Shown here piece by piece: positions 1-64,000 of a stretch of DNA of 64,000 nucleotides. The notes beneath the pieces are model-generated. The model saw only the letters and a program-made list of their open reading frames with translations, did no database searches and was not told the DNA's origin. The translations under genes and the position numbers were made by a program. Numbering within the stretch: the first letter of the stretch is position 1; every line of letters begins with the position of its first letter. Source of the stretch: Escherichia coli (GTDB lineage: Bacteria; Pseudomonadota; Gammaproteobacteria; Enterobacterales; Enterobacteriaceae). Where the stretch lies: NCBI RefSeq assembly GCF_003334305.1, contig NZ_QOWS01000001.1. One strand, given 5' to 3'.

Positions 1-253
1 TTTGGCATAATTTCTCCGTCGGGCACACTCTGGCACAAACGGCACCGAGGGCATTATTTTCGCGAATTGTCTCGGCAGCGCCTTTAAAATTACGAAAGTA
101 GATTGAGCGAATAAATTTCCCCGGATCGGTCTGTGCCGGGCAAGCCTGACTACAGGGAGCGTCGTGACATAATAAACAGCGAGAGGCTTCTTTAATCGCC
201 AGTAAAGGCGTAAAAGCCGGAGTGAGTTCATCCAGATAATTTTGTTGCGGCAT
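1..253 (-). CDS. preT: N-terminal part of NAD-dependent dihydropyrimidine dehydrogenase small subunit (PreT/YeiT); gene continues beyond window start
   Basis: Minus-strand ATG at 253..251; translation MPQQNYLDELTPAFTPLLAIKEASRCLLCHDAPCSQACP... carries a Cys-rich Fe-S motif; position next to yeiS/sanA matches known synteny. Confidence 0.6.
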   Translation of the reverse strand, partial: MPQQNYLDELTPAFTPLLAIKEASRCLLCHDAPCSQACPAQTDPGKFIRSIYFRNFKGAAETIRENNALGAVCARVCPTEKLCQ

Positions 254-294
254 GTGATCTTCCTTAATGCTATGAGTAATTAAGGCGAACGCTA

Positions 295-428
295 AATATA
301 CTCGTCATACTTCAAGTTGCATGTGCTGCGTCTGCGTTCGCTCACCCCAGTCACTTACTTATGTAAGCTCCTGGGGACTCACTCACTTGTCGCCTTCCTG
401 CAACTCGAATTATTTAGAGTATAAATAT
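295..428. repeat. ERIC / IRU (enterobacterial repetitive intergenic consensus) element, full length ~130 bp imperfect palindrome
   Basis: Contains both classic ERIC primer cores: atgtaagctcctgggga.tcac and, as reverse complement, aagtaagtgactggggtgagcg; palindromic ends tatactc...gagtata. Confidence 0.8.
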
Positions 429-571
429 TGCGTGCTGATATTAAGGCTATGCGCGTGGGGAAATTTAAACTGTGAAAGGATTCACAAATAGCTGCGGTTC
501 AGAATGTTACATCCGCAGCTTATTGAGTGAAGTAATAATTATTCTCAATAATTAACATAAAAGAGAAAATA

Positions 572-2567
<1,996 letters not shown>

Positions 2568-2696
2568 GGCGTTGCCTCATAATCATGTAATGGGATAACA
2601 GTTTACGAACCCGTTATGGCTTTATATGTGATCTGAATCTCATTAATTATGCAACGCGTGAAACTTACATCAAAAATGCGCGACGCATCGCAAATT

Positions 2697-3823
<1,127 letters not shown>

Positions 3824-4025
3824 TTAATTCGTAAAACGTGCTACCGATCACATTAAGAAATCAGCGCTTATTTTTTCGCTCCCCGGCATTACGCAATGCG
3901 CAACGAACTCAGGCATACATCAAGCATAGAGAGGGATTACAGTTTGCAGCAATCCCTCTTTGCAGACCTTTAATCCGTTGACCATAGGCGCTAACATGGC
4001 GCCTCATTTTTTTGCGGGTGAAGAT

Positions 4026-4976
4026 ATGCGTGTGTTACTGGCTCCGATGGAGGGTGTGCTTGACTCTCTGGTGCGTGAATTGCTGACCGAAGTTAACGAC
4101 TACGATCTGTGCATCACCGAGTTTGTCCGCGTGGTGGATCAACTGCTGCCGGTAAAAGTCTTTCATCGCATTTGCCCTGAGCTACAAAACGCCAGCCGGA
4201 CACCATCTGGTACGCTGGTGCGCGTGCAGTTGTTAGGTCAGTTCCCACAATGGCTGGCAGAGAACGCCGCCCGTGCGGTGGAGTTAGGTTCCTGGGGCGT
4301 GGATCTCAATTGCGGCTGCCCGTCGAAAACGGTTAACGGTAGCGGCGGCGGCGCGACGTTACTCAAAGATCCTGAACTCATCTACCAGGGTGCAAAAGCG
4401 ATGCGTGAAGCTGTACCAGCGCATTTGCCCGTCAGCGTAAAAGTGCGTCTGGGCTGGGACAGCGGTGAGAAGAAATTTGAAATCGCCGATGCGGTTCAAC
4501 AGGCTGGCGCTACGGAGCTGGTGGTGCATGGACGGACAAAAGAGCAGGGTTACCGCGCGGAGCATATTGACTGGCAGGCGATTGGCGAGATTCGCCAGCG
4601 GCTGAATATTCCGGTGATTGCCAACGGCGAAATCTGGGACTGGCAGAGCGCGCAACAATGCATTGCGATCAGCGGCTGCGACGCAGTGATGATTGGTCGC
4701 GGGGCGCTCAATATTCCCAACCTGAGCCGGGTAGTAAAATATAACGAACCGCGAATGCCGTGGCCGGAGGTGGTTGCTTTGCTGCAAAAATATACCCGTC
4801 TGGAAAAGCAGGGCGATACCGGGTTATATCACGTTGCGCGGATTAAACAGTGGTTGAGTTATTTGCGTAAAAAATACGATGAAGCAACGGAATTATTTCA
4901 GCATGTTCGGGTGTTGAATAATTCCCCTGATATTGCAAGGGCTATTCAGGCAATTGATATCGATAAGCTGCGATAA
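4026..4976 (+). CDS. dusC: tRNA-dihydrouridine synthase C
   Basis: TIM-barrel Dus family; start taken at [10 protein letters not shown]; recognised. Confidence 0.9.
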
Positions 4977-5084
4977 TAGTGGAATCGCAGTTTATCAGAG
5001 ACAATGAATCGCTTATTCAGCTTCATCATCTTGTTGCGCTCCTTTCATGAGCTAAGCCACATATTGCCACTGGCGCAAGGAGCG

Positions 5085-5290
5085 CGCAGGGGGAGGACAA
5101 TCGCCTCCTCCCCCTGCACCCCCGGGCTCTGGCGAACAAAATCGCCGCTGCGCGGTACCTTCAGCTTATCCCCTTCGTCTACCGGGTCGGGCGCGAGGTA
5201 ACGTCCTTGTAAGACGCGCCCTCAGCCCACATCCATGTGGGCTGCCCCGGCCTTCGGGGAACGCTTCAGCGATTTTGACGCCACCAACAC
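5085..5290. other. GC-rich intergenic element with several strong hairpins, identity unknown
   Basis: Inverted repeats gggggagg...cctccccc (5088..5116), gcccacatccatgtgggc (5224..5241), ccccggccttcgggg (5245..5259); no plausible ORF. Confidence 0.4.
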
Positions 5291-5363
5291 CGGAGCTGTT
5301 TGCAAATCAAGTACACAAAATATCTAGTTCCTGACCTGACAACTTATATGCCATATCTGATTT

Positions 5364-5447
5364 TTAAAATATCATCTTAAATACGCCAGTCACCACCAGT
5401 AGCCCAATCAGGAAAATAATCAATACAGCCCAGAGTATAATTTTCAT
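5364..5447 (-). CDS. yohP: Small membrane protein YohP (27 aa)
   Basis: Hand-translated MKIILWAVLIIFLIGLLVVTGVFKMIF with TAA stop; not in the ORF track (below length cut-off). Confidence 0.8.
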   Translation of the reverse strand: MKIILWAVLIIFLIGLLVVTGVFKMIF

Positions 5448-5670
5448 TGGCGTTCCTTTATTTGTGAGTGCTGAATAAGTATAGGAAAAAACGAAGCCCT
5501 TTGCCGTTATCCATAAACGATTAAGATAAATCGGAAGATATCATTTACTTAGTCTATATTTTTCTGGATATGTCGTTTTATTGCTACTGATGTATTGCCA
5601 CGCGAAACTAAAAAATATATCGCAACACACGGTAATCTCCGCGCACCTTTTCTTACCTGATTATTCCCCC

Positions 5671-7107
5671 ATGAATCGTGATTCCTTTTATCCAGCCATC
5701 GCCTGTTTTCCGCTGTTACTGATGCTGGCCGGGTGTGCACCTATGCATGAAACCCGCCAGGCGTTAAGCCAGCAAACGCCTGCTGCACAAGTTGACACCG
5801 CATTACCCACGGCGCTGAAAAATGGTTGGCCAGACAGCCAATGGTGGCTGGAGTATCACGATAATCAACTCACTTCCTTAATTAACAATGCACTACAGAA
5901 CGCACCGGATATGCAGGTGGCTGAACAGCGCATTCAGCTAGCTGAAGCCCAGGCGAAGGCAATTGCTACTCAGGATGGTCCGCAGATCGACTTTTCTGCG
6001 GATATGGAGCGGCAAAAAATGTCGGCAGAAGGCTTAATGGGGCCGTTTGCTCTGAACGATCCGGCCGCAGGTACGACCGGTCCGTGGTACACCAACGGAA
6101 CTTTTGGCTTAACGGCGGGCTGGCATCTCGATATCTGGGGAAAGAATCGGGCGGAGGTTACTGCCCGCCTGGGTACGGTTAAAGCACGGGCGGCGGAACG
6201 CGAGCAAACCCGCCAATTGCTGGCTGGCAGCGTAGCCCGCCTGTACTGGGAGTGGCAAACCCAGGCGGCGTTAAACACGGTCTTGCAGCAAATAGAAAAA
6301 GAGCAGAACACCATTATCGCGACCGATCGCCAGCTATATCAGAACGGGATTACTTCTTCAGTTGAAGGTGTGGAAACCGATATTAATGCCAGCAAAACCC
6401 GGCAGCAGCTCAACGATGTCGCGGGGAAAATGAAAATTATTGAGGCACGGTTAAGCGCACTTACAAATAACCAGACAAAGTCATTGAAGCTTAAACCGGT
6501 CGCGTTGCCGAAAGTGGCAAGCCAGCTTCCTGATGAACTGGGGTACTCCTTACTGGCCCGGCGGGCAGATTTGCAGGCGGCGCACTGGTACGTTGAGTCA
6601 TCGCTAAGCACCATTGATGCGGCAAAAGCGGCATTTTATCCTGACATCAACCTGATGGCCTTCCTGCAACAGGATGCGTTGCACTTAAGCGATCTGTTCC
6701 GTCATTCCGCGCAGCAAATGGGCGTTACGGCAGGCCTGACGCTACCCATTTTCGATAGTGGTCGTCTTAACGCCAATCTCGATATCGCAAAAGCCGAAAG
6801 CAACTTGTCTATCGCCAGCTACAACAAAGCGGTGGTTGAAGCGGTGAATGACGTGGCGCGGGCAGCCAGTCAGGTTCAGACACTTGCGGAGAAAAACCAG
6901 CATCAGGCGCAAATTGAGCGCGATGCCTTGCGTGTGGTAGGTCTTGCGCAGGCGCGCTTTAACGCGGGCATCATTGCTGGTTCCCGCGTCAGCGAAGCCA
7001 GAATCCCCGCGCTGCGTGAGCGGGCCAATGGCCTGTTATTGCAAGGGCAGTGGCTGGATGCTTCCATTCAACTCACTGGTGCGTTGGGCGGGGGTTACAA
7101 ACGCTGA
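5671..7107 (+). CDS. mdtQ: Outer-membrane efflux lipoprotein, TolC/OprM (NodT) family, apparently intact
   Basis: Lipoprotein signal peptide ending LLMLAGC (lipobox), 478 aa uninterrupted; recognised as yohG/mdtQ. Confidence 0.85.
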   Translation: MNRDSFYPAIACFPLLLMLAGCAPMHETRQALSQQTPAAQVDTALPTALKNGWPDSQWWLEYHDNQLTSLINNALQNAPDMQVAEQRIQLAEAQAKAIATQDGPQIDFSADMERQKMSAEGLMGPFALNDPAAGTTGPWYTNGTFGLTAGWHLDIWGKNRAEVTARLGTVKARAAEREQTRQLLAGSVARLYWEWQTQAALNTVLQQIEKEQNTIIATDRQLYQNGITSSVEGVETDINASKTRQQLNDVAGKMKIIEARLSALTNNQTKSLKLKPVALPKVASQLPDELGYSLLARRADLQAAHWYVESSLSTIDAAKAAFYPDINLMAFLQQDALHLSDLFRHSAQQMGVTAGLTLPIFDSGRLNANLDIAKAESNLSIASYNKAVVEAVNDVARAASQVQTLAEKNQHQAQIERDALRVVGLAQARFNAGIIAGSRVSEARIPALRERANGLLLQGQWLDASIQLTGALGGGYKR

Positions 7108-7159
7108 TGATATGCGCCTTCTATACTTAACGTTTATTCAGCGTTAAGTGGAGAACTCG

Positions 7160-7921
7160 ATGGCACAGGTTGCGATTATTACCGCCTCCGATTCGGGGAT
7201 CGGCAAAGAGTGCGCGTTATTACTGGCGCAGCAGGGGTTTGATATTGGCATTACCTGGCACTCAGATGAAGAAGGGGCAAAAGATACCGCGCGTGAGGTA
7301 GTTAGCCACGGCGTACGTGCGGAGATCGTGCAGCTGGATCTCGGTAAACTGCCAGAAGGTGCGCAGGCGCTGGAGAAACTCATTCAACGGCTGGGGCGTA
7401 TTGATGTGCTGGTGAATAATGCGGGCGCAATGACCAAAGCGCCGTTTCTTGATATGGCTTTCGATGAGTGGCGCAAGATTTTTACCGTTGATGTCGATGG
7501 TGCATTTTTATGCTCACAAATTGCGGCCCGCCAGATGGTGAAACAAGGGCAGGGCGGTCGCATCATCAACATTACGTCGGTACATGAACATACGCCGCTG
7601 CCGGATGCCAGCGCCTACACAGCCGCTAAACATGCGCTCGGTGGGTTAACCAAAGCGATGGCGCTGGAGCTGGTCAGGCATAAGATTTTGGTGAACGCAG
7701 TCGCGCCTGGGGCGATCGCCACGCCAATGAATGGCATGGATGACAGCGACGTGAAGCCCGACGCGGAGCCTTCGATTCCTCTGCGGCGTTTTGGCGCAAC
7801 GCATGAGATTGCCAGCCTGGTAGCGTGGCTGTGCTCAGAGGGCGCAAATTACACCACCGGGCAGTCGTTGATAGTGGATGGCGGCTTTATGTTGGCGAAT
7901 CCGCAGTTCAACCCAGAATAG
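7160..7921 (+). CDS. yohF: Short-chain dehydrogenase/reductase YohF
   Basis: Rossmann motif TASDSGIG and catalytic YTAAK; 253 aa. Confidence 0.88.
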   Translation: MAQVAIITASDSGIGKECALLLAQQGFDIGITWHSDEEGAKDTAREVVSHGVRAEIVQLDLGKLPEGAQALEKLIQRLGRIDVLVNNAGAMTKAPFLDMAFDEWRKIFTVDVDGAFLCSQIAARQMVKQGQGGRIINITSVHEHTPLPDASAYTAAKHALGGLTKAMALELVRHKILVNAVAPGAIATPMNGMDDSDVKPDAEPSIPLRRFGATHEIASLVAWLCSEGANYTTGQSLIVDGGFMLANPQFNPE

Positions 7922-7961
7922 CGCAGTGAGGTGCGTGGTTATTTCAATGGGTAAAATTTTG

Positions 7962-8043
7962 GTAGGCATGATAAGACGCACAAGCGTCGCATCAGGCATG
8001 GTGCACCGGATGTCGGATGCGGCGCGAACGCCTTACCCAGGGC
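7962..8043. repeat. BIME-type REP cluster (two inverted REP units)
   Basis: gtaggcatgataagacgc...gcgtcgcatcaggc and ccggatgtcggatgcggcgcgaacgccttac, between convergent yohF and yohD. Confidence 0.65.
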
Positions 8044-8050
8044 AATGGTT

Positions 8051-8629
8051 TTACGCCTGATGATCCGGCTTTTTCTTCCCGCGCCGTTTCAGCCACCAGC
8101 GCACGCCCACCACCAGAACCACGACCAGAATCAACCAGACCCAGTGCTTCAAATGCTGGTCGAGATTGTGCAACCACGGCGCAATCACCTGACCACCAGC
8201 GTAACCAATAGTGGTAAAAATCAACGCCCAGGCAAATGCGCCGAGAATATTCAGCGGCAGAAAGATTTTCGGCGGCAGCTGGCTGGCACCAATCAGCGTC
8301 GGGCCAATCACCCGAAAGCCATACATAAAGCGCGTACCAATGACAAACAGATACGGATGGCGTTGGATAAGTTTCTGCGCCCGCTCAATTTTATCCTGAT
8401 GTTTCGAGAAACGGCGTAACAGCTTGCCGCCAAACCGCCGCCCGCACAGATAAAGCACCTGGTCGCCAATCATGCCGCCAAGCGCCACAGAAAGTACCAC
8501 CAGCGGGAACTTTAATAGCCCCTGATGTGCCGCAACGCCTCCCAGCAAAGTCACGGTTTCACCTTCCGCCAGGCTACCGATCACCAGCGCGGCATAACCA
8601 TATTGTGAGATGAGTGTATTGAGATCCAT
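8051..8629 (-). CDS. yohD: DedA-family inner-membrane protein YohD
   Basis: 192-aa membrane ORF from MDLNTLISQYGYAAL; recognised. Confidence 0.85.
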   Translation of the reverse strand: MDLNTLISQYGYAALVIGSLAEGETVTLLGGVAAHQGLLKFPLVVLSVALGGMIGDQVLYLCGRRFGGKLLRRFSKHQDKIERAQKLIQRHPYLFVIGTRFMYGFRVIGPTLIGASQLPPKIFLPLNILGAFAWALIFTTIGYAGGQVIAPWLHNLDQHLKHWVWLILVVVLVVGVRWWLKRRGKKKPDHQA

Positions 8630-8798
8630 AGGCCAGTCTGTCTCCCTTTGGTTGCCTGTAAGCATACACCCTGGAAATCATTCACGCTGAAAAAGGACAT
8701 ACATCAGACGGTGCAAATTACATGGATGAACAAAAAATAATCACAAGCTGACTTATACTTGAACTGTCAGGTTCATGAACTCACAACAAGGGGGCGGT

Positions 8799-9386
8799 AT
8801 GAGCCATGTCTGGGGACTGTTTTCCCATCCCGATCGTGAAATGCAGGTGATTAATCGCGAAAACGAAACGATTTCTCACCATTACACCCACCACGTTTTG
8901 CTGATGGCGGCGATTCCGGTGATTTGCGCCTTCATTGGCACTACACAGATTGGCTGGAATTTTGGCGATGGCACTATCCTGAAGTTATCCTGGTTTACCG
9001 GACTGGCGCTGGCTGTCCTGTTTTATGGCGTTATGCTGGCTGGGGTTGCGGTAATGGGGCGGGTCATCTGGTGGATGGCGCGTAATTATCCGCAGCGTCC
9101 GTCACTTGCGCACTGCATGGTCTTCGCGGGCTACGTTGCAACTCCGCTGTTTTTAAGCGGTCTGGTGGCGCTTTATCCGCTGGTCTGGTTGTGTGCGCTG
9201 GTCGGCACGGTGGCGCTGTTTTACACCGGCTACCTGCTTTACCTTGGTATTCCGAGCTTCCTGAATATCAACAAAGAGGAAGGCCTTAGCTTCTCTAGTT
9301 CGACGCTGGCGATTGGCGTGCTGGTACTGGAAGTGCTGCTCGCCCTAACCGTTATACTATGGGGCTACGGTTATCGTTTGTTCTAG
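8799..9386 (+). CDS. yohC: Yip1-family inner-membrane protein YohC
   Basis: 195-aa polytopic membrane ORF starting MSHVWGLFSHPD. Confidence 0.8.
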   Translation: MSHVWGLFSHPDREMQVINRENETISHHYTHHVLLMAAIPVICAFIGTTQIGWNFGDGTILKLSWFTGLALAVLFYGVMLAGVAVMGRVIWWMARNYPQRPSLAHCMVFAGYVATPLFLSGLVALYPLVWLCALVGTVALFYTGYLLYLGIPSFLNINKEEGLSFSSSTLAIGVLVLEVLLALTVILWGYGYRLF

Positions 9387-9559
9387 AAAGTTCTTTGACG
9401 TTGCATTGCTGGCGTAAATGTCAGCAATGCAGCATTTCCTCACGATTCTCCTTTGACGATCGCACTTTTTGCTCGTTATGATGGCGTCGCTAGCCTCAGT
9501 AAATCCTTACTCCGGCGGTGCGCAACCCGTGCGCGTGAACCACTATCTGAATGCTCATC

Positions 9560-10492
9560 ATGCCGAAATTTCGAGTTTCTTTATTTAGCCTGGCCCTGAT
9601 GCTGGCTGTGCCTTTGGCACCGCAGGCCGTTGCGAAAACGGCAGCCGCTACCACCGCTTCACAACCGGAAATTGCCTCCGGTAGCGCGATGATTGTTGAT
9701 CTGAATACCAACAAAGTGATCTATTCGAACCACCCGGATCTGGTGCGTCCGATTGCGTCTATCAGCAAATTAATGACCGCGATGGTTGTGCTGGATGCAC
9801 GACTGCCGCTGGATGAAAAACTAAAAGTGGATATCAGCCAGACGCCGGAGATGAAAGGGGTCTATTCGCGCGTACGACTGAATAGCGAAATCAGCCGTAA
9901 AGATATGCTGTTGCTGGCGCTGATGTCTTCAGAAAACCGCGCGGCGGCAAGCCTTGCACACCATTATCCCGGTGGTTACAAAGCCTTTATTAAGGCAATG
10001 AATGCGAAAGCGAAATCGCTCGGAATGAACAACACGCGCTTTGTTGAACCTACCGGATTGTCGGTGCATAACGTTTCAACTGCCCGTGACTTAACCAAAC
10101 TGCTCATTGCCAGCAAACAATATCCGTTGATCGGGCAGTTAAGTACTACCCGGGAAGATATGGCAACCTTCTCTAACCCGACGTATACGCTGCCGTTCCG
10201 CAATACTAATCATCTGGTGTATCGCGATAACTGGAATATTCAGTTAACCAAAACCGGCTTTACCAATGCGGCGGGCCATTGTCTGGTGATGCGTACGGTT
10301 ATCAATAATAAACCGGTGGCGCTGGTAGTGATGGACGCGTTTGGCAAATATACCCATTTTGCCGATGCCAGCCGCCTGCGTACCTGGATTGAAACCGGTA
10401 AAGTGATGCCTGTGCCGGCAGCAGCGTTGAGCTATAAAAAACAAAAAGCCGCCCAAATGGCGGCGGCGGGGCAGACGGCACAGAACGATTAA
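9560..10492 (+). CDS. pbpG: D-alanyl-D-alanine endopeptidase PBP7
   Basis: Signal peptide plus SxxK active-site motif (ASISKLMTA); recognised. Confidence 0.9.
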
Positions 10493-10529
10493 GTGAATTC
10501 GGATGGCGATACTCTGCCATCCGTAATTT

Positions 10530-12245
10530 TTACTCCACTTCCTGCCAGTTTTTCCGTTTACTGGTTTTACCGATCCCCGGATTCATGCTGTTGGTCGGAT
10601 CGTTCTCGCGATAGAACTTCTGCAACGTCTCCGGTGCTTTATACAAATGACCGACGTTATGCTCGGCAGGGTATTGCGCGCCGCGCTGCTGTAGCAGTTC
10701 CAGCATCTGTTCTTTTAACGCATGCACATCCACGCCTTTTTTCACTATGTAATCCTGATGGAAGACATAGCACATAAAATGGCCGTAATAGAGCTTGTGC
10801 ACCAGCTGGCTGTCGATCTCCGGCGGTAAATGCTCATACCACTCGGTGTCGTTACGCCGCAGAGCGATATCCAACGCCAGAATGTCTTCGACTTCATCGG
10901 AATGCACCGCCTGATAACGAATTGCTGCGCCCGCAGCGGCGAAACGGTGTAAAAACGCTTTGCTGCCTTCCTCCGGCGTACAGACAAAGAAATCGCCTTC
11001 GGCCTGTTTGAAATAATCCACCAACCACGATTTGGCTTCGCCCACGCCATCGCCCGCCATTTTTAACAGCAGATGATGCTCGTATTTATCGCGCCAGTTT
11101 TTCATGCGCGGCGGTAAATGGCTGGGGAACAGGTGACCGAATTTTTGCATCGCACGGTCAGTAAAATGCGGACGGAAGAATTTCACTTTCTCCAGCATCG
11201 CATCGGTGCGTCCCTTGAGATTAAAGAAGAACGGCATCTTGTCGGTGCCTAACTTATCAATCATCAGGAAGGTGTCTTTGCCGTATTTTTCCGCAATATC
11301 GTAGATATCCCGGTGCATATATTCCCCGGCAACCGGCAGATTTTCGAAGTTAGCCAGAATATGACGGCGGATTTCGGTCAGCACTTCCGGCTGGTTGGTG
11401 CCGATATAAAACACCTGCTGATTTTTTTCCGCTTCGAAGGTATCTAGACGTACCGCAAAGACGGCCAGCTTCCCGGCGCAACCAGAAGATTCAAATAACC
11501 GATCCGGATCGGCGTTATAACGTGCGGGCGTGTCGGCTTCAATATCACGAACGCGGTGGACATAGTCATAATCGTGGGCGTGACGACCATCGTGACGCAC
11601 ATCGTCATCTTTGATGCGATCATCATCCAGCTTGCTAAGGATCTGCTCCGGCGTTTCGCCCAGATCAATCCCCAGATGGTTCACCAGCGTCAGTTTGCCG
11701 TCTTCATTTATACGCGCGAATAACGACATTTCGGTATACGCCGGGCCACGTTGCACCAGCGAGCCGCCGGAGTTGTTACAAATACCGCCGATAACCGATG
11801 CGCCTATACACGACGATCCAATCACCGAGTGCGGTTCGCGTCCCAGCGGTTTGAGGGCTTTTTCCAGCGAATAGAGCGTGGTGCCCGGATAGGCCAGCAC
11901 CTGTTCGCCCTTGCCAAGAACGTGCAGCTTGTCGAGACGCAGGGTGCTGATGATCACGATATCGCGATCATAGTCGTTACCGTTTGGCGTCGATCCTTCG
12001 GTCAGGCCTGTATTGGCAGCCTGCATCAGAATAATTTTGTCGGCGGTGACACAGGCTTTCAGCACCCGCCACAATTCCAGTAGTGAGCCAGGGAAAACGA
12101 CAGCCAGCGCGTCGCCCTGACCAGAACGGAAGCCCTTGCGATAGCGGGCCGTTTTTGCGGGATCGGTGAGCAGGTGTGAATGACCGACCAGACGGGCAAG
12201 TTCATTCAAAAAGGCTTTATTATCAGTTGTTGTCATGGAAGACAT
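10530..12245 (-). CDS. dld: Quinone-dependent D-lactate dehydrogenase (FAD)
   Basis: 571-aa ORF starting MSSMTTTDNKAFLNEL; recognised. Confidence 0.9.
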   Translation of the reverse strand: MSSMTTTDNKAFLNELARLVGHSHLLTDPAKTARYRKGFRSGQGDALAVVFPGSLLELWRVLKACVTADKIILMQAANTGLTEGSTPNGNDYDRDIVIISTLRLDKLHVLGKGEQVLAYPGTTLYSLEKALKPLGREPHSVIGSSCIGASVIGGICNNSGGSLVQRGPAYTEMSLFARINEDGKLTLVNHLGIDLGETPEQILSKLDDDRIKDDDVRHDGRHAHDYDYVHRVRDIEADTPARYNADPDRLFESSGCAGKLAVFAVRLDTFEAEKNQQVFYIGTNQPEVLTEIRRHILANFENLPVAGEYMHRDIYDIAEKYGKDTFLMIDKLGTDKMPFFFNLKGRTDAMLEKVKFFRPHFTDRAMQKFGHLFPSHLPPRMKNWRDKYEHHLLLKMAGDGVGEAKSWLVDYFKQAEGDFFVCTPEEGSKAFLHRFAAAGAAIRYQAVHSDEVEDILALDIALRRNDTEWYEHLPPEIDSQLVHKLYYGHFMCYVFHQDYIVKKGVDVHALKEQMLELLQQRGAQYPAEHNVGHLYKAPETLQKFYRENDPTNSMNPGIGKTSKRKNWQEVE

Positions 12246-12440
12246 TTTCCACTCCTTGTGGTGGCGAAAAAATATCACAAACTAGAATAGCGCCTTGTAT
12301 GACAATTCAGCGAGTGAATATTTTGAAAATTCAGACAATAAACTGAGCATTCTTTTTCTCTCTCCATCATGCTTATGGCAAACTACGGTTTTTGCACCAT
12401 TTTCGCTGCCTCGTCGGGCAACAGAGGAAGAAAAATCCAT

Positions 12441-23330: not shown

Positions 23331-25331
23331 TCATCCTTGTTGCTGAAGCATGGGGAATAATTGTTCGCAAAGTAAAACACCGTTATTCATTGCTTCTACC
23401 CGTGCCTCGCTTTCTGTATTACGAAATTGTCCCAACACATGTGCCAGCCGATAAAAACCGACCGCGGAGAGGTCATTCGCCAGCAACTCTGCCTGACTAA
23501 TAGCGCTCTGTTCCTGATAGCGCCAGCCGTTATGGAGCAGTTGAATAAGTAACGCCTGGCAGCGCATCAGCAACTGATGAGCGGTAGACGGCACAGGCAA
23601 AACGCTGGCAGAAGGTAGCGGTGCCACAGGCGCAGTTTCTGCGTCCAGCGCCCAGGCGCGGGTTTTTGTCATCATCACCCGTGGTTCCAGTGTCAATTGC
23701 CCATCAACAAAACTGACAAAGCCAGAAACCAGACTCACGGGGTCGTCTGTTTGTTGCAAAAGCGCCGCCATGCGTTCAACGGCAAAAGGAGAACAGGCAG
23801 ATGCCGGAAGGGATAACGTCAGGAGATTATCTTCACCTTCGCCGCTGATTACCTGCGCATCCAGCGTCTGGCGGCTGCTATCCCAACCGAGCGAAATACA
23901 CTCAGCGACCGGCAGAATAAATAAGTTATCGACCTGATTAAGAGGCCGTATGCAGGCGGGGGGACGCTGGCGTAAATATTCCCGCAAAGCCACAATGCCC
24001 GGCTGGCGTAACGGCGCGCTCAACATTTGCCAGGCATCAGGCGACAGCGGCACAACGCTGCTTAAGCGGTTGCGGGTAGCTAACAGCAGCTCGCCATCGG
24101 CACTGCGTTTTGCTGCTTGTGAAACAATTTGCCCACCCGCCAGTGCGCCAGCCTGAAAACTAAACAGCCGACGCGTAGCTGCCGGTGAGTTTTCCTGTTC
24201 ACTTCGCGGCCAACTGCGCGAAAGGTGCAAAATACTGCCGGTGTCGGGATCGGTAAACCAGATGCGTAAACCATAATGCTCAATATCCTGCCAGCAACGC
24301 ATACCTAAAGACACCAGCCGCAGATGATCAAGCTTTGCTTCTCCGGCAATGCCAGAGCCAACGACCGTGCGCCACGGCACAGGAGGAACTTCACCAACAC
24401 TGTCGCGCCGGGCCATCTCTTGTGCGCAATTTAATCGACTGTTTAATGCCGCAAGCTGACGTAAGCATTCTCCGGCATGATAGTGGCTGGCGCGGGCGTG
24501 GAAGGCATCAACGCTTGCCCGTAGCTGTCGTAGTGATTCACTCACCCATCGCCAGTTGCAGCGTTCCGCCGCCTGCTGCGCGCGACTGAAAGCGGCCTCG
24601 TAGTGAATAAGCGGCTGGCTGATGCCGCCCAGCCATAATGCCTGGCTTAATTGCTGAACATATTGACGACACGCGTTACCCTCGTCGTTGGCAAACGGAT
24701 CGTCAGATGATGTGACGTGTTCGCTGCGCATCTGCCAGATTAAATGAGTAAATTCCGCTTGCTGAGTTTTGGCCTCGACGAAGGCCTGCACAGCCAGTAC
24801 GACATGTTCGCAAAGTGTGCCTTCAATACAATCACAACGGGCGAAACGAATACTGCTGCGGGAATAAAAACGCACATCGCTCATCGGTAAGCGGGCAGAG
24901 GGAATTTCGCCCGGCGTACAGAACAACTCAATGGTGATGCCTTTAGCGACCAACGCCTGTGCGCGTTTGCGGGTGGCATCGGGCAGGGTAGCCAGTTCTT
25001 CCAGCCAGATTGCCGGATCCCACGCTTCTTCTTTTTCCGTAGGCTGGGCGGTAGTACAAAGTCGTTGATAACTTAACACAAGCATCACGCGATGACGGCA
25101 CATACCGCTGGCCCCGCAGCTGCACTGAGCCTCTTTCAGTGCCTGGCTGTTCGCCAGCTGGGTACGGACACCGTCACTGAAGGTGGCGATTAAAGCGCTG
25201 TTCTCATGGCTGATTTCCGGGACGTTGCCATTTTCCAGTTCCTTAAGACTGCGCTTAACAAAACCGGCATTGCTTAACGCCGTCAGGGCCTGCGGTGTCA
25301 GTTCTAATAATTCCGGACGTAGTGAATTCAT
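23331..25331 (-). CDS. yehQ: SWIM zinc-finger protein YehQ (two CxCxnCxH motifs)
   Basis: Motifs CSCGASGMCRH and CDCIEGTLCEH; start ATG (25331..25329) overlaps yehP stop (ATGA coupling); exact start uncertain. Confidence 0.75.
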   Translation of the reverse strand: MNSLRPELLELTPQALTALSNAGFVKRSLKELENGNVPEISHENSALIATFSDGVRTQLANSQALKEAQCSCGASGMCRHRVMLVLSYQRLCTTAQPTEKEEAWDPAIWLEELATLPDATRKRAQALVAKGITIELFCTPGEIPSARLPMSDVRFYSRSSIRFARCDCIEGTLCEHVVLAVQAFVEAKTQQAEFTHLIWQMRSEHVTSSDDPFANDEGNACRQYVQQLSQALWLGGISQPLIHYEAAFSRAQQAAERCNWRWVSESLRQLRASVDAFHARASHYHAGECLRQLAALNSRLNCAQEMARRDSVGEVPPVPWRTVVGSGIAGEAKLDHLRLVSLGMRCWQDIEHYGLRIWFTDPDTGSILHLSRSWPRSEQENSPAATRRLFSFQAGALAGGQIVSQAAKRSADGELLLATRNRLSSVVPLSPDAWQMLSAPLRQPGIVALREYLRQRPPACIRPLNQVDNLFILPVAECISLGWDSSRQTLDAQVISGEGEDNLLTLSLPASACSPFAVERMAALLQQTDDPVSLVSGFVSFVDGQLTLEPRVMMTKTRAWALDAETAPVAPLPSASVLPVPSTAHQLLMRCQALLIQLLHNGWRYQEQSAISQAELLANDLSAVGFYRLAHVLGQFRNTESEARVEAMNNGVLLCEQLFPMLQQQG

Positions 25332-26464
25332 GACTGAAGATTCTCCGCAAGCCATGATGCCAGCTCGCCCGGTGTCATGGCGGCTATTTGTGCGCCGACA
25401 TTTACCAGCGCCTGGGCCGTATCGTGGTCATAGCAAGGTGTTGCTGTGCTATCGAGCGCTGCCAGTCCCAGCACTTTGATGCAGCTCTGGACACACTTTT
25501 TCACCTGATGCGTCAGTAATGATGATGAACCCCCTTCGTAAAAATCGCTCACGAGGATAATGACGCTTTTCGCTGGTTGTTCAATAAGTTGCCGACCATA
25601 CTCCACGGCACTGGCGATATTGGTCCCGCCGCCCAACTGTACTTTCATTAATAACTCTACCGGATCGGCAACGTCTGCCGTGAGATCAACGACGCTTGTG
25701 TCAAACGCCACCAGATGGGTACGAATGCCGGGTAACTGCCACAAACAGGCCGCCATCACCGCAGAGTGGATCACCGAATCGACCATCGATCCGCTTTGAT
25801 CAACCAGTAAGACCAGTTGCCATTGTTCGCTTTGGCGTTTAATGCGGCTGTTAAAGCGGGGGGATTCGATATACAACTTGCCGTGTTGCGGGTGCCAGTG
25901 TTGCAGGTTGGCGCGCAGAGTACTTTTGAAATCAAAGTTTCGCGCCAGTGGAATAAATGAACGGCGACGGCGATCGCGGACACCAGAAAAAGCCTGACGA
26001 ACTTCCTTTGCCAGTCGCGCCATAATTTCTTCAACAACCTGGCGCACTATCTGGCGGGCGGCAGCCAGTACTTCGGGATTCATCAGATGTTTGGTGTGCA
26101 AAACGGCGCGTAGCAGGCTTTCCGAAGGCTGCATACGTTCCAGCACGTCGAGATTTGTCACCACATCTTCAATGCCGTAGCGCAGTACGGCATCGCTTTC
26201 CAGCCGCTCAATCACCTGTTGCGGAAACAGCGTGTGGATACTGTTGATCCACTCAGGAGTGGTGAGATTTGAGCCACCTAATCCACCAGAGCGTTCACCA
26301 CGCTGGAGCCGTTCAGGATCGCGCCCATACAGCCACTCCAGCGCGTGATCTATCTGCCGGGCGTTGTCATCCAGCCCACAAAGCGTCGTTTCTGCCGCTT
26401 CGCCAAGAATTAATCGCCAGCGTTGTAGCTCACGGGTGGTCAGAAGATCGTTCAGTTCAGACAT
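25328..26464 (-). CDS. yehP: von Willebrand factor A (VWA) domain protein YehP with MIDAS motif
   Basis: 378 aa from MSELNDLLTT; MIDAS DxSxS in LLVDQSGSMVDS; overlaps yehM 3' end by 8 nt. Confidence 0.85.
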   Translation of the reverse strand: MSELNDLLTTRELQRWRLILGEAAETTLCGLDDNARQIDHALEWLYGRDPERLQRGERSGGLGGSNLTTPEWINSIHTLFPQQVIERLESDAVLRYGIEDVVTNLDVLERMQPSESLLRAVLHTKHLMNPEVLAAARQIVRQVVEEIMARLAKEVRQAFSGVRDRRRRSFIPLARNFDFKSTLRANLQHWHPQHGKLYIESPRFNSRIKRQSEQWQLVLLVDQSGSMVDSVIHSAVMAACLWQLPGIRTHLVAFDTSVVDLTADVADPVELLMKVQLGGGTNIASAVEYGRQLIEQPAKSVIILVSDFYEGGSSSLLTHQVKKCVQSCIKVLGLAALDSTATPCYDHDTAQALVNVGAQIAAMTPGELASWLAENLQS

Positions 26465-27098
26465 GGAAAACTCCCCAGTGTTGCAGCGATGCCAGTGCCT
26501 GCTGTTCGAGTTGTTGATGATGTGCAATGGCTTGCGGTGGACAATGCAACGGCATTTGCAGTGCCGAAACGGGAAGTTGCGCCAGTTGATAATGCTCAAG
26601 CACCTGATGCGCCAGCGTTCCGCGTTCTCGTGGCGGTAGCCAGGCCATCGCCGCGCGTAAATCGGGCAGGGCATTGATAAAATCGGCATCACTTAGTTGA
26701 TTTAAATGACTGCTGAAACCGGCGATAAATGTCGGCTGACAGGCCAGTTGATGACGGGCTAATGCCAGCAAACCTTGCAGCGCCTCGCCGGATTGTGCCG
26801 GGGATAACTGCGCCAGCATCGTCAGCGCCGCTTCGGCACTGGCGTTGGGATGTTCCAGACGCATTAGTGCGCCAAGAACCGCGCCGCGATCCAGCGCCGG
26901 GGCATGAATCGCCTGACTGCGTCGCTCCAGTAAGGCTACCGCCGCAGAAAGCGAAACGCCGGATAAATTAACGCCGCTATGTAGATCGCGCAGAATATGG
27001 CAAAGCGCTTGCCAGCTATGCAGGTGAGCGTGAAACTCCTTTTCATCCGGTCTGCCGTTAGATTCACACAGCCACAGCGTGCGATCGATAGCGCGCAT
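26457..27098 (-). CDS. yehM: C-terminal ~213-aa segment of YehM, in a different frame from the N-terminal segment (apparent frameshift)
   Basis: ORF MRAIDRTLWLCESNGRPDEK... continues to a stop overlapping the yehP start; frame differs by one nucleotide from 26936..28735. Confidence 0.55.
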   Translation of the reverse strand: MRAIDRTLWLCESNGRPDEKEFHAHLHSWQALCHILRDLHSGVNLSGVSLSAAVALLERRSQAIHAPALDRGAVLGALMRLEHPNASAEAALTMLAQLSPAQSGEALQGLLALARHQLACQPTFIAGFSSHLNQLSDADFINALPDLRAAMAWLPPRERGTLAHQVLEHYQLAQLPVSALQMPLHCPPQAIAHHQQLEQQALASLQHWGVFHV

Positions 27099-28735
27099 AA
27101 CGTCGTTTGTAATATCTGCGCGCCTTGCATACCGCTAATTTCATCCAGCCGCCATAAGGCATATAGCACTTCCAGCGCCTGGCCCATTTCGGCAAATTGA
27201 TTTTCCTGGGCGATTAATAATGTGAGTTGCTCCAGTAATTGTTGACTGAAGGACGCCAGACCCGCTAACGCCGCCTGGCTAAGACATGTGGTGATACTGC
27301 CGATTCCACCCGCGTCCAGCATATCGGCTTCTAATTTATGGCGTGCGGCTTCCTGGAGTGTTGCACCAAAGCAGGCGGCCTCAATCAATGCCGCATGCTG
27401 GCTAAGCGGGCGGGTTAATTTCCAGCGTTCTTCACCGTTGCCTGCAAGTGTCAGTGTGCTTCCCTGCTGGCGTACAATCCCTGGGATCTCCAGTATTGCC
27501 AGCCGATGTAACACCTGACTTTGCGCTAGTCCATTGGGGTTAAAGCGATTTAAGGTAAGCTCCGCCGGAAGAGAGATTGCGGTACGTTCCAGTTCGCAGG
27601 TGACATCTTTTGGCAGAGGCGGTTGTGGCGTAGAAGGGGCAAGTTTACCGAATCCGTCACCCGCTAATGTGTCTATCAACGTTAGCAGAATCGGATCGGT
27701 ATCGGGATGAATAACGCCGCGATAGCTCCACGGCAACGGCGCATTCAGGGCTTCTTTAATCAGCGAGCCTGCTATGGCATCCAGCCAGTCAGTGCGTAAC
27801 GGTAGTGTATGACCGCGCAACTGTGCCAGCGCCATCGCATGCAGATGAGCGGCAGCCATATCCGCGGTCGAAGCAGGCAACTTGTGCTGGCGCAAACGGG
27901 TGAGAACCGTTTTTAGCAGTTGTTCTCCCGCCTGCTGTAAGCCCCACTGCCAGCACCAGTTTTGCCAGACCGGGGCAGGCATTCCGGAAAGGTATCCTGC
28001 CAGCACATCAAGGCGCTTTTCACTGTAGGGGGTGAGATAACAACCTGTAACGGCATCTGCCAGCGACGGCAATTCTGGCGTGTTAATTTCCTGCGGGCAT
28101 TCGCGCCACATTTTTGCCAGTACCGGAGCGTGCCAGCCACCGCAGACAACTAACACGTCGCCATTATTTTGCTGCATCGCCCATCCAATCCAGCGGGCCA
28201 TAAAGGCTTCGCGCAGACGATTGAGAGCATCTCCGGGGGAGTCGCCCCGCAGTTGGGCAAAATAGTGCGCCAGTGCAGAGGGTAATGCAGTTTGCTGGCT
28301 TTCATCTTCGAACAAGTGATCCCACAGGGTGTCGCTGTTATCCATGCGGGTGGCACGCAGCAGCAAGGCCTGGCTTTCCTCTTGCGTATCAGGCGAATCG
28401 TCCACTTCTTCACTCTGCGCCCAGCAAGGCAAATCGATGAAGTAAGTTTGTGCCTGAATACGACGTGCGGCTTGTAGCGCCTGCCACTCCGGCGAAAATT
28501 CAGCAAATGGCGTCCAGGCACCACGCCCGGGGGCTGCACCGTCCTGATACTGGCAATAACTGTAAATAGCTACCGGAAGCTGGTGGGCTAAAAACAGTTC
28601 GTCTACCCGGTCATTAAAATCAGCCGGGCCTTCAATCAATACGTATCGTGGCCGCTGGCTTTCGATTAACGATTTCACCAGCCGGGCGCAGGCCGGACTA
28701 TGATGCCGGATGCCGACAATTAACGGCTCGCTCAT
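26936..28735 (-). CDS. yehM: N-terminal ~599-aa segment of YehM (unknown-function partner of the MoxR/VWA pair)
   Basis: Start MSEPLIVGIRHH overlaps yehL 3' end by 12 nt; the last ~50 codons before the stop at 26936 look out of frame. Confidence 0.6.
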   Translation of the reverse strand: MSEPLIVGIRHHSPACARLVKSLIESQRPRYVLIEGPADFNDRVDELFLAHQLPVAIYSYCQYQDGAAPGRGAWTPFAEFSPEWQALQAARRIQAQTYFIDLPCWAQSEEVDDSPDTQEESQALLLRATRMDNSDTLWDHLFEDESQQTALPSALAHYFAQLRGDSPGDALNRLREAFMARWIGWAMQQNNGDVLVVCGGWHAPVLAKMWRECPQEINTPELPSLADAVTGCYLTPYSEKRLDVLAGYLSGMPAPVWQNWCWQWGLQQAGEQLLKTVLTRLRQHKLPASTADMAAAHLHAMALAQLRGHTLPLRTDWLDAIAGSLIKEALNAPLPWSYRGVIHPDTDPILLTLIDTLAGDGFGKLAPSTPQPPLPKDVTCELERTAISLPAELTLNRFNPNGLAQSQVLHRLAILEIPGIVRQQGSTLTLAGNGEERWKLTRPLSQHAALIEAACFGATLQEAARHKLEADMLDAGGIGSITTCLSQAALAGLASFSQQLLEQLTLLIAQENQFAEMGQALEVLYALWRLDEISGMQGAQILQTTLCALSIARCGCVNLTADRMKRSFTLTCIAGKRFAIFCAIYIAALIYPAFRFLRR

Positions 28736-28745
28736 GCATCTTTCC

Positions 28746-29834
28746 TCACGGCAGGCGGTGGCGGGCTTGATAATAAGCCTGCCAGTGAGCTTCTTTATGT
28801 GTGGCGACTCGTTGTTCGAAGTAACGGCGCAGACGAGCGCGATCTTCTTCGTTATCTTTGACGATGGTTCCGGCAATGCAGTCCACCAGGTCGGCTGGCT
28901 CACCTGCGCGATTCGCTAAAAACCAGGCGCGGACGCCTACGGCGTGGGCCACGTTCACGGCTTCAGCGGTGGACATAATCGCTGTTAGTGTATCCATTGA
29001 CGTTTTCTTTTCGCCGTTGGCACGCAGATCGCGGAAGGTGCGGACCAGTAACTCCAGTACCGCGTCAGGCACTTTATGCGGAATACCGCTATGGGCCAGC
29101 AAACGCGCCGAAGCACTGGCGACAAGCTCCAGCTCCTGGGCGAAATCCATAATCGGAAAGACAGTTTCAAAATCGAAGCGACGCTTTAGCGCAGCACTCA
29201 TTTCATTGACGCCGCGATCTCGGGTATTGGCAGTGGCAATAATATTAAAGCCTTCTCGCGCATAGAGCTGACTGGCTTCACCAGTGAGTTCCGGCACCGT
29301 CATCACCCTGTCAGAAAGCATACCTAACAGACAGTCTTGCACTTCCAGCGGTGTACGCGTTATCTCTTCAAAACGGACGATTTTGCCGTCGCGCATTCCC
29401 TGGTAAAGCGGGGCAGGGACCAGCGCTTCCGTTGATGGACCATGATTGATAAGCAGGGCGTAGTTCCAGCCGTACTTGATTTGATCTTCGGTAGTAGATG
29501 CGCCGCCCTGGATGGTTAACCCGGCATCGCCGCTAATAGCGGTTGCCAGTAATTCAGACAGGAGAGATTTTGCGGTGCCAGGTTCCCCCACCAACATCAA
29601 ACCGCGCCCGGTGGCAAGAGTGACTAACATGCGTTCGACAGCGGAGGGACTAATCACCACTTTACGGCTAATATTTTGCGCGCTATCGCCAAGGATAAAA
29701 GCACGGGCCGCAGGCAAACTTAACTGCCAACCGGGCGGGCAAGGAGCGTTATCATTTTGTTTTAATTTTGCCAGTTCATCGGCGTATAACACAGCAGCAG
29801 GCGGACGCTGCAGATGATTATTCTGCGGTGACAT
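28746..29834 (-). CDS. yehL: MoxR-type AAA+ ATPase YehL
   Basis: Walker A GEPGTAKS, Walker B-like IVRFEEITR; 362 aa from MSPQNNHLQRPP. Confidence 0.88.
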   Translation of the reverse strand: MSPQNNHLQRPPAAVLYADELAKLKQNDNAPCPPGWQLSLPAARAFILGDSAQNISRKVVISPSAVERMLVTLATGRGLMLVGEPGTAKSLLSELLATAISGDAGLTIQGGASTTEDQIKYGWNYALLINHGPSTEALVPAPLYQGMRDGKIVRFEEITRTPLEVQDCLLGMLSDRVMTVPELTGEASQLYAREGFNIIATANTRDRGVNEMSAALKRRFDFETVFPIMDFAQELELVASASARLLAHSGIPHKVPDAVLELLVRTFRDLRANGEKKTSMDTLTAIMSTAEAVNVAHAVGVRAWFLANRAGEPADLVDCIAGTIVKDNEEDRARLRRYFEQRVATHKEAHWQAYYQARHRLP

Positions 29835-29941
29835 ATATTCATCCCTGAAATGTATTAATGAAATAAACGATATTTTACGCGCAATAAATGTTTGGCGCAT
29901 TAGTTGTTTGAGCAAAAAATATCTGGAAAGCAGATCGCAGT

Positions 29942-30028
29942 AAATAAAAAAACCTGCTGGTGAGGCAGGTTCTTTTATTTACTATTTTCAGGCCTAACAC
30001 CACAGCCTGTGCAACATCGTGTTCCAAC
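29942..30028 (-). ncRNA. orzP: Orz-like antisense sRNA (type I antitoxin), copy proximal to yehL; approximate ends
   Basis: Minus-strand sigma70 promoter (-35 ttgcaa 30058..30063, -10 tataat = plus attata 30035..30040); intrinsic terminator 29951..29971 plus U-run; 5' end complementary to zor leader at 30175..30194. Confidence 0.55.
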
Positions 30029-30034
30029 GAACGA

Positions 30035-30085
30035 ATTATAACCACGGCTGGACCCCGTTGCAATTAAGATAATGAGATTTATAAT
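30035..30085. promoter_or_regulatory. Divergent overlapping sigma70 promoters sharing one palindromic -35 hexamer (TTGCAA)
   Basis: ttgcaa at 30058..30063 is its own reverse complement; plus-strand -10 tataat 30080..30085 (16-nt spacer); minus-strand -10 at 30035..30040 (17-nt spacer). Confidence 0.55.
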
Positions 30086-30266
30086 CCAGACCGTTGGGAC
30101 GTTGCGCCGGATCGAACCTATTTCAAGTCCTGGCTACCGGACGGGGGGTGCTGCAGGTGGTGCCCTGATCCGGAGTGCAACATCGTGGTCCAACATACGT
30201 AAACCAGTATCGACAGGCAGTGTAAGGGTAAGGTGCTGGTGTTGCGCTCCTTAATAAGGAGAGCGG

Positions 30267-30356
30267 ATGGACTCGCTGACACAAAAGTTAACCGTGCTCA
30301 TTGCTGTACTGGAGCTATTAGTGGCTCTGTTACGGTTGATTGATTTGTTGAAGTAA
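30267..30356 (+). CDS. zorP: 29-aa hydrophobic type I toxin peptide, Zor family (MDSLTQKLTVLIAVLELLVALLRLIDLLK)
   Basis: ATG 8 nt after SD ggagag; single TM helix with C-terminal Lys; predicted leader ~174 nt from TSS ~30093; O versus P naming inferred from position. Confidence 0.6.
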   Translation: MDSLTQKLTVLIAVLELLVALLRLIDLLK

Positions 30357-30376
30357 CGGGCAAATTGAAACGCATC

Positions 30377-30404
30377 TAAGGGGGAAAACCGCTTCCCCCT
30401 TTAA
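30377..30404 (+). terminator. Intrinsic terminator of toxin mRNA (copy 1)
   Basis: aaggggga aaaccgc ttccccctt hairpin followed by tt/aat. Confidence 0.6.
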
Positions 30405-30551
30405 TAAAATGATTACTGTTTTTATTAATTCATCATATAACTCATTTTTATTTATAAATTCATCGATTTTATATTCAACGCACCATTTGACCGGGATGTG
30501 AATATTTATGTTGGGCTATTGGCAAAAAATATCTGGAAAGTAGATCGCAGA

Positions 30552-30636
30552 AAATAAAAAAACCTGCTGGTGAGGCAGGTTCTTTTATTTACTACAGTGA
30601 CGCTAACTTGCTGATTGTGCAACATTTCGTACCAAC
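30552..30636 (-). ncRNA. orzO: Orz-like antisense sRNA (type I antitoxin), copy proximal to yehK; approximate ends
   Basis: Same architecture as copy 1: -35 ttgcaa 30666..30671, minus -10 at 30643..30648, terminator 30561..30581; 5' end complementary to leader 30785..30802. Confidence 0.55.
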
Positions 30637-30642
30637 GAATAA

Positions 30643-30693
30643 ATTATAACCATATCCACACTCCATTGCAATTCAGTGAGTGAGATTTATAAT
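30643..30693. promoter_or_regulatory. Divergent overlapping sigma70 promoters sharing a palindromic -35 (copy 2)
   Basis: ttgcaa 30666..30671; plus -10 tataat 30688..30693; minus -10 at 30643..30648. Confidence 0.55.
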
Positions 30694-30874
30694 CCTGCCC
30701 GTTGGGAGGTTGTGCCGGATCGGACCAATTTTAAGTCCTGGCTGCCGGACGGGTGGTGCCGCAGGCGGTGCCCTGATCCGGAGAGCAACGTTTCGTACCA
30801 ACATACGTAAACCAGTATCAACAGGCAGTGTAAGGGTAAGGTGCTGGTGTTGCGCTCCTTAATAAGGAGAGCGG

Positions 30875-30964
30875 ATGGACACGCTGACACAAAAGTTAAC
30901 CGTGCTCATTGCCGTACTGGAGTTATTAGTGGCTCTGTTACGGTTGATTGATTTGTTGAAGTAA
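30875..30964 (+). CDS. zorO: 29-aa hydrophobic type I toxin peptide, Zor family (MDTLTQKLTVLIAVLELLVALLRLIDLLK)
   Basis: Differs from copy 1 peptide by one residue (T3 vs S3); SD ggagag; hand-translated, below ORF-track cut-off. Confidence 0.6.
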   Translation: MDTLTQKLTVLIAVLELLVALLRLIDLLK

Positions 30965-30984
30965 CGGGCAAATTGAAACGCATC

Positions 30985-31012
30985 TAAGGGGGAATACCGT
31001 TTCCCCCTTTAA
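30985..31012 (+). terminator. Intrinsic terminator of toxin mRNA (copy 2)
   Basis: aaggggga ataccgt ttccccctt hairpin. Confidence 0.6.
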
Positions 31013-31017
31013 GAAAG

Positions 31018-31073
31018 CTATACTCGTCATACTTCAAGTTGCATGTGCTGCGACTTTAATTATCTAGAGTATA
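31018..31073. repeat. Short ERIC variant (both ERIC termini joined, central part absent)
   Basis: ctatactcgtcatacttcaagttgcatgtgctgcg matches the left end of the ERIC at 295..428, and aattatctagagtata matches its right end. Confidence 0.65.
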
Positions 31074-31391
31074 TTATTCTATTTCTTGGTTGAATATATT
31101 CTGTAGTTCACGATTAAAAATTGCTATTACAGTTTCAGGTGATTCACCTCGTAATTTCCGCTCATCAATACACTCATCTCTTATATAAATCAACGCATCA
31201 TTTATTAGCGGGTCAGCATCTTCTCGATCACGTTGATGAAATGTTGGATGTAGCCGGAATCGCTCCAGTCGATAGACGGAACCTGTAAATAATTCAGAGC
31301 ATTTATGGATCTCAAGTCTGAAGGAAAACGGATCTTCAGGTACAGGGACCTCATAATCGTAAATAGCAACTAGCTCTTTTTGCACGATCAT
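31074..31391 (-). CDS. yehK: Uncharacterised small protein YehK (105 aa)
   Basis: ORF MIVQKELVAIYDYEVPVPEDPFSFRLEIHK...; recognised by sequence and position downstream of yehI. Confidence 0.75.
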   Translation of the reverse strand: MIVQKELVAIYDYEVPVPEDPFSFRLEIHKCSELFTGSVYRLERFRLHPTFHQRDREDADPLINDALIYIRDECIDERKLRGESPETVIAIFNRELQNIFNQEIE

Positions 31392-31451
31392 CGCTTTCCC
31401 CGCTGGTAAGTCGTGTAGATAACGGGCAGTCGCATCACTGCCCGCTGTGTT

Positions 31452-34400
31452 TTAATGGAAAATGACGTCAGGTGCGCTTAACGCCTCACTCAAATCAAAC
31501 ACATCAAGTTCGGCAAAAGTGACGGATTTATTGTCACGGTACACTCGAAGAGAACGGAAGCTCATTAGCGCTTTGCTATCAACATTGTAGTGGTTAAAAC
31601 CGGGTGAAAACTTAAGGACCAGCCGGTACTCGCCCAGGTCATAGACAAATGCATCCTCATAGCCTGACTCCCAGCCTTTGTATCGCATTCCCATAAGCTG
31701 CCCAACGGTAGCGGATTTACCTTCCCAGCGAGTCAGGCTGTTACTGGTTGACTCATCAGGTGTGAGCAGCACCGTGCACCGCGCCAACTGGCGAAAAGGC
31801 GGCATAATTTCGTAATCGGCAAAAAGCTGTGCAAATTCACTGCGCATTTCTACTGTCATTTCTAACGGGTGGGCAATGCCAATCAGAGCGTCCGCAGGCA
31901 GGTCAATTGGCTCATCTTGCGCATTGCAGAACTCCCCCTCTGCGGCCACACGAAAGGCGTTGAGTAAACAACGCGGTTCATTTGCCGGATAAGCCCCCCA
32001 TATTAATCGCTGGGTAACCAGACGGGTAAAGGGATGATTAACAAACAGAGAATGAAAATCTGCCAGCGACCAGCGTCGGGTGGTACGTAGGGCCGTTTCA
32101 AGACGCGGGAGCAGGTTTTTGCTCACCTGAGTGGCATCTTTTTTTAGCCCTTTTAGTCGGGCCAATGCCTCGGGCGCTTTCAGTTGATCGTCATCGGCGC
32201 GCAACCGGGGAACGCTTTTCTGGCGAACGTTTTGCTGATCAAAGATAACCGGGTTGAGGTTTTCATCGAAGCGAACGGTAAACTGCCGGGGACCAAAATC
32301 AAAACTCAACGCCTGCGGATCATCAAGGCCCAGGGTTGGGACTAATCTGTCCGCTAGCTCTTCCTGGCTTAGCCCGCGATTTTCTGCGACCACCTGAAGA
32401 AATTCCGCCGCGTTATCACGTAAGGGGCGGGATTTCGCCCGTTGCGATATATGATGCAGCTGTATCAGCGCCATATCATTATTCATCAGGGTAAGGATGT
32501 TCAGGCCACTGACAGCACGGGCAGATTTGCCTTCTTGTGGCCAGCCGAGGATCTGTGTCGTTAGATCCCGTGCCGTGCTTTCGTCACCAAAGAGACTTAA
32601 CGCCAGAAATGCCCAGTTGTCTTTTACGGGGGCACCAGCTTGTTGCCACGCAGTGAAGAGATCCCAGGCAAAAGCTGCCAGCGTTTGTGGCTGGCAGAAC
32701 GTTTTCAGTTGTTCCAGCCCGCTATAAAAACGTCCCCCCTGGGTAAAGCGCAGCATTTCGCCGATAATTTCCAGAGCGTCATCGGTAACAGGTTGATTAT
32801 TAGTGATAAGGCGCGGCCTGGACCACATTTGCGGATGCCAGAAATCAGGGGCTTTTGGAATGCGTGCCGGGTAAATCTCTATTGGACTCTGTTTAAGTAA
32901 TTGTTCCAGGGCAGGCCATAGATCTGTACGCTGCCAACGATTGGCTACAGTTTGTAGCAATTCGCCATGCCCATGTTCGTAAAGTAAACGCAGGGCAAGT
33001 AATGCAGCTTCGCTTTTATCGCTAGATTTGGTGAAGATAAGAGGGATAAGTGCAGTAGCCGTATGTTCCGGCCATTGTAAAATCCACTGGCGAGCCAGAT
33101 TACGCTGGCCCGCAAAACGGTGCCAGACGCGGGCAATGGGCAGGGCCAGTTCTGTTGCGCCGAAATTTAAAATTAACGGAAATGTTTCTTTTGGACGATG
33201 TGAAAAAGCCAACATCAGACCTGGTAGCGCATCCAACCCGAGGATACTGAGAAAATAGTCCTCACCCGCGAACAGATGTTTTTTCTCATTGATACGCAGC
33301 CAGAAGGTCAAAGCCATCTCACGCGGCAACTGTGCCAATAAATACAGGTTCCAGACACTCTTTTCCGGACGATAACGTGAGTAGTTGTCATTTTCCCATA
33401 TGTTAATTAACGCTTCTATGTGACCGCTGCGGAGCGCCTGTTCTGCTAATTGTGCTTCCGGGGAGTTCCAGCCATTCAGGATCTCTTCAACCCGCCCCTG
33501 GTAGTAATGCCACTGAACAATGAGTGAATTGCGTGCAGCATCCAGTTTTCCGGGGAGTATATAATTCAAAAACAGCCATACATCATCCCCAAAACCCAGT
33601 TCCTGTAATACAACTCGCCCACTTTTTTGTTCCATGCGTTCCGCAAGAGATTCCGTGCTGAAATAACGGGCAGGCTCAGTGGCGGCAAGCCTCTCTCGTT
33701 CGCCAGGTTGCCAGTAAACTTGCGGCGTTAATTCGAGCGGTGCCAAATCAAGACGTGGAGCTGTCATTTTTTTCTTACTACGCCACGGTGGTGAAACGAG
33801 GATTTCAGGCAGATTGCTGTTATCGGTACTATCAATAACCGGTTTGGGCGGTGCCGATAAATAACTATTCAGCACTGCCCTGGCTTGAGTACTTAACCAC
33901 TGCATCATCTCTTCTGCCAGTTGTGGCTGCGATGCCATCAGCGTTTGTAACAGCGTACGCCAGTATTCATCGCGTGCTTTTTGCTGTGCAGGCAGCTTTT
34001 TGTCTTCGATGATTGGATAACCTGGGCGGGCTGGTGGTTCTGTTAACGCCAGCAGTTCTGCCAGTGCGGCGAGCGTCGCATGGGGGAAGTTTTTATGGTA
34101 TTTAGCTACACGTTGCAGGCTGGGTTTGTTTTTATCAGCCACCAGTAGCAAGGTGCGGATGACTTGCGGATGGTTAATTTGTACCAGCAGACTGCCGCAA
34201 TCTTCTTTATGGGCATACATCGCGAGGCGCGGAATGGCTGCCAGTCCTTGTTCGCGCAAAAGGGCGGCGCAGGCCGCGTAGCCGAAGTGGTTTTCATGCG
34301 ACATGTAGCTGGCTTCTCGATCGCTAAATATATCCTGGCTCCAGTAGTGCTCGAGTTTTCTCACCGCTGTGGGGTCATTAGCAACAACTTTTAACCACTC

Positions 34401-35084
34401 CTTAGAATGAAAATGAGTTCGCGGGCATTCAAGGCCTACCAACTCATTGGCTATTTCTGGTTTTTCCGGGAGGATCAGCGCAATAAAAGGGCGGCGAACT
34501 TTGGTTATTCCTGGTAGTGCGGCAATGAGTTTGTCGGCGCAACGCTGCCAGCAGCTTTCCTCTGCCAGAGAGAGATGCTTACGCAGTCGGAGATCGAATT
34601 CGTTATAGGTTTCTGAGCGATAACCATAGCCATAATCCTCGTCCTGATACTGCAATGTCACTACCAGAGGATCACTCTCATAACACCGCGCAATAAACTG
34701 GCGTGCAATCACCACCTCAGTCGCATATTCCAGCCCCTCTTGTTGGACGATTTCGTCGAGCAACTGTTGGCTGTCATTTTGCGCGATACAGGCTAGCGCC
34801 GCCATTGTCCGGGCCGGGATTGAGGGTTTGTGTTCGCCGATCAAGTTGATGGCCTGCGTGATGGCGGACTGCCACTCCAGTGAAAAATTTTCATAACGCC
34901 AGACAATGTTTTTTTTCTTCTCAGCTTTTTGTAGCAATTCATCACCCAGTGTCTGAATGATGCTTTCAGTGATAACAGGCACCGGTTCGCCCGGCCATTT
35001 GCGATGACTGAGTGGTGTTTTGCCTTTTTTATATTTCAGTTCCAGTTGGGCGTTATCCGCCAGCCACGGTAATTCCTTGTCCAT
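31452..35084 (-). CDS. yehI: Large DUF4132-family protein YehI (1210 aa), paralog of MolR
   Basis: Shares long collinear blocks with the upstream ORF (e.g. RLRKHLSLAEES.WQ.CA.KLIAA, LFADYE..PPFRQL). Confidence 0.85.
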   Translation of the reverse strand: MDKELPWLADNAQLELKYKKGKTPLSHRKWPGEPVPVITESIIQTLGDELLQKAEKKKNIVWRYENFSLEWQSAITQAINLIGEHKPSIPARTMAALACIAQNDSQQLLDEIVQQEGLEYATEVVIARQFIARCYESDPLVVTLQYQDEDYGYGYRSETYNEFDLRLRKHLSLAEESCWQRCADKLIAALPGITKVRRPFIALILPEKPEIANELVGLECPRTHFHSKEWLKVVANDPTAVRKLEHYWSQDIFSDREASYMSHENHFGYAACAALLREQGLAAIPRLAMYAHKEDCGSLLVQINHPQVIRTLLLVADKNKPSLQRVAKYHKNFPHATLAALAELLALTEPPARPGYPIIEDKKLPAQQKARDEYWRTLLQTLMASQPQLAEEMMQWLSTQARAVLNSYLSAPPKPVIDSTDNSNLPEILVSPPWRSKKKMTAPRLDLAPLELTPQVYWQPGERERLAATEPARYFSTESLAERMEQKSGRVVLQELGFGDDVWLFLNYILPGKLDAARNSLIVQWHYYQGRVEEILNGWNSPEAQLAEQALRSGHIEALINIWENDNYSRYRPEKSVWNLYLLAQLPREMALTFWLRINEKKHLFAGEDYFLSILGLDALPGLMLAFSHRPKETFPLILNFGATELALPIARVWHRFAGQRNLARQWILQWPEHTATALIPLIFTKSSDKSEAALLALRLLYEHGHGELLQTVANRWQRTDLWPALEQLLKQSPIEIYPARIPKAPDFWHPQMWSRPRLITNNQPVTDDALEIIGEMLRFTQGGRFYSGLEQLKTFCQPQTLAAFAWDLFTAWQQAGAPVKDNWAFLALSLFGDESTARDLTTQILGWPQEGKSARAVSGLNILTLMNNDMALIQLHHISQRAKSRPLRDNAAEFLQVVAENRGLSQEELADRLVPTLGLDDPQALSFDFGPRQFTVRFDENLNPVIFDQQNVRQKSVPRLRADDDQLKAPEALARLKGLKKDATQVSKNLLPRLETALRTTRRWSLADFHSLFVNHPFTRLVTQRLIWGAYPANEPRCLLNAFRVAAEGEFCNAQDEPIDLPADALIGIAHPLEMTVEMRSEFAQLFADYEIMPPFRQLARCTVLLTPDESTSNSLTRWEGKSATVGQLMGMRYKGWESGYEDAFVYDLGEYRLVLKFSPGFNHYNVDSKALMSFRSLRVYRDNKSVTFAELDVFDLSEALSAPDVIFH

Positions 35085-35093
35085 GCTCTTTCC

Positions 35094-38000
35094 TTATTCA
35101 AACAGGGCTTCAATATCGTTAATTAGCTCGCTGGCGGTGATGGCATCGAGTACGGAGAACTGCGCTTCCTGTGTTGAATTACTCCCCCAGCCATAGCTTT
35201 CCGCTTTGCCTTCCCATAACCACAGCTTGCTTAAGAGCTGCTCAGCGCTAAGTTCGGCTGGTGACATACCCACCGCAAAACCTTCGTCGATTTCCATGAT
35301 TAACGACCAGCGACCCAAAGGTTTGATCATCCATCCGATCCAGCCTCCATCCTGTGGTTCGCCCTTTATCCAGCCTTTATTCGCCAGCCCCATGACCCGA
35401 CCACTCGGGCATTTTCTGCCTGCCCAGCGGGTCAGTTCACTGGCATTGTGCTCGGCTTCTGTCAGGGCGTAGCTGTTACGGTCGAGCTGGCGGAACGGTG
35501 GTAGCAGTTCGTAGTCGGCAAAAAGCTGACCAAAGGCGGCAGCATCCGTTGGTGATATTTCCAGAACGTGAGGAGTGCCGATAGAGATATCGCCTTCCGG
35601 CAGGGTGAAAAGATCATCGTCAGCGGTGCTGTAGCTGTTATCTTCTGCTACGCGAAAGCAAGCCAGTAGCTGGTTTTCGGCGCTATAAACGCCCCAAATC
35701 AGACGGCGGGTTAAGTGGCGAACCAGCGGATGCTCAACCAGGAAGAGCTGGAAGTTTTCCGGCGACCAGCGGCGGCGCAGGCACATGGCGGATTCCAGCC
35801 TTGCTACCTGCTGGGCGGCGACGGTACGCGCATCTTTTTTCAGCAATTTGTAGCGGTTAACCGCATCGTTCGACCGCGATTCATCATCGCTTTTGTTCGG
35901 TTTGGGCAGGTCTTTCAGGCGGCTGCCGGAAACATCACGCACAAACGGTTTTAAGGTTTCATCAAAGCTGACGGTGAACTGCCGTGGGCCAAAATCCAGC
36001 AGCAGCGAACCGTTATCATCCAGACCGAGATCCGGTGCTAACCGATCTTCAAGCTCCGCCACCGTGAGTTCGCGGCTCTCGGCAATGTCGGCAATTTTTT
36101 CTTTTGCCCGCTCCTGTAATGCTTTGAATTTCAGTTTCTGGGCGATGCCGTTAAGCTGCATAAGGGCGATATCACTACCGATAGCAGCGAGAATATCCAA
36201 CCCAACGGTGGCGCGTTTATGCTGGGATTCACCAGGCCAGGCGCGTATTAATGGCGTCAGTTTGCGGGCGGTGTCATCGTTACCGAGAACGCCTAACGCA
36301 GTGAACGCCCAACTCTCTTTCGACGGCGCGCCAGCGGTCTGCCAGGCGGTAAACAGATCCCAGGCAAATCCCGCCAGTGAGTCGGCGGAACAGACGTCTT
36401 TCACCTGCAATAATCCCGGATACAGAGCCTCTTCCTGAGGGAAGCGGAGCATTTCACCGAGGTGGAGGAGGGCGCTATCTGGCAGTGATTGGGCATTTGC
36501 TTTTAATACCGGGCGCGTCCAGAGCGATGGCTGATAAAAGGCCGGAAGAGTGGGGATTTTTGTCGGGTGATTATCTAAGGGATCGAGCGCAAGCAGAGCG
36601 TTCACCGCATCGGTTACTTCCGGCTGGTTATAACGTCGGGCGATTTCTTGCAGTAATGGCTGATGACCGTTTTCGGTAAGCATACGCAAGGCAGCGCGGG
36701 CGTTATCCTGTGCTTCACCGGCTTTGCCGAGCGCCGCAGGCAGCAGGCCGGTAAGGGCATGTTCCGGGTATTTCAACAGCCAGCTACGGGCGTTTTCGCG
36801 TAGCGTTTTCAGTTTGTTGAAGGCACGGGCGACGGCAGGAGCCAGCTCACTCGCTGCGAAGTAATTCGTGATGGGCAAGGCTTCTTGTGGATAGCGTGCA
36901 AGTGAGTTTACTAACCCAGGTAACCCTTTGAGTCCAAAATGTAACATGGCGTATTCGGTATCGGTATGTGGAGATAGGGTAAGGGCATTCCATGCTTTTA
37001 CTGCTTTCTCCAGCGGCAATGTTGTCAAAATCCCCAACTGCCAATAATGCCCGGTAGGTGAATGAAACACCTTAAATTCACTTAGTAAGGTTGAATAATC
37101 TTCATTTAGCCATGCCTCAACTACCGCTTCGGGAGCTTTAATATATGTACCAGCGATCCGTCGTTGAAAACCCATCCTTGCCAACAGGTTGGTAGTACTT
37201 TCTTCATGGCTAACCGTGATGTGTTTTGAATACCAGATATATTTCGCCAAAAGTTGATTACTGATTTCTTCTGTCAGATAACAGATTGGCTCAATGCCTA
37301 ATGGCGCTAAATCCAGCACCGGAATCGGCGATTTTTTCTTTTTCGAAAGCCAGGGAGGGGAGACTACTACGGCTGGCAGTAGATCGGCGCTGGCATGGTT
37401 TGAGGGCTGTGTCAGTTGTTGCTGGCATGATTTCAGTACGGCAACTGCGGGTGTCGAGAGCCAGGGAATGACCTGTTCTGCCAGTGCTGGTTGTGAGATA
37501 AGCATTGTCATTAGCATAATGCGCCAACTGTTCTCTTCTTTTTGCCCAAGAAGTTCCGTCAGTGCCGCCATTGCTGCATGTGGGAACGCAGCGCAGGCTT
37601 TCGTCATCCGATCGTGACAGCGTTTAGTATGCCCGGCTACACGTATAAGCAGTGTTAATGCGAACGGATGATTGATATGACGCAACACATCGGCGCAGTA
37701 GTCACTTGCGGCATAGGGAGCAAATCGGGGCAGGGCTGCAACACCTTGCTCCTGTAATACGGTGGCTGACCATATCGCACCACAATAGTAATCATCAAAA
37801 ATGGCATATGGCTCGTGATATTTTTCTAATGAGGCAAGAATGTGCTCATCAGTCGCCACTATTTTTAACCACTCAAGCGAGGGTAATTTTTTTTGCCCCA
37901 GTAGACGCTGGGCAATTTCATGTGCAATTTCTGGTTTTTCGGGTAATAACAAAGCAATTAATGGTTGCCGCCATTCTGGAATATGTGGAATTGCGGCAAT

Positions 38001-38888
38001 AAGTTTTTGTGCACATTTTTGCCAGAGAGACTCTTCCGCCAGTGATAAATGTTTACGTAGGCGTAATTCAAATCTGGAATATTGCTCCAAGTAGTCAGGT
38101 GCAATGCCAGACGGCAGAATAATAATGACATTATTCGCATAATCCCATTTAATATCAATCTGTTGAAGGTGTATTATTACATCAGTAGCATATTCCAGAC
38201 CGCCTTCCTGGACGATCTGATCCATAACATCCTCACGCACTTTATATCTTGTGCATTTCATTTCAAGTGCCGTGAGTACAGCCATTACTGGTGATGGTAG
38301 CTGTGTTGTTTTCAGGCCGTCGATCTGACTGATCGCCTGGGCGACGGTGTTTTGCCATTCTAAAGAACAGGCGCTGAAGTCAAATGTGGCTGTTTTATTA
38401 TCCCGTTGCGACACACTACAGGCTAAGCGACGTAATTGGGTCAATTTGTCTGCTTGCTGAACAGGAACTCCGGGAAAGCGGCGATGACTTAACGTGGTGT
38501 GTACAACTTCGGGCGGAAAAACGACAGCAATATCTTTCGCCAGCCACGGTAAAACAGCATCTGTATTTTTGTCAGGCGCACGGGTTTCTGCTACGAAAGA
38601 GGGTTGTTCCTGAATAATGGTGGATAAGTCCGCTACCTTGAGAGAGCCCGTTACCGTTTGGGAAGGTTGCAAAGAATTATCCTTCGCTTGCTCCACATAC
38701 CCCTTCTTCACCTTCTCCGCAATCAGCTTAAGCTCCGCTTTTGCCGCTGCCGCAGCATCTGAAAAACTTTTTATCTGGCTTTGCCCTTTGGTGCCAACTT
38801 TTCCCCAACTGATATGCAACTCGTTTCCCTGTTGCTCAACTGCCCAGAATTTATGTGATTTTTCGTCCTGATAGATAAAGTGTCTCAT
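35094..38888 (-). CDS. molR: Intact MolR-family protein (1264 aa) with N-terminal WGR domain and C-terminal DUF4132 region
   Basis: N-terminus MRHFIYQDEKSHKFWAVEQQGNELHISWGKVGTKGQ is a WGR domain; uninterrupted here; 9-bp gap to yehI. Confidence 0.8.
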   Translation of the reverse strand: MRHFIYQDEKSHKFWAVEQQGNELHISWGKVGTKGQSQIKSFSDAAAAAKAELKLIAEKVKKGYVEQAKDNSLQPSQTVTGSLKVADLSTIIQEQPSFVAETRAPDKNTDAVLPWLAKDIAVVFPPEVVHTTLSHRRFPGVPVQQADKLTQLRRLACSVSQRDNKTATFDFSACSLEWQNTVAQAISQIDGLKTTQLPSPVMAVLTALEMKCTRYKVREDVMDQIVQEGGLEYATDVIIHLQQIDIKWDYANNVIIILPSGIAPDYLEQYSRFELRLRKHLSLAEESLWQKCAQKLIAAIPHIPEWRQPLIALLLPEKPEIAHEIAQRLLGQKKLPSLEWLKIVATDEHILASLEKYHEPYAIFDDYYCGAIWSATVLQEQGVAALPRFAPYAASDYCADVLRHINHPFALTLLIRVAGHTKRCHDRMTKACAAFPHAAMAALTELLGQKEENSWRIMLMTMLISQPALAEQVIPWLSTPAVAVLKSCQQQLTQPSNHASADLLPAVVVSPPWLSKKKKSPIPVLDLAPLGIEPICYLTEEISNQLLAKYIWYSKHITVSHEESTTNLLARMGFQRRIAGTYIKAPEAVVEAWLNEDYSTLLSEFKVFHSPTGHYWQLGILTTLPLEKAVKAWNALTLSPHTDTEYAMLHFGLKGLPGLVNSLARYPQEALPITNYFAASELAPAVARAFNKLKTLRENARSWLLKYPEHALTGLLPAALGKAGEAQDNARAALRMLTENGHQPLLQEIARRYNQPEVTDAVNALLALDPLDNHPTKIPTLPAFYQPSLWTRPVLKANAQSLPDSALLHLGEMLRFPQEEALYPGLLQVKDVCSADSLAGFAWDLFTAWQTAGAPSKESWAFTALGVLGNDDTARKLTPLIRAWPGESQHKRATVGLDILAAIGSDIALMQLNGIAQKLKFKALQERAKEKIADIAESRELTVAELEDRLAPDLGLDDNGSLLLDFGPRQFTVSFDETLKPFVRDVSGSRLKDLPKPNKSDDESRSNDAVNRYKLLKKDARTVAAQQVARLESAMCLRRRWSPENFQLFLVEHPLVRHLTRRLIWGVYSAENQLLACFRVAEDNSYSTADDDLFTLPEGDISIGTPHVLEISPTDAAAFGQLFADYELLPPFRQLDRNSYALTEAEHNASELTRWAGRKCPSGRVMGLANKGWIKGEPQDGGWIGWMIKPLGRWSLIMEIDEGFAVGMSPAELSAEQLLSKLWLWEGKAESYGWGSNSTQEAQFSVLDAITASELINDIEALFE

Positions 38889-38995
38889 TCTGCATCCCTG
38901 TAATTTTATCCAGTTGAATGCAGATGCTACCAGTATTTATGCGGGTTAGAGAGAGACAAAATCGCAAGAAAACAACTTTAGGAATTTATAAAGAA

Positions 38996-39022
38996 AAGGC
39001 GCTGTCGATGCAGCGCCTTAAA
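38996..39022 (-). terminator. Intrinsic terminator downstream of metG
   Basis: aaaggcgctgtcgatgcagcgcctt hairpin just 3' of the metG stop. Confidence 0.6.
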
Positions 39023-39028
39023 GGGGGA

Positions 39029-41062
39029 TTATTTCACCTGATGGCCTGGTTTAGCACCAGCATCCGGGCTTAACAGGAAGATATCTTTCCCGCCAGGACC
39101 AGCAGCCATTACCATGCCTTCGGAGATACCAAAGCGCATTTTACGCGGTGCCAGGTTGGCCACCATAATGGTGTGACGCCCGATCAGTGCCTGCGGATCC
39201 GGGTAGGCAGAACGAATACCGGAGAAGACATTGCGTTTTTCACCGCCGAGATCCAGTGTCAGGCGCAGCAGTTTGTCAGAACCTTCAACAAACTCTGCGT
39301 TTTCGATCAGCGCCACGCGCAGGTCAACTTTTGCGAAGTCGTCAAAGGTGATGGTTTCCTGAATCGGATCATCTGCCAGTGGGCCAGTAACTGGCGCGGC
39401 AGCTGCTTTCACTTCTTCTTTAGACGCTTCCACCAGTGCTTCAACCTGCTTCATATCGATGCGGTTATACAGCGCTTTGAACGGATTCACTTTGTGGCCC
39501 AGCAGCGGTTGCTGGATACCATCCCAGGTCAGTTCTGTATTGAGGAATGCTTCTGCGCGCTCGGTCAGTTTCGGCAGTACCGGCTTCAGGTAAGTCATCA
39601 GCACGCGGAACAGGTTTATGCCCATTGAGCAAATTGCCTGCAGGTCGGCATCGCGGCCTTCCTGTTTTGCCACCACCCACGGAGCCTGCTCGTCGACATA
39701 GCGGTTAGCCAGATCAGCCAGCGCCATGATTTCGCGCACTGCTTTACCAAATTCGCGGCTTTCCCACGCTTCACCAATCACTTCAGCGGCATCAGTGAAG
39801 GTTTTGTACAACTGCGGGTCAGCCAATTCGCTTGCCAGCACGCCGTCAAAACGCTTGTTGATAAAGCCCGCATTACGAGAGGCCAGGTTAACCACTTTGT
39901 TCACGATATCGGCATTCACACGCTGAACGAAATCCTCCAGGTTGAGATCGATATCATCAATGCGCGAAGAGAGTTTCGCAGTGTAGTAGTAACGCAGGCT
40001 GTCAGCGTCAAAATGATTCAGCCAGGTGCTGGCTTTAATAAAGGTGCCGCGAGACTTGGACATCTTTGCGCCGTTCACCGTCACATAGCCATGAACAAAC
40101 AGGTTGGTCGGCTTGCGGAAGTTGCTGCCTTCCAGCATGGCAGGCCAGAACAGGCTGTGGAAGTAAACAATATCTTTACCGATGAAGTGGTACAGCTCGG
40201 CGGTGGAGTCTTTCTTCCAGTATTCATCGAAGCTTACGCTGTCGCCGCGCTTGTCGCACAGATTCTTGAAAGAACCCATGTAGCCAATCGGTGCGTCCAG
40301 CCAGACGTAGAAATATTTGCCCGGCGCGTTCGGAATTTCAAAACCAAAGTATGGCGCGTCGCGGGAGATATCCCACTGTTGCAGGCCGGATTCAAACCAC
40401 TCCTGCATTTTATTTGCCACCTGCTCCTGCAACGCACCGCTGCGGGTCCATGCCTGCAACATTTCGCTGAAAGAGGGCAGATCAAAGAAGAAGTGTTCAG
40501 AATCACGCATTACCGGCGTAGCGCCAGAAACCACCGATTTCGGCTCGATCAATTCAGTCGGGCTGTAGGTCGCGCCGCAGACTTCGCAGTTATCGCCGTA
40601 TTGATCCGGGGATTTACATTTCGGGCAGGTGCCTTTCACAAAACGGTCCGGCAGGAACATGCCTTTTTCCGGATCGTACAGCTGAGAGATGGTGCGGTTT
40701 TTAATAAAACCGTTCTCTTTCAGGCGAGAGTAGATAAGTTCTGACAACTGGCGGTTCTCTTCGCTGTGCGTCGAGTGATAGTTGTCATAGCTGATGTTAA
40801 AGCCTGCGAAATCAGTCTGATGCTCCTGACTCATTTCGCCAATCATCTGCTCCGGGGTGATACCAAGCTGCTGAGCTTTCAGCATGATCGGTGTACCGTG
40901 GGCATCGTCGGCGCAGATGAAGTTGACCTCGTGGCCGCGCATTCGCTGGTAACGGACCCAGACATCAGCCTGGATGTGCTCCAGCATATGGCCGAGGTGG
41001 ATTGAGCCGTTAGCGTACGGCAGTGCGCACGTCACCAGAATTTTCTTCGCGACTTGAGTCAT
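39029..41062 (-). CDS. metG: Methionyl-tRNA synthetase
   Basis: HIGH motif (ANGSIHLGH), KMSKS motif, Zn knuckles CPKC/CEVC; 677 aa; recognised. Confidence 0.95.
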
Positions 41063-41193
41063 AGTAGGCATTACTTCTTAATAGTGAAAAGGGGTTAGAT
41101 AGTACCAAATGGGAAAATGTTAAGTAAGTACTTCTCTATATTCTTCAGGTAAACTATCAGCTGATGGTTTATCTATACAAAAAAGGAGTCGGG

Positions 41194-42303
41194 ATGAACG
41201 AACAATCCCAGGCCAAATCACCAGAAGCCTTGCGCGCAATGGTCGCCGGGACACTGGCCAATTTTCAGCACCCAACCCTGAAGCATAACCTCACCACGCT
41301 GAAAGCGTTGCACCATGTCGCCTGGATGGACGACACGTTGCATGTGGAACTGGTTATGCCATTCGTCTGGCATAGCGCGTTTGAAGAGTTAAAAGAGCAA
41401 TGTAGCGCCGAACTGCTGCGTATCACCGGGGCGAAAGCTATCGACTGGAAACTGTCGCACAATATCGCCACCTTAAAACGCGTGAAGAATCAGCCGGGTA
41501 TTAATGGTGTGAAGAACATCATTGCGGTCAGCTCCGGTAAAGGCGGCGTGGGTAAATCCTCCACGGCGGTAAACCTGGCGCTGGCACTGGCGGCGGAAGG
41601 GGCGAAAGTCGGCATTCTGGACGCCGATATCTACGGCCCATCAATTCCCACCATGCTGGGCGCAGAAAATCAGCGTCCAACGTCGCCGGACGGTACCCAC
41701 ATGGCACCGATTATGTCTCATGGCCTGGCAACCAATTCAATTGGTTATCTGGTCACTGACGACAATGCGATGGTGTGGCGTGGACCGATGGCGAGCAAGG
41801 CGTTAATGCAGATGTTGCAGGAAACCTTGTGGCCGGATCTCGACTATCTGGTGCTTGATATGCCGCCAGGCACCGGTGACATTCAATTGACGCTGGCGCA
41901 AAACATTCCAGTAACTGGTGCAGTCGTGGTCACCACCCCGCAGGACATCGCGTTGATCGATGCGAAAAAAGGCATTGTGATGTTCGAGAAAGTCGAGGTT
42001 CCGGTGCTTGGTATTGTCGAGAACATGAGTGTGCATATTTGCAGTAACTGTGGTCACCATGAACCGATTTTCGGTACCGGTGGTGCTGAGAAACTGGCTG
42101 AAAAATACCACACACAGCTGCTGGGGCAGATGCCGTTACACATCTCCTTACGTGAGGATCTCGATAAAGGCACGCCAACGGTTATCAGCCGTCCGGAGAG
42201 CGAATTTACCGCTATCTACCGCCAGTTGGCTGACCGCGTTGCAGCTCAGCTCTACTGGCAGGGTGAAGTCATTCCAGGCGAGATTTCCTTCCGCGCGGTC
42301 TAA
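41194..42303 (+). CDS. mrp: Fe-S cluster carrier P-loop NTPase Mrp/ApbC
   Basis: Deviant Walker A SGKGGVGKSS and CxxC motif (CSNCGHHE); 369 aa from MNEQSQAKS. Confidence 0.92.
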   Translation: MNEQSQAKSPEALRAMVAGTLANFQHPTLKHNLTTLKALHHVAWMDDTLHVELVMPFVWHSAFEELKEQCSAELLRITGAKAIDWKLSHNIATLKRVKNQPGINGVKNIIAVSSGKGGVGKSSTAVNLALALAAEGAKVGILDADIYGPSIPTMLGAENQRPTSPDGTHMAPIMSHGLATNSIGYLVTDDNAMVWRGPMASKALMQMLQETLWPDLDYLVLDMPPGTGDIQLTLAQNIPVTGAVVVTTPQDIALIDAKKGIVMFEKVEVPVLGIVENMSVHICSNCGHHEPIFGTGGAEKLAEKYHTQLLGQMPLHISLREDLDKGTPTVISRPESEFTAIYRQLADRVAAQLYWQGEVIPGEISFRAV

Positions 42304-42332
42304 CGCCTATTAACCATTCTGGTTATTCTTCA

Positions 42333-42372
42333 TACACCGCAGAGATGTTACATTGATGCGGTGTATTAGTTT
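42333..42372 (+). terminator. Intrinsic terminator after mrp
   Basis: acaccgcagagatgttacattgatgcggtgt hairpin followed by a T-rich tract. Confidence 0.55.
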
Positions 42373-42565
42373 TTGCCGCATTAATGAACACTTATTTAAT
42401 ACTGCGAATATTCTGCGGACCTTCGTCCGAAACTCTACAAAGTCGATTGATCATACAGGCAATGCTTCATTATCATCCTTCGTGGCTGTGTAGTGGATGT
42501 ACAGCTATAGTTTGTTATGCACTCATTCTATCCAGGCATAACCTTTACTACAGGGATAACGTTCA

Positions 42566-42847
42566 ATGAATAAGTATTGGCTGTCAGGAATTATTTTTCT
42601 TGCCTATGGATTGGCTTCTCCCGCATTCTCTTCAGAGACTGCCACATTAACGATTAATGGCAGGATCAGTCCCCCAACATGCAGTATGGCTATGGTTAAT
42701 AGTCAACCACAACAGCATTGTGGTCAGTTAACGTATAATGTTGACACCCGTCATCTGTTTTCTTCGCCCGTCAAAGGTGTAACGACAGAAGTGGTTGTTG
42801 CAGGTAGCGATAGCAAACGTCGAATCGTGTTAAATCGCTACGATTAA
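42566..42847 (+). CDS. yehE: Small secreted protein YehE (DUF2574)
   Basis: 93-aa ORF with signal peptide; recognised. Confidence 0.75.
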   Translation: MNKYWLSGIIFLAYGLASPAFSSETATLTINGRISPPTCSMAMVNSQPQQHCGQLTYNVDTRHLFSSPVKGVTTEVVVAGSDSKRRIVLNRYD

Positions 42848-42877
42848 TTTGGCAACCTGATTTTAATTGCATTTAGA

Positions 42878-42920
42878 AAGCCGAAATCATTTATATAAAT
42901 GATTTCGGCTTTTTTATTGA
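42878..42920 (+). terminator. Intrinsic terminator after yehE
   Basis: aaagccgaaatcatttatataaatgatttcggctttttta: perfect hairpin plus T-run. Confidence 0.7.
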
Positions 42921-43139
42921 TATCAACAATACCATTTACATAAATCTACATTAATTGATAGATGCGATAAATAGTTAATACTCTTAAATATTTGCTGTAT
43001 TTATATTGCAATGGTTAATTTGTTTTAAATCAATAAAACAATGTGTTTACATTGCGGCAACTTTTTTGATGTGAGAAATTTGTTTCCAAGAGATACAGAC
43101 TCTTAACAACCAAAAATAAATTTTATTAAGGAACATATT

Positions 43140-43682
43140 ATGAAACGTTCAATTATTGCTGCCGCTGTCTTTTCTTCTTTTTTTATGAGCGCTGGAGTAT
43201 TTGCTGCAGACGTTGATACCGGAACATTAACTATTAAGGGGAATATTGCAGAATCTCCGTGTAAATTCGAAGCGGGTGGTGATTCAGTAAGTATTAATAT
43301 GCCGACTGTACCAACCACTGTCTTTGAAAGTAAAGCTAAATATTCTACCTATGATGATGCAGTCGGTGTAACCAGCAGCATGTTAAAAATTAGCTGCCCG
43401 AAAGAAGTTGCTGGTGTAAAACTCTCGTTGATTACCAACGATAAAATAACCGGTAACGATAAGGCGATAGCCAGTAGCAACGATACCGTGGGTTACTATC
43501 TCTATTTAGGTGATAACAGCGATGTCCTGGATGTTTCTGCACCTTTTAACATTGAGAGTTATAAAACAGCGGAAGGTCAATATGCTATTCCGTTTAAAGC
43601 AAAATACCTGAAACTGACAGATAACTCAGTGCAATCAGGTGATGTGTTATCTTCTCTGGTTATGCGTGTGGCGCAGGATTAA
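43140..43682 (+). CDS. yehD: Fimbrial major subunit (chaperone-usher Yeh fimbriae)
   Basis: Signal peptide, Cys pair, fimbrial C-terminal beta-strand; 180 aa. Confidence 0.85.
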   Translation: MKRSIIAAAVFSSFFMSAGVFAADVDTGTLTIKGNIAESPCKFEAGGDSVSINMPTVPTTVFESKAKYSTYDDAVGVTSSMLKISCPKEVAGVKLSLITNDKITGNDKAIASSNDTVGYYLYLGDNSDVLDVSAPFNIESYKTAEGQYAIPFKAKYLKLTDNSVQSGDVLSSLVMRVAQD

Positions 43683-43720
43683 TAAATAAAATTGCAAGTT
43701 TCTCCAGGTAATAAACATGG

Positions 43721-43746
43721 CCGCTATCCCCATGGCGGCTTTTTAA
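43721..43746 (+). terminator. Attenuator-type hairpin between major subunit and chaperone genes
   Basis: gccgctatccccatggcggc followed by ttttaattt. Confidence 0.55.
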
Positions 43747-43762
43747 TTTAAGAGGCATTAAG

Positions 43763-44437
43763 ATGAAAGGATTATTATCTTTACTCATTTTTTCTATGGT
43801 CCTTCCTGCACATGCCGGAATTGTTATCTACGGGACGCGCATTATTTACCCGGCAGAAAATAAAGAAGTTATGGTGCAGTTGATGAACCAGGGAAACCGT
43901 TCTTCGCTGCTGCAGGCGTGGATTGATGATGGCGATACGTCGTTACCACCAGAAAAAATTCAGGTTCCTTTCATGTTAACGCCACCAGTGGCAAAAATAG
44001 GGGCAAATTCCGGGCAGCAAGTAAAAATCAAAATTATGCCGAATAAACTGCCCACTAATAAAGAAAGCATTTTTTATCTGAATGTTCTGGATATTCCACC
44101 AAATAGTCCAGAACAAGAAGGTAAGAATGCACTGAAGTTTGCGATGCAAAACAGAATCAAATTGTTTTACCGCCCGGCGGGTATTGCTCCGGTAAATAAA
44201 GCGACCTTTAAAAAGTTACTGGTAAGTCGCAGTGGCAATGGATTGGTGATAAAAAATGACTCAGCTAATTGGGTGACGATTTCGGATGTCAAAGCTAATA
44301 ATGTCAAAGTCAATTATGAAACTATAATGATTGCCCCCTTAGAAAGTCAGAGTGTTAATGTCAAAAGTAATAATGCAAATAACTGGTATCTGACCATTAT
44401 CGATGACCACGGCAACTATATTAGTGACAAAATTTAA
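43763..44437 (+). CDS. yehC: Periplasmic fimbrial chaperone (PapD-like)
   Basis: Signal peptide plus conserved chaperone motifs (GTRIIYP, LPxDxESIFYLNV). Confidence 0.88.
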   Translation: MKGLLSLLIFSMVLPAHAGIVIYGTRIIYPAENKEVMVQLMNQGNRSSLLQAWIDDGDTSLPPEKIQVPFMLTPPVAKIGANSGQQVKIKIMPNKLPTNKESIFYLNVLDIPPNSPEQEGKNALKFAMQNRIKLFYRPAGIAPVNKATFKKLLVSRSGNGLVIKNDSANWVTISDVKANNVKVNYETIMIAPLESQSVNVKSNNANNWYLTIIDDHGNYISDKI

Positions 44438-44452
44438 TTGCAGGAGCTGCCT

Positions 44453-46933
44453 ATGTTGAGAATGACCCCACTTGCATCAGCAATCGTAGCGTTATTGCTC
44501 GGCATTGAAGCTTATGCAGCTGAAGAAACCTTTGATACCCATTTTATGATAGGTGGAATGAAAGACCAGCAGGTTGCAAATATTCGTCTTGATGATAATC
44601 AACCCTTACCGGGGCAGTATGACATCGATATTTATGTCAATAAGCAATGGCGCGGGAAATATGAGATTATTGTTAAAGACAACCCGCAAGAAACATGTTT
44701 ATCAATAGAAGTTATCAAGCGGTTAGGCATTAATAGCGATAACTTCGCCAGCGGTAAGCAATGTTTAACATTTGAGCAACTTGTTCAGGGTGGGAGCTAT
44801 ACCTGGGATATCGGGGTTTTTCGTCTCGATTTCAGTGTCCCGCAGGCCTGGGTGGAAGAACTGGAAAGTGGCTATGTTCCACCGGAAAACTGGGAGCGGG
44901 GTATTAATGCGTTTTATACCTCTTATTATGTGAGTCAGTATTACAGTGACTATAAAGCGTCGGGTAATAGTAAGAGTACATATGTACGTTTTAACAGCGG
45001 GTTAAATTTACTGGGGTGGCAACTGCATTCTGATGCCAGTTTCAGTAAAACAAATAACAATCCAGGGGTGTGGAAAAGCAATACCCTGTATCTGGAACGT
45101 GGATTTGCCCAACTTCTCGGCACGCTTCGCGTGGGTGATATGTACACATCAAGCGATATTTTTGATTCTGTTCGCTTCAGCGGTGTGCGGTTGTTTCGTG
45201 ATATGCAGATGTTGCCTAACTCGAAACAAAATTTTACGCCACGGGTGCAGGGGATTGCTCAGAGTAATGCGCTGGTAACTATTGAACAGAACGGTTTTGT
45301 GGTTTATCAGAAAGAGGTTCCTCCTGGCCCGTTCGCGATTACAGATTTGCAGTTGGCCGGTGGTGGAGCAGATCTTGATGTCAGCGTGAAAGAGGCGGAC
45401 GGCTCGGTAACCACCTATCTGGTGCCTTATGCAGCAGTGCCAAATATGCTGCAACCCGGCGTATCGAAATATGATTTTGCGGCGGGTCGTAGCCATATTG
45501 AAGGGGCGAGCAAACAAAGTGATTTTGTCCAGGCGGGTTATCAGTATGGTTTTAATAATTTATTGACGCTGTATGGTGGCTCGATGGTCGCGAATAATTA
45601 TTACGCGTTTACTTTGGGGACTGGCTGGAATACACGCATTGGTGCCATTTCCGTCGATGCCACGAAGTCGCATAGTAAACAAGACAACGGCGATGTGTTT
45701 GACGGGCAAAGTTATCAAATTGCCTACAACAAATTTGTGAGCCAAACGTCGACGCGTTTTGGTCTGGCGGCCTGGCGTTATTCATCGCGTGATTACCGGA
45801 CATTTAATGATCACGTTTGGGCAAACAATAAAGATAATTATCGCCGTGATGAAAACGATGTCTATGACATTGCCGATTATTACCAGAACGATTTTGGCCG
45901 TAAAAATAGCTTCTCTGCCAATATGAGCCAGTCATTGCCAGAAGGCTGGGGGTCTGTGTCCTTAAGTACGTTATGGCGAGATTACTGGGGGCGTAGCGGC
46001 AGCAGTAAGGATTATCAGTTGAGTTATTCCAATAACTGGCGGCGGATAAGCTATATCCTCGCGGCAAGCCAGGCGTATGACGAGAATCATCATGAAGAGA
46101 AACGTTTTAATATTTTTATATCGATTCCCTTTGATTGGGGTGATGACGTTACGACGCCTCGTCGGCAAATATATATGTCTAACTCAACGACGTTTGATGA
46201 TCAGGGGTTTGCCTCAAATAATACGGGATTATCAGGAACCGTTGGAAGCCGGGATCAGTTTAACTATGGGGTCAACCTGAGTTATCAGAATCAGGGAAAT
46301 GAAACGACAGCTGGGGCGAATTTGACCTGGAACGCGCCGGTTGCGACAGTGAATGGCAGTTATAGTCAGTCGAGTACTTATCGACAGGCTGGAGCCAGTG
46401 TTTCAGGGGGCATTGTCGCCTGGTCGGGGGGCGTTAATCTGGCGAACCGTCTTTCCGAAACGTTTGCTGTGATGAATGCGCCAGGAATTAAAGATGCTTA
46501 TGTCAATGGGCAAAAATATCGCACAACAAACCGTAATGGAGTGGTGGTATACGACGGAATGACACCTTATCGGGAAAATCACCTGATGCTGGATGTGTCG
46601 CAAAGCGATAGCGAAGCAGAATTACGTGGCAACCGGAAAATTGCCGCCCCTTATCGCGGCGCGGTTGTACTGGTTAATTTTGATACCGATCAGCGCAAGC
46701 CCTGGTTTATTAAAGCGTTAAGAGCGGATGGTCAACCATTAATGTTTGGTTATGAAGTCAATGATATCCATGGTCATAATATTGGCGTTGTCGGTCAGGG
46801 AAGCCAGTTATTTATTCGCACCAATGAAGTACCGCCATCGGTTAATGTGGCAATTGATAAGCAACAAGGACTTTCATGCACAATCACCTTCGGTAAAGAG
46901 ATTGATGAAAGTAGAAATTATATTTGCCAGTAA
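44453..46933 (+). CDS. yehB: Outer-membrane fimbrial usher
   Basis: 826-aa usher-family protein; start taken at MLRMTPLASAIVALL. Confidence 0.88.
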   Translation: MLRMTPLASAIVALLLGIEAYAAEETFDTHFMIGGMKDQQVANIRLDDNQPLPGQYDIDIYVNKQWRGKYEIIVKDNPQETCLSIEVIKRLGINSDNFASGKQCLTFEQLVQGGSYTWDIGVFRLDFSVPQAWVEELESGYVPPENWERGINAFYTSYYVSQYYSDYKASGNSKSTYVRFNSGLNLLGWQLHSDASFSKTNNNPGVWKSNTLYLERGFAQLLGTLRVGDMYTSSDIFDSVRFSGVRLFRDMQMLPNSKQNFTPRVQGIAQSNALVTIEQNGFVVYQKEVPPGPFAITDLQLAGGGADLDVSVKEADGSVTTYLVPYAAVPNMLQPGVSKYDFAAGRSHIEGASKQSDFVQAGYQYGFNNLLTLYGGSMVANNYYAFTLGTGWNTRIGAISVDATKSHSKQDNGDVFDGQSYQIAYNKFVSQTSTRFGLAAWRYSSRDYRTFNDHVWANNKDNYRRDENDVYDIADYYQNDFGRKNSFSANMSQSLPEGWGSVSLSTLWRDYWGRSGSSKDYQLSYSNNWRRISYILAASQAYDENHHEEKRFNIFISIPFDWGDDVTTPRRQIYMSNSTTFDDQGFASNNTGLSGTVGSRDQFNYGVNLSYQNQGNETTAGANLTWNAPVATVNGSYSQSSTYRQAGASVSGGIVAWSGGVNLANRLSETFAVMNAPGIKDAYVNGQKYRTTNRNGVVVYDGMTPYRENHLMLDVSQSDSEAELRGNRKIAAPYRGAVVLVNFDTDQRKPWFIKALRADGQPLMFGYEVNDIHGHNIGVVGQGSQLFIRTNEVPPSVNVAIDKQQGLSCTITFGKEIDESRNYICQ

Positions 46934-46948
46934 TAGTCAGGTGGTTCT

Positions 46949-47983
46949 ATGGAAATTCGCATAATGCTATTTATATTAATGATGATGGTTATGCCTGTGA
47001 GCTATGCGGCATGTTATAGTGAGTTATCTGTTCAGCACAACTTGGTTGTTCAGGGGGATTTTGCACTTACTCAAACACAAATGGCGACATATGAGCATAA
47101 TTTTAATGATTCGTCATGCGTAAGTACAAATACTATCACCCCTATGAGCCCGTCGGATATTATTGTTGGACTTTATAACGATACCATAAAATTAAATTTA
47201 CATTTTGAATGGACCAATAAAAACAACATCACGTTGTCAAATAATCAGACCAGTTTCACCAGTGGTTATTCAGTTACGGTGACACCTGCGGCCAGTAATG
47301 CAAAAGTGAATGTTTCTGCGGGGGGCGGCGGTTCAGTGATGATTAATGGTGTTGCGACATTATCCAGCGCTTCATCATCGACACGCGGGAGTGCCGCAGT
47401 ACAATTTCTACTGTGTTTATTAGGTGGCAAGTCATGGGATGCATGTGTAAATAGCTACAGAAATGCATTGGCACAAAATGCAGGTGTCTATTCCTTTAAT
47501 CTGACATTGTCATACAACCCGATAACCACAACCTGCAAACCGGATGATTTATTAATTACTTTAGACAGTATTCCCGTTTCACAATTACCAGCCACAGGTA
47601 ACAAAGCAACAATAAATAGTAAAAAAGAGGATATTATTCTGCGTTGTAAAAATTTATTAGGTCAACAAAATCAAACATCACGGAAAATGCAGGTGTATTT
47701 ATCAAGTTCTGACTTGTTAACCAACAGCAACACAATACTGAAAGGTGCGGAAGATAATGGCGTAGGATTTATTCTTGAAAGTAATGGTTCGCCAGTCACA
47801 CTTTTAAATATCACTAACAGCAGTAAAGGATATACAAATTTAAAGGAAGTTGCGGCGAAGTCAAAACTTACAGATACAACGGTTTCAATTCCGATAACTG
47901 CCAGTTACTACGTCTACGATACAAATAAAATTAAATCTGGCGCACTGGAGGCAACCGCATTAATCAACGTGAAATACGACTAA
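46949..47983 (+). CDS. yehA: Fimbrial tip adhesin-like subunit
   Basis: 344-aa secreted protein with fimbrial C-terminal domain; last gene of the operon. Confidence 0.8.
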   Translation: MEIRIMLFILMMMVMPVSYAACYSELSVQHNLVVQGDFALTQTQMATYEHNFNDSSCVSTNTITPMSPSDIIVGLYNDTIKLNLHFEWTNKNNITLSNNQTSFTSGYSVTVTPAASNAKVNVSAGGGGSVMINGVATLSSASSSTRGSAAVQFLLCLLGGKSWDACVNSYRNALAQNAGVYSFNLTLSYNPITTTCKPDDLLITLDSIPVSQLPATGNKATINSKKEDIILRCKNLLGQQNQTSRKMQVYLSSSDLLTNSNTILKGAEDNGVGFILESNGSPVTLLNITNSSKGYTNLKEVAAKSKLTDTTVSIPITASYYVYDTNKIKSGALEATALINVKYD

Positions 47984-48038
47984 TAACAAGCAAGACGAGC
48001 AAGTGGCTAATAATAAAAAATAACAAGGTGTCTGCATT

Positions 48039-48066
48039 TCCCCCTCATGATGAGGGGGCTTTTTTT
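48039..48066. terminator. Bidirectional intrinsic terminator between convergent yehA and rcnB
   Basis: cccctcatgatgaggggg flanked by A-run and T-run. Confidence 0.7.
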
Positions 48067-48403
48067 AGCGATGATAAAAAATCTCACCGTCGTAGGCTTT
48101 AATGATTTTACCGTCGGTGTCGCTGATCAACACGTACGCGCCACCCATATAGGTCCAGTGCGTCCCGGCATCAGGCGCGGGCAGGTTACGTAACTGCCAC
48201 TGCTTAATGTTGTACTCATCGGTGCGGTACATCTCTGGGACGGTATCGCCTGGTTTGAAATGCTTAAAGTCAGCAATGAAACTGCTTAACTCATACTTAG
48301 AAATTCCCGAGGTATTGGTCGAACCCGCGGTGGCTGGTGCGGCCCAGGCGGCACTGGTAACCAGCAAAAGCGCACCCAGCAACATCTTATTTTTAATGGT
48401 CAT
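48065..48403 (-). CDS. rcnB: Periplasmic Ni/Co homeostasis protein RcnB
   Basis: 112 aa from MTIKNKMLLGALLLVTSAAWA; recognised. Confidence 0.85.
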   Translation of the reverse strand: MTIKNKMLLGALLLVTSAAWAAPATAGSTNTSGISKYELSSFIADFKHFKPGDTVPEMYRTDEYNIKQWQLRNLPAPDAGTHWTYMGGAYVLISDTDGKIIKAYDGEIFYHR

Positions 48404-48621
48404 AAACTCTCCACTTTGGGGATCTGTAATATCAGTCGCATATCTTTCCTGCCATACAATATAACTGACAAGCGATATTTTGTTAGTGATCCCATGATTT
48501 CGTAAAAAGTGTAAATGAAAGGATGCCCTAAAAGCATCCTTAGCGAGCAGAGAGTCAGCGGAAATAGCTGATTTAAGAATCATCCTGGGCTGAAGATAAC
48601 ATGCAAGCCTAAAGGATTGAG

Positions 48622-49446
48622 TTATCGCATTATGCCCATGAAGCCATGTACGCCCATATACACACCAACTAAGCCAATCAACAGACTGGAAAAATAGGGG
48701 GCGCGTTTAGCGAGAGTGTTAAATCCGCTCCAGCGTTTTGCGACCTGCTGAACGCTGATTGCTGCGCCAACGCCTACGGTGACCAGCGTTAACGCCAGGC
48801 CAATGCTGAAACTGACGACCAGTGTTGCGCCCAGTGTCAGGGCTTTCAACTGAATGCAAATCAACAGCACGGTAATTGCTGCCGGGCAGGGGATAAGGCC
48901 ACCGGTTAAGCCAAATAGCAAAATTTGCCAGTTGGTGACCTCTCTACCATCAAAGCGTCGTTTAATGTCATTGGCATGGGCTCGTGCATGGGCATCCTGA
49001 TACTCGCCATGTTCGTGATGGTGATGATGTCCATGGTCGTGGTGATCTTCGTGATCGTGGTGATGATGTTCATGATCATACTCGTGCATATTCTCCAGCC
49101 AGTTGCGTTCGCCGCGCCAGGTACGCCAGAACATCCAGAACGCGGTGCCAATAATGATCACTGCGGAAATCAGCTGGAGCCACGGTTCTGCTGATTGAGC
49201 AGTAAAGCGCTTGCTGATCACCATCCCGCCAAAGGCAATTAACCAGACCACTGCGGTATGCGAAATAGTTGCTGCCAGTCCGAGCATCACCGCTTGTTTA
49301 ATGGTGCCTTTGATGGCGATGATAAACGCCGCCATCATCGTTTTTGAGTGCCCTGGTTCCAGGCCATGAAGCGCACCAAGTAAGATGGCGCTGGGGATGA
49401 AGAACCAGGCGTTTCCTTGCTGAAGAAGAGTTGTAAATTCGGTCAT
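48622..49446 (-). CDS. rcnA: Nickel/cobalt efflux permease RcnA
   Basis: Membrane protein with a His-rich loop (HEYDHEHHHHDHEDHHDHGHHHHHEHGEY). Confidence 0.92.
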   Translation of the reverse strand: MTEFTTLLQQGNAWFFIPSAILLGALHGLEPGHSKTMMAAFIIAIKGTIKQAVMLGLAATISHTAVVWLIAFGGMVISKRFTAQSAEPWLQLISAVIIIGTAFWMFWRTWRGERNWLENMHEYDHEHHHHDHEDHHDHGHHHHHEHGEYQDAHARAHANDIKRRFDGREVTNWQILLFGLTGGLIPCPAAITVLLICIQLKALTLGATLVVSFSIGLALTLVTVGVGAAISVQQVAKRWSGFNTLAKRAPYFSSLLIGLVGVYMGVHGFMGIMR

Positions 49447-49483
49447 GATAATAATTCTTAGTATTAATTCGGCAATCTGATTC

Positions 49484-49518
49484 TACTCCCCCCCAGTACC
49501 TGATACTACCCCCCAGTA
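49484..49518. promoter_or_regulatory. Two RcnR operator sites (TACT-G/C tract-AGTA) in the rcnR–rcnA divergent intergenic region
   Basis: tactcccccccagta (49484..49498) and tactaccccccagta (49504..49518). Confidence 0.8.
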
Positions 49519-49566
49519 GATTAATAGTGCTATGATTTTTCATATTCTTGTTAACCAGGTGTTGCC

Positions 49567-49839
49567 ATGTCTCATACAATCCGTGATAAACAGAAACTGA
49601 AAGCGCGTGCCAGTAAGATTCAGGGCCAGGTCGTGGCGCTCAAGAAAATGCTCGACGAGCCGCACGAATGCGCTGCAGTTTTACAACAGATTGCTGCTAT
49701 CCGTGGCGCGGTAAACGGTCTGATGCGGGAAGTGATTAAAGGTCATCTGACGGAACACATCGTTCACCAGGGGGATGAGCTAAAACGTGAAGAAGATCTG
49801 GATGTCGTTCTGAAGGTGCTGGATTCATATATCAAATAA
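49567..49839 (+). CDS. rcnR: Ni/Co-responsive repressor RcnR (CsoR/RcnR family)
   Basis: 90-aa [24 protein letters not shown]...; recognised. Confidence 0.9.
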
Positions 49840-49929
49840 TTTATTAACGCGATTGTAAAACTGCCGTTTTTCCTCGTTTACAACGCGTGCGCTGGACATT
49901 ACCATCCTCCTCTGCGATTTATCATCGCA

Positions 49930-50061
49930 ACCAAACGACTCGGGGTGCCCTTCTGCGTGAAGGCTGAGAAATACCCGTATCACCTGATCTGGATAATGCC
50001 AGCGTAGGGAAGTCACGGACCACCAGGTCATTGCTTCTTCACGTTATGGCAGGAGCAAACT
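49930..50061 (+). promoter_or_regulatory. TPP (thiamine pyrophosphate) riboswitch / THI-box in the thiM leader
   Basis: cggggtgcccttctgcgtgaaggctgagaaatacccgtatcacctgatctggataatgccagcgtagggaa matches the THI element consensus, directly upstream of thiM. Confidence 0.85.
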
Positions 50062-50850
50062 ATGCAAGTCGACCTGCTGAGTTCAGCGCAATCTGCGCAC
50101 GCGTTACACCTTTTTCACCAACATTCCCCTCTTGTGCACTGCATGACCAACGATGTGGTGCAAACCTTTACTGCCAATACCTTGCTGGCGCTCGGTGCAT
50201 CGCCAGCGATGGTTATCGAAACCGAAGAGGCCAGTCAGTTTGCGGCTATTGCCAGTGCGTTGCTGATTAACGTTGGCACGCTGACGCAGCTACGCGCACA
50301 GTCGATGTGTGCCGCCGTTGAGCAAGCAAAAAGCTCTCAAACACCCTGGACGCTTGATCCAGTAGCGGTTGGTGCACTCGATTATCGCCGCCGTTTTTGT
50401 CTGGAACTTCTGTCTCATAAGCCAACCGCCATACGTGGTAATGCTTCGGAAATCATGGCATTAGCTGGCATTGCTAATGGTGGACGGGGAGTGGATACCA
50501 CTGACGCCGCAGCTAACGCGATACCCGCTGCACAAACACTGGCACGGGAAACTGGCGCAATCGTCGTGGTCACTGGCGAGATGGATTATGTTACCGATGG
50601 ACATCGTATCATTGGTATTCACGGTGGCGATCCGTTAATGACCAAAGTGGTAGGAACTGGCTGTGCATTATCGGCGGTTGTCGCTGCCTGCTGTGCGTTA
50701 CCAGGCGATATGCTGGAAAATGTCGCATCTGCCTGTCACTGGATGAAACAAGCCGGAGAGCGCGCAGTCGCCAGAAGCGAGGGGCCAGGCAGTTTTGTTC
50801 CACATTTCCTTGATGCGCTCTGGCAATTGACGCAGGAGGTGCAGGCATGA
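50062..50850 (+). CDS. thiM: Hydroxyethylthiazole kinase
   Basis: 262-aa ORF; recognised; 4-nt overlap with thiD. Confidence 0.92.
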
Positions 50851-51647
50851 AACGAATTAACGCTCTGACGATTGCCGGTACTGATCCCAGTGGTGGTGCG
50901 GGGATTCAGGCCGATCTTAAAACCTTCTCGGCACTTGGCGCTTATGGTTGCTCAGTTATTACTGCACTGGTGGCGCAAAATACCCGTGGCGTACAGTCGG
51001 TGTATCGCATTGAGCCTGATTTTGTCGCCGCCCAGCTCGATTCGGTGTTCAGCGATGTGCGAATCGACACCACTAAAATCGGTATGTTGGCGGAAACCGA
51101 TATTGTTGAAGCGGTGGCAGAACGGTTGCAACGTTATCAGATCCAAAACGTGGTACTCGACACCGTTATGCTGGCAAAAAGCGGCGACCCGCTGCTTTCA
51201 CCTTCGGCGGTTGCTACACTGCGCAGTCGATTATTGCCACAGGTTTCATTAATAACGCCAAACTTGCCCGAAGCTGCCGCCTTGCTCGACGCGCCACACG
51301 CGCGCACCGAACAGGAAATGCTGGAACAAGGGCGATCGCTGTTGGCGATGGGCTGTGGCGCAGTGCTAATGAAAGGTGGTCATCTGGATGATGAGCAAAG
51401 CCCGGACTGGCTGTTTACCCGCGAGGGTGAACAACGGTTTACCGCACCGCGCATTATGACCAAAAACACCCACGGCACTGGTTGTACGCTCTCTGCGGCG
51501 TTGGCTGCACTACGCCCGCGCCATACAAACTGGGCTGACACCGTACAGGAGGCAAAAAGCTGGCTTTCATCAGCATTAGCCCAGGCCGACACGCTGGAAG
51601 TTGGTCACGGTATTGGTCCGGTTCACCACTTCCACGCCTGGTGGTGA
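50847..51647 (+). CDS. thiD: Hydroxymethylpyrimidine / phosphomethylpyrimidine kinase
   Basis: 266 aa; ribokinase-like fold motifs; recognised. Confidence 0.92.
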
Positions 51648-51711
51648 GCACCGTACTATAGCTGCTTTGGTTATTGTCAGCCTTTGGCACTGACATTCAG
51701 GGATGAAACCA

Positions 51712-64000: not shown

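Follow-up and report, generated by a model that had tools for sequence, protein, structure and literature searches.

A GC-rich block between dusC and yohP of Escherichia coli is the known repeat TRIP1c (RRS-dusC), present here in inverted orientation

The stretch of DNA analyzed here (the window) comprises 64,000 nucleotides of an Escherichia coli contig (NZ_QOWS01000001.1), and local synteny places it at ~2.23 Mb of the K-12 chromosome. The gene order at the locus is dusC (3960–4976), a structured element (~5012–5330), yohP (5364–5447), and mdtQ, which starts at 5581. A preliminary description had reported a GC-rich block of ~200 bp (5085–5290) in an otherwise AT-rich dusC–yohP spacer. The contrast in composition was borne out where it had been placed, with 62–65% GC (0.65 for 5085–5290 and 0.617 for 5016–5292) compared with 35–38% around it (0.385 for 4977–5015 and 0.352 for 5293–5363) and 0.505 for the 64-kb window overall. 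The span had been drawn too small, as copies of the element at other loci align over ~5012–5330. The features of the locus are listed here, with the element named as identified below.

3960–4976, plus strand: dusC, tRNA-dihydrouridine(16) synthase, the left flank, with a C terminus unlike that of K-12.
4964–5361, unstranded: segment unlike K-12, holding the inverted element and the last dusC codons; to either side (4000–4963 and 5362–6500), the window is colinear with K-12 and 99% identical.
5012–5330, unstranded: full conserved repeat unit, TRIP1c plus a ~40-bp right-hand extension found in copies at other loci, from alignments of 20–24 copies (Escherichia, Kluyvera, Pseudocitrobacter).
5016–5292, unstranded: TRIP1c core, from blastn, alignment, and literature identity.
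5067–5289, unstranded: probable and approximate equivalent of the published 222-bp RRS-dusC, with coordinates carried over by alignment to K-12.
5364–5447, minus strand: yohP, 27-aa membrane protein, the right flank.

We identified the block as TRIP1c from its locus (dusC–yohP–mdtQ), its sequence identity, the presence of other copies at the TRIP1a and TRIP1b sites, and a G-tract match. The TRIP1 intergenic repeats, TRIP1c among them, go back to Rudd 1999, as cited in PMC10888264 (Li et al. 2024), where TRIP1 is described as 146–273 bp long, with 62–65% G+C, a very stable "double-Y" fold, and 84–94% identity between types. The window element was ~91% identical to K-12 TRIP1a (aqpZ–lysO) over ~300 bp (304 bp; blastn) and 88–89% identical to K-12 TRIP1c (dusC–yohP) over ~272–279 bp, in inverted orientation only, and these values fall within the published inter-type range. 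It sits downstream of yohI (dusC) and before yohG (mdtQ), where TRIP1c is located, and it shares the composition and fold of the family (GC of 0.617–0.65, MFE of −147 kcal/mol, two multi-branch domains, and an eight-helix consensus). The remaining E. coli copies lie at aqpZ–lysO and putP–efeU, matching the published TRIP1a and TRIP1b. RRS-dusC and RRS-lysO are equated with TRIP1 in the RRS papers (Pham 2023, 2024; Kusi-Appauh 2026; PMC10287960, PMC11194060, PMC13308219), and RRS-dusC is defined in MG1655 as 222 bp lying 58–281 bp downstream of dusC (PMC11194060); the window element matches this 222-bp repeat of dusC and lysO in both locus and sequence.

The dusC–yohP block is TRIP1c of the TRIP1 family, which is RRS-dusC, and it is an element already known. 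It had been presented as unexplained; instead, it belongs to a known repeat family (TRIP1/RRS), the outcome named beforehand as telling against that claim, and it has published in vivo and in vitro function. The discovery value is small, the element having been named in 1999 and functionally characterized since 2023. The practical point is an annotation gap: the element is unannotated at the K-12 RefSeq locus and under the matches in the E. coli records listed, and unaided readers will go on rediscovering it.

The element does not look like coding sequence. The ORFs that overlap it are all short (65, 37, 30, and 27 aa), and copies differ by 1- to 2-nt indels and compensatory stem changes in a pattern that is not codon-like, which agrees with the earlier statement that the block has no credible ORF. 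Neither a tRNA nor a tmRNA was found in the element, and a relic of either was rejected. Another reading, in which a 5′ leader hides its ribosome-binding site ahead of a small ORF, was also rejected. The minus strand does have AAGGAG and, after it, ATGATG at 5029, and anti-SD pairing is possible, but the downstream ORF changes between copies (27 aa in the window, 9 and 3 aa in those of K-12); the supposed SD arm is simply helix 8 of the fold described next, since it covaries to GUGAACGG in other subfamilies.

Three strong inverted repeats had been noted in the block. Two of them are perfect, GCAGGGGGAGGA/TCCTCCCCCTGC (5086–5097/5106–5117; 12 nt, 100% complementary) and CAGCCCACAT/ATGTGGGCTG (5223–5232/5235–5244; 10 nt, 100% complementary). 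The third, the ccccggccttcgggg hairpin (~5246–5260), is present in the sequence but is allele-specific, with CCCCGGCCTTCAGGG, CCTCCAGGG, or CCTACAGGA in other copies, and it falls outside the conserved fold. Two further long-range pairs, which the preliminary description did not include, join 5036–5044 to 5077–5085 and 5137–5152 to 5262–5277. When 5010–5300 was folded as RNA, the minus strand reached −147.2 kcal/mol compared with a shuffle mean of −114.5 ± 5.1 (z = −6.42; none of 200 shuffles reached its energy), and in DNA folding the z scores were −6.57 (minus strand) and −6.13 (plus strand). The consensus fold has eight helices, with compensatory (both-side) changes in 27 of 51 pairs, a count reached by none of 500 shuffles, and 97.7% of its cells in the alignment are paired, compared with 85.1% in shuffles and 41–44% when partners were slid. 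G-U cells outnumbered A-C cells (58 versus 7; 20 versus 7 without the two dominated columns), which favors the G-rich strand as the folding strand. Selection on the fold is strong and acts on the G-rich strand, whose eight-helix structure is conserved along with two invariant GGA-containing loops. The individual parts, including the G-tract motif, are as follows.

5036–5085 (arms 5078–5085 and 5036–5043), minus strand: helix 8, the terminal stem, GCGCUCCU/AGGAGCGC, with compensatory changes in 4 of 8 pairs, e.g., CGTTCAC/GTGAACG in other subfamilies.
5088–5114 (arms 5106–5114 and 5088–5097), minus strand: helix 7, the G-rich hairpin, the gggggagg..cctccccc repeat noted earlier, with compensatory changes in 6 of 9 pairs.
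5104–5123, minus strand: G-tract motif GGGGGTGCAGGGGGAGGAGG, sharing 18 of 20 bases with the published RRS G-quadruplex motif GGGGGTGCAGGGGGCGGCGG (PMC11194060).
5137–5277, minus strand: long-range helices 1–3 closing the first "Y" (5270–5277/5137–5144, 5263–5269/5159–5165, and 5256–5258/5170–5172), from the inverted repeat and covariation.
5152–5155/5145–5148, minus strand: helix 6, small, lying in the span of the first "Y" (5137–5277).
5190–5220, minus strand: helix 5 (GGCGCG/CGCGCC), enclosing the second GGA apical region UUACAAGGACGUUA (5199–5212), in which GGA is invariant.
5224–5243, minus strand: helix 4, hairpin AGCCCACA-UGGA-UGUGGGCU, the gcccacatccatgtgggc repeat noted earlier, with the loop AUGGAU invariant in 24 of 24 sequences and four covarying stem pairs.
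5246–5260, unstranded: local hairpin ccccggccttcgggg, outside the conserved fold.

In Kluyvera genomosp. 3 and one further Enterobacteriaceae genome, the apex of helix 5 forms a perfect hairpin whose loop reads AUGGAU. The GGA-presenting loops are better conserved than the G-tracts.

The idea of a repeat element pointed in the right direction: the element is dispersed, with a median of three places per E. coli genome and a range of 1–8. The dusC copy is present in 5,411 of 5,426 complete E. coli genomes, and relatives occur in Kluyvera, Pseudocitrobacter, Klebsiella, Edaphovirga, and Shewanella. Where flanking genes were identified, in Kluyvera, Pseudocitrobacter, and one further Enterobacteriaceae genome, the copies sit away from dusC and lysO; a tblastn search with 15 proteins that flank the K-12 copies gave no match near the Kluyvera and Pseudocitrobacter copies, and dusC/lysO synteny of these copies was rejected. 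One Klebsiella chromosome has at least 13 copies and the sampled Edaphovirga loci have more than 25, and tail-to-tail pairs and arrays of the element occur. In the alx–sstT spacer, for which another species carries TRIP1d, K-12 has a different G-rich repeat, and the spacer was therefore uninformative as an empty site for target duplication.

The exact K-12 G-quadruplex motif is absent from the window; its G-tract pattern is kept, with two C-to-A changes, and may still form a quadruplex. Both alignment and blastn showed the element to be inverted relative to the K-12 dusC copy. Plus-strand GC skew was positive in 14 of 15 overlapping 8-kb windows of the 64 kb, with −0.003 in the remaining one. 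From this positive skew together with synteny, we infer that the minus (G-rich) strand is the leading-strand template and its C-rich complement the lagging-strand template; the same reasoning applied to K-12 reproduces the published lagging-strand-template assignment. The window copy thus departs from the published RRS orientation. This arrangement is common: the dusC copy is inverted in 2,002 of 5,426 complete E. coli genomes (37%) and the lysO copy in 17%, and an orientation polymorphism of TRIP1c has been published (2,952 forward and 2,789 reverse; Li et al. 2024, PMC10888264). The RRS papers call position and orientation highly conserved (Pham 2023, 2024; Kusi-Appauh 2026), in contrast to these proportions and to the relatives found elsewhere in other genera. 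O157:H7, which is inverted at both dusC and lysO, and the strains identical to the window over the element are of the inverted type and so belong to a large E. coli minority, which carries the orientation for which engineered K-12 showed no RecA peak.

Functional evidence comes throughout from K-12 MG1655 and its cloned elements. RecA and SSB ssDNA peaks are found at both RRS elements in K-12 and are lost on deletion (PMC10287960, PMC11194060, PMC13308219). Pol I, II, and IV are all stopped by RRS, and cells deleted for both elements are viable only with an amplification (PMC11194060). In single-molecule work, gaps accompanied almost every encounter with the G4 strand as lagging-strand template and ~66% of encounters in the reversed orientation, and gaps in the reversed orientation in vitro were about half-sized (RRS papers). 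In vivo, the inverted element gave no RecA–ssDNA peak and still supplied the essential function (PMC11194060). The RRS elements flank the Ter macrodomain at a distance of ~650 kb from dif (RRS papers).

In the published mechanism, shown for K-12 and in vitro, unwinding by the replisome exposes the lagging-strand-template strand, which folds into a very stable structure of G-quadruplex and hairpins. The fold blocks the lagging-strand polymerase, a new Okazaki fragment starts downstream, and the outcome is a transient ssDNA gap bound by SSB and RecA, of at most ~2 kb in vivo and ~0.3–0.65 kb in vitro. In the RRS authors' proposal, such gaps are topological relief valves to either side of the Ter macrodomain. 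We consider it quite likely that, taken together, the block is TRIP1c/RRS-dusC with this published replication-gap mechanism, inverted here. Given the published orientation experiments and the inverted G-rich strand, we infer that the window copy would trigger fewer and smaller gaps than the K-12 orientation.

Several observations sit uneasily with a gap mechanism at this site. The G-rich strand lies on what is probably the leading-strand template, in the orientation without an in vivo RecA–ssDNA peak. Two C-to-A changes set its G-tract motif apart from the published one. Invariant GGA loops with covarying stems exceed the needs of a "fold fast and block polymerase" model. A canonical quadruplex needs four G runs; the Edaphovirga relatives keep the GGGTGCAGGGG hairpin, yet in the 190 nt that follow the core they have one to three runs of at least 3 G. 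The Kluyvera, Pseudocitrobacter, and Klebsiella copies are at other loci, with at least 13 per chromosome, so a strictly positional Ter-flanking role fits poorly. Strong selection on the fold, the better conservation of loops than of G-tracts, the distant relatives, and the inverted minority each bear on the "topological relief valve" model.

It is also conceivable, if unlikely, that the G-rich strand is transcribed as a structured RNA related to TwoAYGGAY, whose GGA loops would be targets of CsrA or of some other loop-specific protein and which would act as a sponge or 3′UTR element, in addition to or instead of a DNA role. The best Rfam match in the block was TwoAYGGAY (RF01731), on the minus strand at 5139–5278 and over the full model span, with 27.7 bits (E = 0.067). 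This is under the 43-bit gathering score, and no family reached its gathering score in the block. The window element therefore falls outside TwoAYGGAY as thresholded, and so do the K-12 lysO copy and the type-1 copies (Kluyvera, Pseudocitrobacter, the further Enterobacteriaceae genome, and the asmA–yegH subfamily), all of them below the threshold. A score above it (49.2 bits) was obtained for the "type-2" partner elements of Kluyvera and Pseudocitrobacter. True TwoAYGGAY RNAs of Lachnospiraceae (76 and 72 bits) carry an identical CA-GCCCACAUGGAUGUGGGC-UGAG hairpin, and a covariance model (R1) of the TRIP1 first "Y", which scores 173 bits on that region of the window (5137–5277), finds Lachnospiraceae hairpins at 26–32 bits. 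As for the AYGGAY loops themselves, the first loop is invariant as AUGGAU, the second reads AAGGAC here and AGGGAU in K-12, and there is an outer stem, with covariation.

The loop sequences ACAUGGAUGU, ACAGGGAUGU, and ACAAGGACGU are similar to RUACARGGAUGU, the consensus from CsrA SELEX, and TwoAYGGAY has been predicted to be a CsrA-binding sRNA (PMC4333381). Invariant GGA loops, covarying stems, and a G-U over A-C bias that marks the same G-rich strand fit an RNA; however, a folded DNA strand also predicts covariation and G-T wobble. In both dusC alleles, the G-rich strand is downstream of and codirectional with a gene, dusC in K-12 and yohP in the window, where it follows directly. Orientation relative to neighbors is nevertheless inconsistent, and in K-12 the lysO copy runs antisense to the genes on either side. 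A scan of 4850–5650 found no minus-strand promoter, no terminator on either strand, and one promoter-like site on the plus strand; with fewer signals than in shuffles, a sigma-70 promoter and intrinsic terminator for a G-rich-strand transcript were rejected. In CsrA CLIP-seq and three other CsrA target sets, dusC and ybjE are marked "No," with no expression change in the csrA mutant, in tables that are gene-based and may miss intergenic peaks.

We tentatively raise the possibility that TRIP1/RRS is the Escherichia branch of a much wider gammaproteobacterial family of structured elements (Klebsiella, Kluyvera, Pseudocitrobacter, Edaphovirga, and Shewanella), whose first domain would also be that of TwoAYGGAY RNA in clostridia. 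The GGA loops, not the G-quadruplex, would be its most conserved part, implying a sequence-specific factor (CsrA on RNA, or an ssDNA protein). If this is true, the "quadruplex on lagging-strand template" model would be incomplete, and natural inversion (37% at dusC and 17% at lysO) points the same way.

We give very little credence to a selfish, nonautonomous MITE-like element that spreads or flips among intergenic spacers, with its structure serving transposition and no host function at dusC. Its dispersal, presence/absence, and copy-number variation (1–8 places in E. coli, at least 13 in a Klebsiella chromosome, more than 25 across sampled Edaphovirga loci) would fit such an element, as would unrelated loci in different genera, both orientations at the same two E. 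coli loci, tail-to-tail pairs and arrays, and the alx–sstT spacer, with another repeat in K-12 and TRIP1d in another species. However, no terminal inverted repeats join the unit ends, no clean empty site was found that would show a target-site duplication, and no transposase is associated. There were no phage matches, and 34 of 72,556 plasmid records matched, all 34 predicted to be nonmobilizable; at least 8 of the 15 listed plasmid records are 0.7–5.4 Mb, consistent with mislabeled chromosomes or fragments. The miniature inverted-repeat option raised earlier is thus unsupported, and phage or plasmid cargo was rejected, the plasmid matches being, it seems, largely mislabeled chromosomal DNA. 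The 5,411 of 5,426 complete E. coli genomes that keep the dusC copy argue for retention rather than turnover, and deletion phenotypes have been published. An IS200/IS605-type end, an omega-RNA, and a type I toxin remnant were rejected, with no gene associated at any copy and no Rfam support; RSA and Box C repeats, for which the literature gave no sequence for comparison, were dropped once TRIP1 was identified. The block was correctly said not to be a canonical REP: apart from the subthreshold TwoAYGGAY match, neither REP-derived naRNA4 nor any other Rfam family was found in it, and 4700–5700 held no naRNA4 match at E ≤ 10, with naRNA4 matches seen elsewhere, in related loci.

TRIP1c/RRS-dusC can be set beside several known systems. 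Like REP/BIME and ERIC, it is intergenic, palindromic, and GC-rich, but its fold is much longer and more elaborate and it occupies 1–8 places per genome rather than hundreds of copies. The RRS authors name the pilE-associated G-quadruplex of Neisseria gonorrhoeae as the one further bacterial sequence described so far in which a folded template strand programs a gap; it differs in its unrelated sequence, in being a short quadruplex only, and in serving antigenic variation rather than chromosome topology. The CsrA-sequestering RNAs CsrB, CsrC, and RsmZ likewise present A(N)GGA hairpin loops near RUACARGGAUGU, but the element has two such hairpins rather than many and is not known to have a promoter, and its neighbor genes have no reported CsrA CLIP signal. 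TwoAYGGAY (RF01731; Weinberg et al. 2010) is alike in the outer stem around two adjacent GGA-loop hairpins on the G-tract strand, and the first hairpin matches its Lachnospiraceae counterpart exactly. By contrast, the second Escherichia loop is AAGGAC or AGGGAU rather than AYGGAY, the second TRIP1 domain (G-rich hairpin and terminal stem) is missing from the Rfam model, and TRIP1 is not known to be transcribed.

The closest systems are the published elements themselves. RRS-dusC and RRS-lysO share the element and locus, the G-tract motif on the G-rich strand, and extreme folding potential; the window copy differs in being inverted, with its G-rich strand presumably the leading-strand template, and in two substitutions in the motif (GGAGGAGG for GGCGGCGG). 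With TRIP1c (Li et al. 2024), it agrees in locus, family (88–92% identity), length class, GC, and "double-Y" fold, and nothing essential differs: the unit extends ~40 bp beyond the published 273 bp, and its orientation is opposite to that of K-12.

The block lies in the spacer between dusC and yohP, in a stretch of the window that runs yohK and yohJ (minus strand), dusC (plus), yohP (minus), and mdtQ and yohF (plus). Its description as a GC-rich segment in an otherwise AT-rich spacer held up, with 65% GC across 5085-5290 and 35-38% in the outer parts of the spacer. Three strong inverted repeats had been named; two are perfect, and the third (ccccggccttcgggg) was found in the window but is restricted to this allele and not conserved among copies. 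Separately, mdtQ (5581-7107), an annotated pseudogene in K-12, is an intact 508-aa ORF in the window.

Features of the dusC-yohP spacer
3960-4976, plus strand: dusC
5364-5447, minus strand: yohP
5086-5097/5106-5117: inverted repeat, 12 nt, perfect
5223-5232/5235-5244: inverted repeat, 10 nt, perfect

The element folds far more stably than shuffled controls do, with z scores of -6.42 as RNA and, as DNA, -6.57 for the minus strand and -6.13 for the plus strand. A search for tRNA and tmRNA genes in the element was negative, and the Rfam scan, a covariance-model search proposed in the preliminary description, returned 0 families at threshold. Around the element, we found no terminator on either strand and a single promoter-like site (plus strand), with fewer sites than in shuffles. 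The ORFs overlapping the block are all short and unconserved, in agreement with the earlier statement that none is credible.

A nucleotide search for further copies, also proposed at that stage, revealed a dispersed repeat. When window 5060-5310 was used as a megablast query, the element was matched in all 5,426 complete Escherichia coli genomes, at a median of 3 and a maximum of 8 places per genome; no annotated feature lay under the element among the matches listed. K-12 has further copies at aqpZ-lysO (ybjE) and putP-efeU (partial), and comparison of copies from different loci placed the conserved unit at about 5012-5330. These are the TRIP1 repeats described by Li et al. 2024 (PMC10888264), which cites Rudd 1999 as their first report: elements of 146-273 bp and 62-65% GC with a "double-Y" fold, located at aqpZ-ybjE (TRIP1a), putP-ycdN (TRIP1b, with a 125-bp internal deletion), yohI (dusC)-yohG (mdtQ) (TRIP1c), alx-sstT (TRIP1d), and copA-ybaP (TRIP1e) (PMC10888264). 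The window element is TRIP1c. Papers on replication risk sequences (RRSs) state that TRIP1a is RRS-lysO and TRIP1c is RRS-dusC (PMC10287960, PMC11194060, PMC13308219). The preliminary description had called the block unexplained and had held that membership of a known repeat family would count against that view; because the element is TRIP1c/RRS-dusC, it belongs to such a family, and the term no longer applies. We conclude that the element is already known and that its DNA-level function already has experimental support. One metagenome-assembled contig (JAFAEO010000008.1; L011, 314-2790) has a TRIP1 copy between the dusC 3' end and copA, which is either a TRIP1c/TRIP1e recombination product, of which Li et al. 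give one earlier case (PMC10888264), or a chimeric assembly.

According to the RRS papers, lagging-strand ssDNA peaks of RecA and SSB begin at each 222-bp RRS element, reach about 1.4-2.5 kb from it, and are lost upon its deletion. In MG1655, the lagging-strand template at both RRS loci is the G-rich strand, which carries the motif GGGGGTGCAGGGGGCGGCGG and is a block to Pol I, II and IV; double-deletion cells are viable only if they have a 200-kb amplification, ectopic copies or inverted copies, and inverted copies show no RecA-ssDNA peak (PMC11194060). In single-molecule experiments with the G-rich strand as the lagging-strand template, almost every encounter produced a gap; in the reverse orientation, about 66% of encounters did, and the gaps were about half the size (RRS papers).

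Orientation is where the window differs from K-12. Both flanks (window 4000-4963 and 5362-6500) are colinear with K-12 and about 99% identical to it, and the element (5016-5292) aligns with its K-12 counterpart at dusC only when inverted (88% identity). With 88% identity inside the element and 99% in the flanks, the dusC alleles are therefore old or have been exchanged with other copies. The replaced segment (4964-5361) extends into the final dusC codons. The encoded C terminus is ...IDIDKLR in the window and ...IDIEKL as read from K-12 DNA, and an inverted repeat across the dusC stop codon (GATAAGCTGCGAT/ATCGCAGTTTATC; 13 nt, 92% complementary, window 4962-4996) is present in the window-type allele only. 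For TRIP1a and TRIP1c, both orientations were already on record (PMC10888264). We counted them using junction-specific queries in the 5,426 complete E. coli genomes, 5,411 of which retain the dusC copy.

Orientation alleles in 5,426 complete E. coli genomes, and segments bearing the variants
dusC locus: K-12-type junction 3,409; inverted (window-type) junction 2,002
aqpZ-lysO locus: K-12-type junction 4,121; inverted junction 907
Window 4964-5361: orientation variant
L001 (K-12 dusC-yohP) 4069-4448: orientation variant
L029 (comparison locus) 3856-4176: orientation variant

O157:H7 has the inverted orientation at both dusC and lysO, and several strains have one copy only, at dusC, oriented as in the window. 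Plus-strand GC skew was above zero in 14 of 15 overlapping 8-kb segments covering the 64 kb; the plus strand would therefore be the leading-strand sequence, that is, the lagging-strand template, and the G-rich minus strand, with the G-tract motif GGGGGTGCAGGGGGAGGAGG at 5104-5123, would thus be the leading-strand template. This assignment is supported because the same GC-skew reasoning reproduces the published one for K-12. We infer that the window copy, if it is an RRS at all, acts through its C-rich strand.

The family has clearly moved in the course of evolution: copies in Kluyvera and Pseudocitrobacter occupy recD-argA, a site near xthA, mdlB-glnK, and pntB-uspE, and one in another Enterobacteriaceae genome occupies nirB-tsgA. 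We found no terminal inverted repeats joining the unit ends, no clean empty site, no transposase next to the copies at the K-12 loci or at those in the other genomes just named, and 0 matches to the element in a phage search. Among 72,556 plasmid records, 34 matched the element, and all 34 are predicted to be non-mobilizable; at least 8 of the 15 matches listed are records of 0.7-5.4 Mb, sizes that fit mislabelled chromosomes or fragments of them. The 243-kb "plasmid" pEC16-AU-EG1 (NZ_CP194962.1; L004) carries the chromosomal putA-putP-TRIP1b-efeUOB segment; either a large piece of the chromosome was captured or the assembly is at fault. A 5.37-Mb Klebsiella pneumoniae chromosome filed as a plasmid (CP125156.1; H284) has matches at 13 places with about 84% identity, a copy number that far exceeds the picture of a pair flanking Ter. 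The K-12 alx-sstT spacer (L086, 3549-3761) holds a different G-rich repeat with the motifs GGGAGAGGG and GGGTGAGGG, which looks like Box C; in E. whittamii this spacer, apparently a hotspot for intergenic repeats, has TRIP1d.

We aligned 24 copies, oriented as the G-rich strand: Escherichia copies at the dusC, lysO, and alx loci; an asmA-yegH subfamily of non-coli Escherichia; Kluyvera and Pseudocitrobacter copies and one from another Enterobacteriaceae genome; and four diverged "type-2" partner elements. The RNAalifold consensus had 51 pairs in 8 helices, with two-sided changes in 27 of the 51 and compensatory pairs in every helix. Paired cells made up 97.7%, versus 85.1 ± 0.6% after shuffling (0 of 500 shuffles reached 97.7%) and 41-44% when partners were slid, and the covariation score was 0.355 versus 0.127 shuffled. 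G-U cells outnumbered A-C cells (58 versus 7; 20 versus 7 without two dominated columns), so the strand selected for folding is the G-rich one, which is also the functional strand according to the RRS papers. This bias fits a folded DNA template and an RNA equally well. AAGGAG at 5036-5045 was considered as a Shine-Dalgarno sequence and rejected; it is an arm of helix 8 and reads GUGAACGG in other subfamilies.

The best Rfam match was TwoAYGGAY (RF01731; minus strand, 5139-5278, full model), at 27.7 bits versus a gathering score of 43. A search for the hairpin GCCCACATCCATGTGGGC in 100,044 species genomes recovered TRIP1 copies from Escherichia species, Kluyvera, and Pseudocitrobacter. Lachnospiraceae genomes yielded true TwoAYGGAY RNAs whose hairpin and flanks are identical (76 and 72 bits), and Edaphovirga, Shewanella, and a Thiotrichaceae genome yielded other repeats, each of which has a second GGA-presenting hairpin. 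A covariance model that we built for the first domain of TRIP1 (152 positions) scored the window copy at 173 bits and matched the Lachnospiraceae RNAs at the hairpin pair with 26-32 bits.

Comparison loci with TRIP1 relatives
L012 2165-2453: paired TRIP1-like/type-2 arrangement
L079 5617-5905: same arrangement
L070 4051-4338: same arrangement
L038 9193-9475: same arrangement
L016 8724-9044: asmA-yegH subfamily
L073 296-616: asmA-yegH subfamily
L082 817-1138: asmA-yegH subfamily
L062 about 8470-8830: asmA-yegH subfamily
L039-L049, e.g. L045 136-580 and 7458-8505: Edaphovirga cremea

In Kluyvera and Pseudocitrobacter, each TRIP1-like copy lies tail-to-tail with a diverged type-2 element that shares its architecture; together they make up a composite of about 600 bp, and the type-2 hairpin pair exceeds the TwoAYGGAY gathering score (49.2 bits). 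The diverged asmA-yegH subfamily occupies a locus absent from the TRIP1 paper (PMC10888264), and its E. whittamii copy (L062) has an insertion of roughly 75 bp within the element. Edaphovirga has more than 25 full-length matches to our model (27-47 bits, both strands), spaced about 300 bp apart in runs at some loci; every unit that we examined retains a GGGTGCAGGGG...CCCCTGC-type hairpin, and within the 190 nt following the core there are only 1-3 runs of at least three G. Full-length matches in Shewanella (23-31 bits; L006, L009, L054, L077) have the same hairpin GCCCACAUGGAUGUGGGC and a second one, GGGGCAGGAUGCCCC; both copies examined (L009 and L054) have G-rich DNA downstream, which forms a hairpin in L009. 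The Rfam scan of the Edaphovirga and Shewanella loci gave no match at any threshold.

In 24 of 24 aligned sequences, the AUGGAU loop and the second GGA were unchanged, and their stems covary. What is conserved at the family level is the hairpin and loops, not four G-tracts. dusC and ybjE are marked "No" in K-12 CsrA CLIP-seq and three other target lists, which argues only weakly against a CsrA role because the tables are gene-based. CsrA binding has been predicted for TwoAYGGAY (PMC4333381), and the TRIP1 GGA loops resemble the CsrA consensus RUACARGGAUGU.

Follow-up and report, generated by a model that had tools for sequence, protein, structure and literature searches.

Does the open reading frame at positions 5671 to 7107 encode a complete outer-membrane channel, and does possession of it set this Escherichia coli strain apart from others? 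We addressed both questions in a window of 64,000 nucleotides, the whole stretch of DNA that was analysed (RefSeq assembly GCF_003334305.1, contig NZ_QOWS01000001.1). The initial annotation had read the frame as an intact mdtQ, took the K-12 allele to be a pseudogene, and suggested that the strain may have a functional extra channel relevant to drug efflux. [quoted passage not shown]" The function of MdtQ is, according to the review, "not elucidated," and the same is said of its partner pump. [quoted passage not shown] If the strain behind the primary report on this phenotype (Sulavik et al. 2001) was K-12, a phenotype arising from the deletion of a frameshifted mdtQ would be odd. The relevance of MdtQ to drug efflux is, in the literature, weak (PMC11762307, PMC9241588).

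An Intact Reading Frame for MdtQ

We are highly confident that the frame in the window is the wild-type, intact mdtQ (formerly yohG), a core enterobacterial gene for an outer-membrane factor (OMF) lipoprotein of the NodT/OprM class. The 478-codon frame is free of stops (Table 1), and the MdtQ equivalog model NF008524 (NCBIfam) matches its product from residue 1 to residue 478 of 478 with 1023.9 bits (E = 0), where the cut-off is 650. On the NodT subfamily model TIGR01845 the protein scores 273.8 bits and so exceeds the threshold of 210.05. Pfam places two OEP repeats in tandem, as expected for an outer-membrane factor, and these repeats, the end-to-end match to NF008524, and the alignment with VceC over residues 51−477 described below confirm the full-length TolC/OprM-family body that had been claimed for this frame.

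The N-terminus reads MNRDSFYPAIACFPLLLMLAGC, followed by AP, and contains a short n-region with Arg3 and then a hydrophobic h-region, which together with the lipobox make up a predicted type II lipoprotein signal peptide. The LAGC lipobox named in the initial annotation is indeed there (L19-A-G-C22), and its Cys22 is invariant among 50 homologues. The residue at position +2 after the lipobox Cys is Ala. Under the Lol sorting rule, Ala at +2 sends a lipoprotein to the outer membrane, and MdtQ is for this reason predicted to be an outer-membrane lipoprotein.

An internal defect in the frame was looked for by comparison with 10 other E. coli strains, Salmonella, and Citrobacter, and neither an indel nor a stop was found. 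Over 1,701 nt the DNA is 100% identical to that of strain cq9 in RefSeq, where the same CDS is annotated (WP_001078114.1), and since many genomes share this exact sequence, a sequencing error in the window allele is unlikely. The order of the genes in the window is dusC, yohP (on the opposite strand), mdtQ, yohF, and yohD, which matches that of K-12.

Table 1. Coordinates of mdtQ, its parts, and other features of the window
Feature	Position	Strand	Description	Basis
mdtQ (yohG) CDS	5671..7107	+	ATG at 5671, TGA ending at 7107, 478 aa, no internal stop	ORF listing, translation
Signal peptide, lipoprotein type II (predicted)	5671..5736	+	residues 1-22	direct sequence reading
Lipobox L19-A20-G21-C22	5725-5736	+		direct sequence reading
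Cys22	5734-5736	+	predicted acylated N-terminus of mature MdtQ; invariant	alignment of 50 homologues
A5 homopolymer	5818..5822	+	codons K50-N51; A4 in K-12 = -1 frameshift	pairwise alignment
OEP repeat 1	5875..6468	+	residues 69-266; E = 3.2e-17	Pfam PF02321
OEP repeat 2	6547..7089	+	residues 293-473; E = 9.8e-13	Pfam PF02321
yohP-mdtQ divergent intergenic region	5448..5670	.	223 nt; 37% GC vs 54.5% in mdtQ
Conserved 27-nt block GATGTATTGCCACGCGAAACTAAAAAA	5589..5615	+	56-82 nt upstream of mdtQ ATG	intergenic alignment
C-rich stretch	5650-5670		directly 5' of mdtQ ATG
Repeat (TRIP1c)	5022-5325		~300 nt, between dusC stop (4976) and yohP 3' end (5364)
Extra sequence relative to K-12	292-434		~143 nt, near preT end, upstream of yeiS/sanA side
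Peptidase-S11 RNA motif	9475-9555	+	upstream of pbpG	Rfam
zor-orz type I toxin-antitoxin	29946-30964		two tandem units
OrzO-P RNAs	29946-30021 and 30556-30629	-
zor toxin ORFs	30267-30356 and 30875-30964	+	29 aa each
yehH	35094-37952	-	intact
TPP riboswitch	49931-50027	+	upstream of thiMD	Rfam
gatC	61086-62441	+	intact

The K-12 Allele

In K-12 MG1655 the gene (b2139, formerly yohG/yohH) is 1,436 nt long and carries a pseudogene annotation; in a K-12-like RefSeq record, mdtQ bears the label "frameshifted." We compared the alleles by pairwise alignment of the window with b2139 of NC_000913. The locus and its synteny (dusC-yohP-mdtQ-yohF-yohD) are shared and the identity is 99.2%, but K-12 has one A fewer in the A5 run, whereas the window allele keeps the open frame. 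The lost A shifts the frame of b2139 at codon 50 and leads to a stop ∼20 codons on, with the remaining protein readable in the −1 frame. This deletion is the single indel between the two alleles; the rest of the difference amounts to 10 substitutions, nine of them synonymous at third positions and one giving I98V. The alignment thus finds no intact frame in K-12, and the statement that its allele is a pseudogene was correct. The window allele, with its five A residues and open frame, is not a pseudogene of the K-12 type.

Intact mdtQ as the Species Norm

Of 5,426 complete E. coli genomes, 5,424 contain the 1.7-kb mdtQ region, which always lies on the chromosome and is as a rule single-copy. 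The exact K-12 allele, sought with an 81-nt probe that carries the deletion, occurs in 355 of 5,412 genomes; among the matches listed (60), all are K-12 laboratory derivatives, including MG1655, W3110-type strains, DH5alpha, DH1, C600, J53, HST04, and NCM3722. When a window-type probe was used, a spread sample of 60 rows contained four of the K-12 type, and the non-K-12 rows were all gap-free. We also sampled ten diverse genomes (96.9−99.4% identity) of isolates from humans, dogs, and pigs, with blood, urine, CSF, and stool among the sources; each has an mdtQ CDS of 1,437 nt with a protein accession, the same start, and no pseudo flag. All 11 E. coli alleles share one signal peptide sequence. 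The A deletion is confined to the K-12 lineage, and intact mdtQ is the species norm and the ancestral state, with K-12 as the exception.

The implication that an "extra" channel sets this strain apart is therefore not borne out: the locus is nearly universal, the K-12 deletion is limited to the 355 genomes above, and all ten of the sampled genomes are intact. The protein has the same annotation as the MdtQ of non-K-12 E. coli (WP_001078114.1 of cq9; Q8X659 of O157:H7, discussed in PMC11762307), to which it is an identical or near-identical 478-aa lipoprotein; there is no substantive difference, and the window adds one more instance. The finding is already known and ordinary, since RefSeq annotates intact MdtQ in thousands of genomes.

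Other inactivations were seen among the E. coli genomes. Strain PKF8 (NZ_CP156813.1) has an IS1 insertion inside mdtQ, and in strain MRE162 (NZ_CP119400.1) the match to the 1.7-kb region is down to 38 nt, a near-absence. These two are rare, independent natural inactivations. In a study of Salmonella (PMC9241588), independent truncations of mdtQ were found in a few isolates of S. Typhi and Paratyphi A.

Purifying Selection on mdtQ

The 11 E. coli alleles differ at 93 nucleotides, distributed 19/10/64 over the first, second, and third codon positions, with a pooled pN/pS of 0.08 and only 20 polymorphic amino acid positions. Orthologues have 478−479 aa, with identities of 94% in E. albertii, 82% in Salmonella, and 81% in Citrobacter, and a comparison of the loci in K-12, cq9, Salmonella, and Citrobacter shows that the place of mdtQ between dusC/yohP and yohF/yohD is kept. 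Against Salmonella and Citrobacter, dN/dS is ∼0.06, a value similar to those of the flanking dusC and yohF and approximate because dS versus Salmonella is saturated. These substitution patterns indicate that mdtQ is under purifying selection both within E. coli and among Escherichia, Salmonella, and Citrobacter. Low pN/pS and dN/dS mark mdtQ as a gene that is in use and not in decay.

Upstream Region and Expression

The promoter of mdtQ should sit within the 223-nt region that separates it from the divergent yohP. A promoter and terminator scan of positions 4900−7300 gave nothing upstream of mdtQ above the shuffled expectation, and the 223 nt contain no sigma-70 consensus. We claim no mdtQ promoter because the scan gave nothing above chance, and the review likewise states that the promoter has not been experimentally confirmed (PMC11762307). 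Directly before the ATG, no Shine-Dalgarno sequence is present in Escherichia, Salmonella, or Citrobacter; in all three genera a C-rich stretch lies directly 5' of the start codon.

The intergenic alignment contains one strongly conserved element, the 27-nt block GATGTATTGCCACGCGAAACTAAAAAA, which E. coli, Salmonella, and Citrobacter share at 26 of its 27 positions, compared with a mean identity of 63% for the alignment. Citrobacter has another gene in place of yohP, yet the block is kept, and for this reason it probably belongs to mdtQ. The block may be a promoter or the site of a regulator.

These features bear on a different reading of the locus, namely that mdtQ is intact but effectively cryptic, with weak or conditional expression, no contribution to drug efflux, and no phenotypic consequence relative to K-12. 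The lack of a promoter-like site above chance and of a Shine-Dalgarno sequence speaks for such a reading, as do the AT-rich upstream region (37% GC), the "not elucidated" function with its slight reported phenotypes, and the fact that K-12 and a small number of natural strains tolerate loss of the gene. Against it stand the strong purifying selection seen both within E. coli and between species and the 27-nt upstream block that three genera share; both argue that mdtQ is used and regulated in nature. We consider a cryptic mdtQ quite improbable, and note that a gene "silent in the laboratory" would be compatible with our main explanation, a wild-type intact allele.

Far less credible is an open frame that conceals a less obvious loss-of-function mutation, for instance a missense substitution at an essential residue, and so represents an incipient pseudogene. 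The DNA is 100% identical to that of other isolates, every family-invariant and near-invariant residue is present in the window protein, and the 1023.9 bits on the equivalog model come with few polymorphic amino acid positions (20 in the 11 alleles). We rejected a hidden defect on the basis of this identity, the full-length HMM score, and the conserved residues. An equally negligible chance attaches to a homopolymer sequencing artefact in the window or in the K-12 reference: the lesion does sit in a homopolymer run, a typical spot for sequencing errors, but a run of 4−5 bases is not long enough to produce errors systematically, and we rejected the artefact because A4 recurs in 355 independently sequenced, concordant genomes of the K-12 lineage, as against A5 in thousands of non-K-12 genomes.

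Predicted Fold and a Proposed Channel Mechanism

An AlphaFold2 (AF2) model of the wild-type MdtQ was built from the 50-sequence alignment. The model has a mean pLDDT of 84.2 and a pTM of 0.78, and it consists of four beta-strands and long helical hairpins. In the first OEP repeat the strands span residues 105−116 and 139−153 and the long helices residues 158−224 and 230−265; in the second, the strands span residues 325−336 and 348−357 and the helices residues 359−431 and 437−471. A Foldseek search against the PDB returned only outer-membrane factors as top matches, including OprN, CusC, CmeC, SilC, OprM, and MtrE, with TolC more distant; a probability of 1.00 was obtained for VceC, OprN, CusC, CmeC, SilC, OprM, and TolC. 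The MdtQ protomer is thus predicted to have a TolC-type fold, closest to those of VceC, OprN, and CusC, and a TolC-like AlphaFold model for MdtQ is also given in the review (PMC11762307).

Among solved structures, the best homologue by sequence is the channel protein of the Vibrio cholerae VceCAB system (MFS type), VceC (PDB 1YC9), which aligns to residues 51−477 with E = 1.1e-39; it is also the best by fold (Foldseek E = 2e-23, TMt 0.87). VceC is ∼25% identical to MdtQ and, in contrast to it, is encoded alongside a pump of its own, VceAB. TolC of E. coli (PDB 1EK9) shares the overall architecture (Foldseek probability 1.00, TMt 0.76), but the identity is 12−13% and TolC, unlike MdtQ, is not a lipoprotein. 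The TolC subfamily is also separate by profile, as MdtQ scores 53.5 bits on TIGR01844 against a cut-off of 225.

On this model, MdtQ would be exported by Sec, acylated at Cys22, and then transferred to the outer membrane by Lol. Three protomers would assemble into a 12-strand beta-barrel and a long periplasmic alpha-barrel, and the tips of the helix-turn-helix hairpins would dock tip-to-tip with the periplasmic adaptor of an inner-membrane pump, for which the trimer would serve as the exit duct in the outer membrane. Two glycines, G226 and G433, occupy the helix turns in the AF2 model, and both are conserved in at least 90% of the 50-homologue alignment; the conservation of these tips fits tip-to-tip docking, a reading that we draw from the established TolC/OprM mechanism.

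Orphan Status and Candidate Pump Partners

No adaptor or pump gene was found near mdtQ in the window or at the Salmonella and Citrobacter loci, and the review describes mdtQ as "encoded independently" (PMC11762307). The closest paralogous family is that of MdtP (YjcP), the outer-membrane subunit of MdtNOP and, like MdtQ, a NodT-class lipoprotein. The MdtP model NF007390 is the second-best HMM for MdtQ, at 356 bits and under its cut-off of 597, and MdtP-like representatives are 35−37% identical to MdtQ. MdtP differs in that it is encoded in an operon with the adaptor MdtN and the FUSC-type permease MdtO, whereas mdtQ is an orphan in Escherichia, Salmonella, and Citrobacter. A slight puromycin and acriflavine phenotype has been reported for MdtP as for MdtQ (PMC11762307).

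We surveyed the contig neighbourhoods of the nearest non-orthologous cluster representatives, at 35−42% identity, of which five were informative; two others, P0121 (60% identity) and P0132, were left out because their contigs are too short. Four of the five (P0125, P0127, P0129, and P0130) lie immediately downstream of an MdtO-like permease of the FUSC family, and on the two long contigs of this set an MdtN/AaeA-like adaptor and a YtcA-like gene precede the permease. In the case of the fifth, P0131, the flanking genes encode an EmrB-like MFS permease and an EmrA-like adaptor. These neighbourhoods, together with the rank of the MdtP family as second-best HMM, suggest that MdtQ descends from a channel of the MdtNOP or VceCAB type and was orphaned before Escherichia, Salmonella, and Citrobacter split. 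Given these contexts, and with VceC as the best solved homologue by sequence, adaptors of the EmrA/MdtN/AaeA class would be our first choice as partners of MdtQ over AcrA-class RND adaptors, an assignment that we make tentatively.

A more specific proposal is that MdtQ could be the natural exit duct of a pump whose channel is unassigned or assumed, with AaeAB, MdtNO-like, and EmrA-class systems as candidates. It draws on the fact that the nearest non-orthologous relatives directly follow FUSC-type permeases with MdtN/AaeA-like adaptors. AaeAB is an obvious candidate because a table in Chem Rev lists it as "AaeAB-?" and gives no known channel. MdtQ is not an obligatory channel of AaeAB or EmrAB, as both work in K-12, where mdtQ is dead. 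We regard the exit-duct proposal as rather unlikely.

Other Features of the Window

The difference at mdtQ is one of several K-12-specific lesions in this region. Both gatC and yehH are intact in the window; K-12 has two extra G residues in the former and one extra G in the latter. At gatR (∼63931), the IS3E insertion of K-12 is absent from the window. The window also carries two tandem zor-orz units, and K-12 (2204304-2204522) is without a counterpart of window positions 30127-31054, so that one Orz RNA gene, the first, remains and both toxin genes are absent, an arrangement that leaves an orphan antitoxin sRNA.

A ∼143-nt segment near the preT end is extra relative to K-12 and contains …CTCACCCCAGTCACTTACTTATGTAAGCTCCTGGGGA…, which we take to be the ERIC/IRU core. 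The ∼300-nt repeat between dusC and yohP has the opposite orientation in K-12 and is 88.6% identical to the K-12 copy, compared with ∼98.5% for the flanks. It is multi-copy, with 17,481 places in 5,426 E. coli genomes (median of three per genome), the arrangement seen in the window is common to ∼2,000 genomes, and no Rfam family matches it. We considered and rejected the idea that the repeat is novel, as it is the known TRIP1c, which has been described as a substrate for chromosomal rearrangements (PMC10888264). The Peptidase-S11 motif and the TPP riboswitch are ordinary and expected at the pbpG and thiMD loci.

Implications

If MdtQ were the natural exit duct of such a pump, decades of efflux work in K-12 would have been done without that channel, and in wild strains such as this one, aromatic acids or other metabolites would leave the cell by a route that does not need TolC. 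K-12 is atypical at mdtQ, as it is at yehH, gatC, gatR, and zor-orz in the same window, and the set of outer-membrane channels inferred from K-12 does not automatically hold for natural isolates.

Follow-up and report, generated by a model that had tools for sequence, protein, structure and literature searches.

The Escherichia coli yehLMPQ operon as the probable back half of a conserved five-part MoxR-VWA module

The yehLMPQ locus and its motor proteins

The window (the whole 64,000-nucleotide stretch of E. coli DNA that was analysed) matches the genome of strain A7 (NZ_CP028767) at 100% identity. At positions 23331-29834 it holds four co-directional minus-strand genes, yehL, yehM, yehP and yehQ. 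These genes form an already known E. coli operon whose function is unassigned, with the following features:

23236..23252, minus strand: candidate terminator hairpin 3' of yehQ (consensus scan)
23331..25331, minus strand: yehQ, SWIM zinc-finger protein, 666 aa (Pfam SWIM, 1.1e-3 and 0.21)
25328..26464, minus strand: yehP, CoxE-type VWA protein, 378 aa, intact MIDAS (Pfam VWA_CoxE, 2.1e-72)
25591..25606, minus strand: +1 frameshift-prone cassette GTGGAGTATGGTCGGC within yehP (exact match in the window)
26457..28735, minus strand: yehM, DUF5682 gene, a frameshifted pseudogene here (PGAP flag 'frameshifted')
~27091/27092, minus strand: site of a 1-nt deletion in yehM (K-12 alignment)
28746..29834, minus strand: yehL, MoxR-class AAA+ ATPase, 362 aa (ORF, annotation and Pfam AAA_5, 2.6e-34)

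The MoxR AAA+/VWA/SWIM gene set is supported as a tightly coupled operon. As an earlier reading made from the letters alone (the sequence-only reading) had described, yehM and yehP overlap by 8 nt (yehP ATG at 26464, yehM stop at 26457-26459) and yehP and yehQ share an ATGA (yehQ ATG at 25331, yehP stop at 25328-25330). The 12-nt overlap that it had proposed for yehL and yehM is an error: the yehL stop lies at 28746-28748 and the yehM ATG at 28735, leaving a 10-nt spacer (ggaaagatgc), with no in-frame yehM start upstream of 28735 before 28903. The RefSeq annotations of A7 and K-12 have an identical 10-nt gap. For the cassette in yehP there is published reporter and mass-spectrometry evidence (PMC2790909).

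The motifs previously read from the translations are present in three of the proteins. YehL, the type member of the YehL subfamily, one of seven MoxR subfamilies (PMC3893208), carries GEPGTAKS and VRFEEITR; across the 80 loci that we compared, its Walker A (G83-S90) and the Walker B-like VRFEEITR are at least 95% conserved. Its best PDB sequence matches are Midasin AAA modules, its match to Pfam bpMoxR is only 0.0021, and the dN/dS of yehL against K-12 is 0.04. YehP has the MIDAS motif DQSGS, with D222xS224xS226, T249/T256 and D307 at least 95% conserved (80 loci), and shows a weak VWA-level match to a cobaltochelatase model. Both SWIM motifs of YehQ, CSCGASGMCRH and CDCIEGTLCEH, are there, with the weak Pfam scores given above. 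The first (C70xC72x5C78xH80) is invariant in 75/75 sequences and the second is retained in only 42-43 of 76; YehQ is the fastest-evolving component of the module and has no relatives in the PDB by sequence or profile.

YehM and its frameshift in this strain

YehM had been thought to lack any recognisable motif, which is incorrect: the K-12 protein matches Pfam DUF5682 (3.1e-98) and has a recognisable N-terminal fold. In an AF2 model of moderate quality (pLDDT 77, pTM 0.51), a TIKI/TraB/ChaN/Ere-like N-terminal domain of ~240 aa is followed by a HEAT-like solenoid. Residues G8, R10, H11, E35, R175-E176, G199-G200 and H202 are invariant in 80/80 loci, and of these H11, E35, E176 and H202 match the 2His/2Glu catalytic logic of the TIKI superfamily (PMC6254334). 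The domain is a putative TIKI-superfamily hydrolase, most likely a peptidase or esterase; a Foldseek search with YehM did not support the TIKI-type assignment, and YehM showed no significant sequence or profile similarity to the TIKI/TraB/PrgY/ChaN/erythromycin-esterase superfamily. In a Streptomyces locus (L085) YehM and YehP are joined in one natural fusion ORF. Both the TIKI-like domain and this YehM-VWA fusion are in line with the broad proposal that sensor or effector roles fall to the large proteins.

The window does not hold the intact gene of ~760 aa that the earlier reader, who missed the damage, had described. By alignment to K-12, the A of yehM codon 549 (ACT in K-12) is absent at window ~27091/27092 (TTATGCGCG[A]CTATCG), and the shifted frame terminates at 26936-26938. 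The deletion splits yehM into ORFs at 26936-28903 and 26457-27098, with a predicted product of 599 aa (548 native plus 51 out-of-frame residues) compared with 759 aa for the intact protein. yehP would no longer be translationally coupled to yehM, and the module in this window is probably disabled or impaired through a private 1-nt deletion: among 5426 complete E. coli genomes, that of strain A7 is the only one with the deleted allele, and the undeleted 45-mer is found in 1011 genomes. Because dN/dS is equal (0.116) on the 5' and 3' sides of the lesion, we regard it as recent or as a sequencing error.

The WGR/DUF4132 giants and the conserved module

The unit had been taken to comprise four genes, a boundary that is drawn too narrowly once the genes upstream of yehL are considered:

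29946..30964, no strand given: tandem zorO-orzO / zorP-orzP type I toxin-antitoxin insert, between yehHIK and yehLMPQ
29946-30021 and 30556-30629, minus strand: OrzO-P RNAs (Rfam, 99.9 and 88.8 bits)
30267-30356 and 30875-30964, plus strand: 29-aa zor toxin ORFs (ORF calls)
31074..31391, minus strand: yehK, 105 aa, lineage-specific insert between yehI and yehL, not in the conserved module
31452..35084, minus strand: yehI, 1210-aa DUF4132 paralogue without WGR (Pfam DUF4132 944-1128, 8.1e-46)
35094..38888, minus strand: yehH (molR), intact 1264-aa WGR + DUF4132 giant (Pfam WGR 6-69, 4.9e-18; DUF4132 988-1173, 2.2e-49)
38898..38913, minus strand: LexA-box-like site CTGGATAAAATTACAG, 9 nt upstream of the yehH ATG (one mismatch to CTGT-N8-ACAG)

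The toxin locus, previously called uncharacterised, is zorO-orzO/zorP-orzP, as identified by Rfam and the toxin ORFs and described in PMC2887945; the insert is missing from K-12. A yehK homologue was found in only 1 of the 80 loci, that of Escherichia whittamii.

A gene-neighbourhood comparison identified the WGR/DUF4132 giants as the module's most consistent partners across phyla. Giants of the YehH/YehI type adjoin L-M-P-Q on the same strand in ~72 of 80 loci (Proteobacteria, Myxococcota, Acidobacteria and Actinobacteria), lying immediately upstream of yehL or, in Burkholderia, downstream of yehQ. The same-strand order [H]n-L-M-P-Q is collinear in 80 loci from five phyla, with YehL present in 80/80, YehP in 79/80, YehQ in 76/80 and DUF4132 in 75-76/80; Proteus keeps the full order, and one unverified contig (L083) has L-M-P. 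Median spacings are 14 nt (L-M), 14 nt (M-P), 2 nt (P-Q) and 52 nt (H-L), and there is no further conserved neighbour besides the giants in the 80 loci. WGR+DUF4132, the sole giant in 37 loci, is the dominant architecture; many actinobacterial giants have no detectable WGR. Tandem paralogues, in 1-5 copies, are common across other taxa, and YehI and YehH are 37% identical. Judged by this conservation, yehLMPQ appears to be the back half of a five-part module, with the WGR/DUF4132 giant as its fifth component, whose order is kept from E. coli to actinobacteria. The E. coli proteins share 64% (YehL), 57% (YehP), 38% (YehM), 39% (YehH) and 26% (YehQ) identity with those of Actinobacteria, a gradient (L > P > M ~ H > Q) in keeping with a conserved motor whose recognition parts evolve more quickly. 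No TM segments were found in the module proteins.

The sequence-only reading had raised a conflict or defence role, which may be put as a 'ternary' MoxR-vWA system directed against phages or mobile elements: the giant and/or YehQ would sense the invader, the MoxR-VWA pair would set a threshold, and the YehM hydrolase would be released as a toxic or abortive-infection effector. The layout does parallel published ternary systems (a MoxR protein, peptidase effectors fused to the vWA and a third component that evolves rapidly), and the M-P fusion, the tandem and divergent giants and the fast evolution of YehQ and the giants are in keeping with it, as is a distribution that is patchy among Enterobacterales genera and includes many filamentous actinobacterial and myxobacterial hosts. 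The published silencing of yehLM by H-NS is typical of acquired genes, and pseudogenisation is recurrent. Truncation of yehM and yehQ is common in E. coli, affecting about one database sequence in ten, and an ST131 sublineage has a transposon in the DUF4132 region, from which we take the module to be dispensable; K-12 itself is a published natural yehH/yehQ mutant. The genomic context, however, gives this role no support. PADLOC returned 0 matches for all six proteins, the module is not among the systems of Kaur et al. 2020, and the flanks in ten diverse taxa are housekeeping genes and not defence islands. The module occupies a fixed chromosomal position in 5363/5426 E. coli genomes, and the module is nearly absent from phages and small plasmids (1 of 50,697 phage records, 39 of 72,556 plasmid records). 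All parts are under purifying rather than diversifying selection within E. coli (dN/dS 0.04-0.18), and the bpMoxR score noted above is poor. We therefore consider a conflict system rather unlikely.

Regulation bears on a second alternative, a DNA-damage-response machine in which the WGR giant would recognise damaged DNA or stalled complexes and the AAA+/VWA motor, with the YehM hydrolase, would extract or cleave a trapped protein such as a DNA-protein crosslink, in the manner of paired AAA+ segregases and proteases. WGR is a proposed nucleic-acid-binding domain, established from PARP enzymes, and SWIM fingers occur among DNA-associated proteins. In addition, a published list of LexA-regulated genes whose SOS box is known includes molR (yehH) (PMC6590174), and in Deinococcus depletion of DdrO is published to de-repress WGR and DUF4132 proteins. 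Against this, the LexA pattern alone is not above chance (20 matches in the window vs 17 expected), and the upstream regions of the other proteobacterial and actinobacterial loci contain no exact LexA-box cores, so that the SOS link may be E. coli-specific. The box controls yehH, which yehK and the zor-orz insert separate from yehLMPQ, and the WGR is undetectable in many actinobacterial giants. Such a role seems to us quite improbable.

A proposed mechanism and the closest known systems

Our preferred reading, to which we give a probability of about 45%, is a self-contained cytoplasmic five-component machine in which a MoxR-VWA motor gates a hydrolase on or through a WGR/DUF4132 giant. YehL would form a MoxR-type AAA+ ring, and the MIDAS site of YehP would serve as the adaptor coupling ATP hydrolysis to a partner. 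YehM would supply a TIKI-superfamily (TraB/ChaN/Ere/RRSP-like) hydrolase domain on a HEAT-like scaffold docking to YehP. Recognition of the target or signal may fall to YehQ, by way of its invariant first SWIM finger, and to the giants YehH/YehI, whose WGR domain suggests a nucleic-acid cue. The motor could then remodel the giant, or a client that it holds, and the YehM hydrolase would be switched on or given its substrate. What the analysis shows is the gene content and order, the motifs, their conservation, the fold similarity and the lesion; we infer the protein-protein contacts, hydrolase activity, trigger and biological role in this scheme. The LexA box at yehH and the H-NS silencing of yehLM suggest that in E. 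coli the module is usually switched off, with a link to DNA damage.

A third alternative is a housekeeping maturation chaperone comparable to CoxD-CoxE, NorQ-NorD, CbbQ-CbbO or the CobS-CobT-CobN and BchI-BchD-BchH chelatases. Its MoxR-VWA pair would load a particular client with a metal or cofactor, or would assemble it, and the ~1200-aa giant would be that client or a substrate carrier. Every characterised MoxR-VWA pair is a maturation factor, YehP is CoxE-type, the motor is very strongly conserved, the genomic neighbourhoods are housekeeping, and an AAA+ protein, a VWA protein and a ~1200-aa partner make up the chelatase layout, which the module resembles. Known pairs, however, sit in the operon of their client, whereas no conserved enzyme or structural client gene adjoins this module; the giants have no detectable enzymatic or cofactor-binding Pfam domain, the module is dispensable, often broken in E. 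coli and H-NS-silenced, and nothing found here backs the historical 'molybdate regulator' name. We doubt this explanation strongly.

Compared with CoxD-CoxE, RavA-ViaA, NorQ-NorD and CbbQ-CbbO, the module shares a MoxR AAA+ (AAA_5) gene beside a VWA gene with an intact MIDAS, and over its full length YehP matches the CoxE-type VWA family. Unlike these maturation pairs it lacks a client enzyme operon, and it adds the DUF5682/TIKI-like, SWIM and WGR-DUF4132 components. Within the TIKI/TraB/PrgY/ChaN/erythromycin-esterase superfamily (including RRSP, HopBA1 and PMT), fusion to a ~500-aa HEAT-like solenoid and placement in a MoxR-VWA operon set YehM apart; we found no description of such an arrangement for the superfamily. 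The MoxR-vWA ternary systems (VMAP / iSTAND / beta-propeller; Kaur et al. 2020) likewise have MoxR, a CoxE-derived vWA and extra fast-evolving components, with a peptidase-like domain associated, and sometimes fused, with the vWA protein. The yeh module differs in lacking VMAP, iSTAND and beta-propeller components and a convincing bpMoxR match, in a peptidase-like domain that is TIKI-type and normally on a separate protein, and in its absence from that survey and PADLOC and its housekeeping context. The BchI-BchD-BchH and CobS-CobT-CobN chelatases lack the TIKI-like and SWIM proteins, and BchH/CobN have no homology to the yeh giants, which contain only WGR and DUF4132; what they share with the module is a three-part logic of AAA+ motor, VWA/MIDAS adaptor and ~1200-aa partner.

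Gene layout and extent of the conserved unit

The genes yehL, yehM, yehP and yehQ all lie on the minus strand between 23331 and 29834, as both ORF calls and annotation bear out, and this interval is 100% identical to that of E. coli A7 (orangutan faeces, NZ_CP028767). The locus is present in 5363 of the 5426 complete E. coli genomes, nearly always as a single, chromosomal copy. Its genes are long known and long annotated, yet they form one of the larger E. coli gene blocks still without a function, and in the literature searched we found no functional study of yehL, yehM, yehP or yehQ, of DUF5682 or of DUF4132. Tight coupling of the four genes had been proposed from the sequence, and two of the junctions are as described: yehP starts at 26464 and overlaps yehM (stop codon at 26457-26459) by 8 nt, and yehQ starts at 25331 on the yehP stop codon, as ATGA. 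The 12-nt overlap proposed for yehL and yehM is instead a 10-nt spacer, with yehL ending at 28746-28748 and yehM starting at 28735 without an alternative in-frame start; the identical gap is annotated by RefSeq in A7 and K-12. Within yehP, a cassette prone to +1 ribosomal frameshifting, GTGGAGTATGGTCGGC, has an exact match at 25591-25606 (minus strand), and a yehP-egfp reporter gave a 303-aa frameshift product (PMC2790909).

At least 532 of approximately 100,000 species-representative genomes contain relatives detected by a profile of YehM homologues. We retrieved 80 loci, which span the Gamma- and Betaproteobacteria, the Myxococcota, one acidobacterium and many Actinobacteria. YehL is encoded in all 80, YehP in 79, YehQ in 76, and a DUF4132 protein of the YehH/YehI type, hereafter a giant, in 75-76. 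All genes share one strand in every case, with one to five giants followed by yehL, yehM, yehP and yehQ; in Burkholderia the giant comes after yehQ. A Proteus clade, at 27% identity, keeps the giant-first order. Median spacing over the 80 loci is 52 nt from giant to yehL, 14 nt from yehL to yehM, 14 nt from yehM to yehP and 2 nt from yehP to yehQ. The two giants of the window are 37% identical to each other: YehH (molR) contains a WGR domain (residues 6-69) and DUF4132 (residues 988-1173), and YehI contains DUF4132 only (Pfam). In 37 loci the only giant is a protein with both WGR and DUF4132. Because the giants are conserved beside yehL-yehM-yehP-yehQ across the 80 loci, we regard them as core components, and the four-gene boundary drawn in the sequence-only reading gives way to a unit that occupies 23331-38888 in the window. 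In practical terms, the unit for study consists of five or six genes including the giants, rather than four.

Apart from genus-level synteny, all-against-all clustering of the flanking ORFs revealed no other conserved partner. A classical maturation role, of the kind in which a MoxR-VWA pair acts on a client protein, would have no conserved client besides the giant; if the module did act as such a chaperone, its long-sought client would be the WGR/DUF4132 giants themselves.

On a Streptomyces sp. NBC_00984 megaplasmid (locus L085, 9947-13720), a 1257-aa "DUF5682 family protein" joins a YehM-like region to an entire YehP-like VWA domain; upstream of this fusion, a DUF4132 protein of 288 aa and a "DNA-binding protein" of 1639 aa are encoded. 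By the Rosetta-stone argument, the fusion suggests that YehM and YehP act together as functional partners.

In E. coli, two lineage-specific inserts, yehK and the zor-orz locus, separate the giants from yehL. A yehK homologue occurs in 1 of the 80 loci. The second insert had been noted as an uncharacterised type I toxin locus, and is in fact zorO-orzO/zorP-orzP, which has already been characterised (PMC2887945). It is a tandem type I toxin-antitoxin insert at 29946-30964, between yehK and yehL, and is absent from K-12.

Elements of the zor-orz insert
29946-30021, minus strand, OrzO-P antitoxin RNA (Rfam OrzO-P)
30267-30356, plus strand, 29-aa toxin ORF (ORF calls)
30556-30629, minus strand, OrzO-P antitoxin RNA (Rfam OrzO-P)
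30875-30964, plus strand, 29-aa toxin ORF (ORF calls)

The gap between yehK and yehL measures 1240 nt in the window, compared with 306 nt in K-12. Only approximately 110 nt lie between the end of the orzP terminator and the yehL ATG, and a scan of them detected no sigma-70-like promoter.

Damaged alleles in the window and in other E. coli strains

The module copy in this window is damaged. Where an intact yehM of approximately 760 aa had been read, there is a frameshift that leaves ORFs at 26936-28903 and 26457-27098, and PGAP marks the gene as "frameshifted" in A7. Alignment with K-12 places the loss of one A (TTATGCGCG[A]CTATCG) at approximately 27091/27092, and reveals no further indel in the operon. 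The predicted product consists of 548 native and 51 out-of-frame residues, the last 211 residues being lost, and ribosomes are predicted to terminate 472 nt ahead of yehP. A 44-mer spanning the deletion is found in only 1 of the 5426 complete E. coli genomes, that of A7, and the undeleted 45-mer is found in 1011 genomes. The dN/dS of yehM relative to K-12 is 0.116 on either side of the deletion; therefore, the lesion is very recent or a sequencing error.

Apart from that of A7, truncations of yehM are independent and common: database clusters of truncated E. coli YehM at 600, 508 and 424 aa have 385, 613 and 1108 members, respectively, and the intact 759-aa clusters have approximately 19,000. 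Truncated forms of YehQ occur at a similar frequency. In a sublineage of ST131, a resistance transposon lies within the DUF4132 region. K-12 MG1655 (locus L002, 4475-8270 and 17101-18945) is a natural module mutant, in which yehH is interrupted twice, at codon 275 by a stop and at nt 2845 by a 1-nt insertion, and yehQ carries an amber mutation (GAG to TAG at codon 615) whose 52 downstream codons are still 98% identical to the window. Because lesions recur in this way in YehM, in YehQ, in K-12 and in ST131, the module is dispensable in E. coli. Intact alleles are under purifying selection, with dN/dS values relative to K-12 of 0.04 for yehL, 0.08 for yehP, 0.12 for yehM and 0.18 for yehQ.

The module is well defined and testable, with the standard laboratory strain being a natural mutant for it. 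K-12, with the yehQ amber and two yehH lesions, is unsuitable as a test strain, and A7 carries the yehM frameshift. Since the K-12 module is mutated, negative results from K-12 knockout collections are uninformative, and intact alleles are needed.

Domains and candidate catalytic residues

The motifs that had been picked out by eye in YehL, YehP and YehQ are recovered by profile searches. YehL matches Pfam AAA_5 (2.6e-34), and its Walker A (GEPGTAKS) and Walker B-like (VRFEEITR) motifs are at least 95% conserved over the 80 loci; a YehL subfamily of MoxR AAA+ ATPases has been named (PMC3893208). The pairing with a VWA/MIDAS protein that is typical of MoxR ATPases is seen here with YehP, encoded in the same operon in 79 of 80 loci. 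YehP matches Pfam VWA_CoxE (2.1e-72), and the MIDAS residues D222xS224xS226, together with the T and D, are conserved across the 80 loci. Both SWIM fingers of YehQ have the CxCxnCxH signature, with Pfam SWIM matches at 1.1e-3 and 0.21; the first (CxCx5CxH) is invariant in 75 of 75 sequences, and the second is kept in only 42-43 of 76. Ahead of its AAA+ core, YehL has an N-terminal extension (residues 9-50; window approximately 29685-29810, minus strand) that reads Q9 R10 P11 P12 A13 ... P33 P34 G35 W36 and includes positions at least 95% conserved from E. coli to Actinobacteria. This extension corresponds to no known domain and is a candidate partner-binding motif. Transmembrane-like segments are absent from all six proteins, a scan of NCBIfam gave weak generic AAA/VWA matches only, and PDB sequence and profile searches of YehM, YehP and YehQ found no relatives.

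YehM had been described as a protein without a recognisable motif. It matches Pfam DUF5682 (3.1e-98), the only family that Pfam gives for it, and its N-terminal domain is predicted to have a TIKI-like fold. In the structural model this domain has a parallel beta-sheet core flanked by helices, and resembles solved TIKI/TraB/ChaN/Ere structures, which are assigned to the TIKI superfamily in PMC6254334. According to the same report, enzymes of this superfamily perform ester or peptide hydrolysis with a 2His/2Glu set that includes an essential His-Glu pair. YehM residues G8, R10, H11, E35, R175-E176, G199-G200 and H202 are invariant in all 80 loci; of these, H11, E35, E176 and H202 are candidate counterparts of the 2His/2Glu residues. 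The remaining approximately 500 residues match HEAT/ARM solenoids. A Foldseek search of the YehM model against the PDB returned nothing at E<=1e-3, with insignificant HEAT/ARM matches only, and a search of the YehM profile against PDB sequences returned nothing relevant. Alignment by hhalign of the YehM profile with the E. coli TraB-family protein YbaP gave a probability of 0.14%, with the second GxxH-like segment alone aligned. YehM thus probably harbours the active site of a hydrolase, and its four invariant residues are amenable to mutation.

Regulation, possible function and comparison with known systems

Published data link parts of the module to two regulators. H-NS binds upstream of yehL, and yehL and yehM are up in hns/stpA mutants (PMC3686432); molR (yehH) is listed as a LexA target whose SOS box is known (PMC6590174). 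In the window, a LexA-box-like site with one mismatch, CTGGATAAAATTACAG, lies at 38898-38913, 9 nt ahead of the yehH start codon. By count alone, LexA-box patterns in the window do not exceed chance expectation; the site upstream of yehH is consistent with the published SOS-regulon membership of molR. Among the 80 loci, no LexA core of either type (CTGT-N8-ACAG or GAAC-N4-GTTC) was correctly placed upstream of the module, and a role in DNA damage has literature backing in E. coli only. Depletion of DdrO in Deinococcus de-represses genes for WGR and DUF4132 proteins.

The genomic context of the module bears on the proposal that it serves in defence. No family in PADLOC-DB v2 matched YehL, YehM, YehP, YehQ, YehI or YehK at E<=0.01. 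The flanks in ten diverse taxa are ordinary genes and not defence islands; included are purF, rpoH, a cystathionine gamma-synthase family (metB-like) gene, fabK and a gene for a GGDEF protein, among others, as well as genes for an SspA-like protein, an ABC permease, a Ser/Thr kinase and regulators. The module was found in 39 of 72,556 plasmid records, mostly megaplasmids or mislabelled chromosomes, and in 1 of 50,697 phage records. By analogy, the module may have a defence role, but all of the contextual tests speak against one.

We also considered a phage origin, as seven PHROG families (phrog_30700, 33984, 31592, 29006, 20839, 36602 and 36295) are near-identical to E. coli YehM, YehP, YehQ, YehI/YehH and YehK. 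We rejected this origin: tblastn of the phage records gave only one weak match, to an unverified faecal contig, and the PHROG families reproduce a YehM split in two, as in a frameshifted allele. Because of these two observations the PHROG matches are not evidence of phage origin, and the families are probably host chromosomal genes swept into predicted prophage. The one matching contig (locus L083; MT835988.1, "UNVERIFIED Bacteriophage sp.") carries YehL-, YehM- and YehP-like genes in the usual order at one of its ends (166-4876), and is probably bacterial DNA or mislabelled.

In the model with the best support, the motor would be the conserved pair of YehL and YehP (64% and 57% identity between E. 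coli and Actinobacteria), YehM would be a scaffold bearing the putative hydrolase, and the faster-evolving YehQ (26%) and giants (39%) would be the recognition parts; its trigger, substrate and biological role are inferred. A bolder reading, to which we give roughly three chances in ten, is that a WGR/DUF4132 giant and YehL, YehM, YehP and YehQ together make up an ATP-gated hydrolase system that spans phyla and has so far gone unrecognised. In it, a TIKI-type peptidase would be licensed by the MoxR-VWA motor. The cue, nucleic acid or DNA damage, would be received through the WGR-bearing giant and the SWIM protein, and the system would be either a new conflict or abortive class or a new DNA-damage proteolysis pathway. 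Such a hydrolase system would have been missed by genetics because both yehH and yehQ are naturally mutated in E. coli K-12. If an ATP-gated protease and a tie to damage both prove true, the module would represent a new type of damage-response pathway; if the tie is to invaders, it would represent a new MoxR-VWA conflict system.

Of the sequence-only reading, then, the genes, their motifs and the recognition of an uncharacterised, MoxR-VWA-based system stand, whereas the four-gene boundary, the yehL/yehM overlap and the integrity of yehM do not, and the defence reading is unsupported. The idea of MoxR-vWA ternary conflict systems goes back to Kaur et al. 2020, where such systems are derived from CoxD-CoxE pairs and include vWA proteins fused to peptidase effectors; the present system, like YehL, SWIM, WGR and TraB, is unmentioned in that paper. 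The third component there is VMAP, iSTAND or a beta-propeller, none of which is found in the present module, where Pfam detects only DUF5682, SWIM, WGR and DUF4132 in addition to the MoxR and VWA domains. YehL matches the MoxR clade of the ternary systems (bpMoxR, PF20030) weakly, at E 0.0021 and over residues 51-102 only. In the ternary systems an effector, in many cases a peptidase, is linked to the vWA protein, and by analogy the TIKI-like YehM, which adjoins YehP everywhere and forms a single protein with it in a Streptomyces locus, may occupy a similar position. As a system, the module is kin to the MoxR-VWA type, with a differing composition.

Follow-up and report, generated by a model that had tools for sequence, protein, structure and literature searches.

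The type I antitoxin RNA gene orzP lies just ahead of the yehLMPQ operon, on the same strand, in Escherichia coli

The gene for the OrzP antitoxin sRNA, the terminator of that sRNA and yehL all lie on the minus strand of the 64,000-nt stretch of Escherichia coli DNA analysed here (hereafter the window), according to re-derived coordinates. Earlier papers already describe the elements themselves, their location in the yehI-yehL interval and the orphan copy of K-12 (PMC2887945, PMC11264685). The co-orientation of orzP and yehL is real and conserved, and is undiscussed in the literature that we searched. On balance, and with modest confidence, we think that OrzP is transcribed and terminated autonomously, and that its terminator shields yehLMPQ, an operon which would be weakly expressed, silenced by H-NS and driven by a separate promoter within the spacer. 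A regulatory link between orzP and yehLMPQ is a hypothesis and not a finding.

The initial annotation described an sRNA co-directional with and immediately upstream of yehL, ending at a terminator (29951..29971) ~115 bp before the start codon. Both descriptions hold. The yehL ATG (29834) lies 111 nt from the OrzP 3' end (29945) and 117 nt from the edge of the stem. The yehL CDS coincides with the RefSeq annotation of the identical sequence in strain M8, and its start is taken here as the annotated ATG, while the mechanical ORF reaches a TTG at 29915. yehL is the first gene of the yehL-yehM-yehP-yehQ cluster, which is tightly packed, with a 10-nt gap followed by 8-nt and 4-nt overlaps. The yehK-yehL interval holds two tandem zor/orz type I toxin-antitoxin modules with the zor toxin ORFs on the plus strand and the orz antitoxin sRNAs on the minus strand, and this placement of the module leaves orzP head-to-tail with yehL. 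ZorP differs from ZorO by T3S (PMC11264685), and the zorP 5' UTR, counted from its promoter to the ORF, is ~175 nt long.

Table 1. Features of the orzP-yehL region in the window.
Feature	Coordinates	Strand	Description	Basis
yehM	26457..28735	-	second operon gene; 1-bp deletion near 27091/27092 relative to strain M8	
yehL	28746..29834	-	362 aa, MoxR-type AAA ATPase	ORF and translation; RefSeq annotation of M8 and K-12
Spacer part 1	29903..29944	-	~43 nt of the zor/orz repeat unit; recurs after the orzO terminator	pairwise alignment of the two copies
Spacer part 2	29835..29902	-	~68 nt, unique to the yehL side; almost invariant in Escherichia	
Shine-Dalgarno of yehL	29846-29842	-	AGGGA, in spacer part 2	
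P1 candidate promoter	29944-29916	-	-35 TTTACT 29944-29939, 17-nt spacing, -10 TATTTT 29921-29916	PWM 8.8
P2 candidate promoter	29877-29872 (-10)	-	-10 TAAAAT, poor -35	PWM scan
orzP intrinsic terminator	29940..29982	-	core stem-loop 29971..29951; U7 29952..29946	
OrzP antitoxin sRNA	29945..30028	-	~84 nt; 5' pairing region, internal hairpin, terminator hairpin	
orzP promoter	30035..30063	-	-35 TTGCAA 30063-30058, 17-bp spacer, -10 TATAAT 30040-30035	
zorP promoter (divergent)	30058..30085	+	TTGCAA-16-TATAAT	promoter scan
OrzP target site	30175..30194	+	zorP 5' UTR; 13 contiguous + 6 nt complementary to OrzP nt 1-20, one mismatch	
zorP toxin ORF	30267..30356	+	29 aa, MDSLTQKLTVLIAVLELLVALLRLIDLLK	ORF translation
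Second antitoxin sRNA, OrzO type	30555..30636	-	Rfam 88.8 bits over 30629..30556; terminator identical to that of orzP	
zorO toxin ORF	30875..30964	+	partner of the second, OrzO-type antitoxin	ORF translation
yehK	31391..31074	-	upstream of yehL, same strand	
yehI	35084..31452	-	upstream of yehL, same strand	

OrzP matches the Rfam family RF02083 (OrzO-P) at 30021..29946 on the minus strand with 99.9 bits (E = 1.3e-16), covering model positions 1-76 of 76; both orz copies lie above the family's gathering score of 60 bits. The RNA folds at -36.1 kcal/mol (z = -5.2), and its MFE structure agrees with the RF02083 consensus structure of two hairpins, the last of them the terminator hairpin, plus a U-tract. 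From a start near 30028 its length is ~84 nt, and Orz RNAs run as discrete bands of ~85 nt on northern blots (PMC2887945). The copy in the window is of the P type and is identical to K-12 OrzPmg and EDL933 OrzP. On the opposite side of the divergent promoters lies the zorP ORF behind its long 5' UTR, as expected of a zor/orz module, in which a small hydrophobic toxin is encoded divergently. OrzP and the zorP UTR share 19 paired nt in total, which agrees with the published rule for pairing between sRNA and UTR, namely 15 or more contiguous nt, or 17 or more discontinuous nt with one mismatch (Wen et al., quoted in PMC11264685). The Rfam score, the pairing site in the zorP UTR and the 29-aa toxin ORF together bear out the earlier proposal that the yehL-proximal sRNA is an Orz antitoxin, and its predicted role is to pair with the zorP 5' UTR. 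For the zorO-orzO pair of EDL933, rescue from the toxin by the sRNA has been shown experimentally. According to PMC2887945, Z3289 and Z3290 are both toxic when overproduced.

Each orz sRNA is preceded by a TTGCAA-17-TATAAT promoter. That of orzP matches the consensus at 10/12 positions, and within the window its PWM score of 12.9 stands at the 99.9997th percentile. Its -35 hexamer, a palindrome, doubles as the -35 of the divergent zorP promoter. Conservation of the orzP promoter is reported to exceed 99% (PMC11264685). With its own sigma-70 promoter close to consensus, its 84-nt RNA and its intrinsic terminator, orzP would form a self-contained transcription unit, a view that the discrete northern bands support.

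The terminator was flagged by the scan, and folding agreed. Its core is a modest hairpin of 7 bp (4 G-C pairs) with a 7-nt loop at -8.5 kcal/mol, and the stem is followed by U7 and then A-UUU, as expected of an intrinsic terminator. The core sits in a 43-nt perfect A-tract/U-tract palindrome (-21.3 kcal/mol), which makes the element terminator-shaped on either strand. orzO and orzP end in the same stem-loop plus U7. Across 10 Escherichia sequences the orzP terminator is invariant, while the pairing region of the sRNA varies (O, P and Q types) before the same yehL leader.

Termination at this site can be followed in K-12, where the sRNA and terminator sequence is identical to that of the window. 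Term-seq of MG1655 placed a 3' end at 2204485, '-111' from yehL, with a sequence ending in ...GCAGGTTTTTTTA (Adams et al. 2021); this position corresponds to window 29945. The end was above threshold in 1/3 conditions (by tab order the LB OD 2.0 sheet), with low read counts at the locus of about 1000-2300 (Adams et al. 2021). Further 3' ends at 2204446 and 2204445 (-150/-151) fall within the sRNA past its first hairpin (Adams et al. 2021). The Rho score of 0.47, which is not significant, belongs to the -150 end (LB 0.4 sheet), as does an intrinsic-terminator score of only 1.24, and the -111 end is listed without a Rho or terminator score (Adams et al. 2021). The Term-seq table lists a 3' end only if a TSS lies upstream, which fits the start of OrzP. 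The -111 end shows that termination at the orzP U-tract occurs in vivo in K-12, a result that concerns its occurrence and not its efficiency. Most OrzP transcripts of K-12 would then end at the U-tract, 111 nt ahead of the yehL ATG, and the terminator would insulate yehLMPQ both from the strong orzP promoter and from transcription of yehI and yehK.

Given the 111-nt geometry, any yehL promoter must lie within the spacer or upstream of the terminator, and 111 nt is room enough for a promoter plus leader. No spacer promoter emerged from a strict scan for the sigma-70 consensus, and a looser PWM scan gave two weak candidates, neither of them decisive. P1 is the top-scoring spacer candidate; its -35 abuts the U-tract, 1 nt past the mapped sRNA 3' end. 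It is a weak candidate, with a score that is equalled or beaten in 5.5% of 140-nt bins, and in E. whittamii an 11-nt insertion disrupts its spacing, while other lineages have TTTTTT or TTTTCT as the -35. P2, whose -10 is good, is better conserved than P1 in the Escherichia alignment, and the second part of the spacer is weakly alignable with the upstream region of Klebsiella yehL. It had been proposed that the yehL promoter lies within or overlaps the 3' region of the sRNA. The position of the P1 -35 against the U-tract agrees with this, but P1 is weak and less well conserved than P2. A search for a yehL TSS in the supplementary data from SMRT-Cappable-seq, Kim 2012 and Ettwiller 2016 gave no match to yehL or its coordinates.

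H-NS binding near yehL and yehM has been classed as 'intergenic' in K-12, and both genes are up in hns/stpA mutants (PMC3686432). The binding and the rise in the mutants favour a separately controlled, silenced promoter. On this reading, a weak promoter within the spacer, silenced by H-NS and belonging to yehLMPQ itself, would give low expression of the operon, with P1 or P2 as candidates, and a minor share of its transcription may come from leakage through the terminator.

The orz-yehL junction is widespread. A query of 241 nt that covers everything between the orzP -35 and the start of yehL, with at least 80% coverage required, was found in 5201/5426 complete E. coli genomes, and a second query, which joins the 5' end of yehL to its unique leader alone, was found in 5197. 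Essentially every yehL-bearing E. coli has an orz gene directly upstream (5201 versus 5197), and the only orz-less case that we inspected is an IS1-mediated rearrangement. About 90% of the best junction matches are at least 95% identical (P type), and the remainder carry O- or Q-like sRNAs before the same leader. The junction also occurs in Escherichia sp. MOD1-EC7003, Escherichia sp. E1V33 and E. whittamii, which belong to non-coli or cryptic clades. Judged from these matches, the position of zor/orz beside yehL is probably old, being common to E. coli and the cryptic Escherichia clades. No Orz RNA was found beside yehL in Klebsiella, Intestinirhabdus, Erwinia, Serratia, Edaphovirga or Thorsellia. 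In Klebsiella, Intestinirhabdus and Erwinia, yehL directly follows a yehI homologue, at a distance of 77 nt in K. grimontii and 34 nt in Intestinirhabdus; in K. oxytoca the gap upstream of yehL is 230 nt and has its own terminator-like hairpin.

It is the toxin that varies among strains. About 30% of E. coli genomes are 'orz-only', without toxin, and OrzPmg has been seen by northern blot (PMC11264685). Of the toxin-less strains, >99% share one zor remnant of 27-29 nt (PMC11264685). In K-12 the toxin is lost, but orzP remains together with the two divergent promoters and ~45 nt of zor UTR. The initial annotation had envisaged strains with and without the zor/orz insertion in which yehL expression could be compared. 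This premise fails, since orz, its promoter and its terminator are kept in K-12 and in essentially all yehL-bearing E. coli, and only the toxin part differs. With orz so retained, such a comparison would not isolate its effect.

The locus is the same as zorO-orzO/zorP-orzP of E. coli O157:H7 (Fozo et al. 2010, PMC2887945; Wen et al. 2014, PMC3919570), where two tandem modules between yehK/yehI and yehL encode 29-aa toxins and divergent ~85-nt sRNAs that pair with the toxin 5' UTR. Across the region the window shows 99% identity to it, and nothing structural differs. Fozo et al. placed the repeats 'between yehI and yehL', and yehL appears there solely as a flanking gene (PMC2887945); neither the co-orientation with yehL nor an effect on yehL is discussed in the O157:H7 papers (PMC2887945, PMC3919570). 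OrzPmg of K-12 MG1655 (mSystems 2024, PMC11264685) is the same sRNA gene with the same promoter, terminator and position, and is identical over the sRNA. K-12 differs in being without toxin, whereas the window has zorP and zorO; no function is assigned to the orphan in that paper, and yehL goes unmentioned.

With an sRNA gene directly upstream of an ORF, the orzP-yehL arrangement also corresponds to sgrS-setA-type units. In sgrS-setA (Sun & Vanderpool 2011; Morita et al. 2015, PMC4509938; PMC9765468) and the proposed ryhB-yhhX, an sRNA terminator with a long U-tract likewise stands head-to-tail with a coding gene, and by this likeness read-through of the orzP terminator into yehL may be considered a legitimate possibility. 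The setA start lies 27 bp past the terminator and co-transcription has been demonstrated, whereas yehL lies 111 nt away, behind promoter candidates, and has no known bicistronic RNA with OrzP. SgrS is moreover an Hfq-dependent trans-acting sRNA, and OrzP a type I antitoxin. For tisB-istR-1 and shoB-ohsC, a co-directional operon downstream is not known to have been discussed. These loci also have a divergent antitoxin that pairs with a long toxin 5' UTR (PMC2887945); they belong to other families and occupy other genomic positions.

The most serious competitor to independent expression of yehLMPQ is that a sizeable, possibly condition-dependent leak from the orzP promoter provides its main mRNA, with the terminator as the control point. 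We consider this doubtful. The near-consensus promoter upstream is co-directional, no convincing promoter is found in the spacer, and the orzP core hairpin is modest. Precedent exists in double-terminator assays, in which read-through was ~50% for SgrS, 41% for CyaR and 5% for GcvB, as well as in the co-transcription of sgrS and setA and in the way sRNA termination efficiency shifts with stress, improving under it (PMC4509938, PMC9765468). The in vivo 3' end at the U-tract, the discrete northern bands (PMC2887945) and the invariant, perfect A-tract/U7 architecture count against it, and a separate promoter would fit into the spacer, which is longer than the 27 bp of sgrS-setA. In exponential phase Orz RNAs are plentiful (PMC2887945), yet yehL is H-NS-silenced. 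Even a leak of a few per cent from the near-consensus orzP promoter could rival a promoter silenced by H-NS. Gene order in relatives also bears on the matter: the gaps of 77 and 34 nt between yehL and its upstream gene in K. grimontii and Intestinirhabdus suggest that E. coli yehL lost a likely upstream drive once yehK and zor/orz lay between. A further argument for read-through is that orzP and its promoter are kept 100% identical in toxin-less strains, which PMC11264685 leaves unexplained, but the common zor remnant in >99% of them makes a single inherited deletion a possible account. The zor/orz literature searched reports no regulation of yehL, no polar effect and no bicistronic sRNA-yehL transcript. 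A bolder form of the idea is that the zor/orz promoter-terminator pair took over yehLMPQ in an Escherichia ancestor, once the module lay between yehI/yehK and yehL, that a regulated leak of the OrzP terminator is the main source of the transcript, and that orzP hence persists in the ~30% of E. coli that are toxin-less; we regard this as unlikely.

Polymerases coming from orzP, by often starting, pausing and terminating there, could instead occlude P1, such that high antitoxin transcription lowers yehLMPQ. P1 begins 1 nt past the mapped sRNA 3' end and the orzP promoter is very strong by sequence, but P1 is a PWM match in a segment that was duplicated with the module, its spacing is destroyed by the insertion in E. 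whittamii and its -35 varies elsewhere. We find such interference highly improbable. Control by base pairing, in which OrzP, alone or as part of a read-through RNA, covers the yehL RBS and start codon and blocks translation, is scarcely credible. The MFE fold of the read-through RNA does join OrzP nt 37-43, 24-31 and 11-19 to the Shine-Dalgarno-proximal region, codons 2-4 and codons 8-10 of yehL, and the OrzP-yehL duplex of -33.6 kcal/mol is better than 99% of shuffles (p about 0.01). However, 10% of the 85-nt windows in the same 64 kb equal it, or 14.5% when intramolecular structure is included, which puts the complementarity at chance level. The O-type sRNA, which precedes the same invariant leader in some lineages, reaches just -17.5 kcal/mol, and there is no covariation. 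Pairing of OrzP with the yehL start region was thus rejected as chance, with 10-15% of natural windows as good and no pairing by the O type.

We therefore return to an autonomous OrzP unit and a separately driven yehLMPQ as the preferred reading. Weak promoter candidates, a modest core hairpin, low Term-seq counts and the leakiness of comparable terminators are points against it.

The condition of the downstream operon is relevant to the weight of any such link. In the window the yehM frame stops after 599 of 759 codons, and yehM is annotated as a pseudogene also in O157:H7 ATCC 35150, APEC IMT5155 and PCP06171. The frameshift and the pseudogenes suggest relaxed selection on the operon in several lineages, which in turn lowers the likely biological weight of any orzP-yehL link in the present strain. 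YehI, YehK, YehL, YehM, YehP and YehQ gave no match to the PADLOC defence models.

Neither the sequence analyses nor the zor/orz literature searched yielded evidence of a functional link between orzP and yehL. By itself, the sequence presents a known sRNA gene with a working terminator, upstream of a poorly expressed and often decaying operon. If the link were true, a type I antitoxin gene would for the first time have a role in cis regulation. The link could then explain why K-12 and other E. coli that lack the toxin retain an expressed orphan orzP, a question raised in the field (PMC11264685), and would give a handle on the uncharacterised MoxR/DUF5682/VWA/SWIM cluster yehLMPQ.

Outside Escherichia (loci L028, L007 and L009; L028 is from K. 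oxytoca), yehK is absent between the yehI homologue and yehL, and thus yehK and the zor/orz modules are Escherichia-specific additions within an older gene cluster. The gap separating the yehI homologue from yehL is 34 nt in Intestinirhabdus and 77 nt in K. grimontii; in K. oxytoca (L028 2800-2832) and K. spallanzanii it is 230 nt and contains a terminator-like hairpin.

In several lineages, the yeh cluster appears to be eroding. In the window, yehM (26457-28735) lacks 1 bp that is present in strain M8, with the indel near 27091/27092, and is cut off after 599 of 759 codons. Annotations of O157:H7 ATCC 35150, APEC IMT5155 and PCP06171 likewise list yehM as a pseudogene, and strain N24 has frameshifts in yehK/yehI. 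In PCP06171, a rare natural variant, the orz/zor region is gone and an IS1 element occupies its place immediately before yehL (L030 2511-3300), 37 nt from the yehL ATG. This strain is a possible natural comparator lacking orz, although its yehM is a pseudogene.

Published K-12 Term-seq data (Adams et al. 2021) include a second 3' end within the antitoxin RNA OrzP, immediately after GGCCUGAAAAU (K-12 2204445/6, equivalent to 29984-29985 in the window and to -150/-151 from yehL). It is present in two of the three conditions, with counts at least equal to those at the OrzP terminator. This internal end implies a ~45-nt 5' fragment, which may arise through processing or during RNA decay.

The zor/orz repeat unit extends ~43 nt past the orz U-tract (CTGCGATCTgCTTTCCAGATATTTTTTGC), one copy following each orz gene. 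Separately, any leak through the orzO terminator (3' end ~30555) would yield a transcript that runs along the minus strand through 30380-30560 and is antisense to the entire zorP gene. The zorP terminator (30380-30400) offers no minus-strand T-run that could halt such read-through.

Repeated and shared elements of the zor/orz region
Feature	Coordinates	Position
Repeat-unit tail	29903-29945 and 30513-30555	past the orz U-tracts
Common zor and orz -35 hexamer, palindromic TTGCAA	30058-30063 and 30666-30671	one per module
Short interspersed repeat	31019-31074	between zorO terminator and yehK

The short interspersed repeat matches several sites in each E. coli genome, with a median of 5, and has a weak match to isrH. 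In the toxin-less remnant of K-12 (L001 ~1850-1940), the zor promoter is intact and now oriented so as to enter yehK from its 3' end, on the opposite strand, making it a potential source of antisense RNA against yehK.

Within each module, the divergent zor and orz promoters share their -35 hexamer, on which RNA polymerase probably engages in only one orientation at a time. If true, such single-orientation engagement would build competition between toxin and antitoxin transcription into the module itself.

Follow-up and report, generated by a model that had tools for sequence, protein, structure and literature searches.

[quoted passage not shown]

What kind of element is formed by the two tandem repeats that lie between yehL and yehK in this E. 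coli chromosome, and do they represent complete modules or the remains of such modules? A first-pass annotation of the 64-kb window (the whole stretch of DNA that was analyzed), made without database searches, had proposed tandem Zor/Orz-like type I toxin-antitoxin modules at this position. Matches in Rfam and UniProt, together with identity to the O157:H7 sequences, point beyond this likeness to zor-orz itself. Judged by its sequence features, the region from 29912 to 31009 is almost certainly the chromosomal E. coli zor-orz locus, consisting of the modules zorP-orzP and zorO-orzO in tandem. This locus is already known, having been published and experimentally studied (Fozo 2010; Wen 2014, 2017; mSystems 2024). 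In strain EDL933, the repeat family was placed "between yehI and yehL" and described as encoding ∼85-nt small RNAs (sRNAs), long leaders, and toxic 29-amino-acid (aa) products (Fozo 2010, PMC2887945).

The repeats were recovered as two direct-repeat families with a start-to-start spacing of 608 to 610 bp. They define two units of ∼490 bp each, unit 1 (zorP-orzP) at 29912-30401 and unit 2 (zorO-orzO) at 30522-31009. This repetition is far beyond chance and agrees with the two tandem units of ∼500 bp described at the outset, although their identity, then put at more than 90%, proved to be slightly lower, amounting to 435/491 positions (88.6%) in a gapped global alignment and to 88.3% over 497 nt by BLAST. 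Between the units lies a nonrepeated, AT-rich spacer of ∼120 bp (30402-30521), which stays outside the repeat alignment and recurs in O157:H7 as well as in a further strain with two copies. When the region was searched by BLAST against the whole 64-kb window, neither additional copies of the units nor sequences related to them turned up. The sole outside match in the window was a 37-nt ERIC end at 297-333, and an ERIC fragment (31019-31073) adjoins unit 2.

According to the annotated syntenic loci of K-12 and O157:H7, the minus-strand genes yehL and yehK adjoin unit 1 on the left and unit 2 on the right, respectively; in the annotation of both strains the locus is flanked by yehL and, at its other end, by yehK-yehI. 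By this synteny, the units occupy the yehI/yehK-yehL intergenic position that serves as one of the criteria of the Zor-Orz family.

Each unit contains on its plus strand a short open reading frame (ORF) for a hydrophobic 29-aa peptide, exactly as quoted in the first-pass annotation. The zorP ORF (30267..30356) encodes MDSLTQKLTVLIAVLELLVALLRLIDLLK and the zorO ORF (30875..30964) encodes MDTLTQKLTVLIAVLELLVALLRLIDLLK. The unit 1 peptide (MDSLTQKL...) is an exact match to UniProt entry ZORP_ECO57, "Small toxic protein ZorP," and the unit 2 peptide (MDTLTQKL...) to ZORO_ECO57, "Small toxic protein ZorO"; in addition, section 4.3 of PMC6669753 gives a ZorO sequence identical to the latter peptide. 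The two differ by the T3S variant of ZorP relative to ZorO, as described previously (PMC11264685), and both are strongly hydrophobic, with a GRAVY value of ∼1.4 (1.39 for zorP) and 62% L, I, V, or A residues. For Z3290 (ZorP), toxicity has been shown experimentally, as has the expression of the zorP-associated sRNA (Fozo 2010, PMC2887945). A scan of both 29-aa peptides against NCBIfam matched no family, which reflects a gap in that library and is no evidence against membership.

The proposal that each peptide gene is followed by an intrinsic terminator holds only in part. Inverted repeats with a strong, G/C-rich stem of 9 bp do lie downstream of the ORFs on the plus strand, at 30378..30401 for zorP and at 30986..31009 for zorO (-14.6 and -17.8 kcal/mol, respectively, for 56-nt 3'-end segments), and are putative terminators. 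However, the U tracts that follow them are poor (UUUAAUAAAA for zorP and UUUAAGAAAG for zorO), and a consensus terminator scan did not call either of these hairpins 3' of the ORFs. Since the U tracts are weak and the scan made no call, we infer the 3' ends of the zor mRNAs rather than assign them.

On the minus strand, each unit would give rise to a divergent RNA bounded by a terminator, in line with the earlier description. The orzP gene (29946..30028) would yield an sRNA of ∼83 nt with its +1 at 30028, and the orzO gene (30556..30636) an sRNA of ∼81 nt with its +1 at 30636. Both have their own predicted promoter and, at the 3' end, a 12-bp hairpin with U7 directly behind it. Both also match the Rfam model RF02083 (OrzO-P) on the minus strand over model positions 1-76 of 76, orzP with 99.9 bits (E = 1.1e-16, 29946-30021) and orzO with 88.8 bits (E = 2.4e-14, 30556-30629), the gathering score of the model being 60. 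Weak Rfam matches to STnc370, the Thr leader, the Trp leader, and isrH all stayed below the respective gathering scores and coincided with either the Orz terminator hairpin or the ERIC fragment; we treat them as chance or terminator-driven matches.

The two sRNAs of the family are told apart by the V1 discriminator at sRNA positions +9..+11, which reads GAA in OrzO and ACG in OrzP (PMC3919570). The 5' end of orzP, GUUGGAACACG, carries the published ACG at these positions, and that of orzO, GUUGGUACGAA, the published GAA. Because of this difference in V1, unit 1 was assigned as zorP-orzP and unit 2 as zorO-orzO. Transcripts of ∼85 nt have been detected for the sRNAs in EDL933 (PMC2887945); in the present strain, the RNAs of both strands are predicted from promoters and terminators.

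A promoter scan yielded four predicted sigma-70-like promoters, each with 10/12 matches, which stand back to back within each unit. In both units, a single palindromic -35 hexamer, TTGCAA, would be common to the two directions of transcription, with a TATAAT -10 hexamer on either side. The divergent promoter block of unit 1 (30035..30085) comprises the orzP -10 at 30040-30035 on the minus strand, the shared -35 at 30058-30063, and the zorP -10 at 30080-30085. That of unit 2 (30643..30693) comprises the orzO -10 at 30648-30643 on the minus strand, the shared -35 at 30666-30671, and the zorO -10 at 30688-30693. Read toward zor, the predicted promoters consist of TTGCAA, 16 nt, and TATAAT and end at 30085 and 30693. 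All of these hexamers agree with those listed in Table 3 of PMC11264685.

With the zor transcription starts placed at 30093 (zorP, 7 nt past the -10 hexamer) and 30701 (zorO), the leader from the inferred +1 to the ATG measures 174 nt in both units (30093..30266 and 30701..30874, plus strand), the length that had been estimated before. The ribosome binding site (RBS), AAGGAG, occupies 30256-30261 in zorP, and that of zorO is found at 30864-30869; in leader coordinates this is +164..+169, equal to the published position +164-169 (PMC5397157). The "exposed after processing" (EAP) region, +73..+102, corresponds to 30165-30194 in zorP and to 30773-30802 in zorO. In the minimum free energy folds of both zor mRNAs, about +1..+22 is paired with +74..+102 (for zorP, +1..+21 with +75..+102), and the Shine-Dalgarno sequence lies inside a CUCCUU/AAGGAG hairpin.

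The EAP region is also where the sRNAs are predicted to bind. Pairing sites in this family are expected to comprise at least 15 continuous or 17 discontinuous pairs (PMC3919570, PMC11264685), and both units contain such a site within +73..+102 of the 174-nt leader. OrzP pairs with the zorP leader at 19/20 positions, 13 of them continuous, between +83 and +102 (30175-30194), and OrzO +1..+18 forms 18 contiguous pairs, including one U:G, with +85..+102 of the zorO leader (30785-30802). The first 18 to 20 nt of each sRNA are consequently complementary to the leader up to +102, as the first-pass annotation had anticipated for the sRNA 5' end. The OrzO target is located 72 to 92 nt upstream of the ATG, as reported by Fozo 2010 (PMC2887945). 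The targets carry bases that compensate for V1, UUC in zorO and CGU in zorP, and in the noncognate combinations of Orz and zor the pairing is broken at V1, in the middle of the duplex. Since 19 of 20 positions are complementary, OrzP probably represses zorP; among the zor-orz papers cited here, we found no direct test of this repression.

The two units did not diverge evenly along their length. The 5' half of the sRNA shows the lowest identity between them, 61%, followed by the promoter block with 75% and leader positions +1..+102 with 85%. Values of 96 to 99% are reached in what remains of the leader, in the ORF, at the 3' end, and in the sRNA terminator. The differences thus concentrate in the segments that interact, which fits the published proposal that variation in these segments prevents cross-talk (PMC11264685).

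Taken together, all features of the Zor-Orz family that can be assessed in a sequence were found here, namely, the peptide, the match to the Orz model, the divergent promoters, the leader pairing, V1, and the chromosomal position. The RefSeq/PGAP records contain no feature for zorO, zorP, orzO, or orzP. Because of this lack of annotation and of an NCBIfam model, family membership rests on Rfam, on the UniProt names, and on the published papers.

We then compared the region with complete E. coli genomes. Over 1221 bp, two chromosomes match it with 100% identity, and O157:H7 chromosomes do so with 99.3%. The comparison with the O157:H7 zor and orz genes, which the first-pass annotation had suggested as a check, was made with strain F3113, whose chromosome served as a stand-in for that of EDL933. 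Only 9/1221 positions differ from F3113, each by a single-nucleotide change or an indel, and they fall in the flanks, the spacer, promoter-proximal positions, one synonymous codon, and position +120 of the zorO leader. None lies in the Orz RNAs, the pairing sites, or other known functional elements, and none changes a peptide. [quoted passage not shown] ZorO and ZorP, OrzO and OrzP, and the target sites are identical in the O157:H7 locus, and the promoters, the 174-nt leader, and the RBS position are the same.

K-12 presents a different picture. Its yehL-yehK spacer of 306 bp aligns with 97.9% identity to window positions 29800-30126 and then jumps to ∼31055, the right-hand end of the deletion falling in the ERIC fragment. 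K-12 has therefore kept orzP together with the shared promoter block and ∼30 nt at the start of the zorP leader. The sequence from ∼30127 to 31054 is missing, and with it the remainder of zorP, the spacer, and the zorO-orzO unit in its entirety. The locus had been described as absent from K-12; this is right for the two-unit form but not for the retained orzP, promoter, and start of the zorP leader. The OrzPmg locus of K-12 MG1655 (mSystems 2024) is allelic to unit 1, and both the expression of the orphan sRNA OrzPmg in MG1655 and the orz-only state have been published (PMC11264685).

The same comparison bears on how the locus came to differ between strains. The modules had been described as inserted between yehK and yehL, a view that finds no support, since K-12 is a deletion derivative and the locus analyzed here therefore need not be an insertion. 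Indeed, a two-unit query was covered to at least 80% at one place in 3390 of 5426 complete E. coli genomes, and single-unit and orz-only forms accounted for most of the remaining genomes. The survey published in 2024 likewise distinguished one-unit, two-unit, and orz-only forms, with the two-unit form present in 42% of 2,212 assemblies and ∼30% of E. coli assemblies being orz-only (PMC11264685).

The persistence of orzP in strains that have lost its target raises the question of whether silencing of zor is the main task of the Orz RNAs at all, or whether they act chiefly elsewhere, for example by regulating other mRNAs in trans. Strains of the orz-only type have conserved the orphan orzP along with intact promoters, and MG1655 expresses it (PMC11264685); K-12 retains it at 97.9% identity without a zor target. 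However, no other Orz target is known, the authors of the survey state that there is no evidence in the literature for a type I antitoxin acting beyond repression of its toxin (PMC11264685), and the retention of orzP could be neutral, as an antitoxin would be harmless once the toxin is lost. We thus consider such a main role quite unlikely, and it would in any case be compatible with the assignment of the locus to zor-orz.

The orz-only state also suggests that the present locus might itself be a decayed remnant without a working toxin, of the kind represented by ∼30% of E. coli assemblies (PMC11264685) and exemplified by the very deletion seen in K-12. This is very improbable here, given that both units are complete, with promoters, 174-nt leaders, RBS, lesion-free 29-aa ORFs, and 3' hairpins, and that their functional parts are identical to the characterized O157:H7 alleles. 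That the units are a noncoding repeat of the ERIC/REP/MITE type with incidental small ORFs and antisense complementarity is scarcely tenable: the region is intergenic and in parts AT-rich, and a true ERIC fragment (31019-31073) lies directly beside unit 2, but the units match only each other within the 64-kb window, match the Rfam antitoxin model over its full length (E = 1e-16), encode peptides identical to experimentally toxic proteins, and have promoters, RBS, and pairing sites intact at the published positions. A mobile or repetitive element class for the units was accordingly rejected on the basis of the Rfam match, the O157:H7 comparison, and the UniProt matches.

Assignment to zor-orz makes it possible to draw on the mechanism worked out for the family. 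Its molecular steps were shown for zorO-orzO of O157:H7 EDL933, and we transfer them to the present locus on the grounds that it shares identical sRNAs, target sites, and peptides with O157:H7 F3113. Overproduced ZorO stops growth, and OrzO rescues the cells in a manner that requires RNase III but not Hfq; the 5' end of OrzO alone suffices for rescue, and V1 determines specificity, OrzP being unable to repress zorO (PMC3919570). [quoted passage not shown] ZorO resides in the inner membrane; it perturbs both the potential and the integrity of the membrane and gives rise to hydroxyl radicals (PMC6669753). For a single chromosomal copy, no aminoglycoside phenotype is reported (PMC9860968).

[quoted passage not shown] Transcription of each zor gene from its sigma-70 promoter would produce an mRNA of ∼310 nt, of which 174 nt form the leader. 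As long as this leader has its full length, its initial ∼22 nt would pair with +74..+102 and the Shine-Dalgarno sequence would be held in a small hairpin, so that translation would be poor. Removal of the first 28 nt would then free the EAP region at +73..+102. Binding of Orz at the leader would block translation and lead to RNase III-dependent decay without a need for Hfq, and the bases at +9..+11 (GAA in OrzO and ACG in OrzP), together with the compensating changes in the targets, would keep the two modules from regulating each other. Peptide made in excess would insert into the inner membrane and cause depolarization, damage, and a stop of growth.

Both Orz and zor mRNA 5' ends have the form GUUGG...GUUGC, and their promoters are mirror images of each other around one palindromic -35. 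Moreover, in the predicted fold the first ∼22 nt of the zor mRNA occupy +74..+102, the same segment that is bound by Orz. This predicted fold, together with the published probing, suggests a functional overlap between Orz and the mRNA 5' end. One tentative reading is that Orz acts as a stand-in, in trans, for the 5' end of the zor mRNA and restores the closed, poorly translated state after processing; the sRNA gene may then have originated when the toxin promoter and 5' end were duplicated in inverted orientation. On the whole we regard this reading as rather unlikely. An ancient inverted duplication of the orz and zor arms around the -35 gave scores that were reached by 175, 43, 452, and 11 of 2000 shuffles and were not significant; we thus claim no common origin of the two arms, and the evolutionary part of the stand-in reading is weak.

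Outside the family, the closest mechanistic analogue is tisB-istR-1 of E. coli, the likeness being one of mechanism, with no sequence similarity claimed. Expression of tisB is under SOS control, and zor is not known to be regulated in this way. Both systems combine a 29-aa membrane toxin with a long structured leader. In both, translation is promoted by an upstream single-stranded region that becomes accessible only through processing of the 5' end; a divergent sRNA pairs there, at a long distance from the RBS, and RNase III takes part (PMC5397157). They differ in that the full-length zorO mRNA can be translated whereas the +1 tisAB mRNA is inert (PMC5397157), and zor-orz, unlike tisB-istR-1, is tandemly duplicated, with pairs that are insulated from each other.

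As a discovery, the locus described here has little value, since work from 2010 onward has already given it its name, mapped it, and dissected it, down to its variation in copy number and the orphan antitoxin of K-12. It does, however, expose an annotation gap, with four genes absent from RefSeq/PGAP and peptides that lack an NCBIfam model. It also serves as a positive control, in which an unannotated type I toxin-antitoxin pair was recovered from raw sequence without any searches.

A palindromic −35 hexamer, TTGCAA, occurs once in each unit (30058-30063 in zorP-orzP and 30666-30671 in zorO-orzO) and is common to the divergent zor and orz promoters. Because it is common to both, the toxin and antitoxin genes of each unit may depend on a single RNA polymerase contact, either as competitors or under joint regulation. 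The zor mRNA and the Orz RNA both carry 5′ ends of the form GUUGG...GUUGC; when tested against shuffles, the sequence similarity between the promoter-proximal zor and orz arms was not significant. In the predicted fold of both zor mRNAs (leader segments 30093-30194 and 30701-30802), the first ∼22 nt pair with positions +74 to +102, and the segment bound by Orz is thus also the predicted partner of the mRNA 5′ end.

The Orz terminator hairpins (29951-29971 in unit 1, zorP-orzP, and 30561-30581 in unit 2, zorO-orzO) are nearly palindromic and are flanked on both sides by T-rich runs, and for this reason the terminator scan calls them on the plus strand too. The hairpin of unit 2 could also keep zorP transcription from running on into orzO-zorO. 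Within the AT-rich inter-unit spacer is a 30-amino-acid ATG open reading frame, MITVFINSSYNSFLFINSSILYSTHHLTGM (30409-30501), which is probably a chance product of AT-rich DNA; we saw no sign of a gene. Sequence equivalent to this spacer is also the site of an IS1A insertion (1194-1794 of the L004 locus) in the single-unit strain E. coli 158274-3, where it lies ∼50 bp past the zor hairpin.

The interval from the zorO 3′ hairpin to the stop codon of yehK contains a 55-bp "mini-ERIC" (31019-31073), which consists of both ends of an ERIC/IRU intergenic repeat without its middle. The Rfam isrH model matches it weakly, at 20.8 bits, which is under the gathering score. A full-length ERIC/IRU element, including the ERIC1R primer site ATGTAAGCTCCTGGGGA(C)TCAC, is found elsewhere in the window (291-425), and its left end matches the mini-ERIC at 36 of 37 nt (31019-31055). 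The mini-ERIC is present in O157:H7; the single-unit strain of locus L005 does not carry it, and there the zor hairpin directly abuts the 3′ end of yehK.

The right endpoint of the K-12 deletion falls within the ERIC right arm of this mini-ERIC. In K-12, the yehL-yehK spacer (2486-2791 of the DH1 locus; 8291-8596 of the MG1655 locus) retains a zor leader stub, GGATCGGACCAATTT, which is closer to the zorO-type than to the zorP-type leader of the window, although the adjoining sRNA is nevertheless OrzP. One possibility is that the K-12 remnant descends from a locus with a different or recombinant zor allele.

Follow-up and report, generated by a model that had tools for sequence, protein, structure and literature searches.

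Two tandem Zor/Orz type I toxin-antitoxin modules in Escherichia coli with copy-specific sRNA-leader pairing cores

The region described here is a tandem pair of Zor/Orz type I toxin-antitoxin modules, zorP-orzP (copy 1) and zorO-orzO (copy 2), in a 64-kb window of an Escherichia coli genome, the window being the whole stretch of 64,000 nt that was analyzed. We consider it very probable that each of the two antitoxin sRNAs pairs productively only with the leader of its own toxin mRNA. The preliminary description, made from the sequence of the window, had proposed two divergently encoded sRNA/toxin-leader pairs insulated by diverged cores, and this proposal agrees with the published biology of zorO-orzO and zorP-orzP. 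It should be mentioned that the locus, the sRNAs, the pairing site, the specificity bases and the idea of crosstalk prevention have all been published (2010, 2013, 2016 and 2024). The locus was first found by Fozo et al. 2010 (PMC2887945) and received the names zorO-orzO and zorP-orzP from Wen et al. 2013 (PMC3919570); further papers on the locus of O157:H7 EDL933 are Wen 2016 (PMC5397157) and a survey in mSystems 2024 (PMC11264685).

Identity and setting of the locus

The tandem duplication has a period of ~608-610 bp in the window sequence. The locus is flanked by yehL and yehK/yehI, based on the flanking ORFs and on RefSeq annotation at homologous loci, in agreement with the published genomic position yehL-yehK/yehI (PMC2887945). 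Both copies match the Rfam family OrzO-P (RF02083, gathering score 60) on the minus strand, with 99.9 bits at 30021-29946 for copy 1 and 88.8 bits at 30629-30556 for copy 2. These matches begin 7 nt after the published +1, so the Rfam family model lacks the 5'-terminal 7 nt of the pairing core. The copies were named from the V1 triplet (sRNA +9 to +11; GAA in OrzO and ACG in OrzP, PMC3919570), which reads ACG in copy 1 (+1 at 30028) and GAA in copy 2 (+1 at 30636). Other Rfam matches in the window are a Peptidase-S11 RNA motif at 9475-9555 (+) and a TPP riboswitch at 49931-50027 (+).

A scan of the two hydrophobic 29-aa toxins against NCBIfam matched no family model, so their membership rests on identity to the published ZorO and ZorP together with the Rfam matches. 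Both peptides are the same as in O157:H7. ZorP is defined by T3S (PMC11264685), and the toxicity of zorP (Z3290) has been reported (PMC2887945). RefSeq/PGAP annotation lacks both the zor toxins and the orz sRNAs in all sampled genomes (window 29860-31020; L001-L011).

The 1161-bp region at 29860-31020 matches several E. coli chromosomes at 100% identity, e.g. those of the non-O157 strains M8 and N1286, and O157:H7 genomes at 99.2%. The few positions that differ from O157:H7 are all outside the cores, and the sRNA and leader cores show no differences. The zorO-orzO/zorP-orzP locus of EDL933 is the same locus as that in the window, being alike in position, gene order, 29-aa toxins, cores, leader targets, V1 triplets, promoters and UTR length, without substantive difference. 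The features of both copies are collected in Table 1.

Table 1. Features of the zorP-orzP (copy 1) and zorO-orzO (copy 2) modules in the window
Feature	Position	Strand	Basis or remark
Copy 1: orzP antitoxin sRNA gene, ~85 nt	29944-30028	-	+1 at 30028; RF02083; -10 at 30040-30035; predicted fold
orzP terminator hairpin, then U-tract	29951-29971	-	predicted fold
OrzP 5' pairing core GUUGGAACACGAUGUUGCAC, sRNA +1 to +20	30009-30028	-	
OrzP V1	30018-30020	-	reads ACG (30020-30018); V1 definition, PMC3919570
orzP -10	30035-30040		promoter scan
Palindromic TTGCAA, common -35 of both copy-1 divergent promoters	30058-30063		promoter scan
zorP -10	30080-30085		promoter scan
zorP mRNA 5' UTR, 174 nt	30093-30266	+	-10 position and published numbering (PMC5397157) fit +1 = 30093
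zorP leader target of OrzP (+83 to +102)	30175-30194	+	6(1)13, A.G mismatch at 30188
zorP RBS AAGGAG (+164 to +169)	30256-30261	+	
zorP toxin ORF, 29 aa, MDSLTQKLTVLIAVLELLVALLRLIDLLK (MDSLTQKL...)	30267-30356	+	ORF list; T3S relative to ZorO
zorP terminator hairpin, palindromic AAGGGGGAAAACCGCTTCCCCCTT	30378-30401	+	sequence
Copy 2: orzO antitoxin sRNA gene, ~83 nt	30554-30636	-	+1 at 30636; RF02083; -10 at 30648-30643; predicted fold
OrzO 5' pairing core GUUGGUACGAAAUGUUGC, sRNA +1 to +18	30619-30636	-	
OrzO V1	30626-30628	-	reads GAA (30628-30626); published OrzO V1, PMC3919570
orzO -10	30643-30648		promoter scan
Palindromic TTGCAA, common -35 of copy-2 divergent promoters	30666-30671		promoter scan
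zorO -10	30688-30693		promoter scan
zorO mRNA 5' UTR, 174 nt	30701-30874	+	published numbering (PMC5397157); promoter scan
zorO EAP region (+73 to +102)	30773-30802	+	published numbering, PMC5397157
zorO leader target of OrzO (+85 to +102, EAP 3' end)	30785-30802	+	18 bp, G.U at 30790
zorO RBS (+164 to +169)	30864-30869	+	
zorO toxin ORF, 29 aa, MDTLTQKLTVLIAVLELLVALLRLIDLLK (MDTLTQKL...)	30875-30964	+	ORF list
zorO terminator hairpin	30986-31009	+	sequence

Pairing cores and transcript ends

Within the 64-kb window, GTGCAACATCGTGKTCCAAC is found only at 30009-30028 and 30175-30194, and GCAACRTTTCGTACCAAC only at 30619-30636 and 30785-30802. The four core strings are thus present where the preliminary description had placed them, with a chance expectation of about zero, as neither core pattern turned up in any of 100 shuffles of the window that preserved its dinucleotides. 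The A/G difference between the two strings of copy 2 does give the G.U wobble that had been described, with sRNA U13 opposite leader G30790. The T/G difference in copy 1 places sRNA A7 opposite leader G30188, which is an A.G mismatch and not a wobble.

In the promoter scan, a perfect TATAAT box precedes each sRNA +1 position by 7 nt. In each copy, the TTGCAA -35 drives the sRNA as well as the toxin mRNA, with spacers of 17 nt and 16 nt to perfect TATAAT boxes, and the same -35 and -10 sequences are reported to be >99% conserved (PMC11264685). The sRNA 5' ends were mapped by primer extension (PMC2887945). These mapped ends include the cores, which make up the 5'-terminal 18-20 nt of each sRNA, and the V1 numbering agrees with +1 at 30028 and 30636; the assignment of the cores to the sRNAs is borne out in this respect. 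On the mRNA side, starts at 30093 and 30701 reproduce the published 174-nt UTR with its RBS at +164 to +169 (PMC5397157). The leader targets end 73 nt upstream of the ATG in both copies, the zorO target being 73-90 nt upstream, as compared to 72-92 nt upstream in PMC2887945.

In the mechanism that these features suggest, each copy consists of an ~85-nt sRNA transcribed divergently from the gene of a 29-aa membrane toxin, with one TTGCAA -35 for both promoters. The first 18-20 nt of the sRNA would pair with +83/85 to +102 of its own 174-nt toxin mRNA leader. [quoted passage not shown] The bound sRNA would block standby-dependent translation and trigger RNase III-dependent decay. The copies differ at sRNA +6 and +9 to +11 (V1), with the leaders changed to match, and because of these matched differences each sRNA would be expected to form a productive duplex only with its own leader.

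Four-way pairing predictions and published experiments

Duplex prediction for all four sRNA/leader combinations, as proposed in the preliminary description, favored the cognate pairs by about 7-15 kcal/mol. Energies were obtained from a core-restricted duplex fold and, as cofold ddG, from whole molecules with the delta-28 leader. OrzP pairs with zorP as 6(1)13 with the A.G at sRNA +7, giving a core duplex of -34.0 kcal/mol and a cofold ddG of -23.5, and OrzO pairs with zorO through 18 contiguous bp with the G.U at +13 (-31.3 kcal/mol and -21.5). The non-cognate combinations are weaker, with a longest run of 8 for OrzP:zorO (-18.9 kcal/mol and -10.2) and of 9 for OrzO:zorP (-24.4 kcal/mol and -13.0). 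Full-length RNAduplex of sRNA versus leader was discarded; it ignores intramolecular structure and returned artificial end-to-end duplexes of -52 to -66 kcal/mol. In predicted folds, the accessibility of the leader cores is moderate and rises modestly from the full-length to the delta-28 leader, with the mean P(unpaired) going from 0.31 to 0.45 and from 0.35 to 0.47.

A published rule for functional pairing sets a minimum of 15 contiguous bp, or of 17 bp if there is one internal mismatch (PMC3919570); by this rule both cognate pairs pass and both non-cognate pairs fail. The native OrzP:zorP 6(1)13 pairing resembles an OrzO 6(1)11 mutant that represses fully (PMC3919570). The window sequences also reproduce the published 5(1)12 pairing of OrzP-V1 and the published complementarity of OrzP to zorO of 15 nt (15/18 paired).

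Experiments in the EDL933 system bear directly on these predictions. The toxicity of zorO is rescued by OrzO and not by OrzP at equal RNA levels, and a three-base swap of V1 switches specificity: OrzO carrying the OrzP V1 loses repression, a compensatory zorO V1 mutation brings repression back, and zorO is repressed by OrzP carrying the OrzO V1 (PMC3919570). The first 18 nt of OrzO are sufficient, as repression was obtained when they were grafted onto OhsC or IstR-1, and full repression of zorO needs RNase III and does not need Hfq (PMC3919570). Binding of OrzO at the EAP region (+73 to +102) was seen by lead probing, and OrzO also blocks translation at the EAP/standby region (PMC5397157).

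Insulation is shown experimentally in one direction only, that of OrzP on zorO. As the searchable literature yielded no experiment on the repression of zorP by either sRNA, the reciprocal half of the insulation rests on the in-silico prediction. From the predicted duplexes we infer that OrzP would repress zorP and that OrzO would not. Weak cross-talk of OrzO with zorP is conceivable at high sRNA levels, as this combination keeps its 9-bp run and core duplex in the predictions.

Divergence between the copies and covariation of the cores

Differences between copy 1 and copy 2 were counted by segment, as differences over columns. The sRNA terminator shows 0/39, the sRNA body (29985-30008) 17/24, the sRNA core 4/20, the promoter region 16/64, the 5' part of the leader 9/82, the leader core 7/20, the 3' part of the leader 1/72, and the ORF 3/90. 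Divergence in the leader core exceeds that in the remainder of the leader (Fisher p = 9e-4); for the sRNA core there is no such excess over the remainder of the sRNA (Fisher p = 0.77). As the preliminary description had noted, the cores do differ between the copies, at the sRNA positions +6, +9, +10 and +11 and at the seven leader positions, but these do not make up a solid block of 8-10 nt. Its description of near-identical flanks fits the leader core, with 0 differences in ~17 nt upstream and almost none downstream. It does not fit the sRNA side, where the sRNA body and the promoter region on either side of the core differ as counted above. The cores as the sole hot spot of divergence were rejected, with entropy peaking in the sRNA body. 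This body (29985-30008 versus 30595-30616), between core and terminator, has diverged more than any other segment; its predicted fold is not the same in OrzP and OrzO, and its differences are mostly fixed between types.

For comparison across loci, 24 units from 16 genomes were used, including the window, 11 E. coli strains with complete units, E. whittamii and two more Escherichia species; the sample is small and its genomes are phylogenetically related and thus non-independent. Four core types were found among the 24 units: P GUUGGAACACGA..., O GUUGGUACGAAA..., Q GUUGAGAUGCCA... and R GUUGGGGCGCCA..., of which R is a single variant paired to a Q-type leader. The R variant is the fourth sRNA core, GTTGGGGCGCCATGTTGCAT, of the single-copy locus of E. 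coli H22 (L011, ~643-666), and no name for it was found in the Zor/Orz papers. Judged from its sequence and its Q-type leader, it looks like a Q-derived variant.

The Q type corresponds to zorQ/orzQ, a third locus type described in the 2024 survey (PMC11264685) and absent from the window, with the core GUUGAGAUGCCAUGUUGCAC. It has the same architecture and the same conserved pairing-region ends as the zorP and zorO loci, and its variable zone at sRNA +5 to +11 varies together with its own leader. Among the sampled strains it is found at the second position instead of O, or beside O (L002, L003, L007, L008). The survey describes the pairing region as "quite variable", which "may prevent crosstalk", and reports that cognate pairing potential is kept in 99.8% of 2,439 loci (PMC11264685).

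Compensatory changes on both sides were found at 5/20 intermolecular pairs (sRNA +5, +6, +9, +10 and +11). Over the four core types, 95% of cells are paired, versus 26-40% after a shift of 1-3 columns between the partners. In the leader core, 5-7 differences are fixed between types and there is no polymorphism within a type; in the remaining unit most of the polymorphism is unfixed. For the leader core alone, the contrast of fixed with polymorphic positions gives Fisher p of 6e-5 to 1e-3; this is the only statistic that is independent of the type definitions, which were taken from the sRNA core. The same P and O cores, mismatch and wobble included, are seen in E. whittamii and two more species of Escherichia. 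A scan of genome contigs recovered only these three non-E. coli species, with P or O cores equal to those of the window and no new types. All nine of the sampled two-copy loci are heterotypic. Taken as sequence evidence, these observations support the view that matched, mutually distinct pairs are maintained.

The imperfections of the cognate duplexes lie at 30022/30188 in copy 1 and at 30624/30790 in copy 2, and occur also in L002, L011 and L013-L015. In the P, Q and R types, sRNA +7 is unpaired with its own leader (A.G, A.A and G.A, respectively), and the O type has the G.U at +13 instead of the +7 mismatch. The mismatch of P and the wobble of O do not vary among the sampled E. coli or in the three other species of Escherichia. 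This conservation suggests that they are either tolerated or selected. We put forward, as a tentative and rather unlikely extension, that the cores are a few discrete, ancient specificity alleles (P, O, Q and Q-derived) held epistatically, whose imperfections are functional, e.g. in setting a repression threshold or in positioning RNase III cleavage.

Selection, drift and other explanations of the cores

The preliminary description had suggested that selection diversified exactly the base-pairing interface. The fixed leader-core differences and the covariation at 5/20 pairs speak for such selection, but "exactly" is overstated, the sRNA body being more diverged than the core. An alternative is neutral drift with compensatory fixation in each copy, which would make the lack of cross-talk a by-product. 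It fits the single-copy strains and species that keep P, O or R unchanged without any need for insulation (L004, L009, L010, L011, L013, L014), and it fits the sRNA body and promoter spacer, which are at least equally diverged and have no known role in specificity. However, the leader core, 166 nt away from the sRNA core, carries only fixed differences, whereas of the variable sites in the 147 nt between them 7 are fixed and 38 unfixed (P versus O), a distribution which points to epistatic maintenance of matched pairs. Drift also does not account readily for two-copy loci that are heterotypic without exception, nor for types that are discrete and identical across species. We regard drift as unlikely.

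A clearly less probable explanation is that the sRNA 5' cores have been shaped mainly by other trans targets, the toxin leader being one of several partners. Loci with an orz gene only do exist, e.g. OrzPmg of MG1655, and ~30% of E. coli genomes, K-12 included, keep an expressed orzP without toxin or target (PMC11264685), which speaks for this explanation. This arrangement was confirmed in E. coli K-12 (L012, ~945-968), where the orphan OrzPmg has its orzP-type core and promoter intact without leader target and without toxin. Against this explanation, neither core has a further match in the 64-kb window, leader and sRNA change together at five positions, and no alternative target is reported (PMC11264685). 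That the repeated 18-20-mers act on DNA, as protein-binding sites or recombination repeats, and not as an RNA-RNA interface is highly improbable: they do form direct repeats on either side of a divergent promoter, at a distance of 166 bp, but the first 18 nt of OrzO repress zorO from unrelated plasmid-expressed sRNAs, compensatory mutations behave as RNA pairing predicts (both PMC3919570), and OrzO protects the mRNA site in lead probing (PMC5397157).

Comparison with other type I systems and implications

[quoted passage not shown] In these systems the pairing site is of the standby type and is exposed by 5' processing, the RBS being sequestered, which would hold for Zor/Orz as well. These systems are unrelated to Zor/Orz in sequence, and they do not have tandem duplicates with paralogue-specific cores. 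The full-length zorO mRNA is translatable, in contrast to the full-length tisB mRNA, which is inert (PMC5397157). The ibs-Sib systems of E. coli, a comparison made by Wen 2013 (PMC3919570), are similar to Zor/Orz in having several paralogous pairs per genome, with short recognition regions that discriminate their own target. However, the Sib RNAs are cis-antisense RNAs with full complementarity and two recognition domains, whereas the Orz RNAs are divergently encoded and have one domain of 18-20 nt.

The tandem zorP-orzP and zorO-orzO modules thus carry a real RNA-RNA specificity code that is recoverable from raw sequence, in a system that has itself already been characterized.

Follow-up and report, generated by a model that had tools for sequence, protein, structure and literature searches.

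[quoted passage not shown] In the 65-bp core of each unit two back-to-back sigma-70 promoters, one for the toxin mRNA and one for the antitoxin sRNA, use a single palindromic TTGCAA hexamer as their -35 element. Steric exclusion between polymerases at this common -35 is plausible, and we consider its likely outcome (with a probability of roughly two in three) to be a modest static partition of initiations and not a switch, with control of the module mainly post-transcriptional.

The zor and orz promoter elements and their shared -35 layout are already published, and competition between overlapping promoters is an established concept. Predicted -35 and -10 elements are marked in Fig. 1A of both Wen 2014 (PMC3919570) and Wen 2017 (PMC5397157), and Table 3 of Shore 2024 (PMC11264685) gives the same TTGCAA -35 for both zor and orz, with identical percentages, together with TATAAT as the -10. 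The parts of the literature available to us contained no discussion of the physical sharing of the -35 or of its consequences for zor/orz. Of divergent type I loci in general, a 2025 review says that they "may be susceptible to ... promoter interference"; how zorO-orzO is regulated "remains to be deciphered" according to the same review, and transcriptional regulation of zor-orz is thus an acknowledged gap. The present finding restates a published annotation and adds to it a hypothesis drawn from a known concept, and its value would lie in the cheap, well-defined experiment that it offers.

Locus structure, promoter layout and transcription starts

The two units are 93% identical to each other and were assigned to zor-orz because both match the Rfam OrzO-P family (RF02083), both contain a 29-aa Zor ORF and both lie between yehL and yehK (Table 1). 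The RF02083 matches, 99.9 bits for OrzP at 29946-30021 and 88.8 bits for OrzO at 30556-30629, exceed the gathering score of 60 and cover the full model length. Each 29-aa ORF is on the plus strand about 240 nt downstream from the sRNA of its unit, encodes a hydrophobic peptide and has an AAGGAG ribosome-binding site upstream; the zorP ORF at 30267-30356 encodes MDSLTQKLTVLIAVLELLVALLRLIDLLK (beginning MDSLTQ) and the zorO ORF at 30875-30964 a product beginning MDTLTQ, and both toxins are sequence-identical to published variants. The first description of the module came from E. coli O157:H7 (Fozo 2010, PMC2887945; Wen 2014, PMC3919570), and it was taken up again in later papers (Wen 2017, PMC5397157; Shore 2024, PMC11264685). 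Fozo 2010 reported zor-orz in the yehL-yehK/yehI context, which is also its placement in six E. coli genomes that we compared.

Table 1. Positions in the window of the zor-orz units, their promoter elements and the flanking genes
Feature	Position	Strand	Description
yehL	28746-29915	-	Flanking ORF on one side of the zor-orz units
OrzP antitoxin sRNA	29945..30028	-	+1 = G at 30028 (primer EF541); 84 nt
orzP -10 TATAAT	30035..30040	-	17-bp spacer; invariant in 13 distinct copies
Unit 1 (zorP/orzP) common -35 TTGCAA	30058..30063	both	Palindrome; from consensus scan
zorP -10 TATAAT	30080..30085	+	16-bp spacer; invariant in 13 distinct copies
zorP mRNA	30093..30356	+	174-nt leader, +1 G at 30093; 29-aa ORF 30267-30356
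Orz-binding site, zorP leader	30175..30194	+	+83..+102; putative, read from sequence
zorP terminator hairpin	30380-30399		After zorP ORF
OrzO antitoxin sRNA	30555..30636	-	+1 = G at 30636 (primer EF537); about 82 nt
orzO -10 TATAAT	30643..30648	-	17-bp spacer
Unit 2 (zorO/orzO) common -35 TTGCAA	30666..30671	both	Palindrome; from consensus scan
zorO -10 TATAAT	30688..30693	+	16-bp spacer
zorO mRNA	30701..30964	+	174-nt leader, +1 G at 30701; 29-aa ORF 30875-30964
Orz-binding site, zorO leader	30785..30802	+	+85..+102; putative, read from sequence
zorO terminator hairpin	30988-31007		After zorO ORF
yehK/yehI	31074-31391 and 31452-35084	-	Flanking ORFs on the other side of the zor-orz units

The zorO-orzO/zorP-orzP genes of E. 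coli O157:H7 EDL933, for whose alleles toxicity on overproduction and rescue of the cell by the sRNA have been published, occupy the same locus and have the same 29-aa toxins, RF02083 sRNAs, 174-nt leader and mapped starts, as well as the same -35 TTGCAA and -10 TATAAT for both genes; the window copy differs from them at a few positions between the zor -10 and the start. The best complete E. coli genome among the matches listed is 98.8% identical over the locus, thus the window DNA is not EDL933 itself. The number of units between yehL and yehK varies from orz-only to three full units. Annotation of zor/orz was absent from all six RefSeq E. coli genomes compared, and among the 40 matches listed there was no annotated feature under the match, save in one with a hypothetical protein.

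TTGCAA is its own reverse complement, and the positions given for it in the initial annotation, 30058-30063 and 30666-30671, are exact. The -10 elements described on either side of it are perfect TATAAT hexamers in both units, at a distance of 16 bp on the plus strand and 17 bp on the minus strand. A consensus scan of 29800-31100 returned four promoter-like sites, each scoring 10/12, and these are exactly the four that had been claimed. Direct reading of the sequence showed that other -35 registers at 16-18 bp have 1-3 of six consensus matches and that a TG extended -10 is absent from both the zor and the orz promoters.

We also asked how often such an arrangement occurs in the window. By the same criteria there are 52 promoter-like sites, and the only back-to-back pairs on one -35 are the two reported here, which are duplicates and hence count as one event in the chance estimate; 200 dinucleotide shuffles gave a mean of 0.01 back-to-back pairs, none of them with a summed score of 20/24. 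The hexamer alone is under-represented if anything (20 occurrences in the 64-kb window versus 40.6 expected). In the published -35 consensus the first three bases, TTG, are the most conserved, and TTGCAA is the sole 6-bp palindrome that gives a -35 with TTG in both orientations. Since TTG fits both ways, two reasonably strong constitutive promoters are packed into minimal space.

The two halves of the core differ in composition. In the two window units, on which spacer composition was measured, the orz spacers (30041-30057 and 30649-30665) are GC-rich, with 24-47% AT, and the zor spacers (30064-30079 and 30672-30687) are AT-rich, with 62-75% AT. The DNA upstream of the orz -35, formed by the zor spacer and -10, is therefore AT-rich and UP-element-like, that upstream of the zor -35 is GC-rich, and a further GC-rich stretch separates the zor -10 from its start. 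An origin of the core by inverted duplication was ruled out by the lack of similarity between the orz and zor spacers, and this dissimilarity also means that the symmetry of the core is confined to its functional elements.

The transcription starts proposed in the initial annotation (30093 and 30701 for the toxin mRNAs, 30028 and 30636 for the sRNAs) coincide with published +1 positions, and the start mapping that it suggested as a check had in effect already been supplied by published primer extension. Fozo 2010 (PMC2887945) mapped in this way the start of each of the two mRNAs and two sRNAs, and in Wen 2014 (PMC3919570) zor was cloned "from the mapped +1" and the sRNAs were placed at the AatII +1 junction of pBR-plac. 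The gene-specific parts of the Wen 2014 primers begin at 30093 with GTTGGGACGTTGC for zor, and at 30028 with GTTGGAACACG and 30636 with GTTGGTACGAA for orz, and subtraction of the published 174-nt leader from the ORF starts leads to the same toxin starts (30267-174=30093; 30875-174=30701). All mapped starts lie 7-8 nt downstream of their -10, and those of orz and zor are 65 bp apart in each unit (30028/30093; 30636/30701). In E. coli K-12 MG1655, where only orzP is kept, the predicted +1 at 2204402 and a Term-seq 3′ end at 2204485 define an 84-nt RNA, in agreement with the published Northern band of ~85 nt for Orz; the OrzP 3′ end in Table 1 was placed by analogy with this Term-seq end. We had considered sRNA starts at 30021 and 30629, the edges of the Rfam matches 7 nt inside the mapped ends, and these were ruled out by the +1 primers and by the 84-nt MG1655 RNA.

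One labelling inconsistency was noted in the published primers. EF531 and EF532 (Wen 2014) carry the label "pEF21-zorO PCR" and match the unit next to yehL, which has the Ser3 protein and the P-type leader (30093, 30411), and the zorO-labelled probes EF511 and EF524 match the yehK-proximal unit. The mismatch reflects an inconsistency of labelling or text conversion, or a construct made with the other copy, and leaves the +1 positions unaffected.

Conservation of the promoter core

To follow the core beyond the window we gathered 16 copies of the unit (13 distinct sequences) from the window, from six E. coli genomes across the identity range and from three further species (Escherichia sp. E1V33, Escherichia sp. 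MOD1-EC7003 and E. whittamii) that were found by a coding pattern independent of the promoters. This degenerate Zor coding pattern was run on species-representative genomes, and beyond Escherichia it gave nothing but one chance match in a Bdellovibrionales genome. Within this sample, which is confined to Escherichia and made up of copies related to one another, one of the 18 hexamer columns between the starts was variable compared with 29 of the 46 other columns (13 distinct copies, four Escherichia species; hypergeometric P=2e-5). The comparison of unit 1 with unit 2 in the window gave the same picture, with differences at 0/18 hexamer positions and 16/46 others (P=0.002). The spacers were always 17 and 16 bp long in the 13 distinct copies, without indels, though no other part of the unit changes faster. 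Outside the hexamers, the invariant positions were ACCA beside the orz -10, GAGATT beside the zor -10 and the TT after the -35.

TTGCAA itself was kept in 15 of the 16 unit copies. The sole hexamer variant was CTGCAA, in the middle unit of E. coli O8:H8 16F5M1D1 (at about 2225-2230 of the fetched locus); it alters the important position 1 of the zor -35 together with the weakly conserved position 6 of the orz -35, and is thus a natural asymmetric mutant. A far larger sample has been published by Shore 2024 (PMC11264685), who found in 2,439 full loci that the -35 TTGCAA is 99.4% conserved for zor and 99.4% for orz, and that the -10 TATAAT is conserved in 100% and 99.8%, respectively; hexamer conservation of 99.4-100% also spans their 656 orz-only loci. 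This pattern shows purifying selection that acts on each promoter and on the spacing between elements. Hexamer conservation by itself does not prove selection for the sharing of the -35.

Orz-only loci retain a relic of the toxin promoter. The relic zor -10 is 100% conserved in the 656 orz-only loci of Shore 2024, and the orz-only locus of MG1655 (2204332-2204372, minus strand) has kept the common -35, the full zor -10 and ~30 nt of the zor leader, so that the relic promoter now aims antisense into yehK. The Term-seq data list no minus-strand 3′ end downstream of the relic promoter in MG1655, which is uninformative on its activity.

Polymerase competition at the common -35

Polymerase footprints taken conservatively as -40..+10 (Bendtsen 2011) would overlap by 16 bp between the zor and orz promoters, and footprints of -55..+20 by 46 bp (both values by arithmetic). 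Sigma domain 4 binds the -35 as double-stranded DNA (published), and in both orientations it would need the identical 6 bp. Because the footprints overlap and both sigma domain 4 modules need the same hexamer, steric exclusion at the common -35 is plausible, and we infer that one holoenzyme at a time could be bound canonically per DNA copy. The initial annotation had read the layout as a shared promoter region with a built-in transcriptional toggle. Its common -35 and its starts hold, and the exclusion that it proposed is reasonable; the toggle does not follow, with no regulator or feedback evident.

The arrangement has relatives among overlapping promoters but no exact counterpart that we could find. 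With the reverse start at -65, zor/orz falls within the -80..+20 window of the tail-to-tail promoters treated by Bendtsen et al. 2011 and has overlapping footprints, and their concept that a bound polymerase excludes its neighbour is the same idea as that of the initial annotation. Overlap as such is common: Bendtsen 2011 puts the share of E. coli promoters that overlap one in the reverse direction at about 14%. In the natural cases described there (aroP P1/P3 and lambda PR/PRM) TyrR or CI tips the balance, whereas no such regulator is known for zor/orz, and the exactly shared palindromic -35 of zor/orz is a geometry that Bendtsen 2011 did not single out. The bidirectional promoters of Warman et al. 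(2021, 2026) are similar in that symmetry lets one element serve polymerase both ways; simultaneous binding is sterically impossible in that class, and competition has been experimentally tested there. Their common element is the -10, with starts 10, 18 or 23 bp apart, as opposed to the common -35 and 65 bp of zor/orz. With two separate -10 boxes 39 bp apart, zor/orz is not a member of this class, and Warman et al. explicitly leave separate divergent promoters outside it. Among type I loci, tisB/istR-1 and shoB/ohsC resemble zor/orz in having a divergent antitoxin sRNA whose pairing region in a long toxin leader is about 18-21 nt, but their boxes differ (shoB -35 GTGACC versus ohsC TTGTAA; istR-1 TTGCGC, with tisB under LexA control), and among these divergent loci zor/orz alone is listed with a shared -35. 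A literature search for an exactly shared palindromic -35 elsewhere found no precedent.

How strongly the two promoters would interfere depends on more than geometry. Bendtsen 2011 concluded from a model and synthetic constructs that interference tracks the dwell time of polymerase on the promoter and not promoter strength, and that interference at overlapping promoters "does not necessarily" occur. Warman 2026 examined five natural bidirectional promoters of E. coli that share a -10 and found basal activity too low for competition, which appeared only with one direction strongly activated. Competition alone scales average initiation rates and gives no bistability. We recognised no regulator site or feedback element in the 65-bp core and, by inspection by eye, no convincing CRP or CytR-like site; a literature search found no promoter-interference test of zor/orz. 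These considerations are those on which we favour a modest static partition of initiations.

From composition and spacer length we predict that this partition is probably tilted toward the antitoxin, because orz has the optimal 17-bp spacer (16 bp for zor) and AT-rich, UP-element-like DNA upstream of its -35, and because the zor promoter is GC-rich both upstream of its -35 and between its -10 and start. If the common -35 causes real competition, the ratio of toxin to antitoxin transcription would obey a simple physical rule, and the shared -35 geometry would join the overlapping and bidirectional promoter classes already under study.

In a more dynamic variant of the partition, the two promoters would be forced to alternate, with a ratio set by the spacers, the sequence between -10 and start and the upstream AT content, and shifting with sigma-70 holoenzyme, supercoiling and ppGpp. 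We regard such alternation as unlikely. Were it true, the core would act as a regulator-free sensor of stress or nutrients and would influence the noise of toxin expression between cells; the reported sensitivity to carbon source might then be accounted for.

A toggle proper, in which occupancy at the common -35 is high enough for each promoter, when it fires, to repress its neighbour substantially, would add a reciprocal switch atop the antisense control. Overlap is enforced by the geometry, the promoters are near consensus, and strong polymerase contacts are known to slow escape and to raise inhibition of the neighbour (published); with perfect -10 boxes and scores of 10/12, occupancy could suffice for real competition, which would favour the stronger claim. 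Other overlapping promoters do compete once one side is strong, and published remarks report that endogenous zorO and OrzO levels vary with carbon source. Against this, a toggle needs nonlinearity, feedback or a one-sided regulator, none of which is evident in the 65-bp core, whose invariant positions are limited to the hexamers and 4-6 bp beside each -10, and simple competition would merely scale the average initiation rates. Basal competition was moreover absent at 5/5 natural bidirectional promoters, and growing cells show both Orz and zor RNAs. We therefore hold a toggle to be distinctly improbable; in its strong form it is unlikely, and the idea is probably overstated.

The opposite outcome was also weighed, namely that negative supercoils behind a departing polymerase open the neighbouring promoter, such that toxin and antitoxin would be co-activated and not mutually exclusive. 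Supercoiling-mediated activation of divergent promoters is established, for example at ilvY-ilvC, in keeping with the twin-domain model, and the divergent orientation of zor and orz with starts just 65 bp apart would suit it. However, perfect TATAAT boxes usually depend less on supercoiling, and the short transcripts (about 84 nt and about 310 nt) limit its build-up, leaving positive coupling with a slim chance.

Least probable is that the palindrome mainly binds a dimeric regulator and that one promoter or both can do without -35 contact. The perfect palindrome TTGCAA, which extends in unit 2 to ATTGCAAT, and the reported carbon-source sensitivity of expression would speak for this, but the extension is inconsistent (CGTTGCAATT in unit 1 and most other copies), its flanks are among the most variable columns, the distances of TTGCAA from two perfect -10 boxes with fitting mapped starts are exactly 16 and 17 bp, neither promoter has a TG extended -10 to replace the -35, and no regulator has been reported in the literature.

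Leader pairing, RNA end symmetry and additional features

The post-transcriptional control to which the favoured static partition would be subordinate is documented: translation of zor is repressed by its own leader until 5′ processing lifts the block, and Orz, which base-pairs with this leader, works jointly with RNase III (published). In the window, the 5′ 20 nt of OrzP are complementary to 30175-30194 at 19 of 20 positions, with one mismatch, and the 5′ 18 nt of OrzO are complementary to 30785-30802 with one G-U pair included. These putative sites fall within the published EAP/Orz site at +73..+102 of the zor leader, and probe EF524 matches 30779-30802.

A dyad of CCAACG and CGTTGG surrounds the core at 30024-30029/30092-30097 in unit 1 and 30632-30637/30700-30705 in unit 2, and as these motifs flank the core symmetrically both Orz and zor mRNA begin with GUUGG. 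Minimum-energy folds of both leaders predict pairing of zor mRNA nt 1-13 with +85..+102, the region reported to be exposed once the first 28 nt of the leader are removed. In these models the first 28 nt seem to mimic the antitoxin seed in cis. Since zor nt 1-13 and the Orz 5′ end would target one and the same segment, the symmetry of the ends may be that of two RNA 5′ ends, one acting in cis and the other in trans.

The Orz terminator hairpins (29951-29971 and 30561-30581) also score as plus-strand terminators, with a stem followed by CTTTTATTTA, and the second of them, downstream of zorP, could block zorP read-through into the zorO/orzO promoter core. Elsewhere in the window, Rfam matches to a Peptidase-S11 RNA (9475-9555, plus strand, 72.8 bits) and a TPP riboswitch (49931-50027, plus strand, 71.2 bits) were found, both of which appear ordinary.

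Follow-up and report, generated by a model that had tools for sequence, protein, structure and literature searches.

The 127-bp repeat known as ERIC or IRU (RU-1) reportedly goes back to work by Sharples & Lloyd 1990, Hulton et al. 1991 and Wilson & Sharp 2006. Palindrome-induced deletion of ERICs is said to have been treated by Sharp & Leach 1996 and short forms by Wilson & Sharp 2006, and ERICs with insertions of about 70 bp were reportedly described by Cromie et al. 1997. The kind of element analyzed here is already known, as ERIC insertions into TA near stop codons and internally deleted forms have been described since the 1990s. ERICs are miniature inverted-repeat elements (MITEs) with TA flanks, which are often co-transcribed at the 3' ends of genes and have 3'-UTR effects (PMC3184786, PMC10969869). 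The second described system that concerns the locus is zor-orz, a type I toxin-antitoxin locus studied by the Fozo lab (PMC3919570, PMC11264685). The window (the whole 64-kb stretch of Escherichia coli DNA that was analyzed) contains two tandem zor-orz modules with 29-aa ZorP and ZorO ORFs, as in EDL933; the toxins are named according to PMC11264685, where ZorP corresponds to T3S. The ERIC copy lies outside the zor-orz module, as a later independent insertion between the terminator of the module and yehK.

The window copy shares with ERICs the conserved termini (TATACTCG... and ...GAGTATA), the imperfect palindrome, the intergenic location in a transcribed 3' region and the TA flanks, and it also resembles them in being one of several copies per genome and in having full-length orthologues at this site in other strains. 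It differs in that the central 72 bp, and with them the core to which ERIC-PCR primers are directed, are missing. The terminal inverted repeats of ERIC (TATACTCGTCATACTTCAAGTTGCA... and ...GAATTATYTAGAGTATA) are present in positions 31019..31073, whereas the central core (...CACCCCAGTCACTTACTTATGTAAGCTCCTGGGGA...) is absent from these positions but present in the same-site copies of four other genomes (L003, L012, L018 and L027; representative loci are labeled in this way throughout). Since the core is kept in these orthologous copies, the window copy is a deletion derivative of an ERIC member. Dispersed copies were found at 297..423 of the window and at the rtcB'-yafP locus, and for a query containing the element, the median number of matching places in an E. 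coli genome was 5. In internally deleted ERICs, the centre of the palindrome is lost between symmetric direct repeats; the window copy has the same structure, which recurs at independent copies. Like the Yersinia ERICs at stop codons, the window copy lies directly past a stop, would be co-transcribed with the upstream gene and can form a hairpin; unlike them, it is truncated.

Position and identity of the short ERIC copy

Among E. coli strains, M8 is 100% identical to the window, and O157:H7 and O111 strains are ~99% identical. The gene order around the element is yehL (minus strand), two tandem zor-orz modules, the zorO terminator, the short ERIC, yehK (minus strand) and then yehI. The relevant features, including a full-length ERIC elsewhere in the window that served as reference, are as follows:

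297..423, no strand assigned: reference full-length ERIC of 127 bp (sequence match, alignment, RNA fold)
~29834, minus strand: start codon of yehL
29946..30021, minus strand: Orz antitoxin sRNA gene of the first module (Rfam RF02083 OrzO-P, 99.9 bits, gathering score 60)
30267..30356, plus strand: zorP-type toxin ORF of the first module, 29 aa, MDSLTQ... (ORF list)
30556..30629, minus strand: Orz antitoxin sRNA gene of the second module (Rfam RF02083 OrzO-P, 88.8 bits, gathering score 60)
30875..30964, plus strand: zorO-type toxin ORF, 29 aa, MDTLTQ..., in the module adjoining the ERIC (ORF list)
30986..31010, plus strand: intrinsic terminator hairpin of zorO, GGGGGAA-loop-TTCCCCC followed by TTT (sequence, fold, allele comparison)
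31018..31020, minus strand: former tandem in-frame stop codon TAG, now across the ERIC from yehK
31019..31073, no strand assigned: short ERIC copy, with the left arm and junction repeat at 31019..31055 and the right arm at 31056..31073
31074..31391, minus strand: yehK coding sequence, 105 aa (ORF list; RefSeq 'protein YehK' at a 100% match in strain M8)

With its ends set by the 127-nt consensus TATAC...GTATA (PMC2759123, Table 1a), the truncated ERIC is 55 bp long and occupies positions 31019..31073. Sequence and alignment show that both termini are kept and that the centre is gone. The element reads TATACTCGTCATACTTCAAGTTGCATGTGCTGCGACT|TTAATTATCTAGAGTATA, and its terminal TA dinucleotides (31019-20 and 31072-73) represent the target-site duplication. 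The left 33 nt (31020..31052) are identical to positions 298..330 of the full ERIC (33/33), and a search with these 33 nt at ≤3 mismatches returned only two matches in the 64-kb window, where 0 were expected by chance. The 33/33 match and this expectation rule out a chance similarity to ERIC. The right 18 nt align with the right ERIC terminus in an alignment of short, full, long, empty and remnant alleles (alignment A1), and they also align with published 127-nt ERIC/RU-1 sequences (PMC2759123). The missing centre of the copy comprises ~72 bp. As judged from these sequence comparisons, the 55 bp are what is left of a decayed copy of ERIC, a miniature inverted-repeat element.

An earlier note on this DNA had described a truncated ERIC, with both termini but no centre, at the junction of the toxin locus and yehK, and the arm matches bear this description out. 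The span given there (31018-31073, 56 bp) is correct at its end but not at its start, where 31018 is a flanking base and the real length is 55 bp; the full-length copy, placed by the note at 295..428, spans 297..423 according to the 127-nt consensus. The overlap with the yehK stop codon that the note had reported does not exist either: the last base of the ERIC (31073) touches the TAA at 31076..31074, with neither a gap nor an overlap. On its other side, the short ERIC begins 6-9 nt past the terminator hairpin and T-run of zorO.

Two Rfam hits above the gathering score are unrelated to the element, namely a Peptidase-S11 RNA motif at 9475..9555 (plus strand, 72.8 bits) and a TPP riboswitch at 49931..50027 (plus strand, 71.2 bits).

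Allelic states and the insertion site at yehK

A 1.8-kb query reaching from yehL' through zor, orz, the ERIC and yehK to yehI' gave matches in 5,425 of the 5,426 complete genomes of E. coli, and these matches fell into several discrete spans. Representatives of each match span were read at the junction and classified by how far the last zor terminator lies from a fixed landmark in yehK. Alleles with a distance of 50-51 nt carry no ERIC and have a clean site (...AAAGCTA|TTTTTCTATTTC...); examples contain one module (L004) or two modules (L008, L013), and a more divergent ERIC-free haplotype also has two (L005, L009). A distance of 104 nt corresponds to the short ERIC (+53 bp), which is found in the window and in O157 strains (L002, L014), with a differing short form in strains N24 and ATCC 25922. 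The full ERIC yields 176 nt (+125 bp) and occurs with one module (L003, L012) or two modules (L027). In the 254-nt class, exemplified by L007 and also found in L029, the ERIC is long and contains an internal insert of 78 bp. Thus, the states without ERIC, with the short ERIC and with the full ERIC were each seen with one and with two modules, and the long ERIC with one module only.

The 78-bp insert of the long ERIC is GGTTATTCGGCCCATCCATGGACCTCACCCCTTACGGGGCCGCTACAAGTAGCGTTCAAATCCGCTCCATGCGGATTTGTC (about positions 1050-1130 of L007; also in L016 and L029) and occurs in E. coli and in Escherichia sp. MOD1-EC7003. Searched against Rfam, it gave weak sub-threshold hits only. The long allele corresponds to the described ERIC class with insertions of ~70 bp.

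Frequencies were estimated from two systematic samples (100 rows from 5,445 matching E. coli records), which were classified by match span, with representatives of the span classes checked by sequence. Approximately 20% of the sampled records had the short ERIC, 16% the full or long form and 26% no ERIC, while 33% carried a remnant of the K-12 type and the locus was absent from 5%. In absolute terms, any of the three ERIC forms (short, full or long) is present here in about 1,800 records and a full or long one in 687, as counted with split matches joined and in a partly junction-specific manner.

Comparison of the filled and empty sites shows insertion into a TA target, as is characteristic of ERIC. 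Empty sites read GCTA|TTTTTC in E. coli (L004) and ACTA|TTATTC in E. whittamii (L017), and the filled site reads GCTA[TACTCG...GAGTATA]TTATTC, with a net gain of 125 bp for the full form and 53 bp for the short form. The ERIC entered the TA of the tandem TAG, between the TAA stop of yehK and the zorO terminator, and the yehK stop codon TAA (31074..31076, minus strand) directly adjoins it. In some ERIC-free alleles this TAG is the functional stop, giving a YehK of 106 aa. The empty site of E. whittamii (...AAACTA|TTATTC...) reads GAA-TAA-TAG on the yehK strand; because this ERIC-free site has the TAA, the TAA stop of yehK is older than the ERIC. In ERIC-free alleles the zorO terminator hairpin lies about 10 nt from the yehK stop.

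The C-terminus encoded by yehK varies with the junction haplotype. Alleles with an ERIC, like that of E. whittamii, encode a product of 105 aa (TAA stop), and empty sites with GCTATTTTTC give one of 106 aa (TAG stop; L004, 1011-1013). In L009 (2575-2928), an ORF of 117 aa reads through the zor terminator hairpin, since nearby stops have been lost. In several B2-type strains (L003, L006, L007 and L011), RefSeq lists yehK as a pseudogene with a frameshift, and in E. coli Z1323CEC0015 (L018) as one with an internal stop. In the latter strain, an IS-type integrase gene upstream of zor takes the place of yehL and the first module. An IS1 copy is inserted in the spacer in strain H58, DETEC-P622.

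Origin of the short form and its hairpin

The short copy of the window contains a single remaining 8-bp direct repeat, CTGCGACT, at 31048..31055, which marks the junction of a 72-bp internal deletion. Full-length alleles at the same site (L003, L012 and L018) possess two copies of CTGCGACT, which are 72 bp apart. The closest counterpart is the allele of E. coli Z1323CEC0015, a full 127-bp ERIC whose flanks (TTTAAGAAAGC...) and arms are identical to those of the window and which shares with it the unusual right arm GACTTTAATTATC. In this strain, one CTGCGACT copy is located just inside the left arm and the other forms the inner part of the right arm, and the window copy equals the Z1323CEC0015 allele minus one CTGCGACT repeat and the intervening sequence, i.e. 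72 bp. Hence, the internal loss is bounded by repeats and a full-length progenitor exists at the same site, which is the pattern of palindrome-induced deletion.

The short allele of the B2-type strains N24 and ATCC 25922 carries the B2-type arm variant (CGCC; CTCGCC) of the full alleles L003 and L012. Judging from these linked arm and flank variants, it would most simply represent an independent occurrence of the 72-bp deletion. A comparable series exists at the rtcB'-yafP locus, which is empty in APEC O18 (L020), full in K-12 (L019) and short in FDAARGOS_1280 (L010, 1501-1556). There, the short form has the same junction (CTGCGACT|CGAATT; alignment A2), with span differences of +73 and -55 bp; it is 55-56 bp long and 92.9% identical, and in this spacer, which separates the rtcB pseudogene from yafP, it is common among genomes.

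The right arm of the short allele in N24 (L006, 1012-1066) and ATCC 25922 (L011) is altered at 4 positions, from CTTGAATTATCTAGAG to CTTGAAGTATGATGAG. All 4 changes add complementarity to the left arm and result in a near-perfect hairpin of 24 bp, so that the predicted DNA hairpin of this allele reaches -18.2 kcal/mol compared to -7.2 kcal/mol for the window copy. From their pattern, these changes look like a 'correction' of the quasi-palindrome by template switching.

The allele comparisons show the following course of events. The zor-orz locus was already located between yehL and yehK in the Escherichia ancestor. Later, a full ERIC (123 bp plus the TA duplication) integrated at the TA immediately past the TAA of yehK, and the lineage of the window (O157, O111 and M8-like strains) then lost the central 72 bp exactly between the two CTGCGACT repeats. 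We count these three steps as demonstrated and the points that follow as probable. The deletion probably arose by replication slippage between the repeats, aided by hairpin formation; we infer slippage because a repeat-bounded, recurrent loss of the palindrome centre is its expected signature. In the yehK transcript, the 3' UTR would now begin with the remaining 55-bp imperfect palindrome, which can fold into a modest hairpin and would be followed by the zorO terminator hairpin in reverse reading. Alternatively, the centre could have been removed by ectopic gene conversion, with a different short ERIC as the donor. As a whole, the account of a late ERIC insertion, a 72-bp deletion in situ and a relic that is most likely neutral appears highly probable to us. 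For biology at large it changes little, as the element is an ordinary repeat relic.

Both the short and the full copy are predicted to form the long transcript hairpins typical of ERIC. RNA folding of the window copy gave -14.5 kcal/mol (z -3.0) in the sense orientation of yehK and -16.5 kcal/mol (z -3.7) for the opposite strand, and folding of the full copy at 297..423 gave -39.7 and -53.5 kcal/mol on the two strands. A simple scan detected neither a promoter nor a terminator within 31019..31073. No Rfam family was assigned to the short ERIC at the gathering threshold. A partial minus-strand match to isrH (RF01391; 20.8 bits compared to a gathering score of 45) covers model positions 161-216 of 280; being sub-threshold and partial, it does not identify an isrH gene and reflects a shared repeat segment. 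It suggests that a short segment resembling ERIC, with this same architecture, is part of the model of the Salmonella IsrH sRNA.

According to these folds, a role of the hairpin at the 3' end of yehK, which the earlier note had offered as its second reading, is structurally possible. The element could act as a functional RNA whose hairpin tunes the stability of the yehI-yehK transcript or insulates the convergent zorO and yehK transcripts. Such a role would fit the hairpin potential retained on both strands, the position directly at the stop codon and upstream of the shared terminator hairpin, and the almost perfect 24-bp stem of the B2-type short allele, and there is precedent in Yersinia, where reviews (PMC3184786, PMC10969869, with reference to De Gregorio 2005) report that 3' ERICs alter mRNA levels via an RNase E site. 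However, the states without ERIC and with a short, full, long or remnant ERIC all persist at substantial frequency in E. coli and yehK is annotated as frameshifted in several B2 strains, neither of which points to constraint, and the window hairpin is weak as DNA (-7.2 kcal/mol, z -2.3). Moreover, template switching at the DNA level accounts better for the perfect B2 stem. We consider a function of this kind improbable. Because all ERIC states coexist at appreciable frequency and yehK is frameshifted in several B2 strains, the relic is most likely neutral or nearly so, with at most a small effect on the 3'-end stability of the yehK mRNA. The natural series of none, short, full, long and remnant ERIC at one site could be used to measure any effect of an ERIC hairpin on a neighboring mRNA.

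The 55-bp form could also belong to a subfamily of short ERICs that move in this form, so that the copy was already short on insertion. The recurrence of the 55-56-bp architecture at rtcB'-yafP and inside the Salmonella-derived isrH model would agree with this. In both E. coli loci, however, full and short forms share an identical site and flanks, the arm variants of a short copy match those of the local full copy and not those of other short copies, and the ends of the deletion fall on direct repeats. Insertion in the short state is thus very improbable compared with deletion in situ of a full-length ERIC.

The ERIC copy and the toxin locus

The zor-orz locus lies between yehL and yehK without any ERIC in E. 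albertii (L021, L022), E. marmotae (L023, L024) and E. whittamii (L017), with one module in each of the first two species and two modules in E. whittamii. Escherichia sp. E1V33 (L015) and a genome labeled as 'E. fergusonii' (L025) carry full ERICs at this position, and Escherichia sp. MOD1-EC7003 (L016) has the long form there. Homologues of YehK were restricted to Escherichia in a protein search, and among the Escherichia genomes seen, none had yehK without any zor-orz sequence. Together, these data show that zor-orz is older than the ERIC insertion in E. coli, E. albertii, E. marmotae and E. whittamii. As the toxin locus predates the ERIC, the latter cannot mark the edge of a toxin-bearing insertion.

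The earlier note had suggested exactly this, with the ERIC as a possible boundary mark of an insertion by which the toxin modules arrived. Toxin modules without an ERIC and with a precise empty site in E. coli and three other species contradict this claim. The alignment of the yehK–yehL region across strains that the note had called for revealed no insertion boundary, as every genome found with yehK had some zor-orz sequence; the state of the ERIC varies with either number of modules. Strains lacking the toxin modules but retaining the same short ERIC and an unchanged flank had been named as the refuting case; toxin-less K-12 has kept the right ERIC terminus and not the short form, with its yehK flank unchanged. 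That the short ERIC is the edge of the segment that carried the zor-orz modules into the yehK-yehL spacer has almost no probability left: its exact position between the terminator of the last module and yehK and the missing toxin ORFs of K-12 speak for this explanation, but ERIC-free modules with a precise empty site occur in E. coli (L004, L005, L008, L009 and L013), the other Escherichia species also have zor-orz without ERIC, presence and form of the ERIC are independent of module number (strain GF4-3, for example, combines two modules with a full ERIC), every Escherichia genome seen with yehK has zor-orz sequence, and the K-12 allele is a secondary deletion in which orz, a portion of the zor 5' UTR and the right end of the ERIC survive. 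This removes a tempting wrong inference, in which a repeat at the edge of a toxin locus is taken as the boundary of a horizontal transfer.

In K-12 (L001), which has no toxin ORF, there is an orz gene and the start of the zor 5' UTR, followed by only 17 nt from the right end of the ERIC. Its junction reads ...CCAATTT|GAATTATTTAGAGTATA|TTATTC..., and the flank on the yehK side is the same as in ERIC-bearing alleles. Compared with the alleles L025, L003, L015 and L018, the orz-only allele (L001, 690-740) is a deletion of 395-397 bp that extends from the zor 5' UTR to the right arm of the ERIC. Its two ends lie at direct repeats of the form CAAYTT; in the L025 allele, the repeat is a perfect CAATTT. 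All of the sampled orz-only genomes (33/33) share the span of 868-869 bp, and their sampled frequency of 33% agrees with the published value of about 30% (PMC11264685). In terms of sequence, the alignments show the toxin-less K-12 allele as a secondary deletion ending inside the ERIC, and deletion into the ERIC explains the origin of this 'antitoxin-only' allele. The zor/orz papers PMC11264685 and PMC3919570 contain no mention of the ERIC, yehK or yehL, and an orz-only deletion that ends in an ERIC may be a new point relative to both.

A tentative extension, which we regard as rather unlikely, is that the ERIC copy has been a local driver of the rearrangements shaping the toxin locus, by providing in its right arm one of the two CAAYTT repeats for the toxin loss of ~396 bp and through its repeated 72-bp collapse and the template-switch 'correction'. 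Any promotion of toxin loss by the palindromic nature of the ERIC is speculative.

The number of modules also changes within O157. Strain O157:H7 Gim1-1 (L014) has one zor-orz module together with the short ERIC, whereas other O157 strains have two modules; the single module is consistent with a recent loss of the 608-bp unit by recombination between tandem modules.
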